Origin: Bacteroidota bacterium
GTDB lineage: Bacteria > Bacteroidota > Bacteroidia > Palsa-965
Assembly: GCA_013298545.1 (NCBI GenBank)
Contig: JAAFIA010000004.1
Location: 26,832 to 90,831 of the forward strand
DNA: 64,000 nt
Direction: 5' to 3'
The notes below the pieces were generated by a model, which made no database searches, was not told the DNA's origin, and saw only the letters and a list, made by a program, of their open reading frames with translations. Below are positions 1 to 64,000 of the stretch, one piece after another. Within the stretch, counting starts at the first letter, position 1; each line of letters opens with the position of its first letter. Position numbers and translations under genes: made by a program.

Positions 1-10
1 TACAAAAAAA

Positions 11-3000
11 TCACTCCTGCACCGGCCACATCCACGAACCATCTGGACGCATGTACCCAACGCCATTGCCTTGATGCACCCGTTGAATGCGCGGCGAAAC
101 TTCGGTGATGTAATCGTACTCCACGGGCACAAAAGTTTTTCCGGAAGAAGTAAAAATTCCGGTCATGCCAAACAACCGACAACGCGCCAAGCCCTCGCTG
201 TAAGCCTCAATACCATCGAAATACGGTGGAACTAAATAACGTCCCGTAAAACTAATCACGCCCCATTTTTGTCCAACTTTTACCGGCGCAACACCATGCG
301 AAAACGCATAGCCCTCGTCGAAATACAAACGGCCTAACTGATGCCCACCACGTGTTACATACCACGTATCAAACGTGTGGCTCATACTTGCATGCACTAA
401 AACGATATTTCCCGAAAACGAATTGGCCTGAGCGCCGCGCTCCAAACGAATCACCTCTTTTCCGGTTGTGTCCACATAAACCGTTTTGTAATTCTGCGTC
501 ATGGCCATCGCCAAGCCTTCCGAAAACGGTTTGGTGAGTTTGTAATACGGCGTATTTAAGCGATGCCCTTCGCGATCGACAAATCCCCAGCCTTGTTCCC
601 AACACACCGCCATCAACCCATTTTCAAAATGTGTTACACGCGCAAAAACAAAACCTGTTTTTGAAACACCAAGCGTATCGATAAAACTCCAGTACAAATT
701 TTTGCGCACCATGACACGTCCTTGCGAACATGCTTGAATCACATCGTAAAGTTGGCGCGTCAGTTCTTTTCCGGCATTGTTGGCAAGGGCGTATTGTCCG
801 CCTTCGCCGCGCACGGCCCAAAGCGTAGAACCCGGCACGGGATTGATTTCGCGGTAACGCAATTTTCCTTGTTCGCGTCCCGCAGCATCAACCAAGACCC
901 AAAGGGTTTTTAATTTTACGGGAGCAAATGCACCTGAAAAATCTTTTGCCATATCGTATTTCGATTCTATCACCAGCGCACCACTTTTGTCAATAAAGCC
1001 CCATTTGTTTTTCATCCGCACACGTGCCAAGCCACACTGAAAATCGCCCACGGCATCATGCGTTGCCGCAATCACAAGCGTTCCCGACGTATCCAGAAAC
1101 CCCCATTTTGTGCCTACGCGCACAGCCGCCAACCCTTCTGCAAACGCATGAATATCGGTAAACTGTTCTTCCACAAGCACGCCGCCCGATGTTTTGCATA
1201 CGCCCCATTTTCCCGTGTTGTTGAATGCGATGTAACCGCCGCCCATCAGTTTCGCGTTTTTCAATCCCGGTGGAATGACCAGTTTTCCTAACGTGTCGAT
1301 GTAGCCATAACGTGGCATGTATTTTTCGGCAATGACTAACGTGTCGTTTGTTTTTGAAAAACGCAGATGCCAATACTCAGGCGCAATACGCATCTTACCA
1401 AGCGTATCGACCAAGCCCCATTTTTTTTCTACCGAAACAATGCACAAACCTTTTCGGTACGCACTAACGGCAGTATAAATTGTTGGAATCATCACCTTCC
1501 CCGTCATGCTGATGTAGCCCCATTTTCCGCCAGAAAGAAAAACATGCATGCGTTTCAGTTCTTCTTTCGAAACACCAGCAGGGCCTGAGAAAGAACGCTT
1601 TTCGTCAATTTCGTTTGTATGAATAAACGATGACATGGACATTAAAAATGTTCCTTCTTGTGTTTCTACACTAGCAAGCAATTTTCCTTCGATACATACT
1701 TTTATCATGCCTTCAGGTGTGGGCTTGAACGCATGTGTAAGCGGAATAAAACCTGCCGTACCGTCGATGCTTACGAGTCCTGCTTGTCCGTCGGCGCGTG
1801 TGCAACGAATCAATTTAAAAGCACGGTTCGTGGCACATAAATTCAAATCAACATCTTCGATGTGTGTGTAGTTTAACGGCAACACAAAAGCGCCTGACGT
1901 ATCGTTGACAACACCGTAAAGCATTAAAGAAAATGTTTGTTTACCATTGAGTGTCGGACCGTTTCCGTCTCCACTTTTTCCAACAACCGTATAAAAACCA
2001 GGGACAAATTGCCCGCCCAAAAAAGAAGAGGTATTGACGCGTCGAATGAAATCAAACATAGGTTGAATGATGGTATCGCGCGTGGCGATGTTGAGCAAGC
2101 CCCAACCTTTTTCACAAACAAAAAACCAATCGGTTGTTGCAGCGCGAACTCCTGCTATTGATTTTAAGGACAACGGCTGATCGGCCCAACCATCATCGTT
2201 GGTCAGATCGGTTGGAAGACGCGTATCGCCACCAATTTTAATGGTGCGTAATTGGGCATAATCTGTTCGTTCGAGTACATTGCCATCAGCATCAATTTTA
2301 AGAAATGCTGCGCCGCCATCTTTGCGCCTTGCCTTCACCAAATTTTCGCGAAACAAAATTTCTTGCTCGGCCAGTTTAACAATGTGTTCTCCTTTTTTGT
2401 TGACCAGCAAGGATACGTTTTTGATGTGGGCCAAAGCAACGCCATGCCCGAATGGCCGCACCAAATCATAGCTCGTGGGTAAAATAATTTTTCCGTCGGC
2501 GGAAGCAGCCCCCCATTTTTTTTGTTGATACAACAACCACATGCCTTCATTGCCATCGAGAATATCGGTGTAAATGGGTTGCAAAACCAATTGCCCAAGC
2601 GTATCAAACAAGCCACATAATTTTTTCTCGTTGTAGCCTTTCATGTATTTGCCATTGGCGGGAAGAAAGCCAATGTATTTTTCAACGGAAAGTCGTTTTT
2701 GATATTTGCTGGAATACAAAACCGCCGAATCGCCGCGCGCACCGACAATGAAATAATGCGAAGGTTGCAACAAAGTATCCCAAATGCAAGGCATGATTTT
2801 ATTTCCGTCGCGGTAAATCGCGCCCCATAAATTTTTGATGCGCATGCCTAGAATATCGGCATGAACCCATTTCAAATAATCGCAGGTGTCGCCAACGAGC
2901 CGAACGCCTTCAAACGTAATGGCGCCGAGTTTTTTTCCTTTCACAAGCATGAGTGTGCGGTTACGCATCACGAGTGCTGTATCGTAGATGGGTTCGGTGA

Positions 3001-3538
3001 TCACAAGGCCATCGGAATTGATGAAGCCCCAGAGCGAATCGGCTTTGTAGCCAATCACACCACCAAAAAAACCGCCGATGTCGCTGTATTTTGCAGGAAG
3101 AATTTTTTTACCGCTAGCCGTAATCAATCCCCAGCCGCCAGCATCGCCCTGCTCCCCGAAAAACTCATAATACGCAAGCATGTTGCCATAAATCACACGC
3201 AACATATCGAACCCTTCGGGCGTGATGATACGCCCTGAAGAGTCAACAGCATACGCTTTGTTTCCTTGTTGCACCACACCAATTCCATTTTCGAAATCGG
3301 CAGCAGCATCGTACGCAGGCGCAATGGCAATTTTTCCCAACGAATCGCAGTAGCCCCAACGCCCGCCCACACGCACCGGAAAACGGTTAATCGTAGGCAA
3401 GACGATGTTTGGTTGAATGATCCAATTTGCGTTGACAGCAAGCGTTGTTGCAAGCCGGTTATTTGGATTTACTTGCGCACTTGCCACATGCGATAAGAGC
3501 ATGGCCAGAATGCTGAAAAGAAAATGCCGAGAGGTCAT
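11..3538 (-). CDS. WG-repeat (KWG-family) secreted protein, 1175 aa
   Basis: N-terminal signal peptide MTSRHFLFSILAMLLSHVASAQ. More than 20 repeats of ~35-40 aa, each containing KWG(Y/F/L)(I/V)D-type motifs, as in the Pfam WG_beta_rep / KWG family. No T9SS CTD. Confidence 0.75.
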   Translation of the reverse strand: MTSRHFLFSILAMLLSHVASAQVNPNNRLATTLAVNANWIIQPNIVLPTINRFPVRVGGRWGYCDSLGKIAIAPAYDAAADFENGIGVVQQGNKAYAVDSSGRIITPEGFDMLRVIYGNMLAYYEFFGEQGDAGGWGLITASGKKILPAKYSDIGGFFGGVIGYKADSLWGFINSDGLVITEPIYDTALVMRNRTLMLVKGKKLGAITFEGVRLVGDTCDYLKWVHADILGMRIKNLWGAIYRDGNKIMPCIWDTLLQPSHYFIVGARGDSAVLYSSKYQKRLSVEKYIGFLPANGKYMKGYNEKKLCGLFDTLGQLVLQPIYTDILDGNEGMWLLYQQKKWGAASADGKIILPTSYDLVRPFGHGVALAHIKNVSLLVNKKGEHIVKLAEQEILFRENLVKARRKDGGAAFLKIDADGNVLERTDYAQLRTIKIGGDTRLPTDLTNDDGWADQPLSLKSIAGVRAATTDWFFVCEKGWGLLNIATRDTIIQPMFDFIRRVNTSSFLGGQFVPGFYTVVGKSGDGNGPTLNGKQTFSLMLYGVVNDTSGAFVLPLNYTHIEDVDLNLCATNRAFKLIRCTRADGQAGLVSIDGTAGFIPLTHAFKPTPEGMIKVCIEGKLLASVETQEGTFLMSMSSFIHTNEIDEKRSFSGPAGVSKEELKRMHVFLSGGKWGYISMTGKVMIPTIYTAVSAYRKGLCIVSVEKKWGLVDTLGKMRIAPEYWHLRFSKTNDTLVIAEKYMPRYGYIDTLGKLVIPPGLKNAKLMGGGYIAFNNTGKWGVCKTSGGVLVEEQFTDIHAFAEGLAAVRVGTKWGFLDTSGTLVIAATHDAVGDFQCGLARVRMKNKWGFIDKSGALVIESKYDMAKDFSGAFAPVKLKTLWVLVDAAGREQGKLRYREINPVPGSTLWAVRGEGGQYALANNAGKELTRQLYDVIQACSQGRVMVRKNLYWSFIDTLGVSKTGFVFARVTHFENGLMAVCWEQGWGFVDREGHRLNTPYYKLTKPFSEGLAMAMTQNYKTVYVDTTGKEVIRLERGAQANSFSGNIVLVHASMSHTFDTWYVTRGGHQLGRLYFDEGYAFSHGVAPVKVGQKWGVISFTGRYLVPPYFDGIEAYSEGLARCRLFGMTGIFTSSGKTFVPVEYDYITEVSPRIQRVHQGNGVGYMRPDGSWMWPVQE

Positions 3539-3592
3539 GACATAAAAGTTGAAAGTGAAAAAAACAGGCGTAACGAAAAAAGAAAAAGACGA

Positions 3593-4933
3593 TTAGAGGG
3601 AATTGATAATCGTATTTAAATCGCCCACTGTTTTTGCTTGCATCGTGCTTGGCGTAAATGAAAAGCGCACCGACTCGTTATTTTTTGCTTTGACTTTTGC
3701 AAAGGCGTCGCGTGTCATGACACACACGTCATTGGTTTTGTTGCGAATGGCAATAAGCCCACTTTTCATGGATGGCGAAAAACGAAAACTTATTCCAGAT
3801 TGTGCCGAAACAGCAATGGCGTTTCCATCGGCAATGAGATAAAGCGTAACATCTTCGCGGTGATCGTTGAACGCTTGGCTTCCGAAATCGAAATCGGCTG
3901 CTACAACAATTGCATCGGGCCGACCAAAGATGCGATCGCAATTGGCAAAGCCAAAACGTGTAATGCTGACTTGGCGTGTGAAAGGCGGTGTAGCGGCCAA
4001 TTGATCTTCGCGTTGTTGGCGGGCGGCTTCCCATGTTTTTAATTTTTCACGAAATGTTTGCCGCGCTTTTTCGAGATTTTCTTCGGTAAGAACCGGACGC
4101 ACTTGTGTTGTAAACGATTCGTCTGCCGCAGCGAGATTGAGTGTATAGGTTTGTTCGTCGGCATTTGGCTCAATACTCATGCGTGTCCACGACGTTGTAT
4201 AAACGCGTTTATCTTTTTCGGGATCGTTTCCTGTTCCGGCGTATTGCCAAAGGACGTTGTTGTAGCTTGCTAACTCGGGGCGAAGCGTTGGGTCAATATC
4301 AAAATTAATCATGGGCAAGTTGGGATCAACAGCTTGCGGTTCTGCTGGTCGAACATTCATTGCAGCGAGTGCCTTTGCAAGTTGTCTGAATGTGGAATTG
4401 GTATCAGCACCACCAGAAGATTTATAAACCCAATTACTGGCAACTGTATCGAGTTCGTAAAAGTTGAAATCGCCAGATTTGAAGGAAATAAAGGAGAGGG
4501 CGATATTTCCACCTTCGCGAACATAAACAGGTTTTCCGTTTTGCGAAGCGGTCAGTTCAAACATACCCGCCGACTCGAACGGATAAATTTGTCCGGCAGA
4601 ATCGTATTGCATAGTAATTCCAGAGGCAATGATTTCGGCGGCGGTATGAAATTCGCGGTAGGAAAACAAAACGTTTCCTTCAACGGTTTTTCCCGTTTCG
4701 TCAACAAGTGTTCCTTTTGGAATGGTGATGGTTGTGCCGGAGCTGGTTAGGAGTGTATCGTTTTCGCTCGCGTTGACGGTGTATTCTTGATCGGGAACAT
4801 CAACGTCTTTGAGTGGTGGAGCAACCGCATGTTCGCGGAGTTTGCCTTCTTTTGAAGGGGCGCAGGAATTGAGCGAAAAAGAAAGGGCCGCAAGTAGTGC
4901 GAGGCCAAGGACGAGGTTTTTTTGCGTTTGCAT
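3593..4933 (-). CDS. hypothetical lipoprotein
   Basis: The internal Met gives MQTQKNLVLGLALLAALSFSLNSC, a signal peptide plus lipobox. The ORF-track start (TTG at 4984) adds 17 non-signal residues. No recognisable domain. Confidence 0.6.
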   Translation of the reverse strand: MQTQKNLVLGLALLAALSFSLNSCAPSKEGKLREHAVAPPLKDVDVPDQEYTVNASENDTLLTSSGTTITIPKGTLVDETGKTVEGNVLFSYREFHTAAEIIASGITMQYDSAGQIYPFESAGMFELTASQNGKPVYVREGGNIALSFISFKSGDFNFYELDTVASNWVYKSSGGADTNSTFRQLAKALAAMNVRPAEPQAVDPNLPMINFDIDPTLRPELASYNNVLWQYAGTGNDPEKDKRVYTTSWTRMSIEPNADEQTYTLNLAAADESFTTQVRPVLTEENLEKARQTFREKLKTWEAARQQREDQLAATPPFTRQVSITRFGFANCDRIFGRPDAIVVAADFDFGSQAFNDHREDVTLYLIADGNAIAVSAQSGISFRFSPSMKSGLIAIRNKTNDVCVMTRDAFAKVKAKNNESVRFSFTPSTMQAKTVGDLNTIINSL

Positions 4934-4998
4934 GTGATCAGCGTTTATGGCATAATACCGGAATGTGCCAAAAGGTAACCCCAAAGCAAAAAATATTT

Positions 4999-5541
4999 TT
5001 ACCGGTTATAGCTTTTCACCACAATTTGCGCAAAATCGAAGAGGGAATTGACGTACATATCGGCTTCAGGAAGCGAGGGGGCATCGCCAACAAAAACCGC
5101 TTGCATACCCGCATTGCGGGCAAAGCCCATATCGCTGTGCGAATCGCCAACCATGATGGCGTTTGCAAAATCAATTTCAGGAAAATCTTTTTTGGCAAGC
5201 AAGGCCATTCCAATTCCGGGTTTTCGCAAGGGCGAATTTTCAGAAGCGGCATTGGGCGAAAAGTAAACGGCATTAATTTTTCCGCCACGCTTTTTAATTT
5301 CAGCGCACATGTACGCATGAATTTTTTCGAGATCGGATGCGTTGTACAAGCCTTTCGAAATGCCTTGTTGGTTGGTAACAACAACAATGCGTTGAATATG
5401 TTTCGACAACATATTCAACGCATCTAAAACTCCGGGAAGAAATTTAAACTCTTCAAGCCGCTTAACGTAATCATTCATGAGCCGGACATTGATAACTCCG
5501 TCGCGGTCGAGAAATAGTGTAGTGGCTGAGTTGAGGTGCAT
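4999..5541 (-). CDS. gmhB: D-glycero-D-manno-heptose-1,7-bisphosphate phosphatase (HAD-IIIA family)
   Basis: FLDRDGVIN motif, VVVTNQ(Q)GI and GDSxSD motifs typical of GmhB/histidinol-phosphatase-like HAD-IIIA proteins. Start lies 2 bp after the upstream gene's stop, suggesting an operon with the BNR surface protein. Confidence 0.8.
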   Translation of the reverse strand: MHLNSATTLFLDRDGVINVRLMNDYVKRLEEFKFLPGVLDALNMLSKHIQRIVVVTNQQGISKGLYNASDLEKIHAYMCAEIKKRGGKINAVYFSPNAASENSPLRKPGIGMALLAKKDFPEIDFANAIMVGDSHSDMGFARNAGMQAVFVGDAPSLPEADMYVNSLFDFAQIVVKSYNR

Positions 5542-5542
5542 A

Positions 5543-8500
5543 TTAGTAGATTAAAACGCGACGAACCGTTTCCTGTTTGGAATTGGTTAAGCGAATCAAA
5601 AATGTTCCTGATCCGAAAGGAGTGAGGTCAAGTTGTTGGTTGTAGCGTCCGTTAAATTGTGTGAGTGTTTCGGCATAAATTTCACGACCGAGTGCGTCGC
5701 AAATACTTAACACATAATCGTCATTGGTTTGTACTTCGAACGCAAGTTGGAATTGGCCGTTGCTTGGATTTGGTGCAATGACAAAAAATCCGGCGGCTTC
5801 GTTTGGTGGAACGCCATTGACGAGCGTGGCTTGCGATTCGCCACCCGTACATCCAGAAGAGGTAAATGTAGCAACGCTGTACATCCCAACGTTTAATGCA
5901 GTATAGTTTTGCGATGTTGCTCCGGCAATGGGTGTGCCGTTGAAATACCATTGGTATTGCGGTGCGGCGGGCGAACAGGTGAGCATAAATCCATTAACCA
6001 AAACGGTTGGCATTTGCATCGGTGGTAACACAATCAACATGCGGGCACTAGACGCGGTACATCCATTGGTATCGGTTCCCGTTACCGAATAGGTTGTTGT
6101 TCCGTAAGGCCAAACGAGCGCAGAGTCATTGGCTGCGGTGTTGGTGTAGATGGATGGATTCCAGGTGTATTGCAAATTTTGATTGCTACAAGTAACCCAT
6201 GTTGTGTCGCCAAAACAAATAGAGGTAGCACTAGTAACCGAAAATCCCGGTAGGGGATTTACACGAATTTCAACAGAATCGGAGGAAGAACATCCGAATA
6301 CATCGGTTGTGGTTAAGACAAATATTTGTGTTCCGGCTTGTTGTGCAATAAGTGTTGGATTTTGAATGGTGGCATGGTCTAACCCTGTTGTTGGCGACCA
6401 AGAATAAGTTGCTGCACCAGTGCCGCTAAGTGTTATAAAACCGCTGTTGCATAAACTGGTATCTGCTCCAGCATTTACATTGGGTGCAGCAGCAACGGTG
6501 ATGGTTTGCGCAAGCGTATCGTTGCCGTTTGCATTCGAGACAATGAGCGTAACGGTGTACGTTCCAGCAGCGGTATAATTTACAACCGGATTTTGCGAAG
6601 TTGATGTATTCGGTGTTGCGCCAGGAAAATCCCAAGCCCATGCTGTTGCAGCAGGAGCAGATAGATCCGTAAACGACGCGTTACCATTTTGACAAACAGT
6701 TGCAGGTGCCGCAAATGCTGCGGTTGGCGGCAATGATGTTGATCCGCTGATGTTGATGTTATCGAGATAAATGAATTGGCCGTGATGTCCGCGATTTCTA
6801 AAAACAACCATCACGCTTGTTTGTCCGGCATAAGCATTGAGGTTGATGGTTTCGGTACGCCATTGGTTGTTGGTTGGCGTAAAGAGCGATGTTTGATCGG
6901 GTGTGGTAGCAAGTTGTGTTCCGCCTTTCAAAAACACGGAAGTAAATGTTGCGCCGCAATCGGAAGAGATCAATACTTCGATGGAGTCGCTGCGTGTAGC
7001 ATTGTAACGCGCATAAGCCACATCGAAATCGAGTTGAAGTGTTGTGTATCCCGTAAAATTAATTCCGGGAGAACGCAATTCGTCGCGGTCGTTGTTGACA
7101 ATGTTGTTGAAGTTGTTGAAATAAGCACACTCATTGCTGTTGTGCCCAACCGTGCTGCTGCGTTCCCAAACAAAATTCTGATTTCCGGCGTTGAGCATAC
7201 TCCATCCTGCTGGGACAAATGTTGTGGAAACAAAGCCTTCAACAACAGGAGGTGTCAACGCACCCGTAACCGTGATGTAGGTAAGTTTCGATTCAACAGC
7301 AGCACCAGCGATATTGGTCGCTGTAAGTGTTACAGGATAAACGCCGGGCGTGTTGTAAACAACAGTAGGATTTTGGAGCGATGATGTGCTTGGTGTTCCG
7401 CCAGGAAAATTCCAAGACCATGCCGTTGGAGCGAGTGTAGAAAGATCGGTAAACTGTACGGTTTGTCCGGGGCAAACCAACGTGTTATTTGCCGCGAAAT
7501 TGGCATCGGCAGTTAACAGCGAAAGATCAATCGGTGCTTCCCACACGCCACGCCCATAAGTCGATGCGCGCAAGGTCATGGTTGGCAGAAAAATTTTCAA
7601 ATCAGAAACGGGTGTATTCGGAAGACCTGTAAAAAAGGGTTGCCAAGAAGACATATTATCGTCGCGGTAATAAACACCCACATCGCATCCAACATACACG
7701 GCGTTATTTCCTGCACCTGGAATCGCTGCAACACAATTTGCAGGAAGGTTTGGCAATCCGTTGGAAATGTTGGTCCAAGAAATACCAGCATCGTGCGTTA
7801 CAAAAACATGGTAGTTGTTGTTATATCCAGACAGCGTAACCCAAAGCGTTTTCTCATCTTGCGGACTCACACCGATGCGCGAAATAGAAGAACCCGATGT
7901 TGAAATCGTACCTGTGATTGTTGTCCATGTAGCACCACCATTGCTCGATCTAAAAATCGCAGAACTGGAACAGGCGTAAATGTATTGTGTGTTTGACGGA
8001 GCAACTTCAATATCGACGAGTGTTGCGCCGTTTTGCAGTGTACCTAATTGTGTCCACGAGTTGCCTTGATTGGTTGATTTAAAAACCTGAGTATAGCCTG
8101 CATAAAGCGTATTGGCCACGAGTGGATCTTGACACCAAGGCGTAACCCAACCCGCATTGCCAGACAGGCCACTGGTAATTCCGGTCCAGTTATTTCCGCC
8201 ATTTGTAGAACGGTTGAAATCGCCATAATACAATTCGCCGTACATCACATTGTTGTTTGTGCGGTCGATGAAACAATCCATGCCATCGCCACCTAAAACT
8301 TCGGCGTACGAATTTCCACTTTTGAGATTTGTTCCGTTGTCTTGATGCCCCGTGATGAGTATGGTTGAGTTGCTTGCAGAAAGCCCCAAGCGATAGATTT
8401 GTGCAATACACATGTTGCTACTGATGTCAGCCCACGAATTTCCGTTGTTGGTTGTTTCAAATACACCACCATCGCAGGCCACAAAAATGGAAGAACCATT

Positions 8501-9862
8501 GTTTGGCAAAAATTCGATACCATGTATATCGGCATGCACATACGGCGCGCCGCCACCGCCATACCAATGTGCGTTTAAGTCCCAGCTCACACCGCCATCG
8601 GTAGAGCGCCAGACATTGACACCACCCACAAAAACTTCATCAGGATCTGTTGGCGATGCCGCTACTGCAAGATCATACCATGCTTGTCCATCGGTATCGT
8701 TACCGCTTGGACTCCATCCTAAAAGGTTTGGAGAACTTGCTTGACTCGTAAACGAAACGCCGCTATTGACAGATCGGTACATGCCTTGAAAACCTTGTGT
8801 TCCGGTTTCTCCCGCAAGCAAATAAATATAATTTGGATTTGCTGGTGTTACGGCAATGGCCAAACGACTTACTTGATTTGAGGACGGAACACCCGTGGTT
8901 GTTTGAATCCACGAATACCCTCCGTTTGTGGTGTAATAAAATTTGGTGTTGACAACATAAAGTGTGTTTGGATCGCCGGGCTTAAACTCCATATCTTTTA
9001 CTTGATAGCCAACAGAAACAAACCAGTTTGCACCGCCGTCTGTACTTTTATAAACCCCTGCGCTCGTTCCAGCATAAACGATATTGGGACTTGTTGGGTG
9101 AATCAAAATTTTCGAAATTTTTCGTTGTTGACTTTGTGCAAAAGAAAGGCCAGTTGTATTCCAAGTCAATCCGCCATCTGTTGTTTTTAAAACACCAATA
9201 GAAGGCGAATCGCCCCCGTCATGATCGCCCGTTGCGAGATACATGATGTTTGAATTGCTTGGATCGATGGCTAAATCGGAACATCCGATAACGGGCAAAT
9301 TGTCGGTAAGACAAACCCAAGAGCCACCACCGTCTGTTGATTTCCACAAGCCACCTGCGGGCGCGCCAGCGAAAAGGATGTTGTTGTTTCCGGGAAGAAA
9401 ACGAATAAAGTTGATACGACCTGCACCACCGTCGATAGGAGCACCTGTTGGTCCAACAAAACTCCAAGCCGAACTACTTCGCGCATTGGGGTTCTGGCTT
9501 GCGCGCCACGCTGCCATTGCTGCCGGATTCTGATTGAGGTAATCCATGAAGTAAGGGTAGGTGTTGGCGGTTAACGAAAGATCGCCACTTGGAAAAACGC
9601 GGGGCGCCATAAAATCTTCCCAGCGTTTATATAAAAAATAGGTGCCTTCGCGTTGTTCATTTTCTTCTTGTACACCCTCGCGCCGCTCGCGCAACATTTC
9701 GGCTTCTTTATCGCCCCATTCCGATTGGAATGCCCGCTGAATATCGTAAAAGTTTGCACCAGGCGTTTGCCAGAGTGTTAGCCAGTTTGGTTGCGATGGA
9801 TTTTGTGCAAATCCCATTGCGCCAAAAAAGGCTGAAAGGAGAATAATGAGTGTACGTTTCAT
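5543..9862 (-). CDS. BNR/Asp-box repeat (sortilin/Vps10-like) cell-surface protein with PKD-like domains and T9SS type-A C-terminal sorting domain
   Basis: True start MKRTLIILLSAFFGAMGFAQ (signal peptide) at 9862; the ORF-track start at 9934 is an over-extension. About 10 SxDGGxTW Asp-box repeats and two PKD-like domains (FTDLS..WSWNFPGG). C-terminus ...GTFLIRLTNSKQETVRRVLIY is a Por/T9SS CTD. Confidence 0.85.
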   Translation of the reverse strand: MKRTLIILLSAFFGAMGFAQNPSQPNWLTLWQTPGANFYDIQRAFQSEWGDKEAEMLRERREGVQEENEQREGTYFLYKRWEDFMAPRVFPSGDLSLTANTYPYFMDYLNQNPAAMAAWRASQNPNARSSSAWSFVGPTGAPIDGGAGRINFIRFLPGNNNILFAGAPAGGLWKSTDGGGSWVCLTDNLPVIGCSDLAIDPSNSNIMYLATGDHDGGDSPSIGVLKTTDGGLTWNTTGLSFAQSQQRKISKILIHPTSPNIVYAGTSAGVYKSTDGGANWFVSVGYQVKDMEFKPGDPNTLYVVNTKFYYTTNGGYSWIQTTTGVPSSNQVSRLAIAVTPANPNYIYLLAGETGTQGFQGMYRSVNSGVSFTSQASSPNLLGWSPSGNDTDGQAWYDLAVAASPTDPDEVFVGGVNVWRSTDGGVSWDLNAHWYGGGGAPYVHADIHGIEFLPNNGSSIFVACDGGVFETTNNGNSWADISSNMCIAQIYRLGLSASNSTILITGHQDNGTNLKSGNSYAEVLGGDGMDCFIDRTNNNVMYGELYYGDFNRSTNGGNNWTGITSGLSGNAGWVTPWCQDPLVANTLYAGYTQVFKSTNQGNSWTQLGTLQNGATLVDIEVAPSNTQYIYACSSSAIFRSSNGGATWTTITGTISTSGSSISRIGVSPQDEKTLWVTLSGYNNNYHVFVTHDAGISWTNISNGLPNLPANCVAAIPGAGNNAVYVGCDVGVYYRDDNMSSWQPFFTGLPNTPVSDLKIFLPTMTLRASTYGRGVWEAPIDLSLLTADANFAANNTLVCPGQTVQFTDLSTLAPTAWSWNFPGGTPSTSSLQNPTVVYNTPGVYPVTLTATNIAGAAVESKLTYITVTGALTPPVVEGFVSTTFVPAGWSMLNAGNQNFVWERSSTVGHNSNECAYFNNFNNIVNNDRDELRSPGINFTGYTTLQLDFDVAYARYNATRSDSIEVLISSDCGATFTSVFLKGGTQLATTPDQTSLFTPTNNQWRTETINLNAYAGQTSVMVVFRNRGHHGQFIYLDNINISGSTSLPPTAAFAAPATVCQNGNASFTDLSAPAATAWAWDFPGATPNTSTSQNPVVNYTAAGTYTVTLIVSNANGNDTLAQTITVAAAPNVNAGADTSLCNSGFITLSGTGAATYSWSPTTGLDHATIQNPTLIAQQAGTQIFVLTTTDVFGCSSSDSVEIRVNPLPGFSVTSATSICFGDTTWVTCSNQNLQYTWNPSIYTNTAANDSALVWPYGTTTYSVTGTDTNGCTASSARMLIVLPPMQMPTVLVNGFMLTCSPAAPQYQWYFNGTPIAGATSQNYTALNVGMYSVATFTSSGCTGGESQATLVNGVPPNEAAGFFVIAPNPSNGQFQLAFEVQTNDDYVLSICDALGREIYAETLTQFNGRYNQQLDLTPFGSGTFLIRLTNSKQETVRRVLIY

Positions 9863-9954
9863 GAGAAGATGATTGATTGTATTGAGCAGCACGAATATCG
9901 GTATTTCAAATGGATTAACGCCTGTAGGAAACACCGATTAATAAGCATAAAATA

Positions 9955-9985
9955 AAAACGGATAGCTGTTGGGCTATCCGTTTTT
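9955..9985. terminator. intrinsic terminator (bidirectional hairpin) between the two giant surface-protein genes
   Basis: aaaacggatagc-tgttgg-gctatccgtttt: a 12-bp stem flanked by an A-tract on one side and a T-tract on the other. Confidence 0.7.
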
Positions 9986-10003
9986 ACATAACAAAGAATG
10001 AAT

Positions 10004-13000
10004 TTAGTACGTGATGGTACGTGTAATGATTTCGTTTGTTTCACTCTTCAAACGGATGGTGTAAACACCACGCTCTTTTGTTGATAGATCAATTTGTTTG
10101 CTGTATGTTCCAGAGAAGCTCGTCAGATCTTCGCGGTAAACAACTTGACCCAGCACGTCATAAATTTCGAGCACGTAGTTTTCTTTCTTATCCACATTGA
10201 ATCGCAATTCAAAACGACCGTCGTTTGGATTTGGATATAACGAGAAGAAGTTTGCCGCAGATGTACCTTCGATTCCAGTAATCATGATTGGTTGCGATTC
10301 AACAGAAGGACAGCCAATAGCATCATACACAACAACAGTATAGTTGCCTGTTTGTGTTGCGGTATAAGTTTGTGCAGTTGCGCCTGGGATCGGATTTCCA
10401 TTGAGGAACCACTGATAACTTGCTCCTGTTACAGACGATGTCAGTACGTTGCCAACATTGGTAATGGTTGGTGTTGCAGGTGTTGAACCAACAGTTACGG
10501 TTACAACAACCGTTGCCGTACAACCATTGATGTCTGTTCCTGTTACGGTGTACGATGTTGTTGTTGCTGGAGAAACGGTTACAGAAACGCCGCTAAGGTT
10601 GCCCGGATTCCACGTGTAAGTATCAGCGCCTTGCGCGGTAAGTGTTGTGGCATCGCCAGGGCAAATTTGTTGATTGCCGGTAGCGGTTACAGTAGGCGCG
10701 TCGTTTACGTTAATGGCAACTGTGCCAACGTTTGTACAGCCATTTGCATCTGTTCCTACAACGGTGTAAGTAGTATTTGACACAGGAGAAACAGTTACTG
10801 GAGATCCGCTGAGGTTGCCAGGGTTCCAAGTGTAGGTATTTGCTCCTGATCCGCTAAGAACGGTGCTGTTTCCAGTACAGAGTGTGGTATTCGATGCAGA
10901 CGCAGCAACAGTCGGTAAGCTATTGACGGTTACAGCAACGGTCGATGTATTTGTACAACCGTTTGCATCTGTTCCTGTTACGGTGTAAGTGGTTGTCGCA
11001 GTTGGTGCATCGGTTACAGAAGCACCGCTCAAATTACCCGGCATCCAGTTGTATGAAGATGCGCCACTAGCGGTCAACGAAACAGAAGATCCTTGGCAAA
11101 TTGCGGCATTGCCAGATGTTGCCGTAACGGTTGGCGGCGTATTGACCGTGATCGAAACAGTAGAGGTGTTTGTACAACCTGCAGCCGATGTTCCAGTTAC
11201 AGTATAGGTTGTGTTTGCTGTTGGAGCAACACTAACCGAAGAACCAGAGAGGTTGCCCGGATTCCAAGTGTATGTTGATGCGCCACTGGCATTCAGCGTT
11301 GTGTTTCCACCAGAACAAATTGTACTGCTTGTTGCGGTCGAAGAAATGGTTGGCAATTGATTGACCGTTACCAGAACAGTTGCTGTATTTACGCAGCCCG
11401 GGCCGTTTGAACCTGTTACGGTGTATGTCGTTGTCGTTGCTGGCGAAACGGTAACAGAAGCGCCACTCAAGTTGCCCGGCATCCAGTTGTACGTTGTCGC
11501 GCCATTGCCTGTCAGTGTTGCAGAATTGCCAATACAAATTGCCGCATTAGAAGTTGCTGCAGTTACTGTTGGCAAACTTCCTACTGTAATTGTAATGGTT
11601 TGAACGTTTGTGCAACCACTCGTAGTTCCTGTTACGGTGTACGTTGTTGTTACGGCAGGAGTAACGGTAATCGATGCACCACTCAAGTTGCCTGGTTGCC
11701 AGTTGTATGTGGTTGCGCCTGATGCCGACAAGGTAACAGGATTGCCTGTGCAGATACTTGTGCTCGAAGCGGTAGTCGTAACAGTTGGAGAAGGGTTAAC
11801 CGTAATGGTTTGGTTAAACGTGTCTGTGCAACCATTGGCTGCTGTTCCGGTTACGGTGTACGTTGTTGTTGTTGTTGGCGACACCGTTACAGAAGTACCA
11901 CTCAAATTGCCCGGTTGCCAAGTATAGGTGCTTCCACCAGCAGCCGTAATGGTTGTGCTGTTTCCAGAACAAATCGTTGCGAGTGCAGTTGACGCGGTTA
12001 CGTTTGGCGTTGTGTTAACCGTAATGGTTCGTGTTGTTGTTCCTGTACAGCCAGCAGAGGTACCTGTGATGGTATAGGTTGTTGTTACAGCAGGAGATAC
12101 AGTTACCGACGCACCACTCAAATTGCCCGGCATCCAATTGTAGGTTGTTGCTCCAGAAGCCGTGATGGTGGTGCTATTTCCAGAACAGATGGTGGTGTTT
12201 GTAGCTGTTGTGGTTACTGTTGGCGAAGGATTGACAGTAATAGTTTGATTCACCGTGTTTGTACAACCATTCGCCGCAGTTCCTACGATGGTGTAGGTTG
12301 TTGTTGTTGTTGGCGACACCGTGTTTGAAGCACCACTTAAATTACCCGGTTGCCAGTTGTACGTGCTTGCACCAGAGGCTGTGATGGTTGTACTGTTTCC
12401 AGAACAAATTGTAGCGAGCGCAGTTGATGCTGTTACGGTTGGTGAGGTATTAACCGTAATGGTTCGTGTTGTTGTTCCTGTACAGCCACCTGTAGTTCCG
12501 GTGATGGTATAAGTTGTCGTTGTTGCAGGAGATACTGTTACTGAAGCACCACTCAAATTACCCGGCATCCAATTGTAGGTTGTTGCTCCAGAGGCAGTAA
12601 TGGTTGTACTATTGCCAGAACAAATCGTCGTATTTGTCGCCGTAGTTGTAACGGTTGGACTTGGCGTAACGGTTATCTGAACGGTTGAAGTCGCAGAACA
12701 ACCTGCCGATGTTCCCGTTAAGGTATAAGTTGTCGTTGTTACAGGAGATACCGTTACTGAAGCGCCACTCAAATTGCCCGGCATCCAGTTATACGTTGAT
12801 GCACCAGTAGCCGTGAGTGTTGTACTGTTTCCAGTACAAATGGCTGTATTTGATGCCGTAGCGGTTACCGTTGGTGTTGGATTTACAGTAATGGTACGCG
12901 TTGATGTTCCCGTACAACCAGCCGATGTTCCCGTAATGGTGTATGTTGTTGTTGTTGTTGGCGACACCGTATTTGAAGCACCAGTCAAACTACCGGGCAT

Positions 13001-16000
13001 CCAGTTGTAGGTTGTAGCACCAGAAGCGGTAATGGTTGTGTTGTTGCCCGAACAAATGGTTGTACTGGTTGCCGTAGTTGTAACGGTTGGAGTAGCGTTT
13101 ACAGTAATAACCTGTGTGGCACTACTGTTGCCATTTCCATTGGTAGCGGTGAGTGAAACAGTATATGTTCCGGGTGTGTTCCAAACAATACCAGAAGGAT
13201 TTTGTGCTGTTGACGATGCCGGAGTTCCACTCGGGAATGTCCAAGCCCAACTTGTTGGGCCGCCTGTTGAAGCATCGGTAAAATTGACGGTTGCGCCTGT
13301 ACATACTGTTGTTGCGCTTGCGGTAAATGCAGCAACTGGGCCAGCAGCAGCGTTTCCGGCAAGGTTTACGTTATCAACATAAAGCGCTTGTCCGTAGCGT
13401 CCGCGGTTGCGGAATGCGACGAGCACAGAACCTTGACCAACATAGGCATTTAGGTTAACTGATTCGTTGCGCCATTGTGCGTTTGTTGGAACAAAAATGG
13501 TTGCTGTTTGATCGGGAGCGGTTGCAAGTGTTGTGCCTCCTTTCAAATAAACCGAAGTCCATGTTGCTCCACAATTGGTAGAAACAACGACTTCAAGTGT
13601 ATCGGAATAGGTAGCGTCGTAGCGCGCATAAGCGACATCAAATGTTAACGAGCAGGTAGTGAGTGCAGAAAAATTAAGGCGAGGCATAATCATCTCGTCT
13701 CGTGCACCTGCTACGTCCATTGTATAGTTATCAAATCGAGCACTTGCGGTTGAGTTGTAACCAACTGTTTGACGGTTCCAATAAATACCATCGTTATTGA
13801 TGTTGTTTGCCGTCCAGCCCGCAGGGAGGAATGTTGTTGATTCAAATCCTTCCGATATAGGCGGATTTTGAACACCAAGAACTGTAATGACTTGCGTAGT
13901 AGCATTGCTGCCGTTTGCGTTTGTTGCAGTAAGCGTTACCGTATATGTTCCGGGTGTATTCCAAACAATACCGCTTGGATTTTGTGCCGTTGATGTTGAT
14001 GGAGTTCCACTTGGGAAAGTCCAAGCCCAAGAGGTTGGAACAAAAGAGGATTGGTCGGTAAAGTTTACGCCCACTCCCGTGCATGTTGTAAATGTGCTTG
14101 GAGTAAATTGCGCCACCGGAGGCAATGTTCCGGGATTGTAAATATCAACTTCCCAAACACCACGTCCATACGTTGCCGCGCGAAGCTTGCCTGTTGGGGC
14201 ATAAACTTCAAGATCTTCGATACCGCAATTCGGAATACCAGTGAGGTAAGGCTGCCAAGAAGCGAATGTATTATCGATGTAATACACGCCAACATCCATA
14301 CCTACATAAGCCGCATCATTTGTTGCACCTGGCATATAAGTAATACAGTTTGCAGGAAGATTTGGAAGGCCCGTAGAAAGGTTTGTCCATGCTCCGCCAC
14401 CATTGGTAGTTTTATATACTTTATTTCCAGAAGAATAGCCAGAGAATGTTACCAAAACGGTGTTTGGATCATTTGGTTTAATAGCCAATCGAGTAATGGC
14501 CGCCGAACCAACAGGAAGTGTACCCGTTACGTTTGTCCAAGCACCACCACCATTGGTTGATTTCCAGACTTGGTTAGAGCGGCACACATAAATCACCTGA
14601 TTGTTTGATGGGGCAACTTGAATATCGACAATTGTTCCTGATCCAGTTAATGTGCCTTGTTGCGTCCAATTCGTTCCTTGGTTGGTTGACTTAAAGACTT
14701 GTGTATAACCCGCCCAAAGTGTATTGGCTGTTGTCGGATCTTGTACCCAAGGCGTAACCCATGCTGCATTTCCTGTAAGGCCAGTAATAATTCCTGTCCA
14801 TGTAGCACCGCCATTGGTTGTTCGGTTAAAGTTACCATTGTATTGCTCGCCATACATGACATTGTTGTTTGTGCGATCAACAAAGCAAGTCATACCATCG
14901 CCGCCCATCGTTTCGGAATAACCCGCACCGTTGCGCAGGTTCGTTCCATTGTCTTGGTGGCCAGTGAGCCAGTATGTAGGATTAGAGGCAGATAAACCAA
15001 TACGATAGATTTGAGCGATGCAAAGATTTGCTGAAATATCGGCCCAAGCACCGCCGCTGTTGGTTGTTTTAAACACACCACCGTCGCAACCTGCAAAATA
15101 AGTTGTACCACTTCCGGGCAAGAACACGAGATCGTGAACGTCTGCATGCACATAAGGTGCGCCGGTGCCAGTCCAGTGTCCATTGATTGTCCATGTTGTA
15201 CCGCCGTTTGTGGAGCGCCAAATATTGACACCACCTACAATAATTTGGTCTTGGTTGAGTGGAGAAGCGGCAATGGCTAAATCATACCAACTTTGTCCAC
15301 CAGTATCGCTACCTGTGCTTGACCAACCCAGCACGTTTGGTGTTGTAGAGCGTGAAGCAAATGTTGTTCCGCTATCGGTAGAGCGATAAAGGCCATAAAA
15401 ACCACTATTGGCATTGCTTCCAGCTAAAATATACACATAAGCAGGATTTGCTGCGGTAACAGCAATTGCTAAACGGTTGTTTTGTGCGCTTGTTGGAAGG
15501 CCAGAGGTAATGTTTGTCCATGTTGCACCGCTGTTTGTTGATTTATAGAACAATGTTCCAGCAGCATAAATGGTTGTCGGATCGCCAGGTTTAAATTCTG
15601 CATCTTTAATGTTGGCCGTACTTACTTGAGCCCAATTTACACCAGCATCAGTCGAACGCCAGATACCCGCACTGGAGAAGGCCATGATGATTTGTGGATT
15701 GGATGGGTTGATGAGCAATTTGCTAATCACGCGGCCTTGGTTTACTGTCCAAGTCAAGCCTGATGTATTCCATGTAGTACCACCATCAGTCGATTTTAAA
15801 ACGCCAATCGAGTAAGAGTCGCCCGCATCGCCATCGCCAGTAGCCAAATACATGATTTGTGTATTGGTTGGATCAATAGCCACATCGGTACAGCCGATGA
15901 CGGTCAGAAAATCGGTATTGGTTGTCCAACTAACACCTCCGTTAATTGATTTCCAGAGGCCGCCATCGGGAGCGCCAGCCCACATGGTAGTGCTGTTGGT

Positions 16001-16540
16001 GGGGTCAAAACGCACAAAATTGATACGCCCCGCGCCGCCGCCAGAAGGAGCGCCAGTTGGCCCAGCAAACGTCCATGTGCTCGACATAATCGAGTTGGAA
16101 TTGTTCTGGAAATAGTTTTGTTGATTTTGTTGGCCTTGCATCCATTGTTGAAGCGCAGCAGGATTGCTTTGCAAATAGCTATTGAATTTGGCCGTAGTTG
16201 TAGAAGGCAAGCTCAAATCGCCAGAAGGATAAACACGGGGTTCCATGCGGTATTCCCAGCGTTTAAAAGCCTTGTAGCCACCACGCATATTGGGCATGGG
16301 GGTAATATTCTGTGGGTTTATGGTTGAGAATTTAGAACCCGCTTGCGCATTGTCTTGACGCGCCTGCATCAATTGTTGTTCGCGTGCGCCCCAGATACTA
16401 TAAAAATTGGCCTGAATGTCGTAGAAGTTCGTTCCTGGAGCGTTTTGTATAAACTCGCGCCAATCTTGTGCATACAAAGACGATGTGGCAGAAAGCAAAA
16501 CAAAAAGAACCCAGCGAAAGCGTAAAAAATTACGAATCAT
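10004..16540 (-). CDS. giant (2178 aa) BNR/Asp-box surface protein with 2 PKD-like domains, 12 tandem ~75-aa Cys-containing Ig-like repeats and T9SS type-A CTD; paralog of the 5543..9862 protein
   Basis: True start MIRNFLRFRWVLFVLLSATSSLYAQ at 16540 (the ORF-track start at 16648 adds junk residues). The N-terminal ~800 aa are collinear with the upstream paralog (WTFAGPTGAPSGGGAGRINFVRFDP vs WSFVGPTGAPIDGGAGRINFIRFLP). Repeats of the form ..ICSGNSTTITASGATTYNWMPGNLSGASVTVSPATTTTYTITGT..GC.. x12. C-terminal CTD ...GVYTIRLKSETNEIITRTITY. Confidence 0.85.
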   Translation of the reverse strand: MIRNFLRFRWVLFVLLSATSSLYAQDWREFIQNAPGTNFYDIQANFYSIWGAREQQLMQARQDNAQAGSKFSTINPQNITPMPNMRGGYKAFKRWEYRMEPRVYPSGDLSLPSTTTAKFNSYLQSNPAALQQWMQGQQNQQNYFQNNSNSIMSSTWTFAGPTGAPSGGGAGRINFVRFDPTNSTTMWAGAPDGGLWKSINGGVSWTTNTDFLTVIGCTDVAIDPTNTQIMYLATGDGDAGDSYSIGVLKSTDGGTTWNTSGLTWTVNQGRVISKLLINPSNPQIIMAFSSAGIWRSTDAGVNWAQVSTANIKDAEFKPGDPTTIYAAGTLFYKSTNSGATWTNITSGLPTSAQNNRLAIAVTAANPAYVYILAGSNANSGFYGLYRSTDSGTTFASRSTTPNVLGWSSTGSDTGGQSWYDLAIAASPLNQDQIIVGGVNIWRSTNGGTTWTINGHWTGTGAPYVHADVHDLVFLPGSGTTYFAGCDGGVFKTTNSGGAWADISANLCIAQIYRIGLSASNPTYWLTGHQDNGTNLRNGAGYSETMGGDGMTCFVDRTNNNVMYGEQYNGNFNRTTNGGATWTGIITGLTGNAAWVTPWVQDPTTANTLWAGYTQVFKSTNQGTNWTQQGTLTGSGTIVDIQVAPSNNQVIYVCRSNQVWKSTNGGGAWTNVTGTLPVGSAAITRLAIKPNDPNTVLVTFSGYSSGNKVYKTTNGGGAWTNLSTGLPNLPANCITYMPGATNDAAYVGMDVGVYYIDNTFASWQPYLTGIPNCGIEDLEVYAPTGKLRAATYGRGVWEVDIYNPGTLPPVAQFTPSTFTTCTGVGVNFTDQSSFVPTSWAWTFPSGTPSTSTAQNPSGIVWNTPGTYTVTLTATNANGSNATTQVITVLGVQNPPISEGFESTTFLPAGWTANNINNDGIYWNRQTVGYNSTASARFDNYTMDVAGARDEMIMPRLNFSALTTCSLTFDVAYARYDATYSDTLEVVVSTNCGATWTSVYLKGGTTLATAPDQTATIFVPTNAQWRNESVNLNAYVGQGSVLVAFRNRGRYGQALYVDNVNLAGNAAAGPVAAFTASATTVCTGATVNFTDASTGGPTSWAWTFPSGTPASSTAQNPSGIVWNTPGTYTVSLTATNGNGNSSATQVITVNATPTVTTTATSTTICSGNNTTITASGATTYNWMPGSLTGASNTVSPTTTTTYTITGTSAGCTGTSTRTITVNPTPTVTATASNTAICTGNSTTLTATGASTYNWMPGNLSGASVTVSPVTTTTYTLTGTSAGCSATSTVQITVTPSPTVTTTATNTTICSGNSTTITASGATTYNWMPGNLSGASVTVSPATTTTYTITGTTGGCTGTTTRTITVNTSPTVTASTALATICSGNSTTITASGASTYNWQPGNLSGASNTVSPTTTTTYTIVGTAANGCTNTVNQTITVNPSPTVTTTATNTTICSGNSTTITASGATTYNWMPGNLSGASVTVSPAVTTTYTITGTSAGCTGTTTRTITVNTTPNVTASTALATICSGNSTTITAAGGSTYTWQPGNLSGTSVTVSPTTTTTYTVTGTAANGCTDTFNQTITVNPSPTVTTTASSTSICTGNPVTLSASGATTYNWQPGNLSGASITVTPAVTTTYTVTGTTSGCTNVQTITITVGSLPTVTAATSNAAICIGNSATLTGNGATTYNWMPGNLSGASVTVSPATTTTYTVTGSNGPGCVNTATVLVTVNQLPTISSTATSSTICSGGNTTLNASGASTYTWNPGNLSGSSVSVAPTANTTYTVTGTSAAGCTNTSTVSITVNTPPTVTATSGNAAICQGSSVSLTASGASSYNWMPGNLSGASVTDAPTATTTYTVTGTDANGCTNTSTVAVTVNSLPTVAASASNTTLCTGNSTVLSGSGANTYTWNPGNLSGSPVTVSPVSNTTYTVVGTDANGCTNVGTVAINVNDAPTVTATGNQQICPGDATTLTAQGADTYTWNPGNLSGVSVTVSPATTTSYTVTGTDINGCTATVVVTVTVGSTPATPTITNVGNVLTSSVTGASYQWFLNGNPIPGATAQTYTATQTGNYTVVVYDAIGCPSVESQPIMITGIEGTSAANFFSLYPNPNDGRFELRFNVDKKENYVLEIYDVLGQVVYREDLTSFSGTYSKQIDLSTKERGVYTIRLKSETNEIITRTITY
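10490..13110 (-). repeat. in-frame tandem DNA repeats (~225-228 bp unit, ~12 copies, ~85-95% identity) encoding the Ig-like repeat block
   Basis: Near-identical DNA blocks, for example 12030-12260 versus 12450-12680. The antisense strand yields repeated spurious ORFs with PLKLPGIQLY-type translations. Confidence 0.8.
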
Positions 16541-16875
16541 AATACGTGGTGTTTGGTTGGTGTGGTAATTCTTATTGAATAGGTGCGAAATAGAAAAAAT
16601 TACATAAGAAGTGCCAAAAAAGATCAAGAAGATGTCAAAATACGACAAGTCCTAAGCCGCTTCTAAAATTTGTACTCGTTCTATTTACACAGCAACAAGT
16701 TACGCGTTATAACATAGAAAAGGTTCTTTTTTTAGACAAAAGCACCAAAATACTCGCCAAGTGCTAAAAAAATGTTTTTTAAAATGATAAACACTAAAAT
16801 GTTCATTAAATACCTCGCCTTACCCCAAAATTGCCAAAGCCTCTTTCTAGTTTAGCTACCAATAATTCCAACGGT

Positions 16876-18222
16876 ATGGCAAAGAGCAAAAAAGTAACTG
16901 TCGAAAAGAAAATATTTGTACTGGACACCTCAGTCATTATATACGACCATCAAGCCATTAAAAATTTTAAAGAACACGATGTTGTTGTTCCCATTGCTGT
17001 GCTCGAGGAGCTTGACAATTTCAAAAAAGGAAACGATACCAAGAATTTTGCTGCGCGTGAATTTACGCGCTATGTCGATAAAATTTCGGGACGCAATACC
17101 TTGCAAGATTGGGTCAATATTAATGGACGTGGGCACGGCTTGTTCAAAATCGAAATGAATCAATCGCCGAAAATTGATGCAGAAAAAGTATTTGGCGAAC
17201 GCAAAGCCGATCACCGCATCATCAACTCGGCCTTGTGTCTTGCCGAACAATATCCGAACCGGAAAGTTATTCTCATTACCAAAGACATCAACCTGCGTAT
17301 CAAGGCAAAATCGCTCAACCTGCAAGCCGAAGATTACGAAACAGGGAAAATAAAAGACCTCACCGAATTATACTCCGGCAATACAACCATCGAGCGCGCT
17401 CCGGTTGCTTCCATCAACGAGTTGTATGAGCAAGAATCGTGTGCAAGCGAGGCGGTTTTCAAAAAAGAAAAACCCGTTGCCAATCATTATTACATTTTAA
17501 AAAACGGGCAAAAATCTGTTCTTGCCAATTACAACCCGAATAACAACCGCCTCGAACGCATTCGTAAAAATGCAGCATTCAATATTACACCACGCAATGC
17601 CGAACAAACGTTTGCGCTCGATGCGATTTTGCGTCCCGATATTCGTTTGGTAACCATTCAAGGCGTAGCCGGAACAGGGAAAACATTGCTCTCGCTGGCT
17701 GGCGCGCTCGAACAACGCCGCAACTACCATCAGATTTACCTCGCGCGCCCGGTTGTTCCACTTAGTAATAAAGACATTGGTTATTTGCCAGGCGACATCA
17801 AATCAAAACTCAATCCCTACATGGAGCCGCTCTGGGATAATTTGAAATTTATCAAGAGCACCTTCAGCGAAAAAGACCGCGAGTTTAAACAAATCAACGA
17901 AATGGTTGAAAACGAAAAACTCGTTGTTTGTCCACTCGCATACATTCGCGGACGTAGTTTATCGAATGTGTTTTTTATTGTCGATGAAGCGCAAAACCTT
18001 ACGCCACACGAAGTCAAAACGATCATCAGTCGCGCCGGAGAAAACACCAAAATTGTTTTTACGGGCGATATTTATCAAATCGACACACCTTATCTCGATA
18101 CCCAATCGAACGGCTTGTCGTACATGATCGACCGCCTCAAAGGGAAAGAATTGTATGCACACATCACGCTCGAAAAAGGAGAACGAAGCGAGTTGGCCAA
18201 TTTAGCAAACAGTTATTTGTAA
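16876..18222 (+). CDS. PhoH-like ATPase with N-terminal PIN domain (PhoH2/YlaK-type)
   Basis: N-terminal PIN-like segment (KKIFVLDTSVIIYD...PIAVLEELD) and a PhoH P-loop (QGVAGTGKTLLSLAGAL) with Walker B FFIVDEAQNL. ATG at 16876 (MAKSKK); the track start at 16831 is a TTG. Confidence 0.85.
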   Translation: MAKSKKVTVEKKIFVLDTSVIIYDHQAIKNFKEHDVVVPIAVLEELDNFKKGNDTKNFAAREFTRYVDKISGRNTLQDWVNINGRGHGLFKIEMNQSPKIDAEKVFGERKADHRIINSALCLAEQYPNRKVILITKDINLRIKAKSLNLQAEDYETGKIKDLTELYSGNTTIERAPVASINELYEQESCASEAVFKKEKPVANHYYILKNGQKSVLANYNPNNNRLERIRKNAAFNITPRNAEQTFALDAILRPDIRLVTIQGVAGTGKTLLSLAGALEQRRNYHQIYLARPVVPLSNKDIGYLPGDIKSKLNPYMEPLWDNLKFIKSTFSEKDREFKQINEMVENEKLVVCPLAYIRGRSLSNVFFIVDEAQNLTPHEVKTIISRAGENTKIVFTGDIYQIDTPYLDTQSNGLSYMIDRLKGKELYAHITLEKGERSELANLANSYL

Positions 18223-18380
18223 TTAGTTGATAGAACAACTAATTAGCATAAAAATTTAGATCCGAGTCAGGAACCGCCAAACGGAACGCGAGCCATGAGC
18301 GCCCACTCCGCAAGGCGGTTCTTTGATTTTATACCTATCGGCGATAATGGATAAAACACGATTTGTACATCCATGACAAA

Positions 18381-18713
18381 TCAATGCGCATCGAAAAACT
18401 GGGCAACGCTTGTTTGGTGTAAAAGCCGTTCGGCTTCTTGTATCGCTGCTGCACGAATTTCGGCATAACCCATATCTTCCGGCAAGGCCAATACATTTGG
18501 AATAAGATCGGTACGGATTTCGTGCGCTTTCGGGAACTCCTCAAACGCATAGAGCCGACAACCTTTGTGTTTCCCTTCGGGGCAAAACAGAAAAAGAAAA
18601 AATTTTTGTTCGAGTGAAAAAGAAAAAACGGTCCACTTCTGCGGATTGAAACCATCACAGCCTGCCTGTTCAAGTGTTTCAAAAACAAGGAGGTCGTTGG
18701 TGATTAGTTTCAT
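18381..18713 (-). CDS. hypothetical protein (110 aa)
   Basis: Its only support is a 333-bp ORF filling the gap between the PhoH-like and rhodanese genes. No recognisable motif. An ORF overlapping it in another frame is rejected. Confidence 0.4.
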   Translation of the reverse strand: MKLITNDLLVFETLEQAGCDGFNPQKWTVFSFSLEQKFFLFLFCPEGKHKGCRLYAFEEFPKAHEIRTDLIPNVLALPEDMGYAEIRAAAIQEAERLLHQTSVAQFFDAH

Positions 18714-18777
18714 ACAACGAAATTAAACATCTGCCGATAAAGAAATCACGTAAATTTGAATAAGATAAAACAAGCAC

Positions 18778-19485
18778 ATGAAACGAATTGCTTTTTTAGG
18801 AATCTTTTTGGCGCATCTCTTTTCCGCAAACGCGCAGGAACGCCTTGCTCCTGTTGATTTTCAGAAAAAACTAGAACAAACACCGAACGCTATTTTGCTC
18901 GATGTGCGCACTCAAAAAGAGATCAATAAATACTACATTGATAGCAGTGCGGTTTTCCTCGATTTTTACGATAGTCTTTTTGCTTCACGACTTCGTACAC
19001 TCGACACAACGCGTCCGGTTTTTGTGTATTGCGCCATTGGCGTAAGAAGTCACGATGCTGCGCTTATGTTGCGTAAAGCGGGATTTGACGAGGTGTATGA
19101 TTTACGTGGCGGAATTATGAACTGGAAAATGGATGGTTTGTCTTATGTCAAACCTGTTGGGTCGGTAGAAGAGCGTGGCATGAGTCAGGAAGAATTCAAG
19201 CAATCGCTAGCAGGAAAAAAATTGGTTTTAGTCGATTTTTATGCGCCTTGGTGTGCGCCTTGCAAAATTATGGTTCCCGCCCTCGATTCCCTCGCTGCTC
19301 AAATGGGCGATTCCGTTACGGTTGTCAAAGTCAATGGCGACGAGCATTTGGGCTTGATGAAAGAAATGAATATTCGCGAATTGCCGATGGTTATGATTTA
19401 CGAAGGATCAACAGAAATGTATCGACGTGTAGGGTTTATGAGTCGCGAAGACATGATGAAACTGGTTCGGGAATATTATAAGTAA
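18778..19485 (+). CDS. secreted rhodanese-domain / thioredoxin fusion protein
   Basis: Signal peptide MKRIAFLGIFLAHLFSANAQ. Rhodanese active-site loop VFVYCAIGVRS. Thioredoxin motif FYAPWCAPCK. Confidence 0.8.
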   Translation: MKRIAFLGIFLAHLFSANAQERLAPVDFQKKLEQTPNAILLDVRTQKEINKYYIDSSAVFLDFYDSLFASRLRTLDTTRPVFVYCAIGVRSHDAALMLRKAGFDEVYDLRGGIMNWKMDGLSYVKPVGSVEERGMSQEEFKQSLAGKKLVLVDFYAPWCAPCKIMVPALDSLAAQMGDSVTVVKVNGDEHLGLMKEMNIRELPMVMIYEGSTEMYRRVGFMSREDMMKLVREYYK

Positions 19486-19564
19486 AATGCTAGTGTGCTT
19501 TCTACGCGCTATGCCAGCGCAGATATGAGATTTGTGACGAGAGGCATGAGACTGGGCCGTTATA

Positions 19565-19619
19565 GAATTAATGAGTTGGTAAATTGGAGAATTGGCGATT
19601 TACCAACTCACTAATTCAC
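19565..19619. repeat. palindromic intergenic element (family copy E1)
   Basis: gaattaatgagttggtaaat / atttaccaactcactaattcac inverted arms (~20 bp) with a 13-nt loop, followed by aaactgcgcg. Lies between the convergent rhodanese-Trx and cvpA genes. Confidence 0.6.
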
Positions 19620-19687
19620 AAACTGCGCGAAAGCATGTGCGGTCTCTCGTCTCAAATCACACGTCTAACTTTTTTGAATTCACAGCT

Positions 19688-20263
19688 TTATTTCACCGGA
19701 ACGGTCAACGAGTCTTGATCTTTCACTTTTACTTTTAAATCAATATTTAAATCTTCTTTTCCCGGAATCATTTTACCCAATTGTGTTTCGCGTAGGCCGG
19801 GCAATACCATCGGAGCAAAAGCGGCCACAGGTCGATACAAAAGCGATTCGTCTTTCATCTTTGGCGGAATGATGGACATTTTTTCCTCTGCGGCATCGAG
19901 GACAAAAAATAACACACTAATGACGAGTAAAAATTTTCCCGCCCCCAAAGCCCCGCCCACTATTTTATTTACCATACTCAACGCCGCATTTTCAACCACA
20001 CGCTCCACTAACTTGGCAACCGCATAAACACCAATCAAAATTCCAACAAACACCAGCGCGAACGAAATCAATGGAATGTATGGAGACTCCGAATCCATCC
20101 ACCCGCGCAGAATCCCCGCCATCCAATCAGAAAGGTGTGTTCCGCCCCACAAGCCCAGAAAAAAAGCCACCAACAAAGCCGCTTCCATAATAGCACCCTT
20201 CATAAACCCGCGCCAAAATCCCCAAAGGATTGGAATCGCGACAAGCAAATCGATTGCATTCAT
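19688..20263 (-). CDS. cvpA: CvpA family membrane protein (colicin V production protein-like)
   Basis: MNAIDLLVAIPILWGFWRGFMKG... with 4 TM helices, the typical CvpA N-terminus. Confidence 0.8.
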   Translation of the reverse strand: MNAIDLLVAIPILWGFWRGFMKGAIMEAALLVAFFLGLWGGTHLSDWMAGILRGWMDSESPYIPLISFALVFVGILIGVYAVAKLVERVVENAALSMVNKIVGGALGAGKFLLVISVLFFVLDAAEEKMSIIPPKMKDESLLYRPVAAFAPMVLPGLRETQLGKMIPGKEDLNIDLKVKVKDQDSLTVPVK

Positions 20264-20455
20264 GGTACAAAGTTCGTTTTTGTTGCAAGCCTTTCACGTT
20301 AACAAGCTGTTGTTTTTCCATGCTATTTTGTGAATAGCGAGAACAGGTTTCAAGTTCCAGATTCCAAGTTCCAAAGGTTGCGCTTTTGGACACAGTTCGG
20401 TTTTAAAGTTCCAAGTTCCAAACGTATGTGTAATATAAATCGAATCAATTGCCCC

Positions 20456-20636
20456 CTGGAACTTGGAGCTTGAGATTTGGAACTTGGAATCTGGAACTTG
20501 GAACTTGGAAACTGGAAACTGGAACTTGGAACTTGGAAACTGGAAACTGGAACTTGGAAACTGGAACTTGGAAACTGGAACTTGGAAACTGGAAACTGGA
20601 ACTTGGAAACTTGAAACTTGGAACTTGGAAACTTGA
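20456..20636. repeat. heptanucleotide microsatellite (GGAACTT / GGAAACT)n, ~25 units
   Basis: Uninterrupted run ggaacttggaacttggaaactggaaactgg... in the intergenic region between divergent cvpA (start 20263) and the 20655 CDS. A perfect 25-bp inverted copy (20351-20375, caagttccagattccaagttccaaa) matches 20476-20500. Confidence 0.9.
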
Positions 20637-20654
20637 ACCTTACCTTTGCCACTT

Positions 20655-20999
20655 ATGGAAGCAGAAGTACGTGAAGAACGTTGGAATACCATTCTCAAAC
20701 GCCTCGAACCACAATTTGGCGGCGACCTCGATATTCAGGCGGTGCTTTTTATTATTGGTTTACAAGAATTGGGGCATGGCTATAAGGCCTACAAAAAAGA
20801 TCAAAAGCTCGATATTATGCACGTTGCGGTTTGTTCGTTGCTTGAACCGTATGGCTATTACACCTTTGAAGGCCGCGATGCCGAAAATTGGCCACATTGG
20901 TTGCCAACGTCAAAACTCCCACACTTGAAGCCAGCACAGCAACACCGACTCATGCAAGAAGCCGTGATTGATTATTTTGAACGAGAAGAATTGATATAA
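20655..20999 (+). CDS. hypothetical protein (114 aa)
   Basis: ATG at 20655 (MEAEVREERW...). Good coding composition. A strong terminator follows immediately. No known domain recognised. Confidence 0.55.
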   Translation: MEAEVREERWNTILKRLEPQFGGDLDIQAVLFIIGLQELGHGYKAYKKDQKLDIMHVAVCSLLEPYGYYTFEGRDAENWPHWLPTSKLPHLKPAQQHRLMQEAVIDYFEREELI

Positions 21000-21000
21000 A

Positions 21001-21030
21001 AAAAGCCGCGTCAGCAATGACGCGGCTTCT
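21001..21030. terminator. bidirectional intrinsic terminator
   Basis: aaaaa-gccgcgtca-gcaa-tgacgcggc-ttct, a 9-bp GC-rich stem, between the convergent genes ending at 20999 and 21046. Confidence 0.8.
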
Positions 21031-21045
21031 ATGCAAAAATATTTT

Positions 21046-21384
21046 TTATTGATTAACAGTTACTTCGTCTGTTTTTCCTTCTTCAAAACGAACAACAGAG
21101 CCAGAATTATTGCCATTGATAAAAATATCCATGATTTTTGGCAAATCGGTGGTGAAACTCGCTTTACCAGAAGCATCAGTCCGTTCTACCATATCCTCGA
21201 TATCGCCAGTGCCGGGCTTTAGACGAACTTCCGCACCAGGAATAGGATTCCCCGTCGATTGAGAAAGGACAGTTACGATCGCTTTACATTCTTTATTCTT
21301 ATTGCAGGCGGTTGTATAAACAGCAACAGCCAACAAGAGCAGCAAGCTGCTCAACATAGCGAGTTTGATAGGTGTCTTTTTCAT
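21046..21384 (-). CDS. small lipoprotein with carboxypeptidase-regulatory-like beta-sandwich fold
   Basis: Signal peptide plus lipobox (LLLLAVAVYTTAC). ...VRLKPGTGDIEDMVERTDASGKASF resembles CarboxypepD_reg-like domains. Confidence 0.6.
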   Translation of the reverse strand: MKKTPIKLAMLSSLLLLLAVAVYTTACNKNKECKAIVTVLSQSTGNPIPGAEVRLKPGTGDIEDMVERTDASGKASFTTDLPKIMDIFINGNNSGSVVRFEEGKTDEVTVNQ

Positions 21385-21484
21385 GCTTTTGCCGAGCTTG
21401 AATTATTTTCGGATTGGCCCGATTTTGGTGCAAAGTAGCGGAATAGCTATCTTTACCTCACACAAATATAAAAAAGTTTTCAAC

Positions 21485-22324
21485 ATGAATAAGCGAATTT
21501 CGCTCGCCCTCATCGCTTTATGCGGTATTATTTTGTTTACCTCCTTCGGAAAAGCCGATATGCGTAAGCGCGTTCTCATCACCACCCGACTGGGAAACAT
21601 CAAAATTTTACTCTACGATGAAACGCCGCAACACCGCGACAATTTTTTGAAATTGGTGCAAAACAAAACCTACGACAGCACCATCTTTCACCGCGTCATT
21701 CCTCAATTTATGATTCAAGGCGGCGACCCAGACTCTAAGCGCGCCAAAGCTGGACAACCGCTCGGAAACGGCAATGTTGGTTATACCTTGCCTGCCGAAA
21801 TCCACCCCAATTTATTTCATAAACGTGGCGCATTGGCCGCTGCTCGTCTTGGCGACGATGTCAATCCAAACAAAGAATCTTCCGGCTGCCAGTTTTACCT
21901 TGTTATGGGCAGAACCTTTACGGATAGCTTGCTCGACGAAACCATTCGCCAACGCATCGACCAACCCGTTAAGCAAAAAATCTTCAACACGATCATCAAT
22001 CGCCCCGAAAATGCTGCGCTCAAAGCAAGTTTTGTGCGTGCACAACAAATCCGTAACCGCGATAGCATCATGTATTATTCGGCCATCATCGAACCGCTCG
22101 TTCAAACCGAATTTGAAAAAACACCACACCGTGTCATTACGCCCGAACAACGCGAAGTCTATAAAACCGTTGGTGGAACACCGCATTTAGATGGTGGTTA
22201 TACCGTTTTCGGCGAAGTCGTAGAAGGGCTTGAAATCATTGACCAAATTGGTGCCTTGCCACGCAATAAAATGGATCGTCCTGACGAAGATGTTTGGATG
22301 ATGATGAAGGCCGTAAAAAAGTAA
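21485..22324 (+). CDS. peptidyl-prolyl cis-trans isomerase, cyclophilin type, secreted
   Basis: HRVIPQFMIQGGDP ... GALAAARLGD ... SGCQFYLVMG cyclophilin motifs. The start MNKRISLALIALCGIILFTSFGKA (signal peptide) is at 21485; the track start at 21365 is an over-extension. Confidence 0.85.
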   Translation: MNKRISLALIALCGIILFTSFGKADMRKRVLITTRLGNIKILLYDETPQHRDNFLKLVQNKTYDSTIFHRVIPQFMIQGGDPDSKRAKAGQPLGNGNVGYTLPAEIHPNLFHKRGALAAARLGDDVNPNKESSGCQFYLVMGRTFTDSLLDETIRQRIDQPVKQKIFNTIINRPENAALKASFVRAQQIRNRDSIMYYSAIIEPLVQTEFEKTPHRVITPEQREVYKTVGGTPHLDGGYTVFGEVVEGLEIIDQIGALPRNKMDRPDEDVWMMMKAVKK

Positions 22325-22378
22325 CGAGACAACAGGCATCGGTATTACCTTTGCGCCGTTAAAGAACAAACGTTGACA

Positions 22379-23392
22379 ATGAAAGATCGCATCGATTCGC
22401 TGCTCGAAGAAGTAGAACAATTTACTCCCGATAACCAGGAAAAAGCGGAAAGTTTTCGCTTAAAATATTTGAGCCGCAAAGGACGCATTGCCGAACTGTT
22501 CGACGAGTTTAAAACCGTTGCACCAGAATTGAAGCGCGAAATCGGGCAGAAACTCAATGAACTTCAAACGAAAGCCAAAGAAAAATTTGAAGCGTTTCGC
22601 TCGCGCCACGACCATGACGCATCCGACTCAGAACAAACCGTTGATCTTTCGCTTCCTGCCGAATCGTTTGAAGGGTCGCGCCACCCGCTCATGCTCGTGC
22701 GCGAAGACATCATTTCTATTTTTGGTCGCTTAGGCTTTACCGTTGCTGACGGTCCTGAAATTGAAAACGATTGGCACAATTTTTCGGCGTTAAATTTCCC
22801 AGAAGAACATCCTGCCCGCGATATGCAGGACACGTTTTTCATTGATAAAGACATTGCGTTGCGTACACATACCTCAAGCGTTCAGGTGCGCATCATGGAA
22901 ACAACCAAGCCGCCGATTCGCATGATTATGCCCGGGCGTGTTTACCGCAACGAAGCCATTTCTGCCCGCGCACATTGCTTCTTTCATCAGGTAGAAGGAT
23001 TGTATGTTGACAAAGGCGTTTCATTTGCCGACATGAAGCAAACCTTGCTTTATTTCTCGCGCGAAATGTTTGGCGAAAAAACAGAAATTCGTTTGCGCCC
23101 TTCTTATTTTCCGTTCACAGAACCAAGTGCCGAAATGGATATTTCGTGTTCGATCTGCGGTGGAAGCGGATGCAATGTGTGTAAACATTCTGGCTGGGTC
23201 GAAATTCTCGGCTGCGGCATGGTCGATCCGCAAGTATTGAAAAACTGCGGGATCGATCCTGATGAGTATTCGGGCTTTGCATTTGGAATGGGCATCGAAC
23301 GCATTACCATGCTGAAATATGGTGTAAACGATTTGCGCTTGTATTCCGAAAACGATGTGCGTTTCCTCAACCAATTCAAACCGGTATGGTAA
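22379..23392 (+). CDS. pheS: phenylalanine--tRNA ligase alpha subunit
   Basis: N-terminal MKDRIDSLLEEV...FRLKYLSRKGRI. FPEEHPARDMQDTFF and class-II motifs (GRVYRNEAISARAH, GFAFGMGIERI). ATG at 22379; the track starts at TTG 22373. Confidence 0.9.
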   Translation: MKDRIDSLLEEVEQFTPDNQEKAESFRLKYLSRKGRIAELFDEFKTVAPELKREIGQKLNELQTKAKEKFEAFRSRHDHDASDSEQTVDLSLPAESFEGSRHPLMLVREDIISIFGRLGFTVADGPEIENDWHNFSALNFPEEHPARDMQDTFFIDKDIALRTHTSSVQVRIMETTKPPIRMIMPGRVYRNEAISARAHCFFHQVEGLYVDKGVSFADMKQTLLYFSREMFGEKTEIRLRPSYFPFTEPSAEMDISCSICGGSGCNVCKHSGWVEILGCGMVDPQVLKNCGIDPDEYSGFAFGMGIERITMLKYGVNDLRLYSENDVRFLNQFKPVW

Positions 23393-23703
23393 ATAACCGT
23401 TTGGCCGCGTTAGAAGAAATGCTTCGCGAATCGCCAAACGATGCGTTTGTACAGTATGCCATTGCGGTTGAATATGCCGCACAAAATCAAACGCAAGAAG
23501 CCATTCAACGCATCGAGCAATTAATCAGCAAGCAGCCCGATTACCTTGGCGCGTATTACAAACTCGGGAAATTATACGAAGAGACCAATCAACCCGACAA
23601 AGCGCTTGACGTTTTTAAACGTGGTGCCACACTTGCACAACACCAAGGAAATAAAAAAACGCTTGGCGAATTGAATGAAGCGATTTGGATGTTGGAAGAT
23701 TGA
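23386..23703 (+). CDS. small tetratricopeptide-repeat protein
   Basis: 105 aa with TPR-like helices (AFVQYAIAVEYAAQNQTQEAI...YYKLGKLYEETNQPDKALDVF). Overlaps the pheS stop by 7 bp. Confidence 0.65.
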   Translation: MVNNRLAALEEMLRESPNDAFVQYAIAVEYAAQNQTQEAIQRIEQLISKQPDYLGAYYKLGKLYEETNQPDKALDVFKRGATLAQHQGNKKTLGELNEAIWMLED

Positions 23704-23763
23704 AAAAAACACTATAAAAGTTGGCTTTTTATAATAAAAAAGATTACTTTTGTACTAACAATA

Positions 23764-23808
23764 CTCGCCACGCTTCCCATCAGAACAGCGCACCCGGGCG
23801 AGTTTTTT
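23764..23808 (+). terminator. putative intrinsic terminator after the pheS-TPR genes
   Basis: actcgcc...ggcgagt stem followed by ttttttatttttt. Confidence 0.5.
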
Positions 23809-23819
23809 ATTTTTAGGGT

Positions 23820-24783
23820 ATGACAAATTTTTCTAAGCAGCCAATATCTATTCCTGATCAAATAGCGCTTTTAAAATCAAGAGGGCTAATTATTCCTGAT
23901 GTAGCTCGTGCAGAACGTTATTTATCAAACATTAGCTATTACAGATTTAGTGGATATGCGAAATTTTTTCAAGTACAAAATGATCCCAACCACAACTTCA
24001 TTGTAGGGACAAGTTTTGATGATGTTTTAGCGTATTATTTATTTGATAGAAAATTGAGATTGCTTGTTTTTGATGCAATTGAACGTGTTGAAGTTAGTTT
24101 CAGGACAGCATTGGTCAATAACCTCTGTGTCGATCATGGTTGAACGTGTTGAAGTTAGTTTCAGGACAGCATTGGTCAATAACCTCTGTGTCGATCATGG
24201 TACAAATTGGTATGAGGAACAAAACCTATTTACAGATCCATTGCAATACAGCAAAAATCTAATCAAGCTGGTTTCAGAAATAGATCGCTCTGGAGAATAT
24301 TTCATTAAGCATTACAAAACATTCTACCAATCGCCGCAGAGACCTCCTGCATGGATGAGCTTAGAAATAGCTTCATTGGGCTTGCTATCTACAACATACC
24401 GAAACTTGAAAATGAGTCCTGCGAAAAAGAGGATAGCATTACAATTTGGAATAAAAGCTCCTTATGTTTTTGAAAGTTGGATGGAAAGTCTGACTTATGT
24501 TAGAAATGTATGTGCGCATCATGCCAGATTGTGGAATCGGAACCTGACTATTAAACCTCAATTACCCAAAACTACAACAAGCACTTTTTTAGTTAATACG
24601 TCAGCACCCAACACATCGCTATATACATGCTTATCCTGTCTTCTATATTTAAGAAAAAACAGTAATCCGAAAACAGAGTTAGCTAAACGTATTCGCCAAC
24701 TTTTTATAGAATACCCGAATGTTGATATACAAAAAATGGGCTTCTTGTCGGGATGGGAAAAAGAACCAATTTGGGCAACATAA
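23820..24783 (+). pseudogene. Abi_2-family (AbiD/AbiF-like) abortive-infection gene, disrupted by a 61-bp tandem duplication
   Basis: N-terminus MTNFSKQPISIPDQIALLKSRGLIIPD..ERYLSNISYYRFSGYAKFF is the classic Abi_2 (PF07751) start. The reading frame breaks at 24141, where the 61-bp segment tgaacgtgttgaag...gtcgatcatggt (24080-24140) is exactly repeated (24141-24201). The amino-acid stretch ERVEVSFRTALVNNLCVDHG therefore occurs in both halves. Removing one copy restores a single ~300-aa ORF. Confidence 0.75.
24080..24201 (+). repeat. perfect 61-bp direct tandem duplication inside the Abi_2 gene
   Basis: The two copies are identical base for base. 61 is not a multiple of 3, so the duplication causes a frameshift. 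Confidence 0.9.
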
Positions 24784-24795
24784 AAAACAAAAAAA

Positions 24796-24826
24796 CCGGA
24801 CAAAATTTTGTCCAGTTTTTTTGTTT
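24796..24826. terminator. bidirectional intrinsic terminator
   Basis: aaaaaa-ccggacaaaattttgtccag-ttttttt, a palindromic stem with A/T tracts on both sides, between the Abi gene and the convergent LuxR gene. Confidence 0.7.
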
Positions 24827-24842
24827 CGTAGAGAAAAGAAAC

Positions 24843-25588
24843 TTAAACCAATTGTTGCTCAACGGCAAAACGAACGAGACCAGCCGTGTTTTTGATGTTG
24901 AGTTTGTGCAACAAATTACGACGGTGTGTTTCAACCGTTGGAATACTGATGTTGAGTGCTGCCGCAATTTGCTTCGTGTTTTGCTCACGTGCAATGAGTT
25001 GAACAATCTGTAATTCGCGGCGGGTAATGCTACGAATGCGTTTGTCTTCGCGCGGATTAACGATGTCGCGAAGCATACGCTTCAACTCGTATTCCGTTTG
25101 TGTTTGTTGCGTTACGTCAAGTGCGACAAACAACAATTGATCAATCATGTTTGACTCATCGCGGCTAAATGGTGTAACTTGAAGCGAAAACGTGTGATCA
25201 TCGTCATACGCACTTGTCATGCGACAAAGCGCGCGGTACGGATCTTTGTTGCCCGCTCCAAACCAAGTGATCGCATCTTGCATGTGGCGACGCTCATCTT
25301 TTAAGAGCAAAGTGTTCATTGAACGGTTTCCGACTTTGATTACCTCAGAAATGCGGTAACCGAGTAAAGTTGTCAAACGATCATTTGCCCAAATTAACGA
25401 CTTACGTGTTGGATCTACGACAAGCAGAATGGCTGGAATACAATCCACCACACGTTCTACAATGGTTTGTTTGGACTGGCCGCCGCGGGTCAGGCGAGCG
25501 ATCGAATCGGAATTAGCCCGCAGGTGGACTAGTGCTTCGCTTGTTTCGGCCAATAACCGATCCAACGCTTCAGGTGATAGCGTACTCA
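24843..25588 (-). CDS. PAS-domain LuxR-family transcriptional regulator
   Basis: C-terminal HTH: TRRELQIVQLIAREQNTKQIAAALNISIPTVETHRRNLLHKLNIKN (LuxR/GerE). N-terminal PAS-like region. Start MSTLSPEAL at 25588; the track start at 25703 is over-extended. Confidence 0.8.
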
Positions 25589-25784
25589 TGTTTTTCGTTT
25601 TTTTTAAGCCACAGGGTTCAGTCGCTGTGGTTTTGTCGTTCATTAATATCGTATAACTACCATTTTGGGGACAGTAGCAACACGTTTTAGTTCCTGAGGA
25701 CAAATAAGGGAATTTTTCCGCACTTTGCCAAAATACGCCTAATGTTTTTTTGTGAGCATACCGAAAATCTACTTAAAACCAGCA

Positions 25785-26993
25785 TTAGTCAATTGCACAG
25801 ACAAAAAGTGTGTTTTGTGCATTGTCTTTTAGCACATACAACGATTGAAAACCAACATCTGCAATGATGAAGTTCATTGATGGCGATCGGTATTCTTCCA
25901 CCACATGACGAATATCGAGTAACGACAACTGGTCTTGATTTTCATAACGTACATACACACGAATGGCAAAATCCGTTTCGAGTAAAGGCGTAGTGGAATA
26001 GGCATCACCCAGTTGTTTTTTCAGTTTCTTCAGCTTTTTGTAGCCATAACGATACTGATAAGTCAAGGCCGATATATCAGACAAAACCGCACTACCCGTG
26101 GGATGGCTTCCTGCTCCTTTGCCCGTAAATGTTTGCTTACACGAAAAAGCACCTTCTACTTCAATGCCATTGTATTCGTACATCACTTTATACAATTCGT
26201 CGTCGGCACGAACAAAACGTGGCATGACAAAAACGCGGTAGCCGTTTTCTGTTTTAGCCGCACTGGCGATCAATTTAATGCGTAGGTTTTTTTCGCGCGC
26301 ATATCGAATATCATTAAAACTCACTTGTTGAATCCCTAAGTGTAGAACCTCTTCTGGTTTCAGGATGACACCAAAAGCATGAACAGCAAGCAAGCAAACT
26401 TTATAAAGTGTATCGGCACCCGAAACATCCAACCACGGATCGATTTCGGCAAAACCTTCGCGCTGTGCATCGGCCAATACCTCGTTATACTCTTTATGCT
26501 CCAACTCCATGCGCGAAAGAATGTAGTTGGTGGTTCCATTCAAAATACCACGCAAACTACTCAGCAGCTCATTGTCATAATACTCTTCTAATGTTCGGAT
26601 GATTGGTATGCTCCCGCCTGCAGAACCTTCGTAGATCAATGCAACACCATGCTCTTCCTGCAATAGAAATAAGGGTTCAAAATACGTTGCCAACATTTTT
26701 TTACTTGCGCTGACAACATTGGTTTTGTTTTTCAAGGCACGACTAACAATATTAAATGCCTCATCCGTGTCGTTGATCATTTCGACGACCACATCAATAT
26801 CTTTTCGATCAAGAATCGTGTTTTTGTCGAAAGTGATGAGGGCATCATCAACAGATCGTTTTTTCGAAGGATCCTTTACACAGATTTTTGCAATGTCGGC
26901 TTGAAGTACTTCGGAATGATGAAGCACATCGTACAAGCCTTGTCCAACGCATCCGAAACCGAACAGCGCAAGTTGAATGTTTTTTTCTGACAT
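25785..26993 (-). CDS. hom: homoserine dehydrogenase
   Basis: N-terminal NAD-binding LALFGFGCVGQG. Catalytic-domain motifs (ILNGTTNYIL, DVSGADT). C-terminal ACT-like region. Confidence 0.85.
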   Translation of the reverse strand: MSEKNIQLALFGFGCVGQGLYDVLHHSEVLQADIAKICVKDPSKKRSVDDALITFDKNTILDRKDIDVVVEMINDTDEAFNIVSRALKNKTNVVSASKKMLATYFEPLFLLQEEHGVALIYEGSAGGSIPIIRTLEEYYDNELLSSLRGILNGTTNYILSRMELEHKEYNEVLADAQREGFAEIDPWLDVSGADTLYKVCLLAVHAFGVILKPEEVLHLGIQQVSFNDIRYAREKNLRIKLIASAAKTENGYRVFVMPRFVRADDELYKVMYEYNGIEVEGAFSCKQTFTGKGAGSHPTGSAVLSDISALTYQYRYGYKKLKKLKKQLGDAYSTTPLLETDFAIRVYVRYENQDQLSLLDIRHVVEEYRSPSMNFIIADVGFQSLYVLKDNAQNTLFVCAID

Positions 26994-27154
26994 ATAAAAT
27001 TTGTATTACTTCAGGCAGTATTGGTTTTGGTGAATCGCGCTGCCCACGCGAGGTGTGTTGAGCACACAAGGCTGCAAAACAGAATTTTGCAACCAATAAA
27101 AGCGATTGGATAAGCCCTTCGCGTCGCTAACAACGAAGGGCTGTATAAAAAAAA

Positions 27155-27790
27155 TCAGATGTTTGGTTGCGGCGTTGTACGCAAATAAGATTTGATGCGA
27201 ACATGACCTTTCGGAAATTTGGCCGCAATCTCTTCGTCTTTGATCGCCGGAGCAATGACGACATCTTCTCCAAATTTCCAGTCGGCAGGAGTTGCCACAC
27301 TGTAGTTGGCCGTCAATTGCAACGAATCAATGACCCGCAACAACTCATCAAAATTCCGCCCCGTACTTGCGGGATAAGTAATGATGAGTTTGATTTTTTT
27401 GTCAGGACCAATTACAAAAACAGAGCGAACGGTAAATTTTTCATGTGCATTCGGATGAATCATGTCGTACAACAAAGCCACTTTTCTTTCAGGATCGGCA
27501 ATGATTGGAAAATTGACCGTGCATTTTTGCGTTTCGTTGATATCGGCGATCCAGTTTCGATGATCGTCAATCCCATCAACACTAATCGCGATTACTTTTA
27601 CATTTCGCTTTTCAAATTCGGGCTTGAGTTTAGCTAATTTTCCCAGCTCTGTAGTACAAACGGGTGTATAATCGGCCGGATGTGAGAATAAAACAGCCCA
27701 ACTATTGCCGATAAATTCATGAAAATTAATAGTGCCTTCTGTGGTAAGGCTGTCGAAATTTGGCGCAAGATCGCCGAGTCTGATGCTCAT
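27155..27790 (-). CDS. 1-Cys peroxiredoxin (Prx6-type)
   Basis: FSHPADYTPVCTTELG peroxidatic-Cys motif. 211-aa length and overall colinearity with Prx6/1-Cys Prx. Confidence 0.85.
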   Translation of the reverse strand: MSIRLGDLAPNFDSLTTEGTINFHEFIGNSWAVLFSHPADYTPVCTTELGKLAKLKPEFEKRNVKVIAISVDGIDDHRNWIADINETQKCTVNFPIIADPERKVALLYDMIHPNAHEKFTVRSVFVIGPDKKIKLIITYPASTGRNFDELLRVIDSLQLTANYSVATPADWKFGEDVVIAPAIKDEEIAAKFPKGHVRIKSYLRTTPQPNI

Positions 27791-27800
27791 AACGTGTTGT

Positions 27801-28208
27801 TTAGTTTAGGTGAAATTTTTGGTGTGGAGGAAAAATCGTCAATGCATTTCGAGTAAGGGTATCGTTGACCACAAAAGCCGTTTCGATATTGAAATAATCG
27901 GCGTAATGCAAAGGGGCTAAATTTTGTTCAGATTCTATTGGCAAATTATTTTTAAGTAAAACAACGTGTCCATGCGTAAACGCATAATCAACAAGTAGCG
28001 TTTTTATTTGCCTTTCGGTGTACCGTTGAATGCTGCTCTGCGCAATTTTTTTCACATGCGATGGAAGCAAATTCAAGAGCCTTTTTGAAACGCCGTCATC
28101 ATAAAAAACAACGTTGGCATGGCGTAGCGTTTGCATTTCGGTGGCCGAAAGAAAATAAGCAGAGCGGTTGAAAACGAGTGTTAACCGTGGTATAGGAAGA
28201 TGTATCAT
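27801..28208 (-). CDS. TP_methylase (RsmI/CobA-like) N-terminal-subdomain-only protein, probably a degenerate remnant
   Basis: MIHLPIPRLTL.. matches LYVVPTPVGNL.. and ANVVFYDDGVSKRLLNLL matches ADLILAEDTR.SGILL of RsmI/tetrapyrrole methylases. The SAM-binding glycine motifs are degenerate, and the C-terminal subdomain (~110 aa) is absent. Start at M38 of the track ORF. Confidence 0.4.
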   Translation of the reverse strand: MIHLPIPRLTLVFNRSAYFLSATEMQTLRHANVVFYDDGVSKRLLNLLPSHVKKIAQSSIQRYTERQIKTLLVDYAFTHGHVVLLKNNLPIESEQNLAPLHYADYFNIETAFVVNDTLTRNALTIFPPHQKFHLN

Positions 28209-28345
28209 GTGTTGGTTTTTGAAAAGTTTTTTGAAAACAAAAATGTACAAAGTGGCCTCAGCGCATCTTGGCTGAGGCAAAGGACATCGGTGTGTTATTT
28301 TCAAAAAATGCAACGACATGCGTTTGTTTGATTTTTAAAATTCAG

Positions 28346-28417
28346 AGTTGCAGGAAGGATTCGAACCTTCGGTTTCTGTTTTGCAGACAGATGCCTTAAC
28401 CACTTGGCGACAGCAAC
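28346..28417 (-). tRNA. tRNA-Cys (anticodon GCA)
   Basis: Reverse-complement gttgctg tc gcc aagtggttaa ggc a tctgt ctGCAaa acaga aacc gaagg ttcgaat ccttc ctgcaac t folds as a cloverleaf. Features: U8, A14, GG18-19, U33, A37, T-loop TTCGAAT, discriminator U73 (typical of tRNA-Cys), one U-U mismatch in the acceptor stem. CCA is not encoded. Confidence 0.8.
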
Positions 28418-28911
28418 AGGAAACGTTAGTGCATAAAAAAAGCCCTCCTCGGTTATCCGGGAGGGCTTCGCTCAACACACCAACAATCAACATCACCATA
28501 ACGAATACATCTCCCGACTGCTGTTAGCGCAGCAGCACATACACATGCCTTGGCACATGTTTGTAAAGGAAATGACGGTCATGATGCGTGTCATGTTGAA
28601 GTTTCGTTTCGAGGTTCTCTTGCGAGAAAGCCTCAATATTTTGATCTGTTATGTTTATAAAGCAAAAGCCTTACAAAACAGAATCAGGATTGTGTTTTGC
28701 CAACAACAGAACTGATTTGTCGCAAATATAATGGGGTTTCGTCGAAAAAAACAAATCAATTCTGACAATTCTTACAAAAATACGGTATCGGTAGGCGTTT
28801 CAATAGGCATTTGAATCGATACCCGTTGTCCGAAAAAGCCCTGACATACAAGCGAGTAAAACGAAATGGTCGTTTTGGTAATCGTTTTCGAGAGTAAATC
28901 AGACAGGAATA

Positions 28912-28940
28912 AAAAAACGCGCGTTTTCAAGGGCGCGTTT
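28912..28940 (-). terminator. intrinsic terminator for the minus-strand gene ending at 29032
   Basis: On the minus strand: acgcgccc-ttgaaa-acgcgcg followed by ttttttt. Confidence 0.65.
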
Positions 28941-29031
28941 TGAAATGGGGAAAAAACAAGTGCACTATTTCAGCAAAAAGGCGCATAACAATTCCGAGGC
29001 TTCGGAACAAAGGATAAAATTTAAACAGGCT

Positions 29032-29940
29032 CTAATAGATAGAAAACTTGTTGTACGGCAAGTTTAAGCTATCACCAACCAATAGGGTAAAGGCTCTTTT
29101 AAAATTCGCATTCAGATCTTTCACAAAAGCCTCCTTAAAAGCCTCTTGAGCAAAAAAATCGCCTTTGCTTGCTTTGAATCGAAGTTCTTCAGAACTGCCA
29201 AATGTCAATGGAAGAGCAGCAACAAAGGCATTGTTCTTTAGATCATATATGATGAGGCAACCAATCACTTCCTCACCCTTGTAGGTGCCATCTATTCCGC
29301 TATTCGATTCGTCATCAAAATTGAAATTTGCTTTATCCTTTTTAAGAAAATCGAGCTCATTGTCCTTCATGCGACAAAATACATGCAAATATCTTTGCTG
29401 TTCAAACGAAGCAATCTCCTCCGCTTGGAATTCCATAGAACTCATTATGTCTAATCGATCCCGAGTTTCTTTCACAAAAGAAGTATCGTTATAGGGGTAG
29501 CTGGACCATTCGTACGGTATTGCTTCTATCCAAGGCCAACTGACACACAAGCGTATGGTGTCTTTCTGAAAATCATGTGCAGCGGCGTACATCACTTCGT
29601 ATGGAAAGAGCTTGAAATCGAATAGTGCATCGCGTGTTTTTTCTTGTAGCCAGGTTTTATAAGCATCCATTTCGCCACGTTTTATAAAAAGCGAGTCAGT
29701 ATCAACCCGCTCAATATCCCGATATATTCGGCCAATACGCAGAAAAAAATCATCCAGCACTTTTTTGTTTTTCGGATAATTTAAACGATTCTTTTGATCC
29801 TCCACCTCCCATTTTTTTCTATCCACTACTATATCCGCCATACGTCTCTCGTCTTGTCGTTTCAAATACCAAGGGATCAAGGCACAACTTGCCAGAAGGA
29901 GGAAAAGAAAAATAAGACCAATTTTATTTGCCATAATCAA
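29032..29940 (-). CDS. hypothetical membrane-anchored protein (302 aa)
   Basis: N-terminal TM/signal anchor (IGLIFLFLLLASCALIPWYL). No recognisable catalytic motif. Confidence 0.55.
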   Translation of the reverse strand: MIMANKIGLIFLFLLLASCALIPWYLKRQDERRMADIVVDRKKWEVEDQKNRLNYPKNKKVLDDFFLRIGRIYRDIERVDTDSLFIKRGEMDAYKTWLQEKTRDALFDFKLFPYEVMYAAAHDFQKDTIRLCVSWPWIEAIPYEWSSYPYNDTSFVKETRDRLDIMSSMEFQAEEIASFEQQRYLHVFCRMKDNELDFLKKDKANFNFDDESNSGIDGTYKGEEVIGCLIIYDLKNNAFVAALPLTFGSSEELRFKASKGDFFAQEAFKEAFVKDLNANFKRAFTLLVGDSLNLPYNKFSIY

Positions 29941-30014
29941 AACTAAGCAGAATAAAGAAGAAACAAAAAACGCGCCTTGAAAGAGACGCGTTTTTTTGAG
30001 TAGAATGATTTTTT

Positions 30015-30989
30015 TTATTCCAATGTCATTACTGTTGAGCCAATGGTCGTGCCTTCCATGTTGATCTCAATGATGTATTTGCCGGGCAAAAACTCATCTT
30101 CTTCACGTGCTTTTGGGCAAGAGACCAAAACACTCATGGGCTGGTTGTTGTAGTCGATTGTTTTTTTAGCGGCATAAAATCCAGTCGAGCCATTGAATGA
30201 AAAGAGGTGATCTTGATCTTCCGATTTGGTCAACTCTTTTCCGTCAGGAGTCATGACACGAATAAAAAACACTTTTGGTCCAGCTTGTGTGAGTTTGTTT
30301 TCGGCCACATCAAAGGTTACACGAATTTTATCTACTTTTTTGGCTTTGCTCGTTTCGCTTTCTTTTTTGCCACCATTGCGCGTGCTAATCCCAACGGCTT
30401 TGGCATTGAGCGTGGTCAACAACGAAGCTTGGTCAATTCTCTTTTTGAGGGCATTTTTATCGCCTTCAATTTTTTCGCTTTTTACTTTTTCGTCATCCAA
30501 CGTTGTCTGTAAGGTTTTTTTCTCGTCGATGAGTTTTCCGTTGAGGATATTGAGCGAGTCAATGGTGCGGATATAACCTTTCATAATCTCGCGAAGCGTT
30601 TGTGTTTCGCGTTTGAGTTTGGCAATATATCCCGCATCGTTTTTATGCTTTTCGGCATCAACAAGCAACTGAGCAATCAATGCTTTTTTCTCTTCGAGTT
30701 CTTTAGAAAGTGTGGCGTCCGAAGTTTCGAGCGCAGCATATTGTTTTTGCAAATCTTCGAGATCGCTCTTGACATCATTGCGCTCAACAACCACCTGTTT
30801 GATTGTTACGTCCTGATTGTGCGCAAGTGTCTGTACTTCGCGGAATTTGAAAAAAAGCAAGCCGCTAAGTCCTAGCAGAATAAAAATAATGGTTAGGTAA
30901 ATAGCATGCAGCTTTTTGTTGCTGCGTTGTTCGGTTTGAGGTGTGTTGTCCATGATTTTTCGGATACAGAAACTAGTTTTGCTATTCAT
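30015..30989 (-). CDS. hypothetical coiled-coil membrane protein (324 aa)
   Basis: One TM helix (LHAIYLTIIFILLGLSGLLFF) followed by a long heptad-rich, K/E-rich segment. C-terminal beta-rich domain. Confidence 0.6.
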   Translation of the reverse strand: MNSKTSFCIRKIMDNTPQTEQRSNKKLHAIYLTIIFILLGLSGLLFFKFREVQTLAHNQDVTIKQVVVERNDVKSDLEDLQKQYAALETSDATLSKELEEKKALIAQLLVDAEKHKNDAGYIAKLKRETQTLREIMKGYIRTIDSLNILNGKLIDEKKTLQTTLDDEKVKSEKIEGDKNALKKRIDQASLLTTLNAKAVGISTRNGGKKESETSKAKKVDKIRVTFDVAENKLTQAGPKVFFIRVMTPDGKELTKSEDQDHLFSFNGSTGFYAAKKTIDYNNQPMSVLVSCPKAREEDEFLPGKYIIEINMEGTTIGSTVMTLE

Positions 30990-31032
30990 GCAAAGATTAT
31001 TCCTAGTTTTCCGGTTACAAAGTTAGCGGTTT

Positions 31033-31749
31033 ATGTCGAGTGAAACGAAATCAAATTTTCTACAATCCAGTTGGTCAGATTTTATTGGCTTAATCTGGCC
31101 CGAATGCTGCGGAGCTTGCGGATTGGGATTGCTTCGGCAGGAAAAAACACTGTGTAGCAATTGCCGCATGTCGTTGCCGCAAACTGCCGACTGGCAGCAT
31201 GCCGACAATCCTACTGCCCGAAAGTTTTGGGGCCGTGTTCCACTTCGAGCCGCCGCAGCCATGTATGTGTTTCGGAAAGAAGGGGAAGTTCAACAATTGA
31301 TTCACAACCTGAAGTACAAACACCGCGAAGATGTGGGCTTGCTCGTAGGCCGAATGCTTGCTGCGCGTATTCAACAATGTTCACATTTCGAAGGTATAAC
31401 GGCTATTGTGCCTGTTCCATTGCATCCGTCAAAAGAAAAAAGACGCGGATACAACCAATCCGAAGTTATTGCTCGTGGTATGGCAGCAGTTTTAGGCGTT
31501 CCTGTTTTTGCCCACGCGCTACGCCGCCGCACAGACAGCAACTCGCTTACCCACCTCGGACGCATTGAGCGTTGGGAACACATTGAACAGGTTTTTGAAG
31601 CCACGCCAACGCATGACCTCCGCAAACACCATATTTTATTGGTCGATGATGTTATTACTACTGGCGCAACCCTCGAAGCCTGCGCCGCCGCATTGCTTCG
31701 TCACGAAGGCGTTTCGGTAAGTGTTGCCGCCCTCGCCGCCGCAGTTTAG
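31033..31749 (+). CDS. comF: ComF family protein (phosphoribosyltransferase-domain competence protein ComFC-like)
   Basis: N-terminal 4-Cys zinc finger (CCGACG...CSNC). C-terminal PRTase motif ILLVDDVITTGATL. Confidence 0.8.
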   Translation: MSSETKSNFLQSSWSDFIGLIWPECCGACGLGLLRQEKTLCSNCRMSLPQTADWQHADNPTARKFWGRVPLRAAAAMYVFRKEGEVQQLIHNLKYKHREDVGLLVGRMLAARIQQCSHFEGITAIVPVPLHPSKEKRRGYNQSEVIARGMAAVLGVPVFAHALRRRTDSNSLTHLGRIERWEHIEQVFEATPTHDLRKHHILLVDDVITTGATLEACAAALLRHEGVSVSVAALAAAV

Positions 31750-31792
31750 TATTGCTCTCAAGCCACATAATCTTCGCGCAGTTGGCGAATTT

Positions 31793-31857
31793 GGAATTGG
31801 TGAGTTGTTGAATTGGCAAATTTGTGAATCACCAATTCAACAACTCACCAATTCACC
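31793..31857. repeat. palindromic intergenic element (family copy E2)
   Basis: ggaattggtgagttgttgaattgg ... ccaattcaacaactcaccaattc: a perfect 23-bp inverted repeat with a 15-nt loop, followed by accaaact. Lies ~45 bp downstream of the comF stop. Confidence 0.7.
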
Positions 31858-31967
31858 AAACTAAAGGCAAACCCACGCTCTCCGCACTTCGCTCTGTTTC
31901 TCTTACAGTATTGCGTTTCATGTCTCAAATCTGTGAACAGGGTTTATTACCTTTACCGCCTCAAACG

Positions 31968-32477
31968 ATGGCAGAAACAATTCTTGTTCAAGGAACAACC
32001 AAACCCGAACGGTATGCTGCGCTCATGCCCCAATTGGCCGCGCTTACCGAAACCGAAACCGACTGGATTGCCAATGTGTCCAATGTGGTTGCCGCTTTAC
32101 GGCAGACCTTCGGATTTTTTTGGGTCGGTTTGTATTGCGTAAAACCAGTTGGTGAAGGACAAGAACTTGTGCTTGGGCCATTTCAAGGACCGATTGCCTG
32201 CACACGAATCGCACTGGGGCGCGGTGTTTGCGGGGCGGCTTGGGCACAGAAAAAAACAATACGTGTTCCCGATGTGGAGCAATTTCCCGGACACATTGCG
32301 TGTAGCTCAGAATCAAAATCGGAAATCGTTATTCCCGGATTTAATACCGATGGACAAGTCGTTTTTGTCCTCGATGTCGATAGCGATCGGTTAAATGATT
32401 TTGACGAATCGGATCAACGTGGACTGGAAGAAGTTGTTGGCTTGCTCGAAATGTTATACCGTAAAACACATGGATAA
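31968..32477 (+). CDS. GAF-domain protein, free methionine-(R)-sulfoxide reductase (YebR/fRMsr-like)
   Basis: WIANVSN..ALRQTFGFFWVGLY...LVLGPFQGPIACTRIALGRGVCGAAW...GHIACSSESKSEIVIP..VLDVDS aligns collinearly with E. coli YebR/MsrC. Start chosen at MAETIL (31968); upstream in-frame starts (31824, 31920) are possible. Confidence 0.75.
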   Translation: MAETILVQGTTKPERYAALMPQLAALTETETDWIANVSNVVAALRQTFGFFWVGLYCVKPVGEGQELVLGPFQGPIACTRIALGRGVCGAAWAQKKTIRVPDVEQFPGHIACSSESKSEIVIPGFNTDGQVVFVLDVDSDRLNDFDESDQRGLEEVVGLLEMLYRKTHG

Positions 32478-34098
32478 GCTAAAAAAAACACTTATCCCGC
32501 TTTTACTTTTCTTGGCATCCTGCGCACAAGTTATTGCGCCCGATGGCGGTGGCGCAGACCGAACACCCCCGCGCCCTGTTGCTTATTTGCCCGATAGTGC
32601 TGCAACAAATTTCACAGGCAAAAAAATTGTTATTCGTTTTGATGAATACATTCAATTGCAAAATGTGATTGACCAAGTTGTTATTTCACCACCGATGAAT
32701 AATGCGCCCGAAATATCCGTTCGCAAAAAAGATGTGGTGGTTGAATTTTTCGATACGCTTCGGCCCAACACAACATACACGATAAATTTTGGTTCGGCAA
32801 TCCGCGACATTACAGAAAACAACAAACTCGAAAATTTCACATACGTTTTTTCCACAGGACCAGCAATTGATACGTTGCGGGTTGCGGGTCAGGTACGCAA
32901 TGCCTTCACACTTGGTGCAGAAAAAAATGTGTTGGTTATGTTGTATGCCGATTTGCAAGATTCGGCCCCGCTAAAAAACAAACCCTATTATTTTTCCAAA
33001 ACCCGCGAAGATGGCTCGTTCCGCATGACCAACTTGCGTGCCGGAAAATACCGTGTGTTTGGATTGGTCGATGCAAACTTCAATTACCTGTACGATAACG
33101 AAGAAGAAAAAATTGCATTTGGAGATTCCATCATCACGCTTACCGAAAACATCGACACATTGGCCTTGCGTTTGTTCTTGCCCGAAACCAAAAAAGTATC
33201 GATCAAAAAAGTAACGCAACCTTATCCAAACCGCATTGTTTTTGAACTCAACAAGCCCGACGCAAAAACAGACATCCAATTTTCAACGACCATTCCAGAT
33301 GATGTGAAAATGCGTGTCGAAAAAAGTAGGAGCGGAGATAGCATTTCTGTTTTTCTCAATAAAGTATTTACCGATACGCTTCGTGTAAAATTGGTACGCG
33401 AAAAAGAAATTCTCGATTCAACGGAAGTACAATTGTTCAACGCGAGCGACAAGCGATTCAAGGCGCGGGCTGGTTTGTTGGAAATGCGCAAGCTACAAAT
33501 CACAACCAATGGCAATGGCGCAAAACCGTTTGATTTGGGCGACACGTTGCAACTCTATACAAATAATCCAATTGCAACGTTTGACGCAAACCGCATTCGC
33601 TTGATTCATCGAACCGATACGCTTGCTATAAAAACAAGCATCGACCCGACAACGTTGCGCCGAGTGTTTATTCCGTTCAATCTCGAAGAAGACAGCGCAT
33701 ATACCTTGTACATCCTTCCCGGTGCGATGACCGACTGGTTTGGGCAGAAGAACGATACATTAAAGAAAAAATTTGTGGTGCAACGTGCCGGATTTTATGG
33801 CAACTTGACGGTAAAAACACAAGGCTTGAAAACAGGAAATCCGGCCATTATTCAATTGATAGGTGAAAATGGGAAAGTGGTTGCAACGCGAAAAATAAGT
33901 GCCGATGAAAAACTGGTATTCAACCGACTTGCTCCGGGCCAATACAGTTTGCGGTTGATTAACGATGCGAATGGCGATGGCGATTGGGATTCGGGCAATT
34001 ATTTGGCGGGTTTGCAGCCTGAACGTGTTCGTTTTTATAATGCAGCCATCAAAGTGCGCTCGGGTTGGGATTTGGATGTGGAGTGGAAGGGGCTTTGA
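32470..34098 (+). CDS. hypothetical lipoprotein with Ig-like/beta-sandwich domains (543 aa)
   Basis: MDKLKKTLIPLLLFLASC signal plus lipobox. Overlaps the upstream stop by 8 bp. No catalytic motif. Likely a Bacteroidota-specific family. Confidence 0.7.
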   Translation: MDKLKKTLIPLLLFLASCAQVIAPDGGGADRTPPRPVAYLPDSAATNFTGKKIVIRFDEYIQLQNVIDQVVISPPMNNAPEISVRKKDVVVEFFDTLRPNTTYTINFGSAIRDITENNKLENFTYVFSTGPAIDTLRVAGQVRNAFTLGAEKNVLVMLYADLQDSAPLKNKPYYFSKTREDGSFRMTNLRAGKYRVFGLVDANFNYLYDNEEEKIAFGDSIITLTENIDTLALRLFLPETKKVSIKKVTQPYPNRIVFELNKPDAKTDIQFSTTIPDDVKMRVEKSRSGDSISVFLNKVFTDTLRVKLVREKEILDSTEVQLFNASDKRFKARAGLLEMRKLQITTNGNGAKPFDLGDTLQLYTNNPIATFDANRIRLIHRTDTLAIKTSIDPTTLRRVFIPFNLEEDSAYTLYILPGAMTDWFGQKNDTLKKKFVVQRAGFYGNLTVKTQGLKTGNPAIIQLIGENGKVVATRKISADEKLVFNRLAPGQYSLRLINDANGDGDWDSGNYLAGLQPERVRFYNAAIKVRSGWDLDVEWKGL

Positions 34099-34116
34099 TC
34101 TCGAAAACAAAAACAG

Positions 34117-34584
34117 ATGACCAACTTTTCGATTGAATTAGTTTTGCCTGAACACCACGAATGGGTTGAAACAATCGCTTCGTGGTATTTAGAAGAATGG
34201 AATATCGCAATTGAAACGACGCGAAAAAAAATGGAGGCGCATGAAAATATTGGTGTTCCGTTTCAATTGCTCTTGTTGGCTGACGGCGTTCCGGTTGCAA
34301 CGGGAGGTGTTTATACGCACGTTGGTCTGTTGGATCGGGAGCCGCGTTTCAACATTCACCCGCATTGGTTGGCATTGGTTTATACGGTTCCGGCATATCG
34401 CGGAAAAGGATTGGGGGCAATGTTGTGTAAGGAGATTGAGCAGCATGCAAAAAAGCAGGGATTGAACAAGCTTGTTTTGTTTACACACACAGCCGAGTCG
34501 TTGTATGTGCGGCTGGGCTGGGGAGAACTGGAGCGTTTGGAAGTGGGGGGTAGGCGCATTGTGATTATGCAAAAAACACTTTAG
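34117..34584 (+). CDS. GNAT family N-acetyltransferase
   Basis: Acetyl-CoA-binding motif: VYTVPAYRGKGLGAMLCKEIEQHAKKQG. Confidence 0.8.
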   Translation: MTNFSIELVLPEHHEWVETIASWYLEEWNIAIETTRKKMEAHENIGVPFQLLLLADGVPVATGGVYTHVGLLDREPRFNIHPHWLALVYTVPAYRGKGLGAMLCKEIEQHAKKQGLNKLVLFTHTAESLYVRLGWGELERLEVGGRRIVIMQKTL

Positions 34585-34745
34585 GTATTTGCGGAGTAAA
34601 AACGTTGTTTTGCACAAAGGCTTAGGCATAAAATCAAAAAAGTCCCGATTTCTCGGGACTGATTTGTTGGCAAACACATGAAACACATGTAAAGAGAAGA
34701 ACGGCTTTCGGAGAAAACTCGCCCTTCAGGAGTACGATTTAAAAC

Positions 34746-34919
34746 TCAGCAGGCGTTGTTGCTGAGGACCGGAAGTGTTTTAACTTCCGAATAGCGCTTT
34801 TTAGCCTTGTGCGAGCGTGTGCTCTTGTGGCTACCCTGATATGCTCCGCAATCTTCGCCGCCTTTGCAAGATGCCAAACCAAACATAACGAGACCTGCGA
34901 GAACGAATACACGTACCAT
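34746..34919 (-). CDS. small hypothetical lipoprotein (~57 aa)
   Basis: The internal start gives MVRVFVLAGLVMFGLASC (lipoprotein signal). A terminator hairpin agtcccg-atttct-cgggact (34640-34660) follows. Short, so uncertain. Confidence 0.4.
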   Translation of the reverse strand: MVRVFVLAGLVMFGLASCKGGEDCGAYQGSHKSTRSHKAKKRYSEVKTLPVLSNNAC

Positions 34920-35194
34920 ACCAGCCTTTTTATTCGTAATGATTTGATTGACAGTCTTTTTCATTTTCTAGAGCGTTTTGGGTTGAACTGATTTATTGCG
35001 CTTTCTGATAATAAGGGAAGAGAAAAGCAAAATTCCACACAGAAAATGAAAATATTTTTTTTATCCCTTCAAATTATGGAAAATCGGCCCTTTCTACCCT
35101 TTTGTTTAAGAAAGATTTGGTGGATTAGAAAATACGTTATATATTGTGCTTGGCAAATTCAAACACAATTAGTTTCACGTGTAAAACCGTTTAC

Positions 35195-35774
35195 TGTGAA
35201 GATTCGTTTTTTCTGGTCTAAAAAAGAGACCGACCTGACCGATCAGGAGCTGATCGAGCAGTACAAGCAATCCACGAATTCGTGGTATGCAGGCGAGTTG
35301 TTCCGCCGTTACACCCAGTTGATCACTGCGGTAGCTTACAACTACATGCAGAACGAGGTAGAAACAGAAGACGTCGTTATGGAAGTCTTTGAAATCATTC
35401 TCCGCGATCTGCAACACCATGAGGTCAACAACTTTAAAACGTGGGTGTATAGTGTTACCAAACACCACTGTCTGAAGAAACTTCGCAAAGACAGCAAGGA
35501 AGTGGTTGACGTGGAAAATGCACTCCGGCATATTGCTGTTGACGAGACACCAAAGACAGAAGCCGTCCGACTCGAAGAGCGGATCGAGCAACTCGAACAG
35601 GCCGTTACCAAACTTTCTTTGGAACAAAAGAAATGTATTGAACTCTTTTACTTCAAGCAAAAGAGCTACAAAGAAGTTTCTGACCTCACCGGGTATTCGG
35701 TGAACGAAGTTAAAAGCTACCTGCAAAACGGGAAACGTAACCTCAAAGGTTATTTGGAGAAAGCGGAAGTATGA
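35195..35774 (+). CDS. RNA polymerase ECF-type sigma-70 factor
   Basis: Region 2 (LIEQYKQ...AGELFRRYTQLITAVAYNYM..DVVMEVFEII) and region 4 (KCIELFYFKQKSYKEVSDLTGYSVNEVKSYL). The first 50 residues of the track ORF (ATG 35046) look non-native; a GTG at 35195 is a plausible start. Start uncertain. Confidence 0.8.
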
Positions 35775-36865
35775 CGCCTGCAGAACTTAAACGGATCTTT
35801 CAAAACGGCGAATGCCTTTCGCTCGAAACGATGCGTCTTTACCAAAGCAGCAAACTCTCTTCAAAGAGTATGCACGAGGTAGAGAAACATTTGCTCGAGT
35901 GTGGCCTTTGTGCGTCGGCATTGGAAGGTTTGTCGCCCAAAAACAAGGCGGCTATCGATAAAGTTTCTACACACATTCAACGTCGGCTTGCTATTTATAT
36001 GAATACGCCGCCGCGCCTTTCTTTTTTTCAACGATACGGATTTACGTTAGCCTCCCTCGCACTTATTCTTGCCATCGGAGGAGGCGTTTGGATTTACCAA
36101 TCAACCAAAACCAATACGCCAGACCGAATCGATACGGCTCAGGTTTCTCCCCCCGCACAAACCCCTCCGCCCCAAAATCCTTCTTCGAATACGGATGATC
36201 GACCGGAAGCTCCGGTCGATTTTGCTTCTACACAAACGCAAACAACCGTTACAACATCCGAATTTACTGCCCCAACCGCACACATCGCCCCACCAGACAA
36301 ACAAAAGAATCCGCTACCCCTCCAACAAAACACCAAAGAAAATAAAACACAAACCAACCCCGAACCGCTAAAAGCACAAGCCCCTACCGAATCGCATACC
36401 GCAAACAGTAACCCTACAGAAGGACCTAACACACGCGTAGCCGCCCCCGCGCCCCTACGCATGAAAAGCGTTATCGTACTCAATAAAGTAGAACACACCA
36501 CCCGCTCGGCCCGCGATGCCAGTTCTGGAAGCAGCGGACAACTCGGCAAAAGCACCAAAAGCAACGGCGGTTTTCAACTCGATGAAATGCCCCAGTTTCC
36601 TGGCGGCGATGCTGCTTTGCGCGAATATGTTTTGTCAAATTTCAAAATGCCCGGAACAGACCGTGCAAAACTCTCCCGCTTGGCAACCGGAATTACATTT
36701 GTCGTAAACGCAAAAACAGGTGAAATTTCCGACGTCGTACTCAATTACTCCATATCCCCCGAAATCGACGCAGAACTTATTCGCGTTGTTAAAGCCATGC
36801 CACGCTGGAATCCCGGATCGCGCCGCGGTTCTATTGATGTGATTCTTGGAATAACACTCGAATAA
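35771..36865 (+). CDS. anti-sigma factor with zinc-finger N-domain, one TM helix, Pro-rich linker and C-terminal TonB-C domain
   Basis: ATGA overlap with the sigma gene. N-terminal HLLECGLC zinc-finger-type anti-sigma motif. TM FTLASLALILAIGGGVWIY. PPAQTPPPQNP linker. C-terminal FPGGDAALREYVLSNFKMP...GITFVVNAKTGEISDVVL TonB C-terminal fold. Confidence 0.75.
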   Translation: MTPAELKRIFQNGECLSLETMRLYQSSKLSSKSMHEVEKHLLECGLCASALEGLSPKNKAAIDKVSTHIQRRLAIYMNTPPRLSFFQRYGFTLASLALILAIGGGVWIYQSTKTNTPDRIDTAQVSPPAQTPPPQNPSSNTDDRPEAPVDFASTQTQTTVTTSEFTAPTAHIAPPDKQKNPLPLQQNTKENKTQTNPEPLKAQAPTESHTANSNPTEGPNTRVAAPAPLRMKSVIVLNKVEHTTRSARDASSGSSGQLGKSTKSNGGFQLDEMPQFPGGDAALREYVLSNFKMPGTDRAKLSRLATGITFVVNAKTGEISDVVLNYSISPEIDAELIRVVKAMPRWNPGSRRGSIDVILGITLE

Positions 36866-36917
36866 ATCCCCTTCCGCTTGACTGCTGGAAATTTCGCACA
36901 ACAACAACGTTGCTCAA

Positions 36918-38462
36918 TTACGCACTAGCTTTCGCGTTTTCGTGAATGAAATCACGCATGGGACGATTTTCGAGGCGATGGCGCGCCCAAATCTCAAACT
37001 CTTCAATACCCACCAACCGTGATCCTGAACCTTCCCGTAACGAGGTCAACGAATCCAACAACTCCTTGAAAATCTCTGGGTATTCGCTCGGACGACTATC
37101 CGTAAGTTGGCGCAAACATTTAAAAATAAACGCCTCAAATCCGAACGATGCATTTTGCTGATTAAACAAACGTTTCACCGAACGGTAACTGTATTCCAAT
37201 AAATCATGCTTTCCTGTTTCAAAAAACAAAACCAACTGAATCAAACGCGCCAAATGTTGTAAATCAATCCGCGCATCTGTTTTTCCATCCTGAATAATTT
37301 TATTGATCCACTCCAGCGAAGCTTTGAAATTCTCTTTCAAAAAGAGCAACAAACCAATATTGTAATAAAAGGCCAATTCCCGCGCCTTATTAATTTTGGT
37401 GCGGTATATTTTCATTCCCTTTTCAATTTCGGGAAGTAAGCTAATGGCGTAATCCATTTTATCGCAATTCATACAATAGAGTAATTCCATGTAGTACGTG
37501 TTTTGGAATTTCTCCGCCTCTTCCTCTTCCGAATTGCAATTCAGATTTTTATATGCTTCTAATGTTTCCGCAAAACTATCGAAATTGCCTCGGTTGAAAC
37601 ACGCATTCAGGTAATTGGATAAACTGATTTGGTACATGATACCATCTTCCAACTTGCGGTGCTCAAACCGATCCCAAAGCGCAAGCAACTCTTTTTGACA
37701 CGAATACGCTTCATCAAAAGAACCAATACCTTGAAAATAATTTTGTTGTGTGATCAAGTAATTGTATTGCAACTCAAACGAATTTTGATCAGGAACACGA
37801 TTAAATAATTCATGCTTTGCTAAACGTTGAAAAAAATCTTGATGTGCTTCGTCTTTTGAATACGATTTATGCCGCAAGCGCATAAAACTCTGGCAACGCA
37901 TTTGCGAACGAGTGGTGTACTCATTAAACTTTTCTTGCACCACACCAATCTCCGCATTGATCTCGTCCGTTGCAATAACAATATCTTTAGTTGTTCGTTC
38001 AAGAACAGTATTCCGCTCCAAAAAGAGAATCTCCAACAACATGGTAAACTTTTCGTATTCGTAAGCCAATTTCTTTGCACGCTGCAGTTCTTTGTCGCAG
38101 AGATCATACAAGCGTTTTTCAATCAGAAAACGAATGTCGAGCATGGCCTCTTTGAGTTGCTTATCCACCGATTTTTCGGAGTGGAATGTACGCATGCTCT
38201 TGAGGACAAAATTATAGAGGTAGTTTTTCTCGGAAGAAATATGGCGAGAAGGAATCTGCTTTTTAAGTTTCTCTTCATTATGTTCCGCCATAGCCAAAAC
38301 AGCATCAAAAAGACGCATGTACTTGTTCTGTTCGCCAATCAAATGTTTTGAGGCAAAAATTTTCACATACCGCTTCTCGGCTTGCGAGAGGCTGTGTAAC
38401 AGGCGATGAAGGTCGTCCGTTGCTTTCATAGCACAACTACTTTGTAAATCGAACTCAAACAT
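36918..38462 (-). CDS. hypothetical all-helical (TPR-like) protein, 514 aa
   Basis: No signal peptide. Repeated amphipathic helix pairs throughout. Divergent from the Cys-rich protein gene. Possible start at MKATDD (38429). Confidence 0.55.
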   Translation of the reverse strand: MFEFDLQSSCAMKATDDLHRLLHSLSQAEKRYVKIFASKHLIGEQNKYMRLFDAVLAMAEHNEEKLKKQIPSRHISSEKNYLYNFVLKSMRTFHSEKSVDKQLKEAMLDIRFLIEKRLYDLCDKELQRAKKLAYEYEKFTMLLEILFLERNTVLERTTKDIVIATDEINAEIGVVQEKFNEYTTRSQMRCQSFMRLRHKSYSKDEAHQDFFQRLAKHELFNRVPDQNSFELQYNYLITQQNYFQGIGSFDEAYSCQKELLALWDRFEHRKLEDGIMYQISLSNYLNACFNRGNFDSFAETLEAYKNLNCNSEEEEAEKFQNTYYMELLYCMNCDKMDYAISLLPEIEKGMKIYRTKINKARELAFYYNIGLLLFLKENFKASLEWINKIIQDGKTDARIDLQHLARLIQLVLFFETGKHDLLEYSYRSVKRLFNQQNASFGFEAFIFKCLRQLTDSRPSEYPEIFKELLDSLTSLREGSGSRLVGIEEFEIWARHRLENRPMRDFIHENAKASA

Positions 38463-38619
38463 AGTAATTATTTGCGGACAAGAGATTTAGAGCTAAGACT
38501 GTAATATTTGACTTCCAAGAATGACAAAAAATCTTGTCGTTTTTTTCTGCGACTTTTTCAGATTTCTTGCGTAGAAGACCCAAACAATAAATTATTCACC
38601 CTAAAAAAAGACCCAAATT

Positions 38620-39078
38620 ATGCCAACCCTACCCGTACGCTACCCCATGGGGCAATTTACCATTGTGTTTTTCAAGCAATACCGTCAGCTCGGTATATTT
38701 AGTTTTGAAACGAACAGCATTACAGCCATCCACTCATTAACCAACGGACGAAAAATTTCGATTGACACCTCAACAAACGAATTGGTCCTAGACACCGCAC
38801 CCACAGGAACATTTTTTAAAACAATGTATAGCATGGACAATGCCTCCATTGCTTTGTCAGATTGTTGTTTGATTGTTGGTACTGGCGATGGACGTGGTGG
38901 CACAGCATTTACAGATACTTACACCCTGACCAACGCATCAAGTTGCCCAACCGTAATTATCAAATGTGATACCGCTAACCAATTATCTATTTCTACCGCT
39001 TGTGGAGATGCATCATGCTCCCTTCCAAAAACAGAATGCAAATCGCATACTGCTGTTAATGCGAATAGCTACAATTAA
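38620..39078 (+). CDS. hypothetical Cys/Thr/Ser-rich protein (152 aa), no signal peptide
   Basis: The C-terminal 70 aa are low-complexity with 8 Cys (SDCCLIVGTGDGRGGTAF...SSCPTVIIKCDTANQLSISTACGDASCSLPKTECKSH). The N-terminal half is beta-rich. Confidence 0.5.
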   Translation: MPTLPVRYPMGQFTIVFFKQYRQLGIFSFETNSITAIHSLTNGRKISIDTSTNELVLDTAPTGTFFKTMYSMDNASIALSDCCLIVGTGDGRGGTAFTDTYTLTNASSCPTVIIKCDTANQLSISTACGDASCSLPKTECKSHTAVNANSYN

Positions 39079-39098
39079 CCACTAATTTCCGCAGCCGC

Positions 39099-40229
39099 AT
39101 GCAAACCCCCATCTGCACGGCTTACGGTCAGATTAAACAAGTGCTTTTACTTTATCGGTGTCCAACCTGCGATGATCCATCGCAGGTTGGTGCCGTATTT
39201 AAAAGTCTGATAGACGCACTCGGACCGCAAGTAGAATTTTTTATTCTGATCCAACTCAATAACGGATCAGAGGTGTTTACTATTCCCTCTTCCCAGCCCA
39301 ATGTGCATTTAATTGCCGTTAACCCCGCTGTTGTTCGAATCGAAAATTTTTTGACCCAATGGACGCAAGATGTTGTATTGCCATTTTACGACAACGGAAT
39401 CACACATTTACTTTTTGATGATAGCCGAATAGATTCTCAGGTTATACAATGCTTAAATACAAAAACAGAAAAATTTCAGTTTAAAGCACACCATCAACCC
39501 ACCTGGCAAGGCGGGAATATTTTACCTGTTTCGGGAAAAGAACCTTTTCTACTTGTCGGAGCATCCATTTTGCAAGAATATGTAAGCGGTTTGCCCGCCA
39601 AGCAAAAACAAGAAGCACAACAAAAACTGGAGAAAAATTTTGCAGCAGTTTTTGGTGGAGCAAAAATATACTGGCTCGGTAAACAGAAGACACAAGGACA
39701 AGTAAATGGCGGCCAACCACTCTTTCATCTCGATCTATATCTCATGCCCGTTGGCATCGTCCCTGCTTTGAACAAAGAGCGCATACTCATTTTTGTTGCA
39801 GAAGTAAAACCAGACTATGCCATGGCAGGCTATACCCATGAACTCGCCGAATTGGCTCAAGCACTCGATAAAACAGCCAATTGGTTTGCAAACGACAAGC
39901 AACACCCCAAGCATCTTTTTGTCGTGAAACGCCTCCCCTTACTGGCTTTTGAAGACAAAGAACACATCGCGTCCTATACCAATTGTTTGGTTGAAAACAC
40001 CACAGAGGCTTGTCGCATATTTTTACCCGATTACCGCCCGCAGCCCACAAACGGGAATGGTGTAAATCCTGAGCGACTAAAAAAAATTACAGCGATTCAG
40101 GAGATAATGACCACAGCGCTGCAAGAAATAGACATTCAACCCGTTTGGATTGATCAGAATTTTTACGAAATGACCCGAAAAGAAGGGGCCTTACATTGCC
40201 TAACAAAGGTGTTGAAACGCACCCTGTAA
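39099..40229 (+). CDS. agmatine deiminase / Porphyromonas-type peptidylarginine deiminase (PAD_porph, guanidino-modifying enzyme superfamily) family protein, divergent
   Basis: C-terminal EGALHCLTK matches the catalytic GG(N)IHC(I)T motif of PF04371. Upstream QWTQDVV resembles the SW.RD.GP motif. The His-containing FHLDLYLMPVG is consistent with this fold. Starts 20 bp after the Cys-rich gene. Confidence 0.55.
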   Translation: MQTPICTAYGQIKQVLLLYRCPTCDDPSQVGAVFKSLIDALGPQVEFFILIQLNNGSEVFTIPSSQPNVHLIAVNPAVVRIENFLTQWTQDVVLPFYDNGITHLLFDDSRIDSQVIQCLNTKTEKFQFKAHHQPTWQGGNILPVSGKEPFLLVGASILQEYVSGLPAKQKQEAQQKLEKNFAAVFGGAKIYWLGKQKTQGQVNGGQPLFHLDLYLMPVGIVPALNKERILIFVAEVKPDYAMAGYTHELAELAQALDKTANWFANDKQHPKHLFVVKRLPLLAFEDKEHIASYTNCLVENTTEACRIFLPDYRPQPTNGNGVNPERLKKITAIQEIMTTALQEIDIQPVWIDQNFYEMTRKEGALHCLTKVLKRTL

Positions 40230-40638
40230 AATCAATAAATTGCTGAAAAAGAAACAGTTGCATGAAATAATGCAAATTAGACTTGCAAAAGTGGTCATGA
40301 ACTTGGCTTGGGTATTAAACGACATTCAACATTCTTTGTACTGTTGAAAAACGAAAGCACAAAACAGCATTACCCAAACAAAATAAAATAAACCCATGAT
40401 CCCCCATTTTCTCTGTGTCGTTTTTACCTGTTATGCAATCGATAATGAATTGCAGTCTGTTGCTTCGGTGAAGAAAAAGCAGGAAACAGCACAATCCAAA
40501 ACAGCAGGAAAGGGTGGCTCTACAAAGAAAAACAGCAAAACCCCAAAAACAGACTAATTTGATCATTCTGAACTTTCCGCGTCTGTCGTTCGATCTGCGG
40601 AATGTGTTCTACGGGTAACGTTTCCGGTTCCTTCCTTC

Positions 40639-41490
40639 CTAACCCAGAACAACATTATCAATTAGTCGGATAACGCCGAGGCGAGCAGCAATGCACGCCA
40701 CGGCGTTTTTCTTTTGTCCTTCACGAAGCGGAAGCAACGTGTCGGCATCAACGAGTTCTAAATAAATCGGTTCTATACGCGGCTCTTTGGCCAAAAAATC
40801 CAGCGCGCGCCCCCGCACCTCCGCCGCACTCCATTCCCCCGCCCACAGCTCCTGCACCAACAACAAACTCGCATATAGCAACGGCGCAATCAAGCGCTCC
40901 TCCGCCGTCAACCGCACATTCCGCGAACTCATGGCCAAGCCATCAGCCTCCCGCACAATTGGGCAACCCACAACCTCAACGGGCAACGCCAGCTCCCGCG
41001 TCATGCGCCGCACAATCGCTAGTTGCTGAAAATCCTTCTGCCCAAAAAATGCACGGCAAGGACCAACCGCCTCAAAAAGTTTATGCACAATACGCACAAC
41101 CCCCGCAAAATGGCCCGGACGCGAAGCCCCTTCCATCGGCAAATCCAAGCCACCTAAATCAACAACAGGTGTTTGTTCAGCCGTCCCTTCTGGGTACATC
41201 TCATTGACCTCCGGAAAAAACAAAATATCGCAACCCGCCTCCAACAACAATGCCCGATCGGCATCAAACGTACGCGGATAATTTTTTAGATCGCTCGCAT
41301 CATTAAACTGTGTCGGATTCACAAAAATGCTTGCCACCACCAAATCAACCGATTCCCGCGCATAATGCACAAGCGAGGCATGACCACGATGCAATGCACC
41401 CATTGTTGGCGCAAATCCAACGCGAAGGCCCTGTTGACGAGCCTCATCGAGCTTTGCTCGCAAAGCAGAAATTGTTGTAACGACAATCAA
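40639..41490 (-). CDS. panC: pantoate--beta-alanine ligase
   Basis: PTMGALHRGHASLV (HIGH-class motif), FVNPTQFN, and overall PanC colinearity. The track start at 41640 overlaps the divergent gene at 41610; the likely start is a TTG/ATT near 41490 (...LIVVTTISALRAKL). Start uncertain. Confidence 0.85.
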   Translation of the reverse strand: MIVVTTISALRAKLDEARQQGLRVGFAPTMGALHRGHASLVHYARESVDLVVASIFVNPTQFNDASDLKNYPRTFDADRALLLEAGCDILFFPEVNEMYPEGTAEQTPVVDLGGLDLPMEGASRPGHFAGVVRIVHKLFEAVGPCRAFFGQKDFQQLAIVRRMTRELALPVEVVGCPIVREADGLAMSSRNVRLTAEERLIAPLLYASLLLVQELWAGEWSAAEVRGRALDFLAKEPRIEPIYLELVDADTLLPLREGQKKNAVACIAARLGVIRLIDNVVLG

Positions 41491-41609
41491 AACAAACGAT
41501 TTTAAAAAAGCGATAGCATAGAAGCCGCCAAAACTAAGTCTTTCCTTGATGGAATCGAAAAAAAATCGTAATTTTGCTATCCCACACACAAAACCACTAA
41601 TTCTCCTGA

Positions 41610-42437
41610 ATGAAAAAAGCCAAAGTTCTTTTCGTATCACAGGAAATCATGCCTTACCTGGATGAATCCCCAATGGCGCATACTAGCCGTTATTTACCAC
41701 AAGGGATTCAAGAAAAAGGCAAAGAAATCAGAACATTTATGCCACGTTACGGATGTGTCAACGAACGCCGTAATCAACTGCACGAAGTCATTCGCCTTTC
41801 TGGTATGAACCTGATTATTGATGATACCGATCATCCGCTCATCATCAAAGTTGCTTCTATTCAAGCAGCACGCATGCAAGTGTACTTCATCGACAACGAA
41901 GAGTACTTCCAACGCAAATTTACCTTAACCGACAAAAAAGGCGAATATTTTGCCGATAACGACGAACGCATGATTTTCTTTGCGCGCGGTGTCATCGAAA
42001 CGGTTAAAAAATTGGGCTGGGCTCCTGATGTGGTGCATTGCCACGGCTGGTTTACTGCACTCATGCCGCTCTATCTCAAAAAAGCATTCCGCGATAATCC
42101 GCTTTTTGCCGACACCCGCGTGGTGTATTCTGTTTACGACGACGATTTTCCAAATCCACTCGACAAAGATTTTCACAAGAAAATTCCAATCGAAGGCGTT
42201 GATAAAAGCGATGTTGAAGCAGTTGCAAAAACGGCAACCTTTGCCAATGTAACACGTCTTGCCATTGAATATTCAGACGCTGTCATCAAAGCAGCACCGA
42301 AAATCAATCCCGATGTCGAGAAATACCTCAAAAAAGCAGGCAAAAATGTGCTGGAATACAAAAATCGTGACGAATATGTCGCCGCTTATTCCGAATTTTA
42401 CGACGCAGTTTTGGCCGAAGAGCCAAGCCTCGTTTAA
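41610..42437 (+). CDS. glycogen/starch synthase N-terminal-domain-only protein (GT5-like, 275 aa)
   Basis: MKKAKVLFVSQEIMPY...PDVVHCHGWFTALMPLYLK resembles the GlgA N-terminal catalytic domain (Glyco_transf_5). The C-terminal GT-B half is absent, as seen in some Bacteroidota. Confidence 0.65.
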   Translation: MKKAKVLFVSQEIMPYLDESPMAHTSRYLPQGIQEKGKEIRTFMPRYGCVNERRNQLHEVIRLSGMNLIIDDTDHPLIIKVASIQAARMQVYFIDNEEYFQRKFTLTDKKGEYFADNDERMIFFARGVIETVKKLGWAPDVVHCHGWFTALMPLYLKKAFRDNPLFADTRVVYSVYDDDFPNPLDKDFHKKIPIEGVDKSDVEAVAKTATFANVTRLAIEYSDAVIKAAPKINPDVEKYLKKAGKNVLEYKNRDEYVAAYSEFYDAVLAEEPSLV

Positions 42438-42444
42438 AACAACT

Positions 42445-43791
42445 ATGAATACTCTCTTTTCACGAATTACCAGTCAAACTTTGCGGGTGCTCGCGCCCGC
42501 AAAGTTTTTTTTAGCCGCTACTCTGCTACTCGCCTCTTGCAAAAAAGAAAGCGACATCGGGATCGATATTCAACCAGAAAGCGATCTCCTCGACCTTCAG
42601 ATTTCTGACACCACAACGCTCGTTACCTATACCGTGCGCGAAGATTCTGTTCGTACCGACGAAACAACAGTAAGCCTGCTCGGAAGTTATGTCGATCCGA
42701 TTTTTGGAAAATCATCTGCCGGAATTTTTACACAATTCATGCTTCCAAACAACCTGCAAAACATCGACTTCGGTGCTACCGCGGTTTTGGATTCTATGGT
42801 GCTCACCCTCGCCTATAAATTCGATTATTACGGCGATACAACTTCGACACAAAATATCGTGGTGTATCAAATGACCGAAGCACTCGTCAAAGACAGCAAT
42901 TACTTCTCAAACCATTTGCAGCAGTATTACCCAACGCCAATTGGTCAAGTAAACGTTACGCCTAAACCGCGCACCAAAGTTGCTGTTGGTTCAGATACCT
43001 TGCCCGCACACATTCGCATCCCAATCGATCCGTCGTTTGCGAACCTTTTATTCAGCCAATCGGGTACAGCAAACTTTGCAAACAACACCAACCTGCTTCA
43101 GTTTTTTAAAGGTCTTTACATCACACCAAACAACCCATCGCAAGCAACGGGTCAAGGATCTGTTTTTCAAATAGGCATGCGCGAAACGCAAACGGCGCTC
43201 ACCATGTACTACCACACCGCAACAGACACCACAAAATTTTCATTGGTTGTTCCTGCCGAAGGCGCATATTACGATTATTACACACACGATTATACAGGAA
43301 CTCCTGTTCAAACACAGCTCAATGCGCAACCCGGACAACAAGCCGAAGTCTATCTGCAAAGCATGGGCGGTGTAAAAACCAAAATCGAATTTCCATTTCT
43401 CGACAATTGGAAAAATTTGGGCTACAACATTGCCATCAATCAAGCCGAACTTGTGATCAAAGCAGATCCCAGCCAAGCTACGAGCGATAGACCAATCAAT
43501 ACCCGTTTATTTTTAGTCGCGATCGACTCGCTTGGTCGATCTAAATTATTGATTGATATGACGGAAACGCTCTCTTATTATGGCGGAACAGTCAATACAA
43601 CCAATAGCGAATACCGAATCAATCTTGCTCGTCATTTTCAGGACATGCTTTCTGGCGAGGAAGGCAATTACGGTTTTTACCTCAAAGAAATTTCTCCCAC
43701 CGAAACCGCTCGTCGCGCAGTTATTGGTGGCGGAGATCCAAGCAGCCCATACAAAATGTACCTGCATCTCGTTTACACCCGAATCAACTGA
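42445..43791 (+). CDS. DUF4270-like lipoprotein (448 aa)
   Basis: MNTLFSRITSQTLRVLAPAKFFLAATLLLASC lipoprotein signal at 42445; the track start at 42259 overlaps the upstream gene. Fits the Bacteroidota DUF4270 architecture. The family assignment is from recall and not verified. Confidence 0.65.
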   Translation: MNTLFSRITSQTLRVLAPAKFFLAATLLLASCKKESDIGIDIQPESDLLDLQISDTTTLVTYTVREDSVRTDETTVSLLGSYVDPIFGKSSAGIFTQFMLPNNLQNIDFGATAVLDSMVLTLAYKFDYYGDTTSTQNIVVYQMTEALVKDSNYFSNHLQQYYPTPIGQVNVTPKPRTKVAVGSDTLPAHIRIPIDPSFANLLFSQSGTANFANNTNLLQFFKGLYITPNNPSQATGQGSVFQIGMRETQTALTMYYHTATDTTKFSLVVPAEGAYYDYYTHDYTGTPVQTQLNAQPGQQAEVYLQSMGGVKTKIEFPFLDNWKNLGYNIAINQAELVIKADPSQATSDRPINTRLFLVAIDSLGRSKLLIDMTETLSYYGGTVNTTNSEYRINLARHFQDMLSGEEGNYGFYLKEISPTETARRAVIGGGDPSSPYKMYLHLVYTRIN

Positions 43792-43807
43792 TTAAAAGCG
43801 AAAAATT

Positions 43808-45646
43808 ATGTGCGGAATTGTTGCTTACATCGGAAAAAAACAAGCATGGCCAATTCTCATTAAAGGATTGCGCCGACTCGAATACCGCGGATATGACAGC
43901 GCTGGTATTGCCCTTCATCACAACGAACTAAATGTCTATAAATGCAAAGGCAAAGTTTCGGATCTCGAAAATTTTGCCGCAGGAAAAGACATTGACGGAA
44001 CAATCGGAATGGGGCACACCCGTTGGGCTACACACGGTGTTCCAAATGACATCAACGCCCACCCACATTATTCCGGTTCAAAAGAAATGGTGCTTATTCA
44101 CAACGGCATCATCGAAAACTATGCGCCACTCAAAGCCGAGATGAAAAATCGAGGCCATAAATTTGAAAGCGATACCGATACCGAAGTGCTCGTGCACCTC
44201 ATCGAAGATATTCAACAACGCGAAAATGTTTCGCTCGAAGAAGCCGTTCGTTTAGCACTCAATAACGTCGTTGGCGCTTATGCCATTGTGGTCATGCACA
44301 AAAACGACCCCGATACACTCATTGCCGCAAGAAAAAGTTCACCTTTAGTAATCGGAATTGCTGACGATGAATTTTTTGTAGCCTCCGATGCAACACCCAT
44401 TATCGAATACACTAAAAATGTAGTCTATCTCGACGACGAAGAAATTGCAATCATGCGTCGTGGCGAAAAATTGCGCATACACACCATCCGCAACCAAGAA
44501 ATTACACCCTACGTTCAGGAATTGCAATTGCAACTCGAAGCCATTGAAAAAGGCGGCTACGATCATTTCATGCTCAAAGAAATTTGGGAGCAACCGCGTT
44601 CCATCAAAGATAGCATGCGTGGTCGTGTCAATGCTGCGCAAGGCATTGTGGCGGTGGGTGGTATCAATGACTACATGCAAAAATTTATCAATGCCAACCG
44701 CATTCTTATTGTCGGCTGCGGAACATCGTGGCATGCCGGATTGGTGGGCGAGTATTTACTCGAAGACTTGGCGCGCATTCCCGTTGAAGTAGAATACGCA
44801 TCCGAATTCCGTTACCGCAACCCCGTCATCAACGAAAGCGATGTTGTCATTGCCATTTCGCAATCTGGCGAAACCGCCGATACCCTTGCCGCTATTGAAC
44901 TTGCTAAATCAAAAGGCGCAACTATTTTTGGGGTTTGTAACGTCGTTGGTTCTTCCATCGCACGTGCCACACACGCCGGTTCATATACACACGCCGGTCC
45001 AGAAATTGGAGTCGCATCAACCAAAGCATTTACTTCGCAAGTAACTGTTCTCACCTTGATGGCGCTTATGCTTGGCAACCGCCGCGGAACAATTTCGGAA
45101 CACCACTACCGCGAATTGCTCACCGAACTCGAAGGCATTCCGGCAAAAGTAGAACGCGTTCTCAAACTCAACGATCAAATTAAATACATCGCGTCCTTGT
45201 ACAAAGACGCGCGCAATTGCCTTTACCTCGGACGCAGCTACACCTTCCCCGTAGCACTCGAAGGCGCACTCAAACTCAAAGAAATTTCTTACATACACGC
45301 CGAAGGCTATCCTGCCGCCGAAATGAAACACGGACCCATTGCGCTCATCGACGATGAAATGCCCGTGATCGTTATCGCAACAAAAGGCGCTTCGTACGAA
45401 AAAGTCGTCAGCAATATTCAAGAAGTCAAAGCACGCAACGGAAAAATTATTGCCGTTGTCAGCGAAGGCGATACCGTTGTTAAAGAAATGGCCGACCACG
45501 TGATCGAAATTCCAGAAACCGACGAAAAACTCGTGCCACTACTCAGCGTTATTCCACTGCAATTGCTCGCGTATCACATAGCCGTCATGCGCGGATGCAA
45601 TGTCGATCAGCCCCGCAACCTCGCCAAATCAGTAACGGTAGAATAA
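43808..45646 (+). CDS. glmS: glutamine--fructose-6-phosphate aminotransferase (isomerising)
   Basis: MCGIVAYIG N-terminal nucleophile Cys. Two SIS domains. C-terminal ...NLAKSVTVE. Confidence 0.95.
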   Translation: MCGIVAYIGKKQAWPILIKGLRRLEYRGYDSAGIALHHNELNVYKCKGKVSDLENFAAGKDIDGTIGMGHTRWATHGVPNDINAHPHYSGSKEMVLIHNGIIENYAPLKAEMKNRGHKFESDTDTEVLVHLIEDIQQRENVSLEEAVRLALNNVVGAYAIVVMHKNDPDTLIAARKSSPLVIGIADDEFFVASDATPIIEYTKNVVYLDDEEIAIMRRGEKLRIHTIRNQEITPYVQELQLQLEAIEKGGYDHFMLKEIWEQPRSIKDSMRGRVNAAQGIVAVGGINDYMQKFINANRILIVGCGTSWHAGLVGEYLLEDLARIPVEVEYASEFRYRNPVINESDVVIAISQSGETADTLAAIELAKSKGATIFGVCNVVGSSIARATHAGSYTHAGPEIGVASTKAFTSQVTVLTLMALMLGNRRGTISEHHYRELLTELEGIPAKVERVLKLNDQIKYIASLYKDARNCLYLGRSYTFPVALEGALKLKEISYIHAEGYPAAEMKHGPIALIDDEMPVIVIATKGASYEKVVSNIQEVKARNGKIIAVVSEGDTVVKEMADHVIEIPETDEKLVPLLSVIPLQLLAYHIAVMRGCNVDQPRNLAKSVTVE

Positions 45647-45667
45647 TTGCCGCTCAAAAAAAGAAAA

Positions 45668-45700
45668 ACCAACTGCCTATACACAGTTGGTTTTTTTATG
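45668..45700. terminator. bidirectional intrinsic terminator
   Basis: aaaaa-ccaactg-cctatacac-agttgg-ttttttt, between glmS and the convergent lipoprotein gene. Confidence 0.75.
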
Positions 45701-45727
45701 CTTCGTATTTTGATACGACTAAAAAAA

Positions 45728-46120
45728 TCATTGCACCGTTACCCGAATTTCCAATTTTGAAATGCGTCCATCGCTATCCGTCATGTTAAAAATCCACCGC
45801 TCATTTCCTGTCTGCGCCCGTGTTGTAATGGTAATGTTTTGTTCAAAATGCTCGCGCTCATCAGGCCCTGCATAATAACGGCGGTGCAAGGTTCCGGTAT
45901 TTGCATTGTCATAAGCATATTCCGTATAAAGCATGCTCAAATCATCAGACGTTTTGTCGCAGATTAAACCAACAGCAAAAGAAGATCCTGGAGCAACTAC
46001 GATATTGCCCGTTACAAATCCGCTAGCTGTATTGAATGCAATGCGCGGACCCGCTTTTTCTTTGTTGCAAGAAAAAAGCAATACACAACTAGCAAGTAAA
46101 AAAGCAAACAATATTCTCAT
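45728..46120 (-). CDS. hypothetical lipoprotein (130 aa)
   Basis: MRILFAFLLASCVLLFSC signal plus lipobox. Overlaps the upstream acyltransferase stop by 4 bp. Confidence 0.55.
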   Translation of the reverse strand: MRILFAFLLASCVLLFSCNKEKAGPRIAFNTASGFVTGNIVVAPGSSFAVGLICDKTSDDLSMLYTEYAYDNANTGTLHRRYYAGPDEREHFEQNITITTRAQTGNERWIFNMTDSDGRISKLEIRVTVQ

Positions 46121-46965
46121 GGCTTATCGGGTTGTTCGTAAACCGCTTCTGCAATTTCTGCTTCAACGGCATGTTTTTTAGGCCAATGAAATTCGGGCGA
46201 CTGCTCAATGGCCGACATGAGCTGCCGCAATAACTCATCGCTATTCCAATTCGGATCAATGGTTAATGGCGCTTTAAAACGTACGCGCATCGTTACACCT
46301 TTCTTTTTCAAACGAATCCCTTTTTTATCAAATGCCCGCCGAAAACCATCAATCACCACGGGTACAACAACAGGATTGTATTTTTTAATCAGCATACTCA
46401 CGCCACGCCGTCCCTGCGCATAAACCTTCGTTGTTCCTTGCGGAAAATTAATCACCCAACCGTTTTCCAAGGCCGTTCCGATATTGGAAATATCATCCAT
46501 GCGCACCTTGCGTTTGACATCCTGTGAACCTTCGCGCCAAGTACGTTGAATAGAAATCGATCCCGCATACGCCAACACGCGTGGCAACCAACCCTTTTTC
46601 ATCGTTTCCTCTGCCGCTACAAAATACGTGTCGATTTTTGGACGAAACAAATAACGCGGTCGCGCAATCGAATTACGATCGCCATTTTTTACGGCACAAA
46701 AAACATGCAACATCGCAATCACATCCGCAAAATAGGTTTGATGATTCGATACAAACAACACATTCGTTTGCGGAAGCAATTCGAGGTGTTCCGTTCCTTC
46801 TATTTTTAGTGTATTTAGTTTCGCATAACGCCGCCACGTTAGCCAGCCCACGGTAAATACCAACAGCCGCTTCAAAAACAAATTATAGCCAAACGGGTCG
46901 CGCTTAAACATCCGGCACAAGATAATACCAATTTGATTTAAAACATAGTTCAAATTCATCTTCAT
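46117..46965 (-). CDS. lysophospholipid/1-acyl-glycerol-3-phosphate acyltransferase family protein
   Basis: NHQTYFAD (HX4D acyltransferase motif block I) and PEGT-like downstream blocks. N-terminal TM. Confidence 0.7.
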   Translation of the reverse strand: MKMNLNYVLNQIGIILCRMFKRDPFGYNLFLKRLLVFTVGWLTWRRYAKLNTLKIEGTEHLELLPQTNVLFVSNHQTYFADVIAMLHVFCAVKNGDRNSIARPRYLFRPKIDTYFVAAEETMKKGWLPRVLAYAGSISIQRTWREGSQDVKRKVRMDDISNIGTALENGWVINFPQGTTKVYAQGRRGVSMLIKKYNPVVVPVVIDGFRRAFDKKGIRLKKKGVTMRVRFKAPLTIDPNWNSDELLRQLMSAIEQSPEFHWPKKHAVEAEIAEAVYEQPDKP

Positions 46966-47122
46966 CGCTGTAAGCCTCCTTTTGAAATGTTTTTTCGGGA
47001 CAAAAATCCATCATAACAATTCCGAGACTTCGGAACGAAGGATGAAATTGAAACAGCTTCTAAACACACATAGACTTATTTCAAGCCGTAAAAACGTATC
47101 GATATTCCTTACCTTTGAACCT

Positions 47123-47806
47123 ATGGTGTTTCGTAAATTTTCTTCGCTCGCTGTTTTTGCGCTTGCTCTGATCTGCTTTGCGCTAACAGGTTGTTTTGAA
47201 ATTGTGGAAGACATAACAGTACATGCCGATGGTACGGGAACATTTTCTTATACCGTAAACATGAGTCAAAGCAAAGCCCAACTCGATGGCATCATGAAAC
47301 TCGATAGTACAGAAGGCTATCGCGTACCCAGAAAATCGAGCATTATGGCCGACATCGAAACCGCCAAAAAAACCCTCAATAACCTCAACGGCATTTCCGC
47401 TGTTTCGTCAACGGCAGACTGGGTGAATTATATCTTCAACATCAAATTTAATTTCAATTCTGTCCAAACGCTCAACACCAGCCTCGAAGCACTTTCCGAA
47501 CAATTCACCTCCGATCACAAACGCATTCCCGAAGCCTCCAACAATTTTTTCTGGACAGGGAAAGGCTTTGAACGAAAAAGCCATTACGATGCCAAAACCA
47601 TGGCACCAAAACTCGGGCAAAAAGACAAAGACATTCTTCGAAAAGCCACCTACACCTGTATTTACCGCTTCGATACCGATGTGCAGTCGTGCTCCAATGC
47701 CGATGCCCAAATTTCTAAAAACGGAAAATCAGTGATGCTGCGCTTGAATATGCTTCAACTCGCGCAAGGCGAAAAATCAATGATCAATGCGATTAAACTC
47801 CGGTAA
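47123..47806 (+). CDS. hypothetical lipoprotein
   Basis: MVFRKFSSLAVFALALICFALTGC signal plus lipobox at 47123; the track start at 46982 is over-extended. Confidence 0.55.
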   Translation: MVFRKFSSLAVFALALICFALTGCFEIVEDITVHADGTGTFSYTVNMSQSKAQLDGIMKLDSTEGYRVPRKSSIMADIETAKKTLNNLNGISAVSSTADWVNYIFNIKFNFNSVQTLNTSLEALSEQFTSDHKRIPEASNNFFWTGKGFERKSHYDAKTMAPKLGQKDKDILRKATYTCIYRFDTDVQSCSNADAQISKNGKSVMLRLNMLQLAQGEKSMINAIKLR

Positions 47807-47824
47807 TTCGGAATACTACTTGAT

Positions 47825-49909
47825 ATGAAAAAAACGCTTTTTAGTTTCAGTCTTTTGTTTGTGCTCTGTTTTGCTCACGCGCAAAACCTCAGCAACCATG
47901 TTCCGCTGTTATCGCATTACATCATTACCATTGCGCCCGAAGTGCATGCCGCCAATGGCGATATCAAAACGATCAACAAACTCGAAATGTTTACCCGAAC
48001 AGACGAGTACGGAAGCGGCTACAACTATTTATACGGCGATCAGTTTCTCGACGAAAAAACGCAACTGGCTTTTCGGCAACTATTTTCCGACATGTTTGCC
48101 AATACCGCTCCAACCGGTATTTCCATGCAAGACCGCATGTTTATCTTTAGCAATTACAGCGATTCGATCGAATACTGGGCTTACATTTTACCCCTTCAAA
48201 ACAGCCAACAATTTGAAGATTATACGACCACACATTTATTCTCCGAAAAACCTACTGTTGACAACGGTTCTGGATTCAAATCCGTAACCGCAGATAAAAT
48301 TTCGATTGGCTGGACCAATAGCTATGCGGTTATTTTATTGGCAAGCTACCGTTACTACGATATGCTCAACAGCTTTGCAGAACTGAAAGAGAATTTGGTA
48401 CAAGACAGTATCAATGCGGTAGAGGCTGTTCAAGCGGAAATGCGTGAAGCTGCCGCTTTCGACAACGGAATAACAGACAGTTTGCGCCAAGCAAAGACAC
48501 AAAGTCTGCTTGCAGAAATGAACGCCATGCGCGATTCGCTTGCCAAAGACACTACGCCTGAAGAAAAAGTCTGGGTCTATTACGCCTACGATCACAACAA
48601 TGATGTGTATGCTACTGTTGACAACGAACAAGAAGAAGAACGCGAACGCCGCCGCACCGCACGTATCGACAACTTTGCCCTCCTCGCGCTGAAACGGATT
48701 TTAAATCTCAACGAAAACGAATCGGTTCAAACCAACAAAAATTTCCGCGATATCCAGTCCGAAAAATTTGATGCGGCCTATTGGTATAATTACGGCGCTA
48801 TTGTGCAGCAGAGTTATTATCAGTACCGCGCTAACTTCAACCGATACAATTATTACAACGACCAATCCTTACCCGATACAACAGATATCGCTACGCTTTG
48901 GGAAAACGCTTACACCGCCGGAATTTTTCGCTTCGATGGCAATACTGCCCGCATGGAACAACGCTCGTATTTCAGTCCGCAGTTGCGCGAAATGACGCAA
49001 GGAATTTACCACGGACGCATTCACCGCCGTATGCTCAATTATGTGAAAGGTGAAAACTTGATGGGCTTTTACGCCATGTCTGCCGATATGGAAAAACTCA
49101 TGAAGTTTGGCGGAAACCTTTACCGCGAATACATCACACAGATGATGTATTTCAGTAATGAAACGCCGATGCTCCTTGCCGTAATGGATTTGGCCCGCGT
49201 TTTTATCGACGAGAAAACACTCTATAATTTACTCGATGGCGATATTCTTGTTGCCGTAACCGATTTGCGCCCCTTCCTCTCATCGTATGTTACGTATGAT
49301 TATGACGAAAACTTTAACCGCGTAGAAGTACGCAAAGAACGTTTAGAAGTACGTCCCGAATTTGTCATGACGGTTGGTATCGGAGAAATGAAAAAAGCAA
49401 AAGAGATTATCGGAATACTCGAACGAGGCGGTATGATCAAAAAACAAAACGAATTGTATTACAGCATCAACATGCCCGGCAATTACGACATGAAAATTTA
49501 CCTGGCGCTGCGCAAAAAAGTACTTGTTATATCAAACAATGAAGATTTGATGCAAAATCATATCAAGCGTGGTTACCCGCGCAAGCTACGCATGGCCCGC
49601 GCGCAACGCCGAATCGCGCGCAAAAGTCCGATTGTGGCTTGGTGGAACGGCACAAAAACATTTGAACTCATCAAGAAAAACCAAAGCAACGACATTTCCG
49701 AAGCCGAAAAACAATCCATAGACATTTTACAAAAAAGTGTAAAGAGCGGAACCATGCTCGGCGTTCGTCCGCGCAATGGCGTTCAGATTATCGAAACAAC
49801 CATTGAAATGAATGATAATGCCGAAGCCAACGAAACCAGTATGCTTCGCTTTTTCAAACTCCTCAATTCGCTTTACCTCATCAACAGCGCATATACTCGC
49901 GGCTATTAA
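47825..49909 (+). CDS. hypothetical secreted protein (694 aa), paralogous to the next gene
   Basis: Signal peptide MKKTLFSFSLLFVLCFAHAQ. Shares a ...IS(I/L)GW(T)N..A(V/A)ILL... block with the 49912 gene. Possibly DUF4836-like; this is an unverified recollection. Confidence 0.6.
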   Translation: MKKTLFSFSLLFVLCFAHAQNLSNHVPLLSHYIITIAPEVHAANGDIKTINKLEMFTRTDEYGSGYNYLYGDQFLDEKTQLAFRQLFSDMFANTAPTGISMQDRMFIFSNYSDSIEYWAYILPLQNSQQFEDYTTTHLFSEKPTVDNGSGFKSVTADKISIGWTNSYAVILLASYRYYDMLNSFAELKENLVQDSINAVEAVQAEMREAAAFDNGITDSLRQAKTQSLLAEMNAMRDSLAKDTTPEEKVWVYYAYDHNNDVYATVDNEQEEERERRRTARIDNFALLALKRILNLNENESVQTNKNFRDIQSEKFDAAYWYNYGAIVQQSYYQYRANFNRYNYYNDQSLPDTTDIATLWENAYTAGIFRFDGNTARMEQRSYFSPQLREMTQGIYHGRIHRRMLNYVKGENLMGFYAMSADMEKLMKFGGNLYREYITQMMYFSNETPMLLAVMDLARVFIDEKTLYNLLDGDILVAVTDLRPFLSSYVTYDYDENFNRVEVRKERLEVRPEFVMTVGIGEMKKAKEIIGILERGGMIKKQNELYYSINMPGNYDMKIYLALRKKVLVISNNEDLMQNHIKRGYPRKLRMARAQRRIARKSPIVAWWNGTKTFELIKKNQSNDISEAEKQSIDILQKSVKSGTMLGVRPRNGVQIIETTIEMNDNAEANETSMLRFFKLLNSLYLINSAYTRGY

Positions 49910-49911
49910 CC

Positions 49912-51474
49912 ATGAAACGTTTTCTGCGCATTGCCGCTGTTCTTATTCTCCTGCTTGCCGTAGCCGGAACTTCTGCATGGTATTTCATCATGCGGCGAAG
50001 TGTCCCCGAACAAGCTGCATACATTCCCAAAGACGCATTTGCGGTAATGACGATAAATGTCAGGGAATTGTTCCTCGATCAACAATTTTCGGGTGGGCAT
50101 CTCTTCCCCGAACAGCCAGAAAAAAAATTACCGAAAAAAGAATTTGAAATCATTCAACGTGCAATTGAGGCCAATGACGGAAGCGGCCTAAAAACCCGCG
50201 CCGATGTTTTAGCCTTCGCCTATAAAAACAACGATCAAGCCTACATCGGAATTGCATTAGCAATGGATGACAGCACCACATTTGGATCGCTTTGGCGCAA
50301 ACAAATTTCAAAAAACATCCCCGCGCAAATTTCAAGCATGCGCAGCTTGCCCACCATCACATTCGATTCTGCAGCATTTGCATTGAGTTGGAATGAGCAT
50401 GCTGCAATTATTTTGTATCCTATCGGAAATCATACCGCATTACAAACGGCTGAAGAATGTACCCGCCTCTTGACGCTCAAAGAACAACAAGCTGTTTTAG
50501 CCGTTAGCGATTTTAAAACCTATCAAAACGAATCATTTGATGTGGCTTTATGGGTGAATGTTGCAGCAATGAATGCCTTTACAAACGATGCGCGAGCCTT
50601 ACGTTTTGCGTTTCAACACCAACAATTTTTACATTTTGCCGGAAGTTTTCAGAAAGGTGTTTTGGCCATTCATGCCGAGCATCTATACGATTCACCGCAA
50701 ACGGCGAAAGCAGATCCCAAGCTCTTGCTTCCTTGCGATTTCAAACAAGCATTGGGTTATCTGAGTTATTCGTTTGCACAACCCACGAGCAACGAAGAAT
50801 ACGAAGCACTCGAAAATATTTATCCATTTTCTGCGCTCCCTTTTTCGCAAACACAACTGAAACAACTCATGCCACTTCTCGATGGCCATGTAAGCGCCAT
50901 TTTTCACGATACGGTGCAGGTTGAAATGCAAACCATTGGTTTTGCCTACGACGAAAATTTTGAAATGACACCAGACACACAGTTGCGCACCATTACCGTG
51001 AACGGCTCGTCATGTTGTTTCGGACTAAAAGACAAGCAGCAAGCCAATGCATTGATTGCGCAATGGATGAAGGACGACGAAATACCCTTTTCGCAACAAA
51101 GTGGCTGGAAATCGGATGACTGGAAAGGCGATCGCTTGCAACTCATCGACAACACCTTGGTTTTCACAAACTGGAGCGAACAGGATTTTCGTATTCGCAA
51201 AGCGCCACAATTTTTAGAAAAGATGCAAGCCAAACTTCCATTGGGTTGGTGGCTCAAGCGTTCGGCGCAAGATGGTTTAATGGGTTGGCTCTATCAAGAA
51301 ACAACAACAAATCCCGGATTACTTTTTGGGGAGCATATTGGCGACTTAACATTTACGCCATCGCAGTATGCCGGATCGAAAAAGATGTACGATATACGGC
51401 TGAATTTTCACAACAAAAAAATCAATGCGTTCATGCAAATGATGGATTTGTATCAACAAGCCACAACGCAATAA
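49912..51474 (+). CDS. hypothetical membrane-anchored protein (520 aa), paralog of the upstream gene
   Basis: N-terminal TM anchor (IAAVLILLLAVAGTSAWYFI). Starts 3 bp after the upstream stop. Confidence 0.6.
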   Translation: MKRFLRIAAVLILLLAVAGTSAWYFIMRRSVPEQAAYIPKDAFAVMTINVRELFLDQQFSGGHLFPEQPEKKLPKKEFEIIQRAIEANDGSGLKTRADVLAFAYKNNDQAYIGIALAMDDSTTFGSLWRKQISKNIPAQISSMRSLPTITFDSAAFALSWNEHAAIILYPIGNHTALQTAEECTRLLTLKEQQAVLAVSDFKTYQNESFDVALWVNVAAMNAFTNDARALRFAFQHQQFLHFAGSFQKGVLAIHAEHLYDSPQTAKADPKLLLPCDFKQALGYLSYSFAQPTSNEEYEALENIYPFSALPFSQTQLKQLMPLLDGHVSAIFHDTVQVEMQTIGFAYDENFEMTPDTQLRTITVNGSSCCFGLKDKQQANALIAQWMKDDEIPFSQQSGWKSDDWKGDRLQLIDNTLVFTNWSEQDFRIRKAPQFLEKMQAKLPLGWWLKRSAQDGLMGWLYQETTTNPGLLFGEHIGDLTFTPSQYAGSKKMYDIRLNFHNKKINAFMQMMDLYQQATTQ

Positions 51475-51518
51475 AGCCCCAACTTACGGGTGGAAATGGA
51501 TTCAGAATAAAAATCGAA

Positions 51519-51959
51519 TTATTGTCCGATCAAGGATTTGAGGTTGTGCTCAAATTTCTCCGGTTTTGATTCTAGATTTCGGAAAAACTTTTCGTCGGCA
51601 TCACCAACTAGCGCACTAGCACGTTCAAGACATTTTTGACCGGATGTTGTCAGGAGCAATTGAATCGCCCGCGCATCGGTTTTACTTGTTTTGCGCGCAA
51701 TCATTTTCTTTTCTTCCAGTGCGCGAAGGACTTTAGAGGTCATCATCACATCTGTTCCAGCATCTTTTGCAACACGAATTTGGGTTGTCGATTGATTACT
51801 TTGAGTCAAATTATCAATTGATTCGAGTAGTAAAAACTGAACATGCGTAATGCCGAGAGGATCTAGAACGGTTTTCATGTAACGCTGCCATGCGTTAGCC
51901 GTTTGCCAAAGCAAAAATCCGAGGGGTGGGGTAGATGTACTTTTTTTCTTCGATGCCAT
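51519..51959 (-). CDS. MarR family transcriptional regulator
   Basis: Winged-HTH pattern (HVQFLLLESIDNLTQ...TQIRVAKDAGTDVMMTSKVLRALEEKKMIAR). Confidence 0.8.
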   Translation of the reverse strand: MASKKKSTSTPPLGFLLWQTANAWQRYMKTVLDPLGITHVQFLLLESIDNLTQSNQSTTQIRVAKDAGTDVMMTSKVLRALEEKKMIARKTSKTDARAIQLLLTTSGQKCLERASALVGDADEKFFRNLESKPEKFEHNLKSLIGQ

Positions 51960-52109
51960 ACTATTTTCAATACGTTGTAGAGGTCAATGGCATTTCTTAC
52001 GACAGAATACACATAGAAGTTACAACGTTTGTTGAAAATGACCTAAAACGACAAAAAATCGACCTAAACAGCATACGGAGACGAAGAATGCTACTTTTTT
52101 ATGTGGATA

Positions 52110-52712
52110 TTACCAATCACTTTCACCGCTGTAGCCAATCACAAGTCCGCCTTTAAATCCTAGATTTCCGTCTTTATAAGTCAATATTGGTCCAATGTGA
52201 GGCGATAAAAAGATTCGGTATTTGGGCAAAACCAATGCCCTAAGGCGAAAAACAACCGAGCCACTCAGCCGCCATTCTTCCAAATGAGGCTCATTCCGCT
52301 TCCAATACTCATATCCAAGCGGATTGACGGAGATATGCGTACTAAAACGTTCGCCTTGGCTTGTATAAAATCCGACCCCTTCAGGAATGACCAAGCACAA
52401 AATTCCAGCAACACCCAAAATGCGCGAACCCAGGCGCGTACTGTCAATCTTAGAAAGCAGAAAAGCCGCCGCCGCCGCACCTGCCGGCGCATGCACATAC
52501 AAGCCTCCCAACGAACTTGGCCCAATCCCAAAATGATAATTCAACGTAAACCGATCAATCTTGCCATAAGCCATAATCCCAAACGATTGCATCGACCGCG
52601 AAGGCAATTGCACATGCTCTGCTACCACACCAATATCAATACCATTTTGGGCACGAATCGCGCTTGAAACAAGCGCGAACAAAACAACGAAACAGAAAAC
52701 AAGATTTTTCAT
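52110..52712 (-). CDS. small outer-membrane beta-barrel-like protein (PagL/acyloxyacyl-hydrolase-like?)
   Basis: Signal peptide MKNLVFCFVVLFALVSSAIRAQ. Alternating beta-strand pattern. C-terminal ...GYSGESDW with a terminal aromatic residue. The functional call is speculative. Confidence 0.45.
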   Translation of the reverse strand: MKNLVFCFVVLFALVSSAIRAQNGIDIGVVAEHVQLPSRSMQSFGIMAYGKIDRFTLNYHFGIGPSSLGGLYVHAPAGAAAAAFLLSKIDSTRLGSRILGVAGILCLVIPEGVGFYTSQGERFSTHISVNPLGYEYWKRNEPHLEEWRLSGSVVFRLRALVLPKYRIFLSPHIGPILTYKDGNLGFKGGLVIGYSGESDW

Positions 52713-52715
52713 GTG

Positions 52716-53366
52716 TTAAAAGTATAAATTTCTGCTTTCGGCAAGCGAAACTAGCGTTCGTTCATCCACAACATGCTCTCCATCAAAGTGAATATGCCGA
52801 AGGTTTTTGCTCCGAGAACGCATTGCCGCAAGCTGTTTTTCGGCCTCCTCTGTGGAAATAAAACGATCGTGTGCTGCCGTTACAACAACCAACGATTGAT
52901 TTTTGGGTAATTCGCCCAGAGGCATATCCGGCGGGAAAAAGCCACACCACAAAATGAGTTGATCGATCAACGAATTTTCTTGCATGGCCCAACGGCTTAC
53001 TGTTGCTGCTCCTTGCGAAAAACCCAAAACAACAATGCGTTTTAGAGATGGATTTTCGGAACAAACAAGCCGATGAACCTGATCTAAGTAATGCACATAA
53101 TCTGAAATATCGGAAAGCCTTTCCTCGCGCGTCATCCACGAAGCCGCAACACGCCCAGAAGAACCTTTGGGATAAAACCGATGCAAGCCTTCTGGTGCAA
53201 CAACAATACGCTTGGGCGAATCGATACACCGGAACGATTCCAGAAACTCATCGGCCAGTTGCGCATAGCCATGACAGACAATCCAAAGCTCTTCAGCGTT
53301 TGCACCAAACTGCCCGAGCCAGAAAAACCGCGCAGTCTTTTCAATGACGAGATTTCTTTTTTGCAT
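52716..53366 (-). CDS. alpha/beta-hydrolase family esterase (phospholipase/carboxylesterase-like)
   Basis: GFSQGA nucleophile elbow. 216-aa length. Downstream D/H positions consistent with a catalytic triad. Confidence 0.75.
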   Translation of the reverse strand: MQKRNLVIEKTARFFWLGQFGANAEELWIVCHGYAQLADEFLESFRCIDSPKRIVVAPEGLHRFYPKGSSGRVAASWMTREERLSDISDYVHYLDQVHRLVCSENPSLKRIVVLGFSQGAATVSRWAMQENSLIDQLILWCGFFPPDMPLGELPKNQSLVVVTAAHDRFISTEEAEKQLAAMRSRSKNLRHIHFDGEHVVDERTLVSLAESRNLYF

Positions 53367-54609
53367 GGGCTTTCTTTTCAGGCTTTGTCTTTTTTGACGA
53401 ATCGTTTAAACCAGCAGAATCTTTGCTCGATAAAGCAGCATCCTCTTCCTCAAATGGCAAATGATGCGCTCCTAGCAATTGTAAAATGGGCTGCACATTG
53501 TAAATACCACGATTGACCTTATTGCAAAGAATAATAATCGTTACATCTTCTGTAAGCCCACGATAAAAAACACTGGTGAAACCGTGCCACCAGCCATTGT
53601 GAAAAACGGCTCTTGCGCCATCTTCTTTAAACGTTACTGTGCGCCAACCAAAACCGTAATTCCACGTTTTCTTTTCTTCTAGTTCGGGACTAGCTGGCGT
53701 AAATGCCTCGTTCAATGTCGTTTTATTTAATAGCGTTCCGTCTTTCAGCGCACGATCCCAGAGAAATAAATCGGCTGTGGTGGTGTAAACGCCTTTATCG
53801 CCAGTTACCGCATCGAGGTAATTTTCATCCCAACGGTCCCATTTTCGGTAATACGAAAGCCCTTTTTTCGCACTCGGTTTTGGCGAGTCATTGATCCACG
53901 AATGTTTCATCTGCAACGGATCGAAAAAATTGGTTTGCATGAACGAAGCAAAATGTTGTTTCGCGATTTTTTCGACGATAGATGCCAGCAAGACATATCC
54001 AGTATTGCTGTATTTGAATTTTTCATCCGGTTTTGCAAAAGGAGCAGGCTTCAGCCGACTCATGAGAGCCAGCACGCTATCGTTGTTATACGTTTCAGGC
54101 TCCTGCCCCAACTCACGGTAATAAATATCGCACATATCGGTGTAGCGCGATAGGCCACTTCGGTGCGTCAGCAAATGCCGGATTGTAATTCCAGAATATG
54201 GAAAATTAGGCAAATACTTTTCTACAGGATCATTGTACTGCAAAAGACCACGTTGTTGAAGCAGCATGATCGCCGCCGCCGTAAATTGTTTAGAGACAGA
54301 CGCAATTTGAATCGACGACGAATCTGTGAGCGGTGTTTTCTTCACATAATCAAACCACCCAAATGTTTTATGATAAATCACCACACCGCGCTGTGCAATT
54401 AAAACAGAACCGTTAAAAAGATCAGCCTTATACTTGGTCGCGAAAATGGCATCAAGGGCTGCTGCTTTTTTTGCGCCATCAATTTGGTTGTAAATAATGG
54501 ACGTACTATCAAATTTGGGCTTTGTATCACCGATCGGCTTATCTACAACAGAAGCCGAACATCCCCAAAGCGAAACGAGCAACACATAAAACAGAGAAAC
54601 ACCACGCAT
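53341..54609 (-). CDS. serine hydrolase of the beta-lactamase/PBP (class C-like) family
   Basis: Signal peptide. S-x-x-K motif IASVSKQFT and YxN-type downstream blocks. Lys-rich C-terminal tail. Confidence 0.8.
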   Translation of the reverse strand: MRGVSLFYVLLVSLWGCSASVVDKPIGDTKPKFDSTSIIYNQIDGAKKAAALDAIFATKYKADLFNGSVLIAQRGVVIYHKTFGWFDYVKKTPLTDSSSIQIASVSKQFTAAAIMLLQQRGLLQYNDPVEKYLPNFPYSGITIRHLLTHRSGLSRYTDMCDIYYRELGQEPETYNNDSVLALMSRLKPAPFAKPDEKFKYSNTGYVLLASIVEKIAKQHFASFMQTNFFDPLQMKHSWINDSPKPSAKKGLSYYRKWDRWDENYLDAVTGDKGVYTTTADLFLWDRALKDGTLLNKTTLNEAFTPASPELEEKKTWNYGFGWRTVTFKEDGARAVFHNGWWHGFTSVFYRGLTEDVTIIILCNKVNRGIYNVQPILQLLGAHHLPFEEEDAALSSKDSAGLNDSSKKTKPEKKAHAKKKSRH

Positions 54610-54702
54610 GCAGCAAAAATGCTCAGAATGTACACGCCTTTCTGAACAAGAAGAGAAAGTAATTCACAAAACCGCTGTTGATTAGCATTTGAAACAAGCA
54701 CA

Positions 54703-54738
54703 AAAAAAAATCCGCTACGACATGCAGCGGATTTTTAA
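54703..54738. terminator. bidirectional intrinsic terminator
   Basis: aaaaaaaaa-tccgct-acgacatgc-agcgga-ttttt, downstream of the minus-strand lipoprotein gene. Confidence 0.7.
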
Positions 54739-54754
54739 AACATCGTGTTGGGAA

Positions 54755-55603
54755 TTATTCAACAACAATAACAAGGTATTTCGAAACGCTCCAGAATTTT
54801 TCGGCATCAGAAATCACCAATTTTTCTGTTTTACCATCAGATTCAACAAGGCTGTATGAATCGGAAGGGTGTGTAGAAACCACTTTTGCTTTTTTCACAT
54901 TGAGCATAATTTCGGTTGTTTTGGTAATGTCAACCTGCTCAAAGTATTTGGTATTCATGGTAGAACTCAACTTGGTTGTTTTACCAAGACCAATAACACC
55001 ACCCTCTTTGGTTAATACGCCATTTGCAATCAAGTCTTTCTTTGTGCCGTAAGCATAGTAAGCCGTATTCAATTTCGCCGTTTTGGCATCCGACTCGGCA
55101 TTCACCATGGCCACTTCCATGCTCATGTTGCCCAATTCGATATTGAGTTTTTCGATCTGATCTTTGAGCGCAACAATTTCTTGTTCGCGTGTTGCCAGTT
55201 GCGATTCGAGCAAGTCGATGGTGCGTTGCAATTCGCCGATCTTAGCATCTTTGTCGTTCAGCTTCTTTTTTGCAGCAGCCAAACGCGCTTTGTTTTGTGC
55301 CATCAAATCATAGATGGCCTGAATATCGGCCTTGATTTGTTCTTCGCGGCTTTTTACATCGCCAGTGGCAGTTGACTCATTGATGATTTTTTCTTTCTTC
55401 TTGATTTCATCCAGATTTACCTGAATGTCGTTGAAAGCACGCAGGAACGAATCGATCGCAGCTTCTTTTTCCGAAACCTGACCAGAAAGTTCCTGAGTCT
55501 GTTGGGTTAAACTGTCTTTAACAGGATCACGTTCTGGTTCTCCCGTTCCTGAGCAGGCTGTAAACAGACCCGCGATGGCTAAAATGCCGAGCAGCTTTTT
55601 CAT
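54755..55603 (-). CDS. coiled-coil lipoprotein (282 aa)
   Basis: Start MKKLLGILAIAGLFTAC at 55603 (the track start at 55852 is over-extended and would overlap dinB). Long heptad-repeat region. Beta-rich C-terminal domain. Confidence 0.65.
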   Translation of the reverse strand: MKKLLGILAIAGLFTACSGTGEPERDPVKDSLTQQTQELSGQVSEKEAAIDSFLRAFNDIQVNLDEIKKKEKIINESTATGDVKSREEQIKADIQAIYDLMAQNKARLAAAKKKLNDKDAKIGELQRTIDLLESQLATREQEIVALKDQIEKLNIELGNMSMEVAMVNAESDAKTAKLNTAYYAYGTKKDLIANGVLTKEGGVIGLGKTTKLSSTMNTKYFEQVDITKTTEIMLNVKKAKVVSTHPSDSYSLVESDGKTEKLVISDAEKFWSVSKYLVIVVE

Positions 55604-55703
55604 GTAGCGTTTAATTTTTAGTGATGCAAAGGTAACGAAATCAGTCTTCCCTTTGGTATTATTCCAAACAGCCAAATTATGTGAAAGCGAAAAAGCCGTG
55701 AAG

Positions 55704-56780
55704 TTATACATCAAACAAATTGAGTTGCGATCCAACAGGTTTTTCCTGATCCCCGAAACCAGCAACACCAACGCCCAACAAACGAACCAATTTTGTTCCC
55801 GCATCTGTTGTGCGCAGCAATTCCCGAACCGTCTCCAGTACCTGATTGGCATCCGTTACCGGAAAAGCAAACGAGCGACTTCGCGTAACATGCGTAAAAT
55901 CGTGATATTTTACTTTCAAGGTTATCGTGCGCCCAAACAACTCGTAACGCTCCAACCGTTTGAACAATTTTTCAGTCAACACATCCAACTCCGCATCGAG
56001 TACAATTAGGTCAAGTACATCTTCGCGAAACGTATCTTCTACACTCACCGATTTGGTTTCGCGGTGCGGCTGAACGGCGCGGTTGTCGATACCTCGTACT
56101 AAATTGTAGTAGTAACGACCCGATTTTCCGAAACGGCGTGTCAATTCTTCTTGACTCAACAGTTTCATATCTGCACCCGTAAACAAGCCCTGCTTATTCA
56201 TTTTTTCGGCGGTAACTTTTCCGATTCCATGAAAATCTTCGACCCGCAACTGTTCCATAAACGCCTCAATTTTAGACGGCCCGATAAACGTTAGTCCATT
56301 TGGTTTTTGCATGCCCGAAGCCACTTTCGCCACAAACTTATTGATCGAAACACCCGCAGAAGCCGTCAACTCCGTTGCTTCAAAAATGGCTTGTTTGATG
56401 GCTTTGGCAATTTCGATGGCCGAACCAATACCTTGTTTGTCTTGTGTTACATCGAGATACGCCTCATCGAGCGAAAGCGGCTCAACCAAATCTGTATGCA
56501 TAAAAAAGATTTCGCGAATTTTCTGCGATGCTTCTTTGTAGGCCGAAAAACGGGGCGGTGCAAAAATTCCATGCGGACAACGCCGATACGCTTCTTTCCC
56601 TGGCATGGCCGAGCGCACACCAAATTTGCGCGCCTCATAACTCGCCGTCAGCACCACACCGCGCCCTTGTGGAGAACCCACAATTACCGGAAGCCCACGC
56701 CATTCGGGATGATCGCGCTGCTCAACCGATGCATAAAACGCATCCATATCGACATGAATAATTTTGCGGTGTTCGCTCAC
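55704..56780 (-). CDS. dinB: DNA polymerase IV
   Basis: IIHVDMDAFYASVEQRD, LPVIVG, SIDEAYLDVT motifs. Y-family palm, fingers and little-finger domains, collinear with DinB. Confidence 0.9.
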   Translation of the reverse strand: MSEHRKIIHVDMDAFYASVEQRDHPEWRGLPVIVGSPQGRGVVLTASYEARKFGVRSAMPGKEAYRRCPHGIFAPPRFSAYKEASQKIREIFFMHTDLVEPLSLDEAYLDVTQDKQGIGSAIEIAKAIKQAIFEATELTASAGVSINKFVAKVASGMQKPNGLTFIGPSKIEAFMEQLRVEDFHGIGKVTAEKMNKQGLFTGADMKLLSQEELTRRFGKSGRYYYNLVRGIDNRAVQPHRETKSVSVEDTFREDVLDLIVLDAELDVLTEKLFKRLERYELFGRTITLKVKYHDFTHVTRSRSFAFPVTDANQVLETVRELLRTTDAGTKLVRLLGVGVAGFGDQEKPVGSQLNLFDV

Positions 56781-56878
56781 GGGTAATAAAATTACGCAGG
56801 TAAAAGTACAACACCACTTAGGCGAAAGTCAATGCTTGAATTTTAGTAGTAGAAAAATAACCGCGCATTCCTAGCACA

Positions 56879-56937
56879 ATTGATGAATTACTGAATTAAC
56901 AAATCTATCATTCACCAATTTGCTAATTCATCAATTT
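56879..56937. repeat. palindromic intergenic element (family copy E3)
   Basis: aattgatgaatta ... taattcatcaatt 13-bp arms, followed by tcgtaattcaccaactgcgc (the same tail as E1 and E2). Lies between the dinB start and the upstream GH5-like gene's stop. Confidence 0.6.
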
Positions 56938-56966
56938 CGTAATTCACCAACTGCGCACACGCACCC

Positions 56967-58253
56967 TTAAAGGCGAATAATTTTAAACGAAGCCAAATCT
57001 GTTTTCAAGAAATAAACACCCGTAGGCAATTCCTGCAAATCAATCATCGAAGCTCCGCGAGTTACCACAAAACGACCAACCTCTTTCCCATCCACACCCC
57101 ACAAAAAAACGACTTGCTCAGAAGCACTGTTGAAGAAAAGCATTCCTGTATTCGGATTTGGAAAAACAAAATCGGTAAGCTGTTGATCAGCTTCTATGCC
57201 TAACGTAGTGCATCCATTGTTTAACAAATAAAAACTTTTTGCAGGCGCATGTGTGGCCAAACCAAAATTTGGATCATTTACAATCACCTGTCCAAAGCCC
57301 GTCAAACTATTGAAATTTCCGTTTGTTGTAATTTGTCGTGCCGCGCAATTGTCGTTGTCCCAACTCCAGATGAGCCAATGCATGCCAACCGTTTGGCAGT
57401 AGTTGAGTAGCGGAATGTAGTTGAGCGTATATTGACACGCCACTTGATCGTCTTGAAAATTAGCAAGCTCACCAATGACGAATGGAATGTTGGCAGCAAT
57501 TACCGCATTGATTTTTGCTGCCATTTGCGCCGAGTCATTTGCAGCATAGCCAAACCAATAAGCATGCGCACTAAAAATAATATTGTGATCGGGATCTGCG
57601 GCAATCAAATCGTTTGCTGTATTGGAATTGATAAACGCATCCGAGTGTTGCCCACAATCAGGCGCATCAATCATGATTGGAAAATGAAAGCCAGGCGCAT
57701 TGCGCAACGTTTGAATAATTGTTTGATATGTATTCTTGTAGCTTGTCAACGCCGCATTCGGATTATTGTCCCAATTGACATACAAGGCTTCGTTAGCATA
57801 ATTGATAATGATACTGTGTTTGTATTTATTGAGAATGGTCAATACCGGTGTTTGTGTCCACCAAGTAGTCAGAGCAGTTAAACTAGCTGTTGAGTTGGCA
57901 CACGTTTGATCGTGCAATTCTAAAATAGCAATGAGTTTATGTTGTACACACTTGCTCAACGCCGAGTCTAGCGCGGTAAAATTGCTGTATTCCGGGCCTC
58001 CACCAGTAGCATACCAAACCAAGCGAACCGCATTGGCTCCCGATTGCGCAATTTCTGCAAGTTTATTTTGATTGATGGAATAGCCCCAATTGTAAATCGC
58101 ATAGTTTACACCACGCAACAACAACGTATCGTGGCAAGGCCCTAAAATGTATCGGCCACTCGTATAAATTACCGTATCAACCTGAGCAGAACTACGCAAG
58201 GAAGGAACTGCAAAGAGAACAAGTAGAAAATAGAATTTTAAGAAATGGCGCAT
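56967..58253 (-). CDS. glycoside hydrolase (GH5/cellulase-superfamily-like) with T9SS type-A C-terminal sorting domain
   Basis: Signal peptide. (beta/alpha)8-type blocks GANAVRLVW, ILELHD, INYANEA (NEP-like acid/base motif). C-terminal FVFPNPNTG...GVYFLKTDLASFKIIRL CTD. Confidence 0.7.
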   Translation of the reverse strand: MRHFLKFYFLLVLFAVPSLRSSAQVDTVIYTSGRYILGPCHDTLLLRGVNYAIYNWGYSINQNKLAEIAQSGANAVRLVWYATGGGPEYSNFTALDSALSKCVQHKLIAILELHDQTCANSTASLTALTTWWTQTPVLTILNKYKHSIIINYANEALYVNWDNNPNAALTSYKNTYQTIIQTLRNAPGFHFPIMIDAPDCGQHSDAFINSNTANDLIAADPDHNIIFSAHAYWFGYAANDSAQMAAKINAVIAANIPFVIGELANFQDDQVACQYTLNYIPLLNYCQTVGMHWLIWSWDNDNCAARQITTNGNFNSLTGFGQVIVNDPNFGLATHAPAKSFYLLNNGCTTLGIEADQQLTDFVFPNPNTGMLFFNSASEQVVFLWGVDGKEVGRFVVTRGASMIDLQELPTGVYFLKTDLASFKIIRL

Positions 58254-58285
58254 GAAGATTTTTTTAAAAATCGTGGAAACATCAT

Positions 58286-58529
58286 TTTAATGTAGCAAGG
58301 TAATATTTTCAGCGCACGGGCCATCTCGCAATGGGCAAATTGTTGAATTGGTGAATGAAAATTCACGCAAGATTTCGCACCGATAAAGAATGGGTGAATT
58401 ATTGAACTTTAATGTAGCAAGGCAGTATTTTCAGCGCACGGGCCATCTCGCAATGGGCAAATTGTTGAATTGGCGAATGAAAATTTACGCAAGCGTTCGC
58501 ACCGATAAAGAATGGGTGAAGTATTGTAC
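58286..58529. repeat. two-copy direct tandem repeat, 122-bp unit (~93% identity), intergenic
   Basis: tttaatgtagcaagg..gcgcacgggccatctcgcaatgggcaaattgttgaattggtgaatgaaaattcacgcaag..gcaccgataaagaatgggtgaa.. occurs at 58286-58407 and 58408-58529. It contains the ttgaattggtgaat core of the E family. Confidence 0.85.
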
Positions 58530-58610
58530 AGATGACGTTCTAATTTACCAACGCGCTAGTGTTCTCATTCGCCTGTTGCGCGTCAGGTCGTGCGTGGCCT
58601 TAGGTCTCTT

Positions 58611-60188
58611 TCAATTCAACTCGGCCATTAACACAAACAACCGCTCAAATTTATCACGCAACTCCGTTGTTTCCCATCCGGTATTGTTAGCCATCATCGA
58701 GAAGGCTAGCAATTTTCCACTGCGTGTACGCACATATCCCGCATACGTTTTTACACGCGACATGGTGCCACTTTTGGCGCGCAGGTTTCCTTCCGCCAAT
58801 GTGCCATCGGCTAATTTGCGAATGGTGCCCGATTCGCCAGCTACGGGCAGCGAGCGCCAAAATGTTGGAAACATAACCGAATCTTTTGCCACCGCACACA
58901 AGACCTGAACCAATTGTTTGGAAGAAATGGTATTGAATCGCGAAATGCCCGAACCATCAACCATACTAAATCCACGCATATCAACCCCGCGCTCTTTCCA
59001 ATGTTTGAGCACAACCGATGCGCCACCCGACGAACTGCCATAGCCAAGCTGACGATGTGCCAATGCTTTTAAAATAGATTCCGCATAAAAATTCTGACTC
59101 ACTTGATTGGTATGGTAAACCAAATCGGATAAGGCTGGCGACGAAAGCGATTGAATGGTGCGTCGCTCTTTTTTATCCAGTTTAATTCCATTAAACCGAA
59201 TCAGGCGCATGGTGTTGAATGAGTCGCGCACCGCAATGCCAGTTTCGCGCAGTTCGCTGTATAATTTCTGCGCACAAAATAAAGCCGGATCAGGAATGGT
59301 GGTTTTTGTTTCTAGCGCACCGTTTACTTCACCAATAACGGTACGTTCCATTTGATACGGCGCACCTGCTACATACGCATAACTTTTGGCAACACCCGCG
59401 CTCACCACTTGGTTGTACAATTTCAGTCCCGGAATGCGTGGCTCCGAACGCAAACTCACGCCGCCCCCGCTCGCGGTAAGATTCAACGTAAATTGATTTT
59501 CGTGAATAGACAATCCCGAAGCAAAAGCCCCATAATCGCCCTGCATATCTTCCCACGCCCAACCGCCTGGAACCGGATCGCGTTCAAATGCCTCTGCGTC
59601 GCCAATAATCATCCCATCAATGCTATCGACGCCGAGTTGACGAATGGCATTTGTCCAAGAACCAACAACTTTTCCAATGCTACTGCCAAATGTTTCTGAT
59701 CCTAAACTCGGATCGCCGGTACCACGGATATACACATTGCCATGCAAAATGCGCGTGGCCACATCCACCTCACCATCCACTTGCAAATACGTCGAAAACC
59801 GAAAACCACCGCCAAGCACTTGAAGCGCGGTAGCCGTTGTCAGCACTTTGGTAACCGATGCCGGAACTAAAGCCTGTTGAATATTTTCTGCAAGAATAGT
59901 TCGCTGACTATCTGCCGTTACGAGGTAAAAACTCCAAGAGCCACCAATTAGTTTTTCATCGGCAGAAATGGAATCCACCGCCGCGCTCAATCGCCCAAAC
60001 GCACTGGTGTCCGATACTTCAATGAGTGGAACAGAATCGGGTTTAATTGTTGCAGCAAGCGGTTTGGGAGGAGCAGGTGTTGACGGGTTTCCCCAAAAAG
60101 AAACCGCACCACCAATCAATCCAATTGGAGCAAGCAGAAAAAGAAAAATTTCAGTAACCGTAAATGTTTTTTTCAGAATGCGTTTCAC
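58611..60188 (-). CDS. dacB: D-alanyl-D-alanine carboxypeptidase/endopeptidase (PBP4, peptidase S13)
   Basis: SxxK PASVTKVLT, SGN-like, and KTG-like (AKSGTMSRVKTYAGY) motifs. Signal/TM anchor. Confidence 0.85.
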   Translation of the reverse strand: MKRILKKTFTVTEIFLFLLAPIGLIGGAVSFWGNPSTPAPPKPLAATIKPDSVPLIEVSDTSAFGRLSAAVDSISADEKLIGGSWSFYLVTADSQRTILAENIQQALVPASVTKVLTTATALQVLGGGFRFSTYLQVDGEVDVATRILHGNVYIRGTGDPSLGSETFGSSIGKVVGSWTNAIRQLGVDSIDGMIIGDAEAFERDPVPGGWAWEDMQGDYGAFASGLSIHENQFTLNLTASGGGVSLRSEPRIPGLKLYNQVVSAGVAKSYAYVAGAPYQMERTVIGEVNGALETKTTIPDPALFCAQKLYSELRETGIAVRDSFNTMRLIRFNGIKLDKKERRTIQSLSSPALSDLVYHTNQVSQNFYAESILKALAHRQLGYGSSSGGASVVLKHWKERGVDMRGFSMVDGSGISRFNTISSKQLVQVLCAVAKDSVMFPTFWRSLPVAGESGTIRKLADGTLAEGNLRAKSGTMSRVKTYAGYVRTRSGKLLAFSMMANNTGWETTELRDKFERLFVLMAELN

Positions 60189-60234
60189 CGATCAAATATA
60201 GTGTGGTATTTGAAATCTCTGCAAGTAGATTCAA

Positions 60235-60573
60235 TCAACCCCCAATTTTCCCCAAATGCGTAATGAACCAGAGAAAAATAAAACAGACAGAAACAATTCC
60301 ACTCAATATCGAGTAACCCAAAAAGTAAAGTAGAAAATGTAAACTTCTTTCCGGTTCAATTTTCACACGTTGTAACGAGAGGAAAAGATTTCCACCAAAT
60401 AAGATAAACAAGGCCAACAATCCGAATGCTGATTCATTACTCGTATAAGCATTGCGATATACATCGTAATGCGAGCCAATAAATTTTTCTGGAATGAAAC
60501 AAGCAAGTAAAAAAACAAAAAGCGGAATGCACACCAAGCACAAAAGGAAAAGGACTGTTTTTGATTTGAACAT
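60235..60573 (-). CDS. hypothetical small membrane protein (3 TM)
   Basis: Three hydrophobic helices. No known domain. Confidence 0.45.
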   Translation of the reverse strand: MFKSKTVLFLLCLVCIPLFVFLLACFIPEKFIGSHYDVYRNAYTSNESAFGLLALFILFGGNLFLSLQRVKIEPERSLHFLLYFLGYSILSGIVSVCFIFLWFITHLGKIGG

Positions 60574-60875
60574 GGATAAATTTATTTTGGTTGGAAATCA
60601 ATCGTCGAACAGAACATGACTGAAAATTTCGACAAGTTGTAAATATAGTTTTTGTCAAAGAGTTTTAATCAAAAATAGAAGCCTACACATATCATCGCGG
60701 GAAAAAAAGAGTGGAGTGCGGAGAAAGAGTGCCCAGGGGTTTAGTAACCGCACTCCGCACTCTTTCTTCGCACTCTTAAAACGTCTGTGTCTGGAAATCG
60801 AAAAAAAATGCAACTTGCATAAAATAAAAGCCACGTCGAGTTCGACTACCCAGTATAAAACGGATAGAACGAACC

Positions 60876-61457
60876 ATGACGGCAAATAAAACAATGGCCG
60901 AAGAGCAAAACCGATTTCTGGAAGAAACGTTGCAGCGAGAAAGACGGCGTTTGCTCGATTTTATCCGAAAACGAATACCCGAAGACGAGGACGCGGAAGA
61001 TATTCTGCAGGATGTCTTTATCGAGTTCACCGAAAATCTCCGCATGGAGCGCGTTGTCGATCGGGTTTCGGGCTGGCTCTACCGCGTGGCGCGCAATAAG
61101 ATCGCGGACTTTTTCAGAAAAAAACGGCCATCTTCTCTGGAAAAAGAGTTCAGTCAAACCAATAATGAAGGTGAAGAAATACTCAGCATCGGCGATTTGC
61201 TGCCCGATTCTTCGGCAGGACCCGAAGCACAGTATATCCGACAAGCCTTGATGAGTGAATTGATGCTAGCCATTGATGAACTTCCCATAGAACAACGGTG
61301 GGTGTTTTGGGAAAACGAAGTGGAAGAACGCACGTTCCGTGAACTTGCGGAAGAAAGTGGAGACTCCATCAATACCTTGCTATCGCGCAAACGCTACGCC
61401 GTCCGATTTTTGCGCGAACGCCTTCAGGATTTATACAACGAAATGTACAACCTCTAA
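60876..61457 (+). CDS. RNA polymerase ECF-type sigma-70 factor
   Basis: Region 2 (ILQDVFIEFTENLRM...WLYRVARNKIADFFR) and region 4 (IEQRWVFWENEVEERTFRELAEESGDSINTLLSRKRYAVRFL). Confidence 0.8.
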   Translation: MTANKTMAEEQNRFLEETLQRERRRLLDFIRKRIPEDEDAEDILQDVFIEFTENLRMERVVDRVSGWLYRVARNKIADFFRKKRPSSLEKEFSQTNNEGEEILSIGDLLPDSSAGPEAQYIRQALMSELMLAIDELPIEQRWVFWENEVEERTFRELAEESGDSINTLLSRKRYAVRFLRERLQDLYNEMYNL

Positions 61458-61469
61458 ATACATCAACAC

Positions 61470-61877
61470 ATGAAATTTTTGAAATACTTTTTTGGTGCCA
61501 TTGCCATGATCTTGCTAGCCATAGCTTTTGGCTGGGTCGTGATGTGGCTCTGGAACGCCTTAATTCCGCAGCTTTTCGGAGGCCCAATCCTGAATTGGAC
61601 ACAAGCCGTAGGCATCTTGGTTTTGGCCCGCTTGCTTACAGGTGGTTTTGGAAAAGGGTGGGGTGGCCATCACCGTTGCCGCGACTGTGGACACAGCGGC
61701 TGGAAATCGCGCAAGAGTGGGCATTGGAAGCAACGTTGGGAAGAAAAAATGAGCAACATGAGTCCCGAAGAACGCGAACGCTGCAAAGCAAAGATGAAAC
61801 GCTGGTGCGGCGATTGGGAAGAGCCGGAACATAAGCAATCGGAAACAATGGCCTCGCCCGAAGAACCGAAGAATTAA
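61470..61877 (+). CDS. small membrane protein with Cys/His/Trp-rich charged C-terminal tail; candidate non-canonical anti-sigma partner
   Basis: 13 bp downstream of the sigma gene. Two TM helices, then GHHRCRDCGHSGW...RERCKAKMKRWCGDWEEPEH (HxxCxxC-like metal-ligand pattern). Confidence 0.6.
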   Translation: MKFLKYFFGAIAMILLAIAFGWVVMWLWNALIPQLFGGPILNWTQAVGILVLARLLTGGFGKGWGGHHRCRDCGHSGWKSRKSGHWKQRWEEKMSNMSPEERERCKAKMKRWCGDWEEPEHKQSETMASPEEPKN

Positions 61878-61883
61878 CAAAAA

Positions 61884-61914
61884 CGCCGCCTCTTTTTGAG
61901 GTGGCGTTTTTGTT
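61884..61914 (+). terminator. intrinsic terminator
   Basis: aaaa-acgccgcctc-tttttga-ggtggcgt-ttttgtt (one G-U pair in the stem). Confidence 0.7.
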
Positions 61915-61928
61915 GGAGGTGTTGTACA

Positions 61929-64000
61929 CTAAAAACCGGAAGGTAATTTGCTAGCCTTTGGATCAGAAAAGCGAGGACGAACAATAAGAAACAGCTTAAA
62001 TTGAGCTGTTTCAAGGGGTTTTGATAAATCAGCAGAAGAAAGATCCAGACGGAGTTCCAGTTGATCGACATTGTTTTTCAAAAATGACGGATCGAGTTTA
62101 AATCCGAGACTGGAAGAAATACCAAATACATCTTTTTGATCAACGGCTTGTGTAAGCATATTCTTGATTTGCGTATGGGTATAAGTACCTCCAAGACTAA
62201 TTTTAAACTCAGACGATTTATCTGAGGGTTGACCAACATAAGAACTATTTAACGATGTTGTAAACTGATTTGTTTGTGAAGCACCAGCAATGTTTGTTTG
62301 TGAAAATGTATTATTAGAAGAAAGCGAAAGCGAATGGGTCTTATCAAAATTAAAATTCTGATCGAATTTCAGTTGTGAATTGAAACGATTTGCCTGATTT
62401 GTAAGGGAGTTGATCGGCCCTTTGTTGAGCGATAAATAATCGGCGCTTCCGAAAACACTAAAATCGCGGTATGCATACTTATAATTTGCTGCGGCTTTAT
62501 AGTCGAACAGATTGGTTGTTGTGGCTGGGAACTGTGCCGGATTAGCATCGTGCGTTCCGTTAAATAAAAGGTTTGTATAATCTTTTAGATCTGGTTTGGC
62601 GTCGTCTTTCAAATCGCCTTTGAGGAAATGATCGGCTGCGGTTACGCCATGGTAGGCGCCAGTTGGATTGGGCATATAGGCGTTTAATCCCGAACTTACA
62701 TTCAGTTCATGCGAATGATTGCCATTGGGCTTACTTTGAGAACCATCTAAAAGGTTAAATTTGAAATCAGCAGAAAATGGCGCGCTATATTTTTCTCGTT
62801 CGCTATGCATTCCGGCATTAAAATTTTTCATGGCATTTTTATCGAGAATAAACTGCCGATTGCCAAAACCAAGATTGCCTTTCAGTTTTGTCTGGTCGTA
62901 ATGTGTTGATCCGAGCGTATAGTCGTTACCAAATTTTAGATCAAGAATTTTTATACCATCATCTCCCAAAAAACCTCCGGCGATGTTGGTTAGGCTTGTC
63001 AAGTCGTTTAGCAACATGCCCTCAGAATTGTTAAAATCAAAATCCTTGAAAATATTGTACATCGGATACGCAACGACACCCGCGGCAATCGGAGCCGTTA
63101 AATACCAATGCTTTTTAAATTTATCGCCGATTTTCTGTGCGTTATAAGAAGGCCATTGTAGTTTGCGCGGATAATCTGTTTTGTCGCGCAACAAAAATTC
63201 GCCATAACTTTTAAGTGGTTTTTCGTAGCCCGCTTTGAAAACACTTTTCAGCTTATCAAAAATAAATTTGTCTGGATTTACTGGCCATCCGTTTGATTTG
63301 AATTCTGGCGGTATTCCAAGAAAAACGTCAACTCCATTAAAGTTTGCCGCAACCAGATCATCAACAGAATTAACGGTATTTAAAAGATCACCGAAAGGGG
63401 TAGTTCCAAAATCTGCTTGAGCTTTTGCAAGATCTGCTCCATAAATCAGTTTAAAGTAATCTAGTTTTGCTTCGTTCAGTTCTGCCGTATTTCCGGTATC
63501 TGGCGTAATGCCATTTACATCTAATAACAAGTTAGCGGATTGAAATGCGGGATTGGTTTGAATCGCCGAAACCAGTTTATAATTGGTTACCATTTCTTCG
63601 GTGATCGGTTCGCGCCAAAGCTGTGGGAAGTGTTCTTTTGTTGATGTTGGATATTTCCCTTTTTTAATTTGTATTTCCCCCGAAAGATTTTGTAAAACGC
63701 GCCGTGTTGTATTTTCGGTGTACTCTTGTGTGGCAACAACCTGACCGCGATTGAAAAGTGGATCGTTATCAAAAGAACCCGAATACCCTTTTTTAGTTCG
63801 TCGATCAACGCGTTTGTTCAACAGTTTTACACGCTTATTTTTTATTTTATCGGCATCTTCTTTTTCTCCCAACGTATATTTCAGAATAAAACCAAGAACG
63901 TCTTCATCCGCTTCGATTTTTGCACTACGGTCATCTAAGTTGGCTGTTTTTTGATTTTTCCGCGCATACTTATGTGATCCTTTTTCTAATTCATTGAAGT
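61929..64000 (-). CDS. large outer-membrane-type protein, N-terminus outside the window (partial)
   Basis: The frame stays open upstream of the reported TTG at 63872 up to the window edge, so the gene is truncated by the window. No signal peptide in the visible part. Beta-rich with many G/N/S/T/Y/F residues. C-terminal ...SKLPSGF with a terminal Phe is typical of beta-barrel OMPs. Confidence 0.6.
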   Translation of the reverse strand, partial: FNELEKGSHKYARKNQKTANLDDRSAKIEADEDVLGFILKYTLGEKEDADKIKNKRVKLLNKRVDRRTKKGYSGSFDNDPLFNRGQVVATQEYTENTTRRVLQNLSGEIQIKKGKYPTSTKEHFPQLWREPITEEMVTNYKLVSAIQTNPAFQSANLLLDVNGITPDTGNTAELNEAKLDYFKLIYGADLAKAQADFGTTPFGDLLNTVNSVDDLVAANFNGVDVFLGIPPEFKSNGWPVNPDKFIFDKLKSVFKAGYEKPLKSYGEFLLRDKTDYPRKLQWPSYNAQKIGDKFKKHWYLTAPIAAGVVAYPMYNIFKDFDFNNSEGMLLNDLTSLTNIAGGFLGDDGIKILDLKFGNDYTLGSTHYDQTKLKGNLGFGNRQFILDKNAMKNFNAGMHSEREKYSAPFSADFKFNLLDGSQSKPNGNHSHELNVSSGLNAYMPNPTGAYHGVTAADHFLKGDLKDDAKPDLKDYTNLLFNGTHDANPAQFPATTTNLFDYKAAANYKYAYRDFSVFGSADYLSLNKGPINSLTNQANRFNSQLKFDQNFNFDKTHSLSLSSNNTFSQTNIAGASQTNQFTTSLNSSYVGQPSDKSSEFKISLGGTYTHTQIKNMLTQAVDQKDVFGISSSLGFKLDPSFLKNNVDQLELRLDLSSADLSKPLETAQFKLFLIVRPRFSDPKASKLPSGF

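Follow-up and report, generated by a model that had tools for sequence, protein, structure and literature searches.

The window analysed here is a 64,000-nucleotide stretch of a Bacteroidota contig, and the locus of interest within it consists of three genes and two short intergenic elements. On the plus strand, a gene for a small protein of 152 aa (38620..39078), predicted to be all-beta, is followed after a spacer of 20 bp by the gene for its apparently dedicated partner, a 376 aa protein (39099..40229) predicted to be a divergent pentein-fold (PF04371-like) cysteine hydrolase and referred to below as the enzyme. Divergent from this pair, on the minus strand, lies the gene for a helical protein of 514 aa (36918..38462), which is related distantly, but over its full length, to the regulator-like BT2802/RusR family. 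The intergenic region contains box A (AAACATAGTAATTATTTG, 38457..38475, no strand assigned), a candidate promoter/operator adjoining the regulator start, and a 16-nt element, TTGACTTCCAAGAATG (38508..38523, plus strand), a candidate operator approximately 100 nt upstream of the small gene. A preliminary description of this DNA had reported the three ORFs and the 20-bp spacer, and all were recovered at the same positions on rechecking. They are real genes rather than chance ORFs, because homologues keep this arrangement in eight close lineages, the window included (L001, L007, L008, L009 and L011-L013), and are also found at more distant loci. The homologues in these close lineages share 35-55% protein identity. 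Neighbours of the locus include a sigma/anti-sigma pair, panC, a GT5 gene and glmS; the whole panC-to-glmS region is syntenic in the close clade, and the locus, surrounded by housekeeping genes, looks vertically inherited. The enzyme evolves far faster than the neighbouring genes.

Word-index homologue searches returned just two relatives of the enzyme and four to six of the small protein, and an exhaustive profile search was needed to reveal the family. This HMMER search recovered 595 cluster representatives of the enzyme, defining a sizeable unannotated family of about 600 clusters at 50% identity. A scan of metagenome contigs yielded only four short loci, the search of phage sequences gave no matches and the plasmid search gave a single match. 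The three-gene unit is rare, uncharacterised and conserved across distant Bacteroidota. In the records examined, NCBI labels family members as hypothetical or as "agmatine deiminase family" (a Vibrio relative is an "agmatine deiminase family protein"), a label that is probably wrong as to substrate.

Direct searches of Pfam, NCBIfam, PADLOC and PDB sequences with all three window proteins were uninformative apart from the match of the helical protein to the RusR family. For the window enzyme, no Pfam or NCBIfam match was obtained; PF04371 did not match even at E ≤ 1, so its gathering score was not reached. Weak PF04371 matches were found for 19 of 40 sampled wider relatives (best E-value: 3.5e-11) and for three of six close relatives. 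The enzyme family profile matches the H. pylori agmatine deiminase structures 2cmu/3hvm (E-value: 4e-4) in two segments that together cover most of its length, with D91 aligned onto D84 and C367 onto C324. An AF2 model of the enzyme is of low confidence (pLDDT 55, 3 sequences); compared with the PDB, it matched PAD1, PAD3 and P. gingivalis 1zbr and nothing else at E < 1e-3. Neither the window enzyme nor any of 46 relatives had PF02274 among its listed matches, and arginine deiminase structures were reached by the family profile only at E = 1.3. Based on these matches, the enzyme is assigned to the guanidino-group-modifying (pentein) superfamily, on the PF04371 side and not the PF02274 side. 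This agrees with the preliminary description, which had proposed superfamily membership from a GALHCLT signature (present at residues 363-369) and had asked which of the two Pfam families applied. The same description had drawn attention to an N-terminal CPTC pair. This pair is present at residues 21-24, but it is probably incidental because it is not conserved in orthologues, and it was rejected as a functional site.

The canonical pentein catalytic residue set (PMC6447857) comprises a C-terminal Cys, a His-x-Asp pair and a second, guanidinium-binding acidic residue. Candidates for all of these are found in the enzyme: C367 (40197-99), H210 (39726-28) with D212 (39732-34), and D91 (39369-71). 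Among 40 diverse family members, C367, D212 and D91 are invariant and H210 is at least 90% conserved; N295, E299, Q206 and R374 are also conserved. We propose that the enzyme is catalytically competent. The order and type of these residues are shared with the PF04371 family (H. pylori AgD 3hvm, P. gingivalis 1zbr and plant AIH), including the Asp of an N-terminal W-x-[RQ]-D, an H-x-D, an S-Y-x-N and, a few residues before the end, the nucleophile of a C-terminal G-x-x-H-C. In contrast to that family, the enzyme falls below Pfam/NCBIfam thresholds and has a signature of its own (WxQD, QPxFHxD, SYNNCLVE with an invariant Glu, and TKVLxR with an invariant Arg; in fuller form WxQD, QPxFHxDx[FY], S[YF]NNCLVE and GSLHCxTKVLxR). 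It further differs in its dedicated small protein, its RusR-like companion and the fusion of relatives to TIR or EAD11.

A further difference bears directly on the substrate. In the plant enzyme MtAIH, Asp220, four positions before the catalytic His, binds the primary amine of agmatine (PMC6447857). The corresponding position here is Gln206 (QPLFH210), with the register inferred from the H-x-D anchor; this Gln does not vary in the close and mid-distance alignments and predominates among 150 representatives. The window enzyme had no match among the NCBIfam AguA equivalog models (TIGR03380/NF010070), which weakly matched just three of 40 relatives, at E-values of 6e-5 and 1e-3. Judged by these features, the enzyme is not a bona fide agmatine deiminase, an outcome on which the preliminary description had made its own proposal depend.

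The small protein is conserved along its whole length. It has no predicted signal peptide, and its structure model, predicted to be all-beta, is of low confidence (pLDDT 60, 7 sequences). Its last 70 residues had been described as Cys/Thr/Ser/Gly-rich with eight Cys. The composition is as described (44% C/T/S/G, compared with 29% in the head), but the tail contains six Cys and the whole protein seven (residues 82, 83, 109, 116, 128, 133 and 140). Four of these, C109 (38944-46), C128 (39001-03), C133 (39016-18) and C140 (39037-39), form a tetrad with spacing x17-19, x3-4 and x6 that is kept in distant lineages and absent in others; it fits a structural metal or disulfide site. The same description had noted the lack of an obvious Arg-rich core. 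There is nonetheless a single invariant Arg, R92, in a conserved G87-x-x-D90-x-R92 motif (38878-38895) that is predicted to form a hairpin loop. The D-x-R of this loop contains the only strictly conserved residues of the protein, and outside the loop there is almost no invariant surface.

The small-protein and enzyme genes are translationally coupled and strictly paired. Even where the enzyme homologues are just 22-27% identical, significant small-protein homologues are encoded immediately upstream of them, and the co-occurrence of the Cys-rich ORF with the deiminase, raised earlier as a question, holds in close and distant loci. In L015, L016, Aureispira and L034, small ORFs carry the motif, as does a C-terminal extension of the enzyme in L017, with homology that is weak or unsupported. 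The Aureispira and L015 ORFs have weak support (P about 0.004-0.006, above 58 control ORFs), homology in L016 and L034 was statistically unsupported, and the apparent small protein-enzyme fusion of L017 (with "SIVVASDFRERYG" in the extension) was rejected for want of statistical support.

The helical protein matches the NCBIfam model NF058569 (BT_2802_fam) over nearly all of its length (E-value: 1.7e-39, 136 bits; protein residues 12-504, model positions 1-500 of 502), below the cut-off of 550 bits. Thirteen of 14 helical partners from other loci match the same model, likewise in this below-cut-off manner. The protein is thus best placed, by its sequence, as a distant branch of the BT2802/RusR superfamily and not as an equivalog. 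Its true start is likely to be M12 at 38429, giving a protein of 503 aa, because homologues align from there and this is also the length of an NCBI protein in the same 90% cluster. A TPR-type regulator or scaffold had been suggested for this gene. It is indeed divergently transcribed and regulator-like, but an RNPP or TPR identity could not be demonstrated: its relationship is to BT2802/RusR, TPR_1 was matched at E = 0.077, and a PDB profile search gave only consensus-TPR matches at E of about 1. Weak TPR_1/TPR_2 matches were seen in two homologues. BT2802 of Bacteroides thetaiotaomicron, a putative DNA-binding regulator, is required when the bacterium grows on ribose (bioRxiv 10.1101/574913; PMC8121099). 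Both proteins are from Bacteroidota, match along their full helical length and are encoded divergent from or adjacent to the operon that they presumably control. They differ in score (136 versus the 550 bits of the cut-off) and in setting, a pentein module in place of the ribose utilisation locus, and DNA binding is putative for both. The helical gene adjoins enzyme homologues in 22 Bacteroidota-type modules and on a short contig, L023.

Both intergenic elements are conserved. Box A is retained in an alignment of eight orthologous intergenic regions, and a box A-like AAACATAG[TC]AAATA is present in the distant loci L030 and L032. The 16-nt element has no other match in the 64-kb window at up to three mismatches; every close locus has it at the corresponding position, and it recurs with one or two mismatches in L030 and L032. 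It is a candidate operator for the RusR-like protein. A riboswitch or leader RNA was considered for this region and rejected, as neither an Rfam match nor a consensus RNA structure or covariation was found. The RusR/BT2802 regulator-like family is poorly understood; the present locus links it, independently, to a second genomic context and offers a candidate site on the DNA.

Relatives of the module occur in a different setting. They adjoin genes for SMODS/CD-NTase, NARF, Cap15-CHAT, caspase, S8, TIR-SLOG and type III CRISPR proteins, and two members of the enzyme family are fused, to TIR or EAD11. Because relatives adjoin or are fused to immune-type genes, the unit resembles neither a peptide-antibiotic cluster nor an agmatine pathway and looks instead like an undescribed conflict/defence module. 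A literature search found no description of this module and no paper tying deimination to these defence systems. SMODS/CD-NTase and NARF genes are present in L026, L027, L029 and L031; no equivalent was detected in the window by tblastn at E ≤ 1e-2 using six SMODS/CD-NTase and two NARF queries from these related loci. As in CBASS/SMODS operons, the small protein-enzyme pair of relatives lies in line with SMODS/CD-NTase, NARF or Cap15-CHAT genes. The window locus, in contrast, has no nucleotidyltransferase, and none of its three proteins matched a PADLOC-DB 2.0 model at E ≤ 1. The pair is not known to match any CBASS accessory set (Cap2/Cap3, HORMA/TRIP13). Adjacency to defence genes may partly reflect clustering in defence islands rather than membership of one system.

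We tentatively favour the explanation that the enzyme is a conflict-system effector whose active site engages the Arg loop of its partner, as pseudo-substrate or substrate, under RusR-like control. The divergent helical protein would serve as a sensor or as a transcriptional regulator, with the 16-nt element as its probable site of action, and would control a two-gene operon with the small protein first and the enzyme second. The enzyme, with Cys367 as nucleophile together with H210-x-D212 and D91, would act on a guanidino group other than that of agmatine. The small protein would be an all-beta scaffold stabilised by its Cys4 site, and its Arg92 loop would insert into the active-site channel and restrain the enzyme in the manner of a pseudo-substrate or an immunity-like gate; in a less favoured variant, Arg92 would be the physiological substrate, converted to citrulline. 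Release would free the enzyme to deiminate, as an effector, arginine residues or some other guanidino target. The wider family would form part of the prokaryotic conflict/defence repertoire, and the version in the window would be its minimal core, stably integrated beside panC. Of this picture, the homologies, conserved residues, gene linkage, fusions and neighbourhoods are direct observations; DNA binding, the contact between loop and active site, the substrate and any role in defence are inferred.

This arrangement is reminiscent of those toxin-antitoxin and effector-immunity pairs whose small protein, encoded upstream, blocks the active site of the enzyme. There, too, translation of the larger enzyme gene is coupled to that of a small gene ahead of it, pairing is strict and divergence is fast. 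The concentration of partner conservation in one loop is a further likeness. Unlike such pairs, the module has a conserved third, regulator-like gene, and we know of no pentein-fold toxin with a pseudo-substrate immunity protein. To our knowledge, deimination of proteins or guanidino groups is not among the established effector chemistries of bacterial immunity. If the family does act as an effector, it would add a new chemistry to that repertoire and provide a bacterial deiminase controlled by a dedicated arginine-presenting protein.

Several observations weigh against the favoured explanation. First, the window locus itself contains no SMODS, TIR or other defence gene, lies in housekeeping surroundings and has no PADLOC match. 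Second, the one relative of the helical protein that has been studied, RusR, governs a catabolic locus. Third, both structure models are of low confidence (pLDDT 55 and 60). In addition, a competent deiminase might simply turn over a genuine Arg placed in its active site, an outcome in line with the substrate variant and not with the inhibitor variant. A more specific form of the proposal is possible yet doubtful: a new class of immune effector, in which a pentein protein-arginine deiminase is kept inert by an Arg-loop pseudo-substrate, is switched by the RusR-like protein and citrullinates host or phage proteins, leading to abortive infection. Relatives would perhaps be switched by SMODS/CD-NTase or by EAD/TIR, and the window would hold the minimal three-gene core.

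It is unlikely that the trio is instead a catabolic or metabolic operon. In that case a free guanidino metabolite, whether an arginine derivative, a guanidino acid or an agmatine analogue, would be hydrolysed by the enzyme, the RusR-like protein would be an activator responding to the substrate, as RusR does to ribose, and the small protein would serve as a chaperone or accessory subunit. The full-length relationship of the helical protein to a regulator needed for a catabolic locus is in keeping with such an operon, as are the conserved synteny among housekeeping genes, the conserved operator-like element, the intact catalytic residues and the NCBI name of the Vibrio relative. Nevertheless, the position that binds the amine of agmatine in plant AIH is an invariant Gln, no AguA model matches the window enzyme, and the module includes no transporter or downstream pathway gene. 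A catabolic enzyme would not be expected to be fused to TIR or EAD11 or to lie repeatedly beside SMODS, CHAT, caspase and TIR genes, evolution far faster than that of the neighbours also speaks against one, and an accessory subunit strictly conserved only in a D-x-R loop would be unusual. Were a catabolic role correct, the family would still be a new group of guanidino-compound hydrolases with an unusual obligate small subunit.

Dedicated protein citrullination, with Arg92 as the physiological substrate and the modified small protein, rather than the enzyme, carrying a downstream signal or switch function, seems similarly improbable. It draws on the same evidence as the Arg-loop effector favoured above, namely that the exposed loop carries an invariant Arg, that the small protein is strictly paired with a competent deiminase-like enzyme and that the two are translationally coupled. 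Apart from the loop, however, the small protein offers nearly no invariant surface for a downstream function, and the effector-type fusions (TIR, EAD11) are to the enzyme and not to the small protein.

The preliminary description had likened the trio to a precursor with its modifying enzyme and regulator. In a RiPP-like cluster of this kind, the deiminase would modify the Cys-rich C-terminus of the 152 aa protein as core peptide. A tail rich in Cys, Thr, Ser and Gly, encoded next to a modifying-type enzyme, invites this comparison, but we consider it very improbable. The protein is conserved at full length with a predicted beta fold, its tail cysteines are a fixed tetrad and not a variable core, the tail has no Arg whereas the conserved R92 lies in the folded body, and no protease, exporter/transporter or RRE gene was found nearby. 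Least probable of all is that the three genes are mere syntenic neighbours in one clade with no functional link: the panC-to-glmS synteny of the close clade would allow this, but it is effectively refuted because at distant loci the trio is kept despite fully changed flanks, with enzymes only 22-27% identical (L026, L027, L029, L030, L032 and L034), through rearranged gene order in L015, L031 and Aureispira and through a tandem duplication in L027.

The three-gene module in the window is real, conserved and undescribed. It consists of a helical 514-aa protein (36918..38462, minus strand), a small 152-aa protein (38620..39078, plus strand) and a 376-aa enzyme (39099..40229, plus strand), with a spacer of 20 bp between the small gene and the enzyme gene. 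All three ORFs are positioned exactly as in the preliminary description. The true start of the helical protein is probably M12 (38429), because its homologues align from this residue and an NCBI protein that shares its 90% cluster has a length of 503 aa. None of the three proteins has a PADLOC match or, on inspection of the sequences, an N-terminal signal-like segment. No description of the module was found in the literature, the coverage of which was incomplete, and hence this result is not proof of novelty.

Used alone as a query, the enzyme has no match in Pfam, NCBIfam, PADLOC or PDB, and a word-indexed search of 5.8 billion proteins returned only two relatives. When a profile of three sequences was run exhaustively with HMMER, it identified 595 cluster representatives at E ≤ 1e-3 (301 at E ≤ 1e-10). 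In a sample of 40 of these, 19 match PF04371 (PAD_porph; E-values down to 3.5e-11), none match PF02274 and three show weak matches to agmatine-deiminase NCBIfam models, which agrees with the PF04371 relationship proposed earlier from the sequence. A profile of the 40 representatives matches H. pylori agmatine deiminase (2cmu/3hvm; E-value: 4e-4) in two segments covering most of the chain, with WxQD91 aligned on WARD84 and GsLHC367 on GSLHC324. The AF2 model of the enzyme is poor (pLDDT 55); its sole matches at E<1e-3 are PAD1, PAD3 and P. gingivalis 1zbr. Residues D91, G138, D212, P280, N295, E299, P310, C367 (within the C-terminus, ...EGALHCLTKVLKRTL) and R374 are invariant in 40 family sequences, and H210, Q90, G139 and N140 reach 90% conservation or more in the same set. 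Across approximately 150 representatives, the family signature is WxQD, QPxFHxDx[FY], S[YF]NNCLVE and GSLHCxTKVLxR. The CPTC pair noted previously is present at residues 21-24, but it is not kept in orthologues.

Penteins employ one Cys, one His and a pair of acidic residues that bind the guanidinium, and the catalytic set of plant agmatine iminohydrolase is Cys366, His224, Asp226 and Asp94 (PMC6447857). This set is intact in the family described here. The plant enzyme and this family differ, however, at the position four residues before the His: in the plant enzyme this is Asp220, which binds the primary amine of the substrate (as does Asp89, via water; PMC6447857), while here it is an invariant Gln (Q206), with a register inferred from the H-x-D anchor and not from a structure. 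Because the catalytic set is intact but His-4 is Gln, we conclude that the enzyme, from a distinct and unannotated family, is predicted to be competent for guanidino-group hydrolysis and is unlikely to be an agmatine deiminase. Its sequence firmly supports membership of a new PF04371-like family with intact putative catalytic residues.

The small protein has no family, structure or defence-model match and is extremely rare, with a total of only 7 clusters even when a mixed profile is the query. The only PDB sequence match of its profile, 7aef_q (labelled 'Phosphoserine phosphatase SerB'), is not significant (E-value: 5.2). Homology was assessed by iterative HMM search of all ORFs of the collected loci (L-numbered below), with E-values calculated for a nominal 100,000-sequence database. 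The first iteration added ORFs of approximately 136-155 aa from L032, L026, L029 and L030 (E-values: 5e-9 to 1e-4), each directly upstream of a distant enzyme homologue, and the second added the small ORFs of both L027 modules; with the E-value calculated for the 1290 ORFs actually searched, the L031 small ORF matches the final profile at 6.7e-5. The motif h-h-G/A-x-x-D-x-R also occurs in small ORFs of equivalent position in other loci, for which homology is weaker: those of Aureispira and L015 have weak support (P of about 0.004-0.006 in hhalign, ranking above 58 control ORFs), and homology of those of L016 and L034 is unsupported. A C-terminal extension of the L017 enzyme was considered as a small-protein fusion and is not counted as evidence, as its homology is likewise unsupported.

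In an alignment of 18 small proteins (11 statistically supported homologues and 7 supported by position and motif only), the Arg is conserved in 18/18 sequences and the Asp in 17/18. The window protein contains seven Cys residues (82, 83, 109, 116, 128, 133 and 140), six of which are in the last 70 residues, where eight had been counted previously. A Cys tetrad with spacing x17-19, x3-4, x6 is also found in L026, L027b and L029 and is missing in other lineages. Such conservation agrees with a folded scaffold, containing a structural Cys4 site (probably zinc), that would present a single arginine loop (G87-x-x-D90-x-R92), and not with a RiPP precursor. It is firmly supported that the enzyme has an obligate small protein partner, the predicted functional site of which is this loop.

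The trio is located next to panC in eight close-clade lineages (including the window), with unrelated flanks in L026, L027, L029, L030, L032 and L034, and with the genes rearranged in L015, L031 and three Aureispira loci. L016 has the same layout, with its small ORF assigned by position, while L017 has the helical protein adjoining the enzyme and an ambiguous small partner. Frequently, the stop codon of the small gene overlaps or touches the enzyme start codon, as in L007, L027a and L027b. The suspected association of the small ORF with the enzyme was borne out in both the close lineages and distant loci with unrelated flanks. Outside of the trio setting, enzyme-family members lack the small partner. 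An Acidiferrobacterales homologue with a signal-like N-terminus has neither partner, nor does a Vibrio maritimus megaplasmid homologue situated between IS elements and beside an S-type pyocin locus. The short contig L023 retains the helical protein only and the short contig L024 neither partner; L022 and L025 were left out of this count because their contigs are too short or poorly resolved. Within the syntenic clade, identities are 35-40% for the enzyme, 44-55% for the small protein and 44-50% for the helical protein, compared to 84% for glmS, 80-84% for the GT5 gene and 58-66% for panC, indicating that the module evolves much faster than its surroundings. The Vibrio locus (L033, plasmid NZ_CP090440.1, 5758-9120) is the sole plasmid homologue; its enzyme, annotated as 'agmatine deiminase family protein', lies between two transposase-like ORFs and adjoins S-type pyocin and bacteriocin-immunity genes. 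In L024, a metagenome contig, a 658-aa ORF (428-2404) comes after the enzyme homologue and overlaps it.

The helical protein matches NCBIfam NF058569 (the BT2802 family; E-value: 1.7e-39) over positions 1-500 of the 502 in the model, with a score of 136 bits that is far under the 550-bit cut-off; 13 of 14 partners at other loci show the same pattern. Its TPR signals are marginal. BT2802 (RusR) has been described as a putative regulator in which DNA-binding motifs are predicted (bioRxiv 10.1101/574913), and its transposon mutants have a strong defect on ribose (PMC8121099). Within the 190 bp between the divergent genes is a 16-nt element, TTGACTTCCAAGAATG (38508-38523), that is the single match at ≤3 mismatches in the entire window. 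Its relative position is unchanged throughout the close loci, and it recurs with 1-2 mismatches 5' of the small gene in L030 and L032, the enzymes of which are approximately 22-24% identical to that of the window. As this position is kept, and as the element has no Rfam match and its leader no conserved RNA structure or covariation, it is predicted to be a DNA-level site, most simply a candidate operator of the RusR-like protein. That this protein and the conserved DNA element are parts of the unit is firmly supported. A degenerate second copy (TTGACGTCCAAAAATG or TAGACCTCCAAAAATG), absent from the window within 3 mismatches, lies just 3' of the enzyme gene in L007 (9647-9662), L008 (9647-9662) and L011 (7141-7156).

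Relatives elsewhere are found among conflict-system genes. SMODS nucleotidyltransferases are directly downstream of the enzyme in L026, L027 (both modules) and L029, accompanied by NARF proteins in L026 and L027; the window contains no SMODS or NARF homologue. L027 (GCA_020635905.1, 1-8439) carries two complete tandem modules: a minus-strand helical gene, 139-aa gene, 420-aa gene and SMODS, then a minus-strand helical gene, 155-aa gene, 407-aa gene, NARF, 158-aa gene and SMODS, followed by a 1291-aa AAA_11/AAA_12 helicase. In L031 (458-4171), the small/enzyme pair comes directly after a SMODS/CD-NTase gene and a Cap15-receptor-CHAT fusion gene, an arrangement that suggests a CBASS-type operon using the pair as accessory genes. 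Type III CRISPR genes (Cas6b, Cas10) adjoin in L026 and L029, a caspase-domain gene is 3' of the enzyme in L030, and a subtilase, a ThsB-type TIR and a TIR-SLOG protein follow the module in the Aureispira loci. Two family members are fusions: P0034 has a C-terminal TIR domain (E-value: 2e-14) and P0063 an N-terminal EAD11 (E-value: 6.8e-6), a member of the effector-associated domains proposed as adaptors between conflict-system cores and enzymes of effector or signalling type (PMC7159879). The P0034 locus, L034, keeps both partners, followed by TIR-WD40, vWA, kinase and PP2C genes.

In the mechanism that we favour for the module as a whole, the Arg92 loop of the partner would occupy the deiminase active site and so gate an effector enzyme. 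Gating is suggested by the confinement of conservation to the loop, by the small gene being first and coupled, and by the effector-type fusions on the enzyme; the enzyme family as a whole may belong to the conflict/defence repertoire. There are two main alternatives: Arg92, invariant in the alignment, could be the true substrate of a module that performs dedicated citrullination, or the genes could form a regulated catabolic operon for a guanidino compound. A RiPP cluster, the precursor and modifying-enzyme arrangement suggested in the preliminary description, is poorly supported; that description was right in its anatomy and only in part in its mechanism.

The module is flanked by housekeeping genes: a GNAT gene upstream and panC, a GT5 glycosyltransferase gene, a BamH-like gene and glmS downstream. 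Immediately upstream, an ECF sigma factor gene (Sigma70_r2/r4_2; 35046-35774) overlaps that of a 364-aa anti-sigma-like protein (35771-36865), which has a weak zf-HC2 match, a low-complexity linker and, by inspection, a TonB-C-like C-terminal region. Most close loci share this pair in synteny, but L009 lacks it, so it probably does not belong to the module. The mechanical ORFs of panC (40639-41640; GTG start, Pfam match from residue 53 only) and the BamH-like gene (42259-43791; TTG start, homologues of 441-455 aa) are over-extended at the 5' end and overlap the GT5 gene; their real starts probably lie more 3'. A run of very large ORFs (1175, 463, 1463 and 2214 aa; 11-16648) occupies the minus strand at the window's left end, and the sole Rfam or ARAGORN match in the window is a tRNA-Cys (GCA) on the minus strand (28345-28417).
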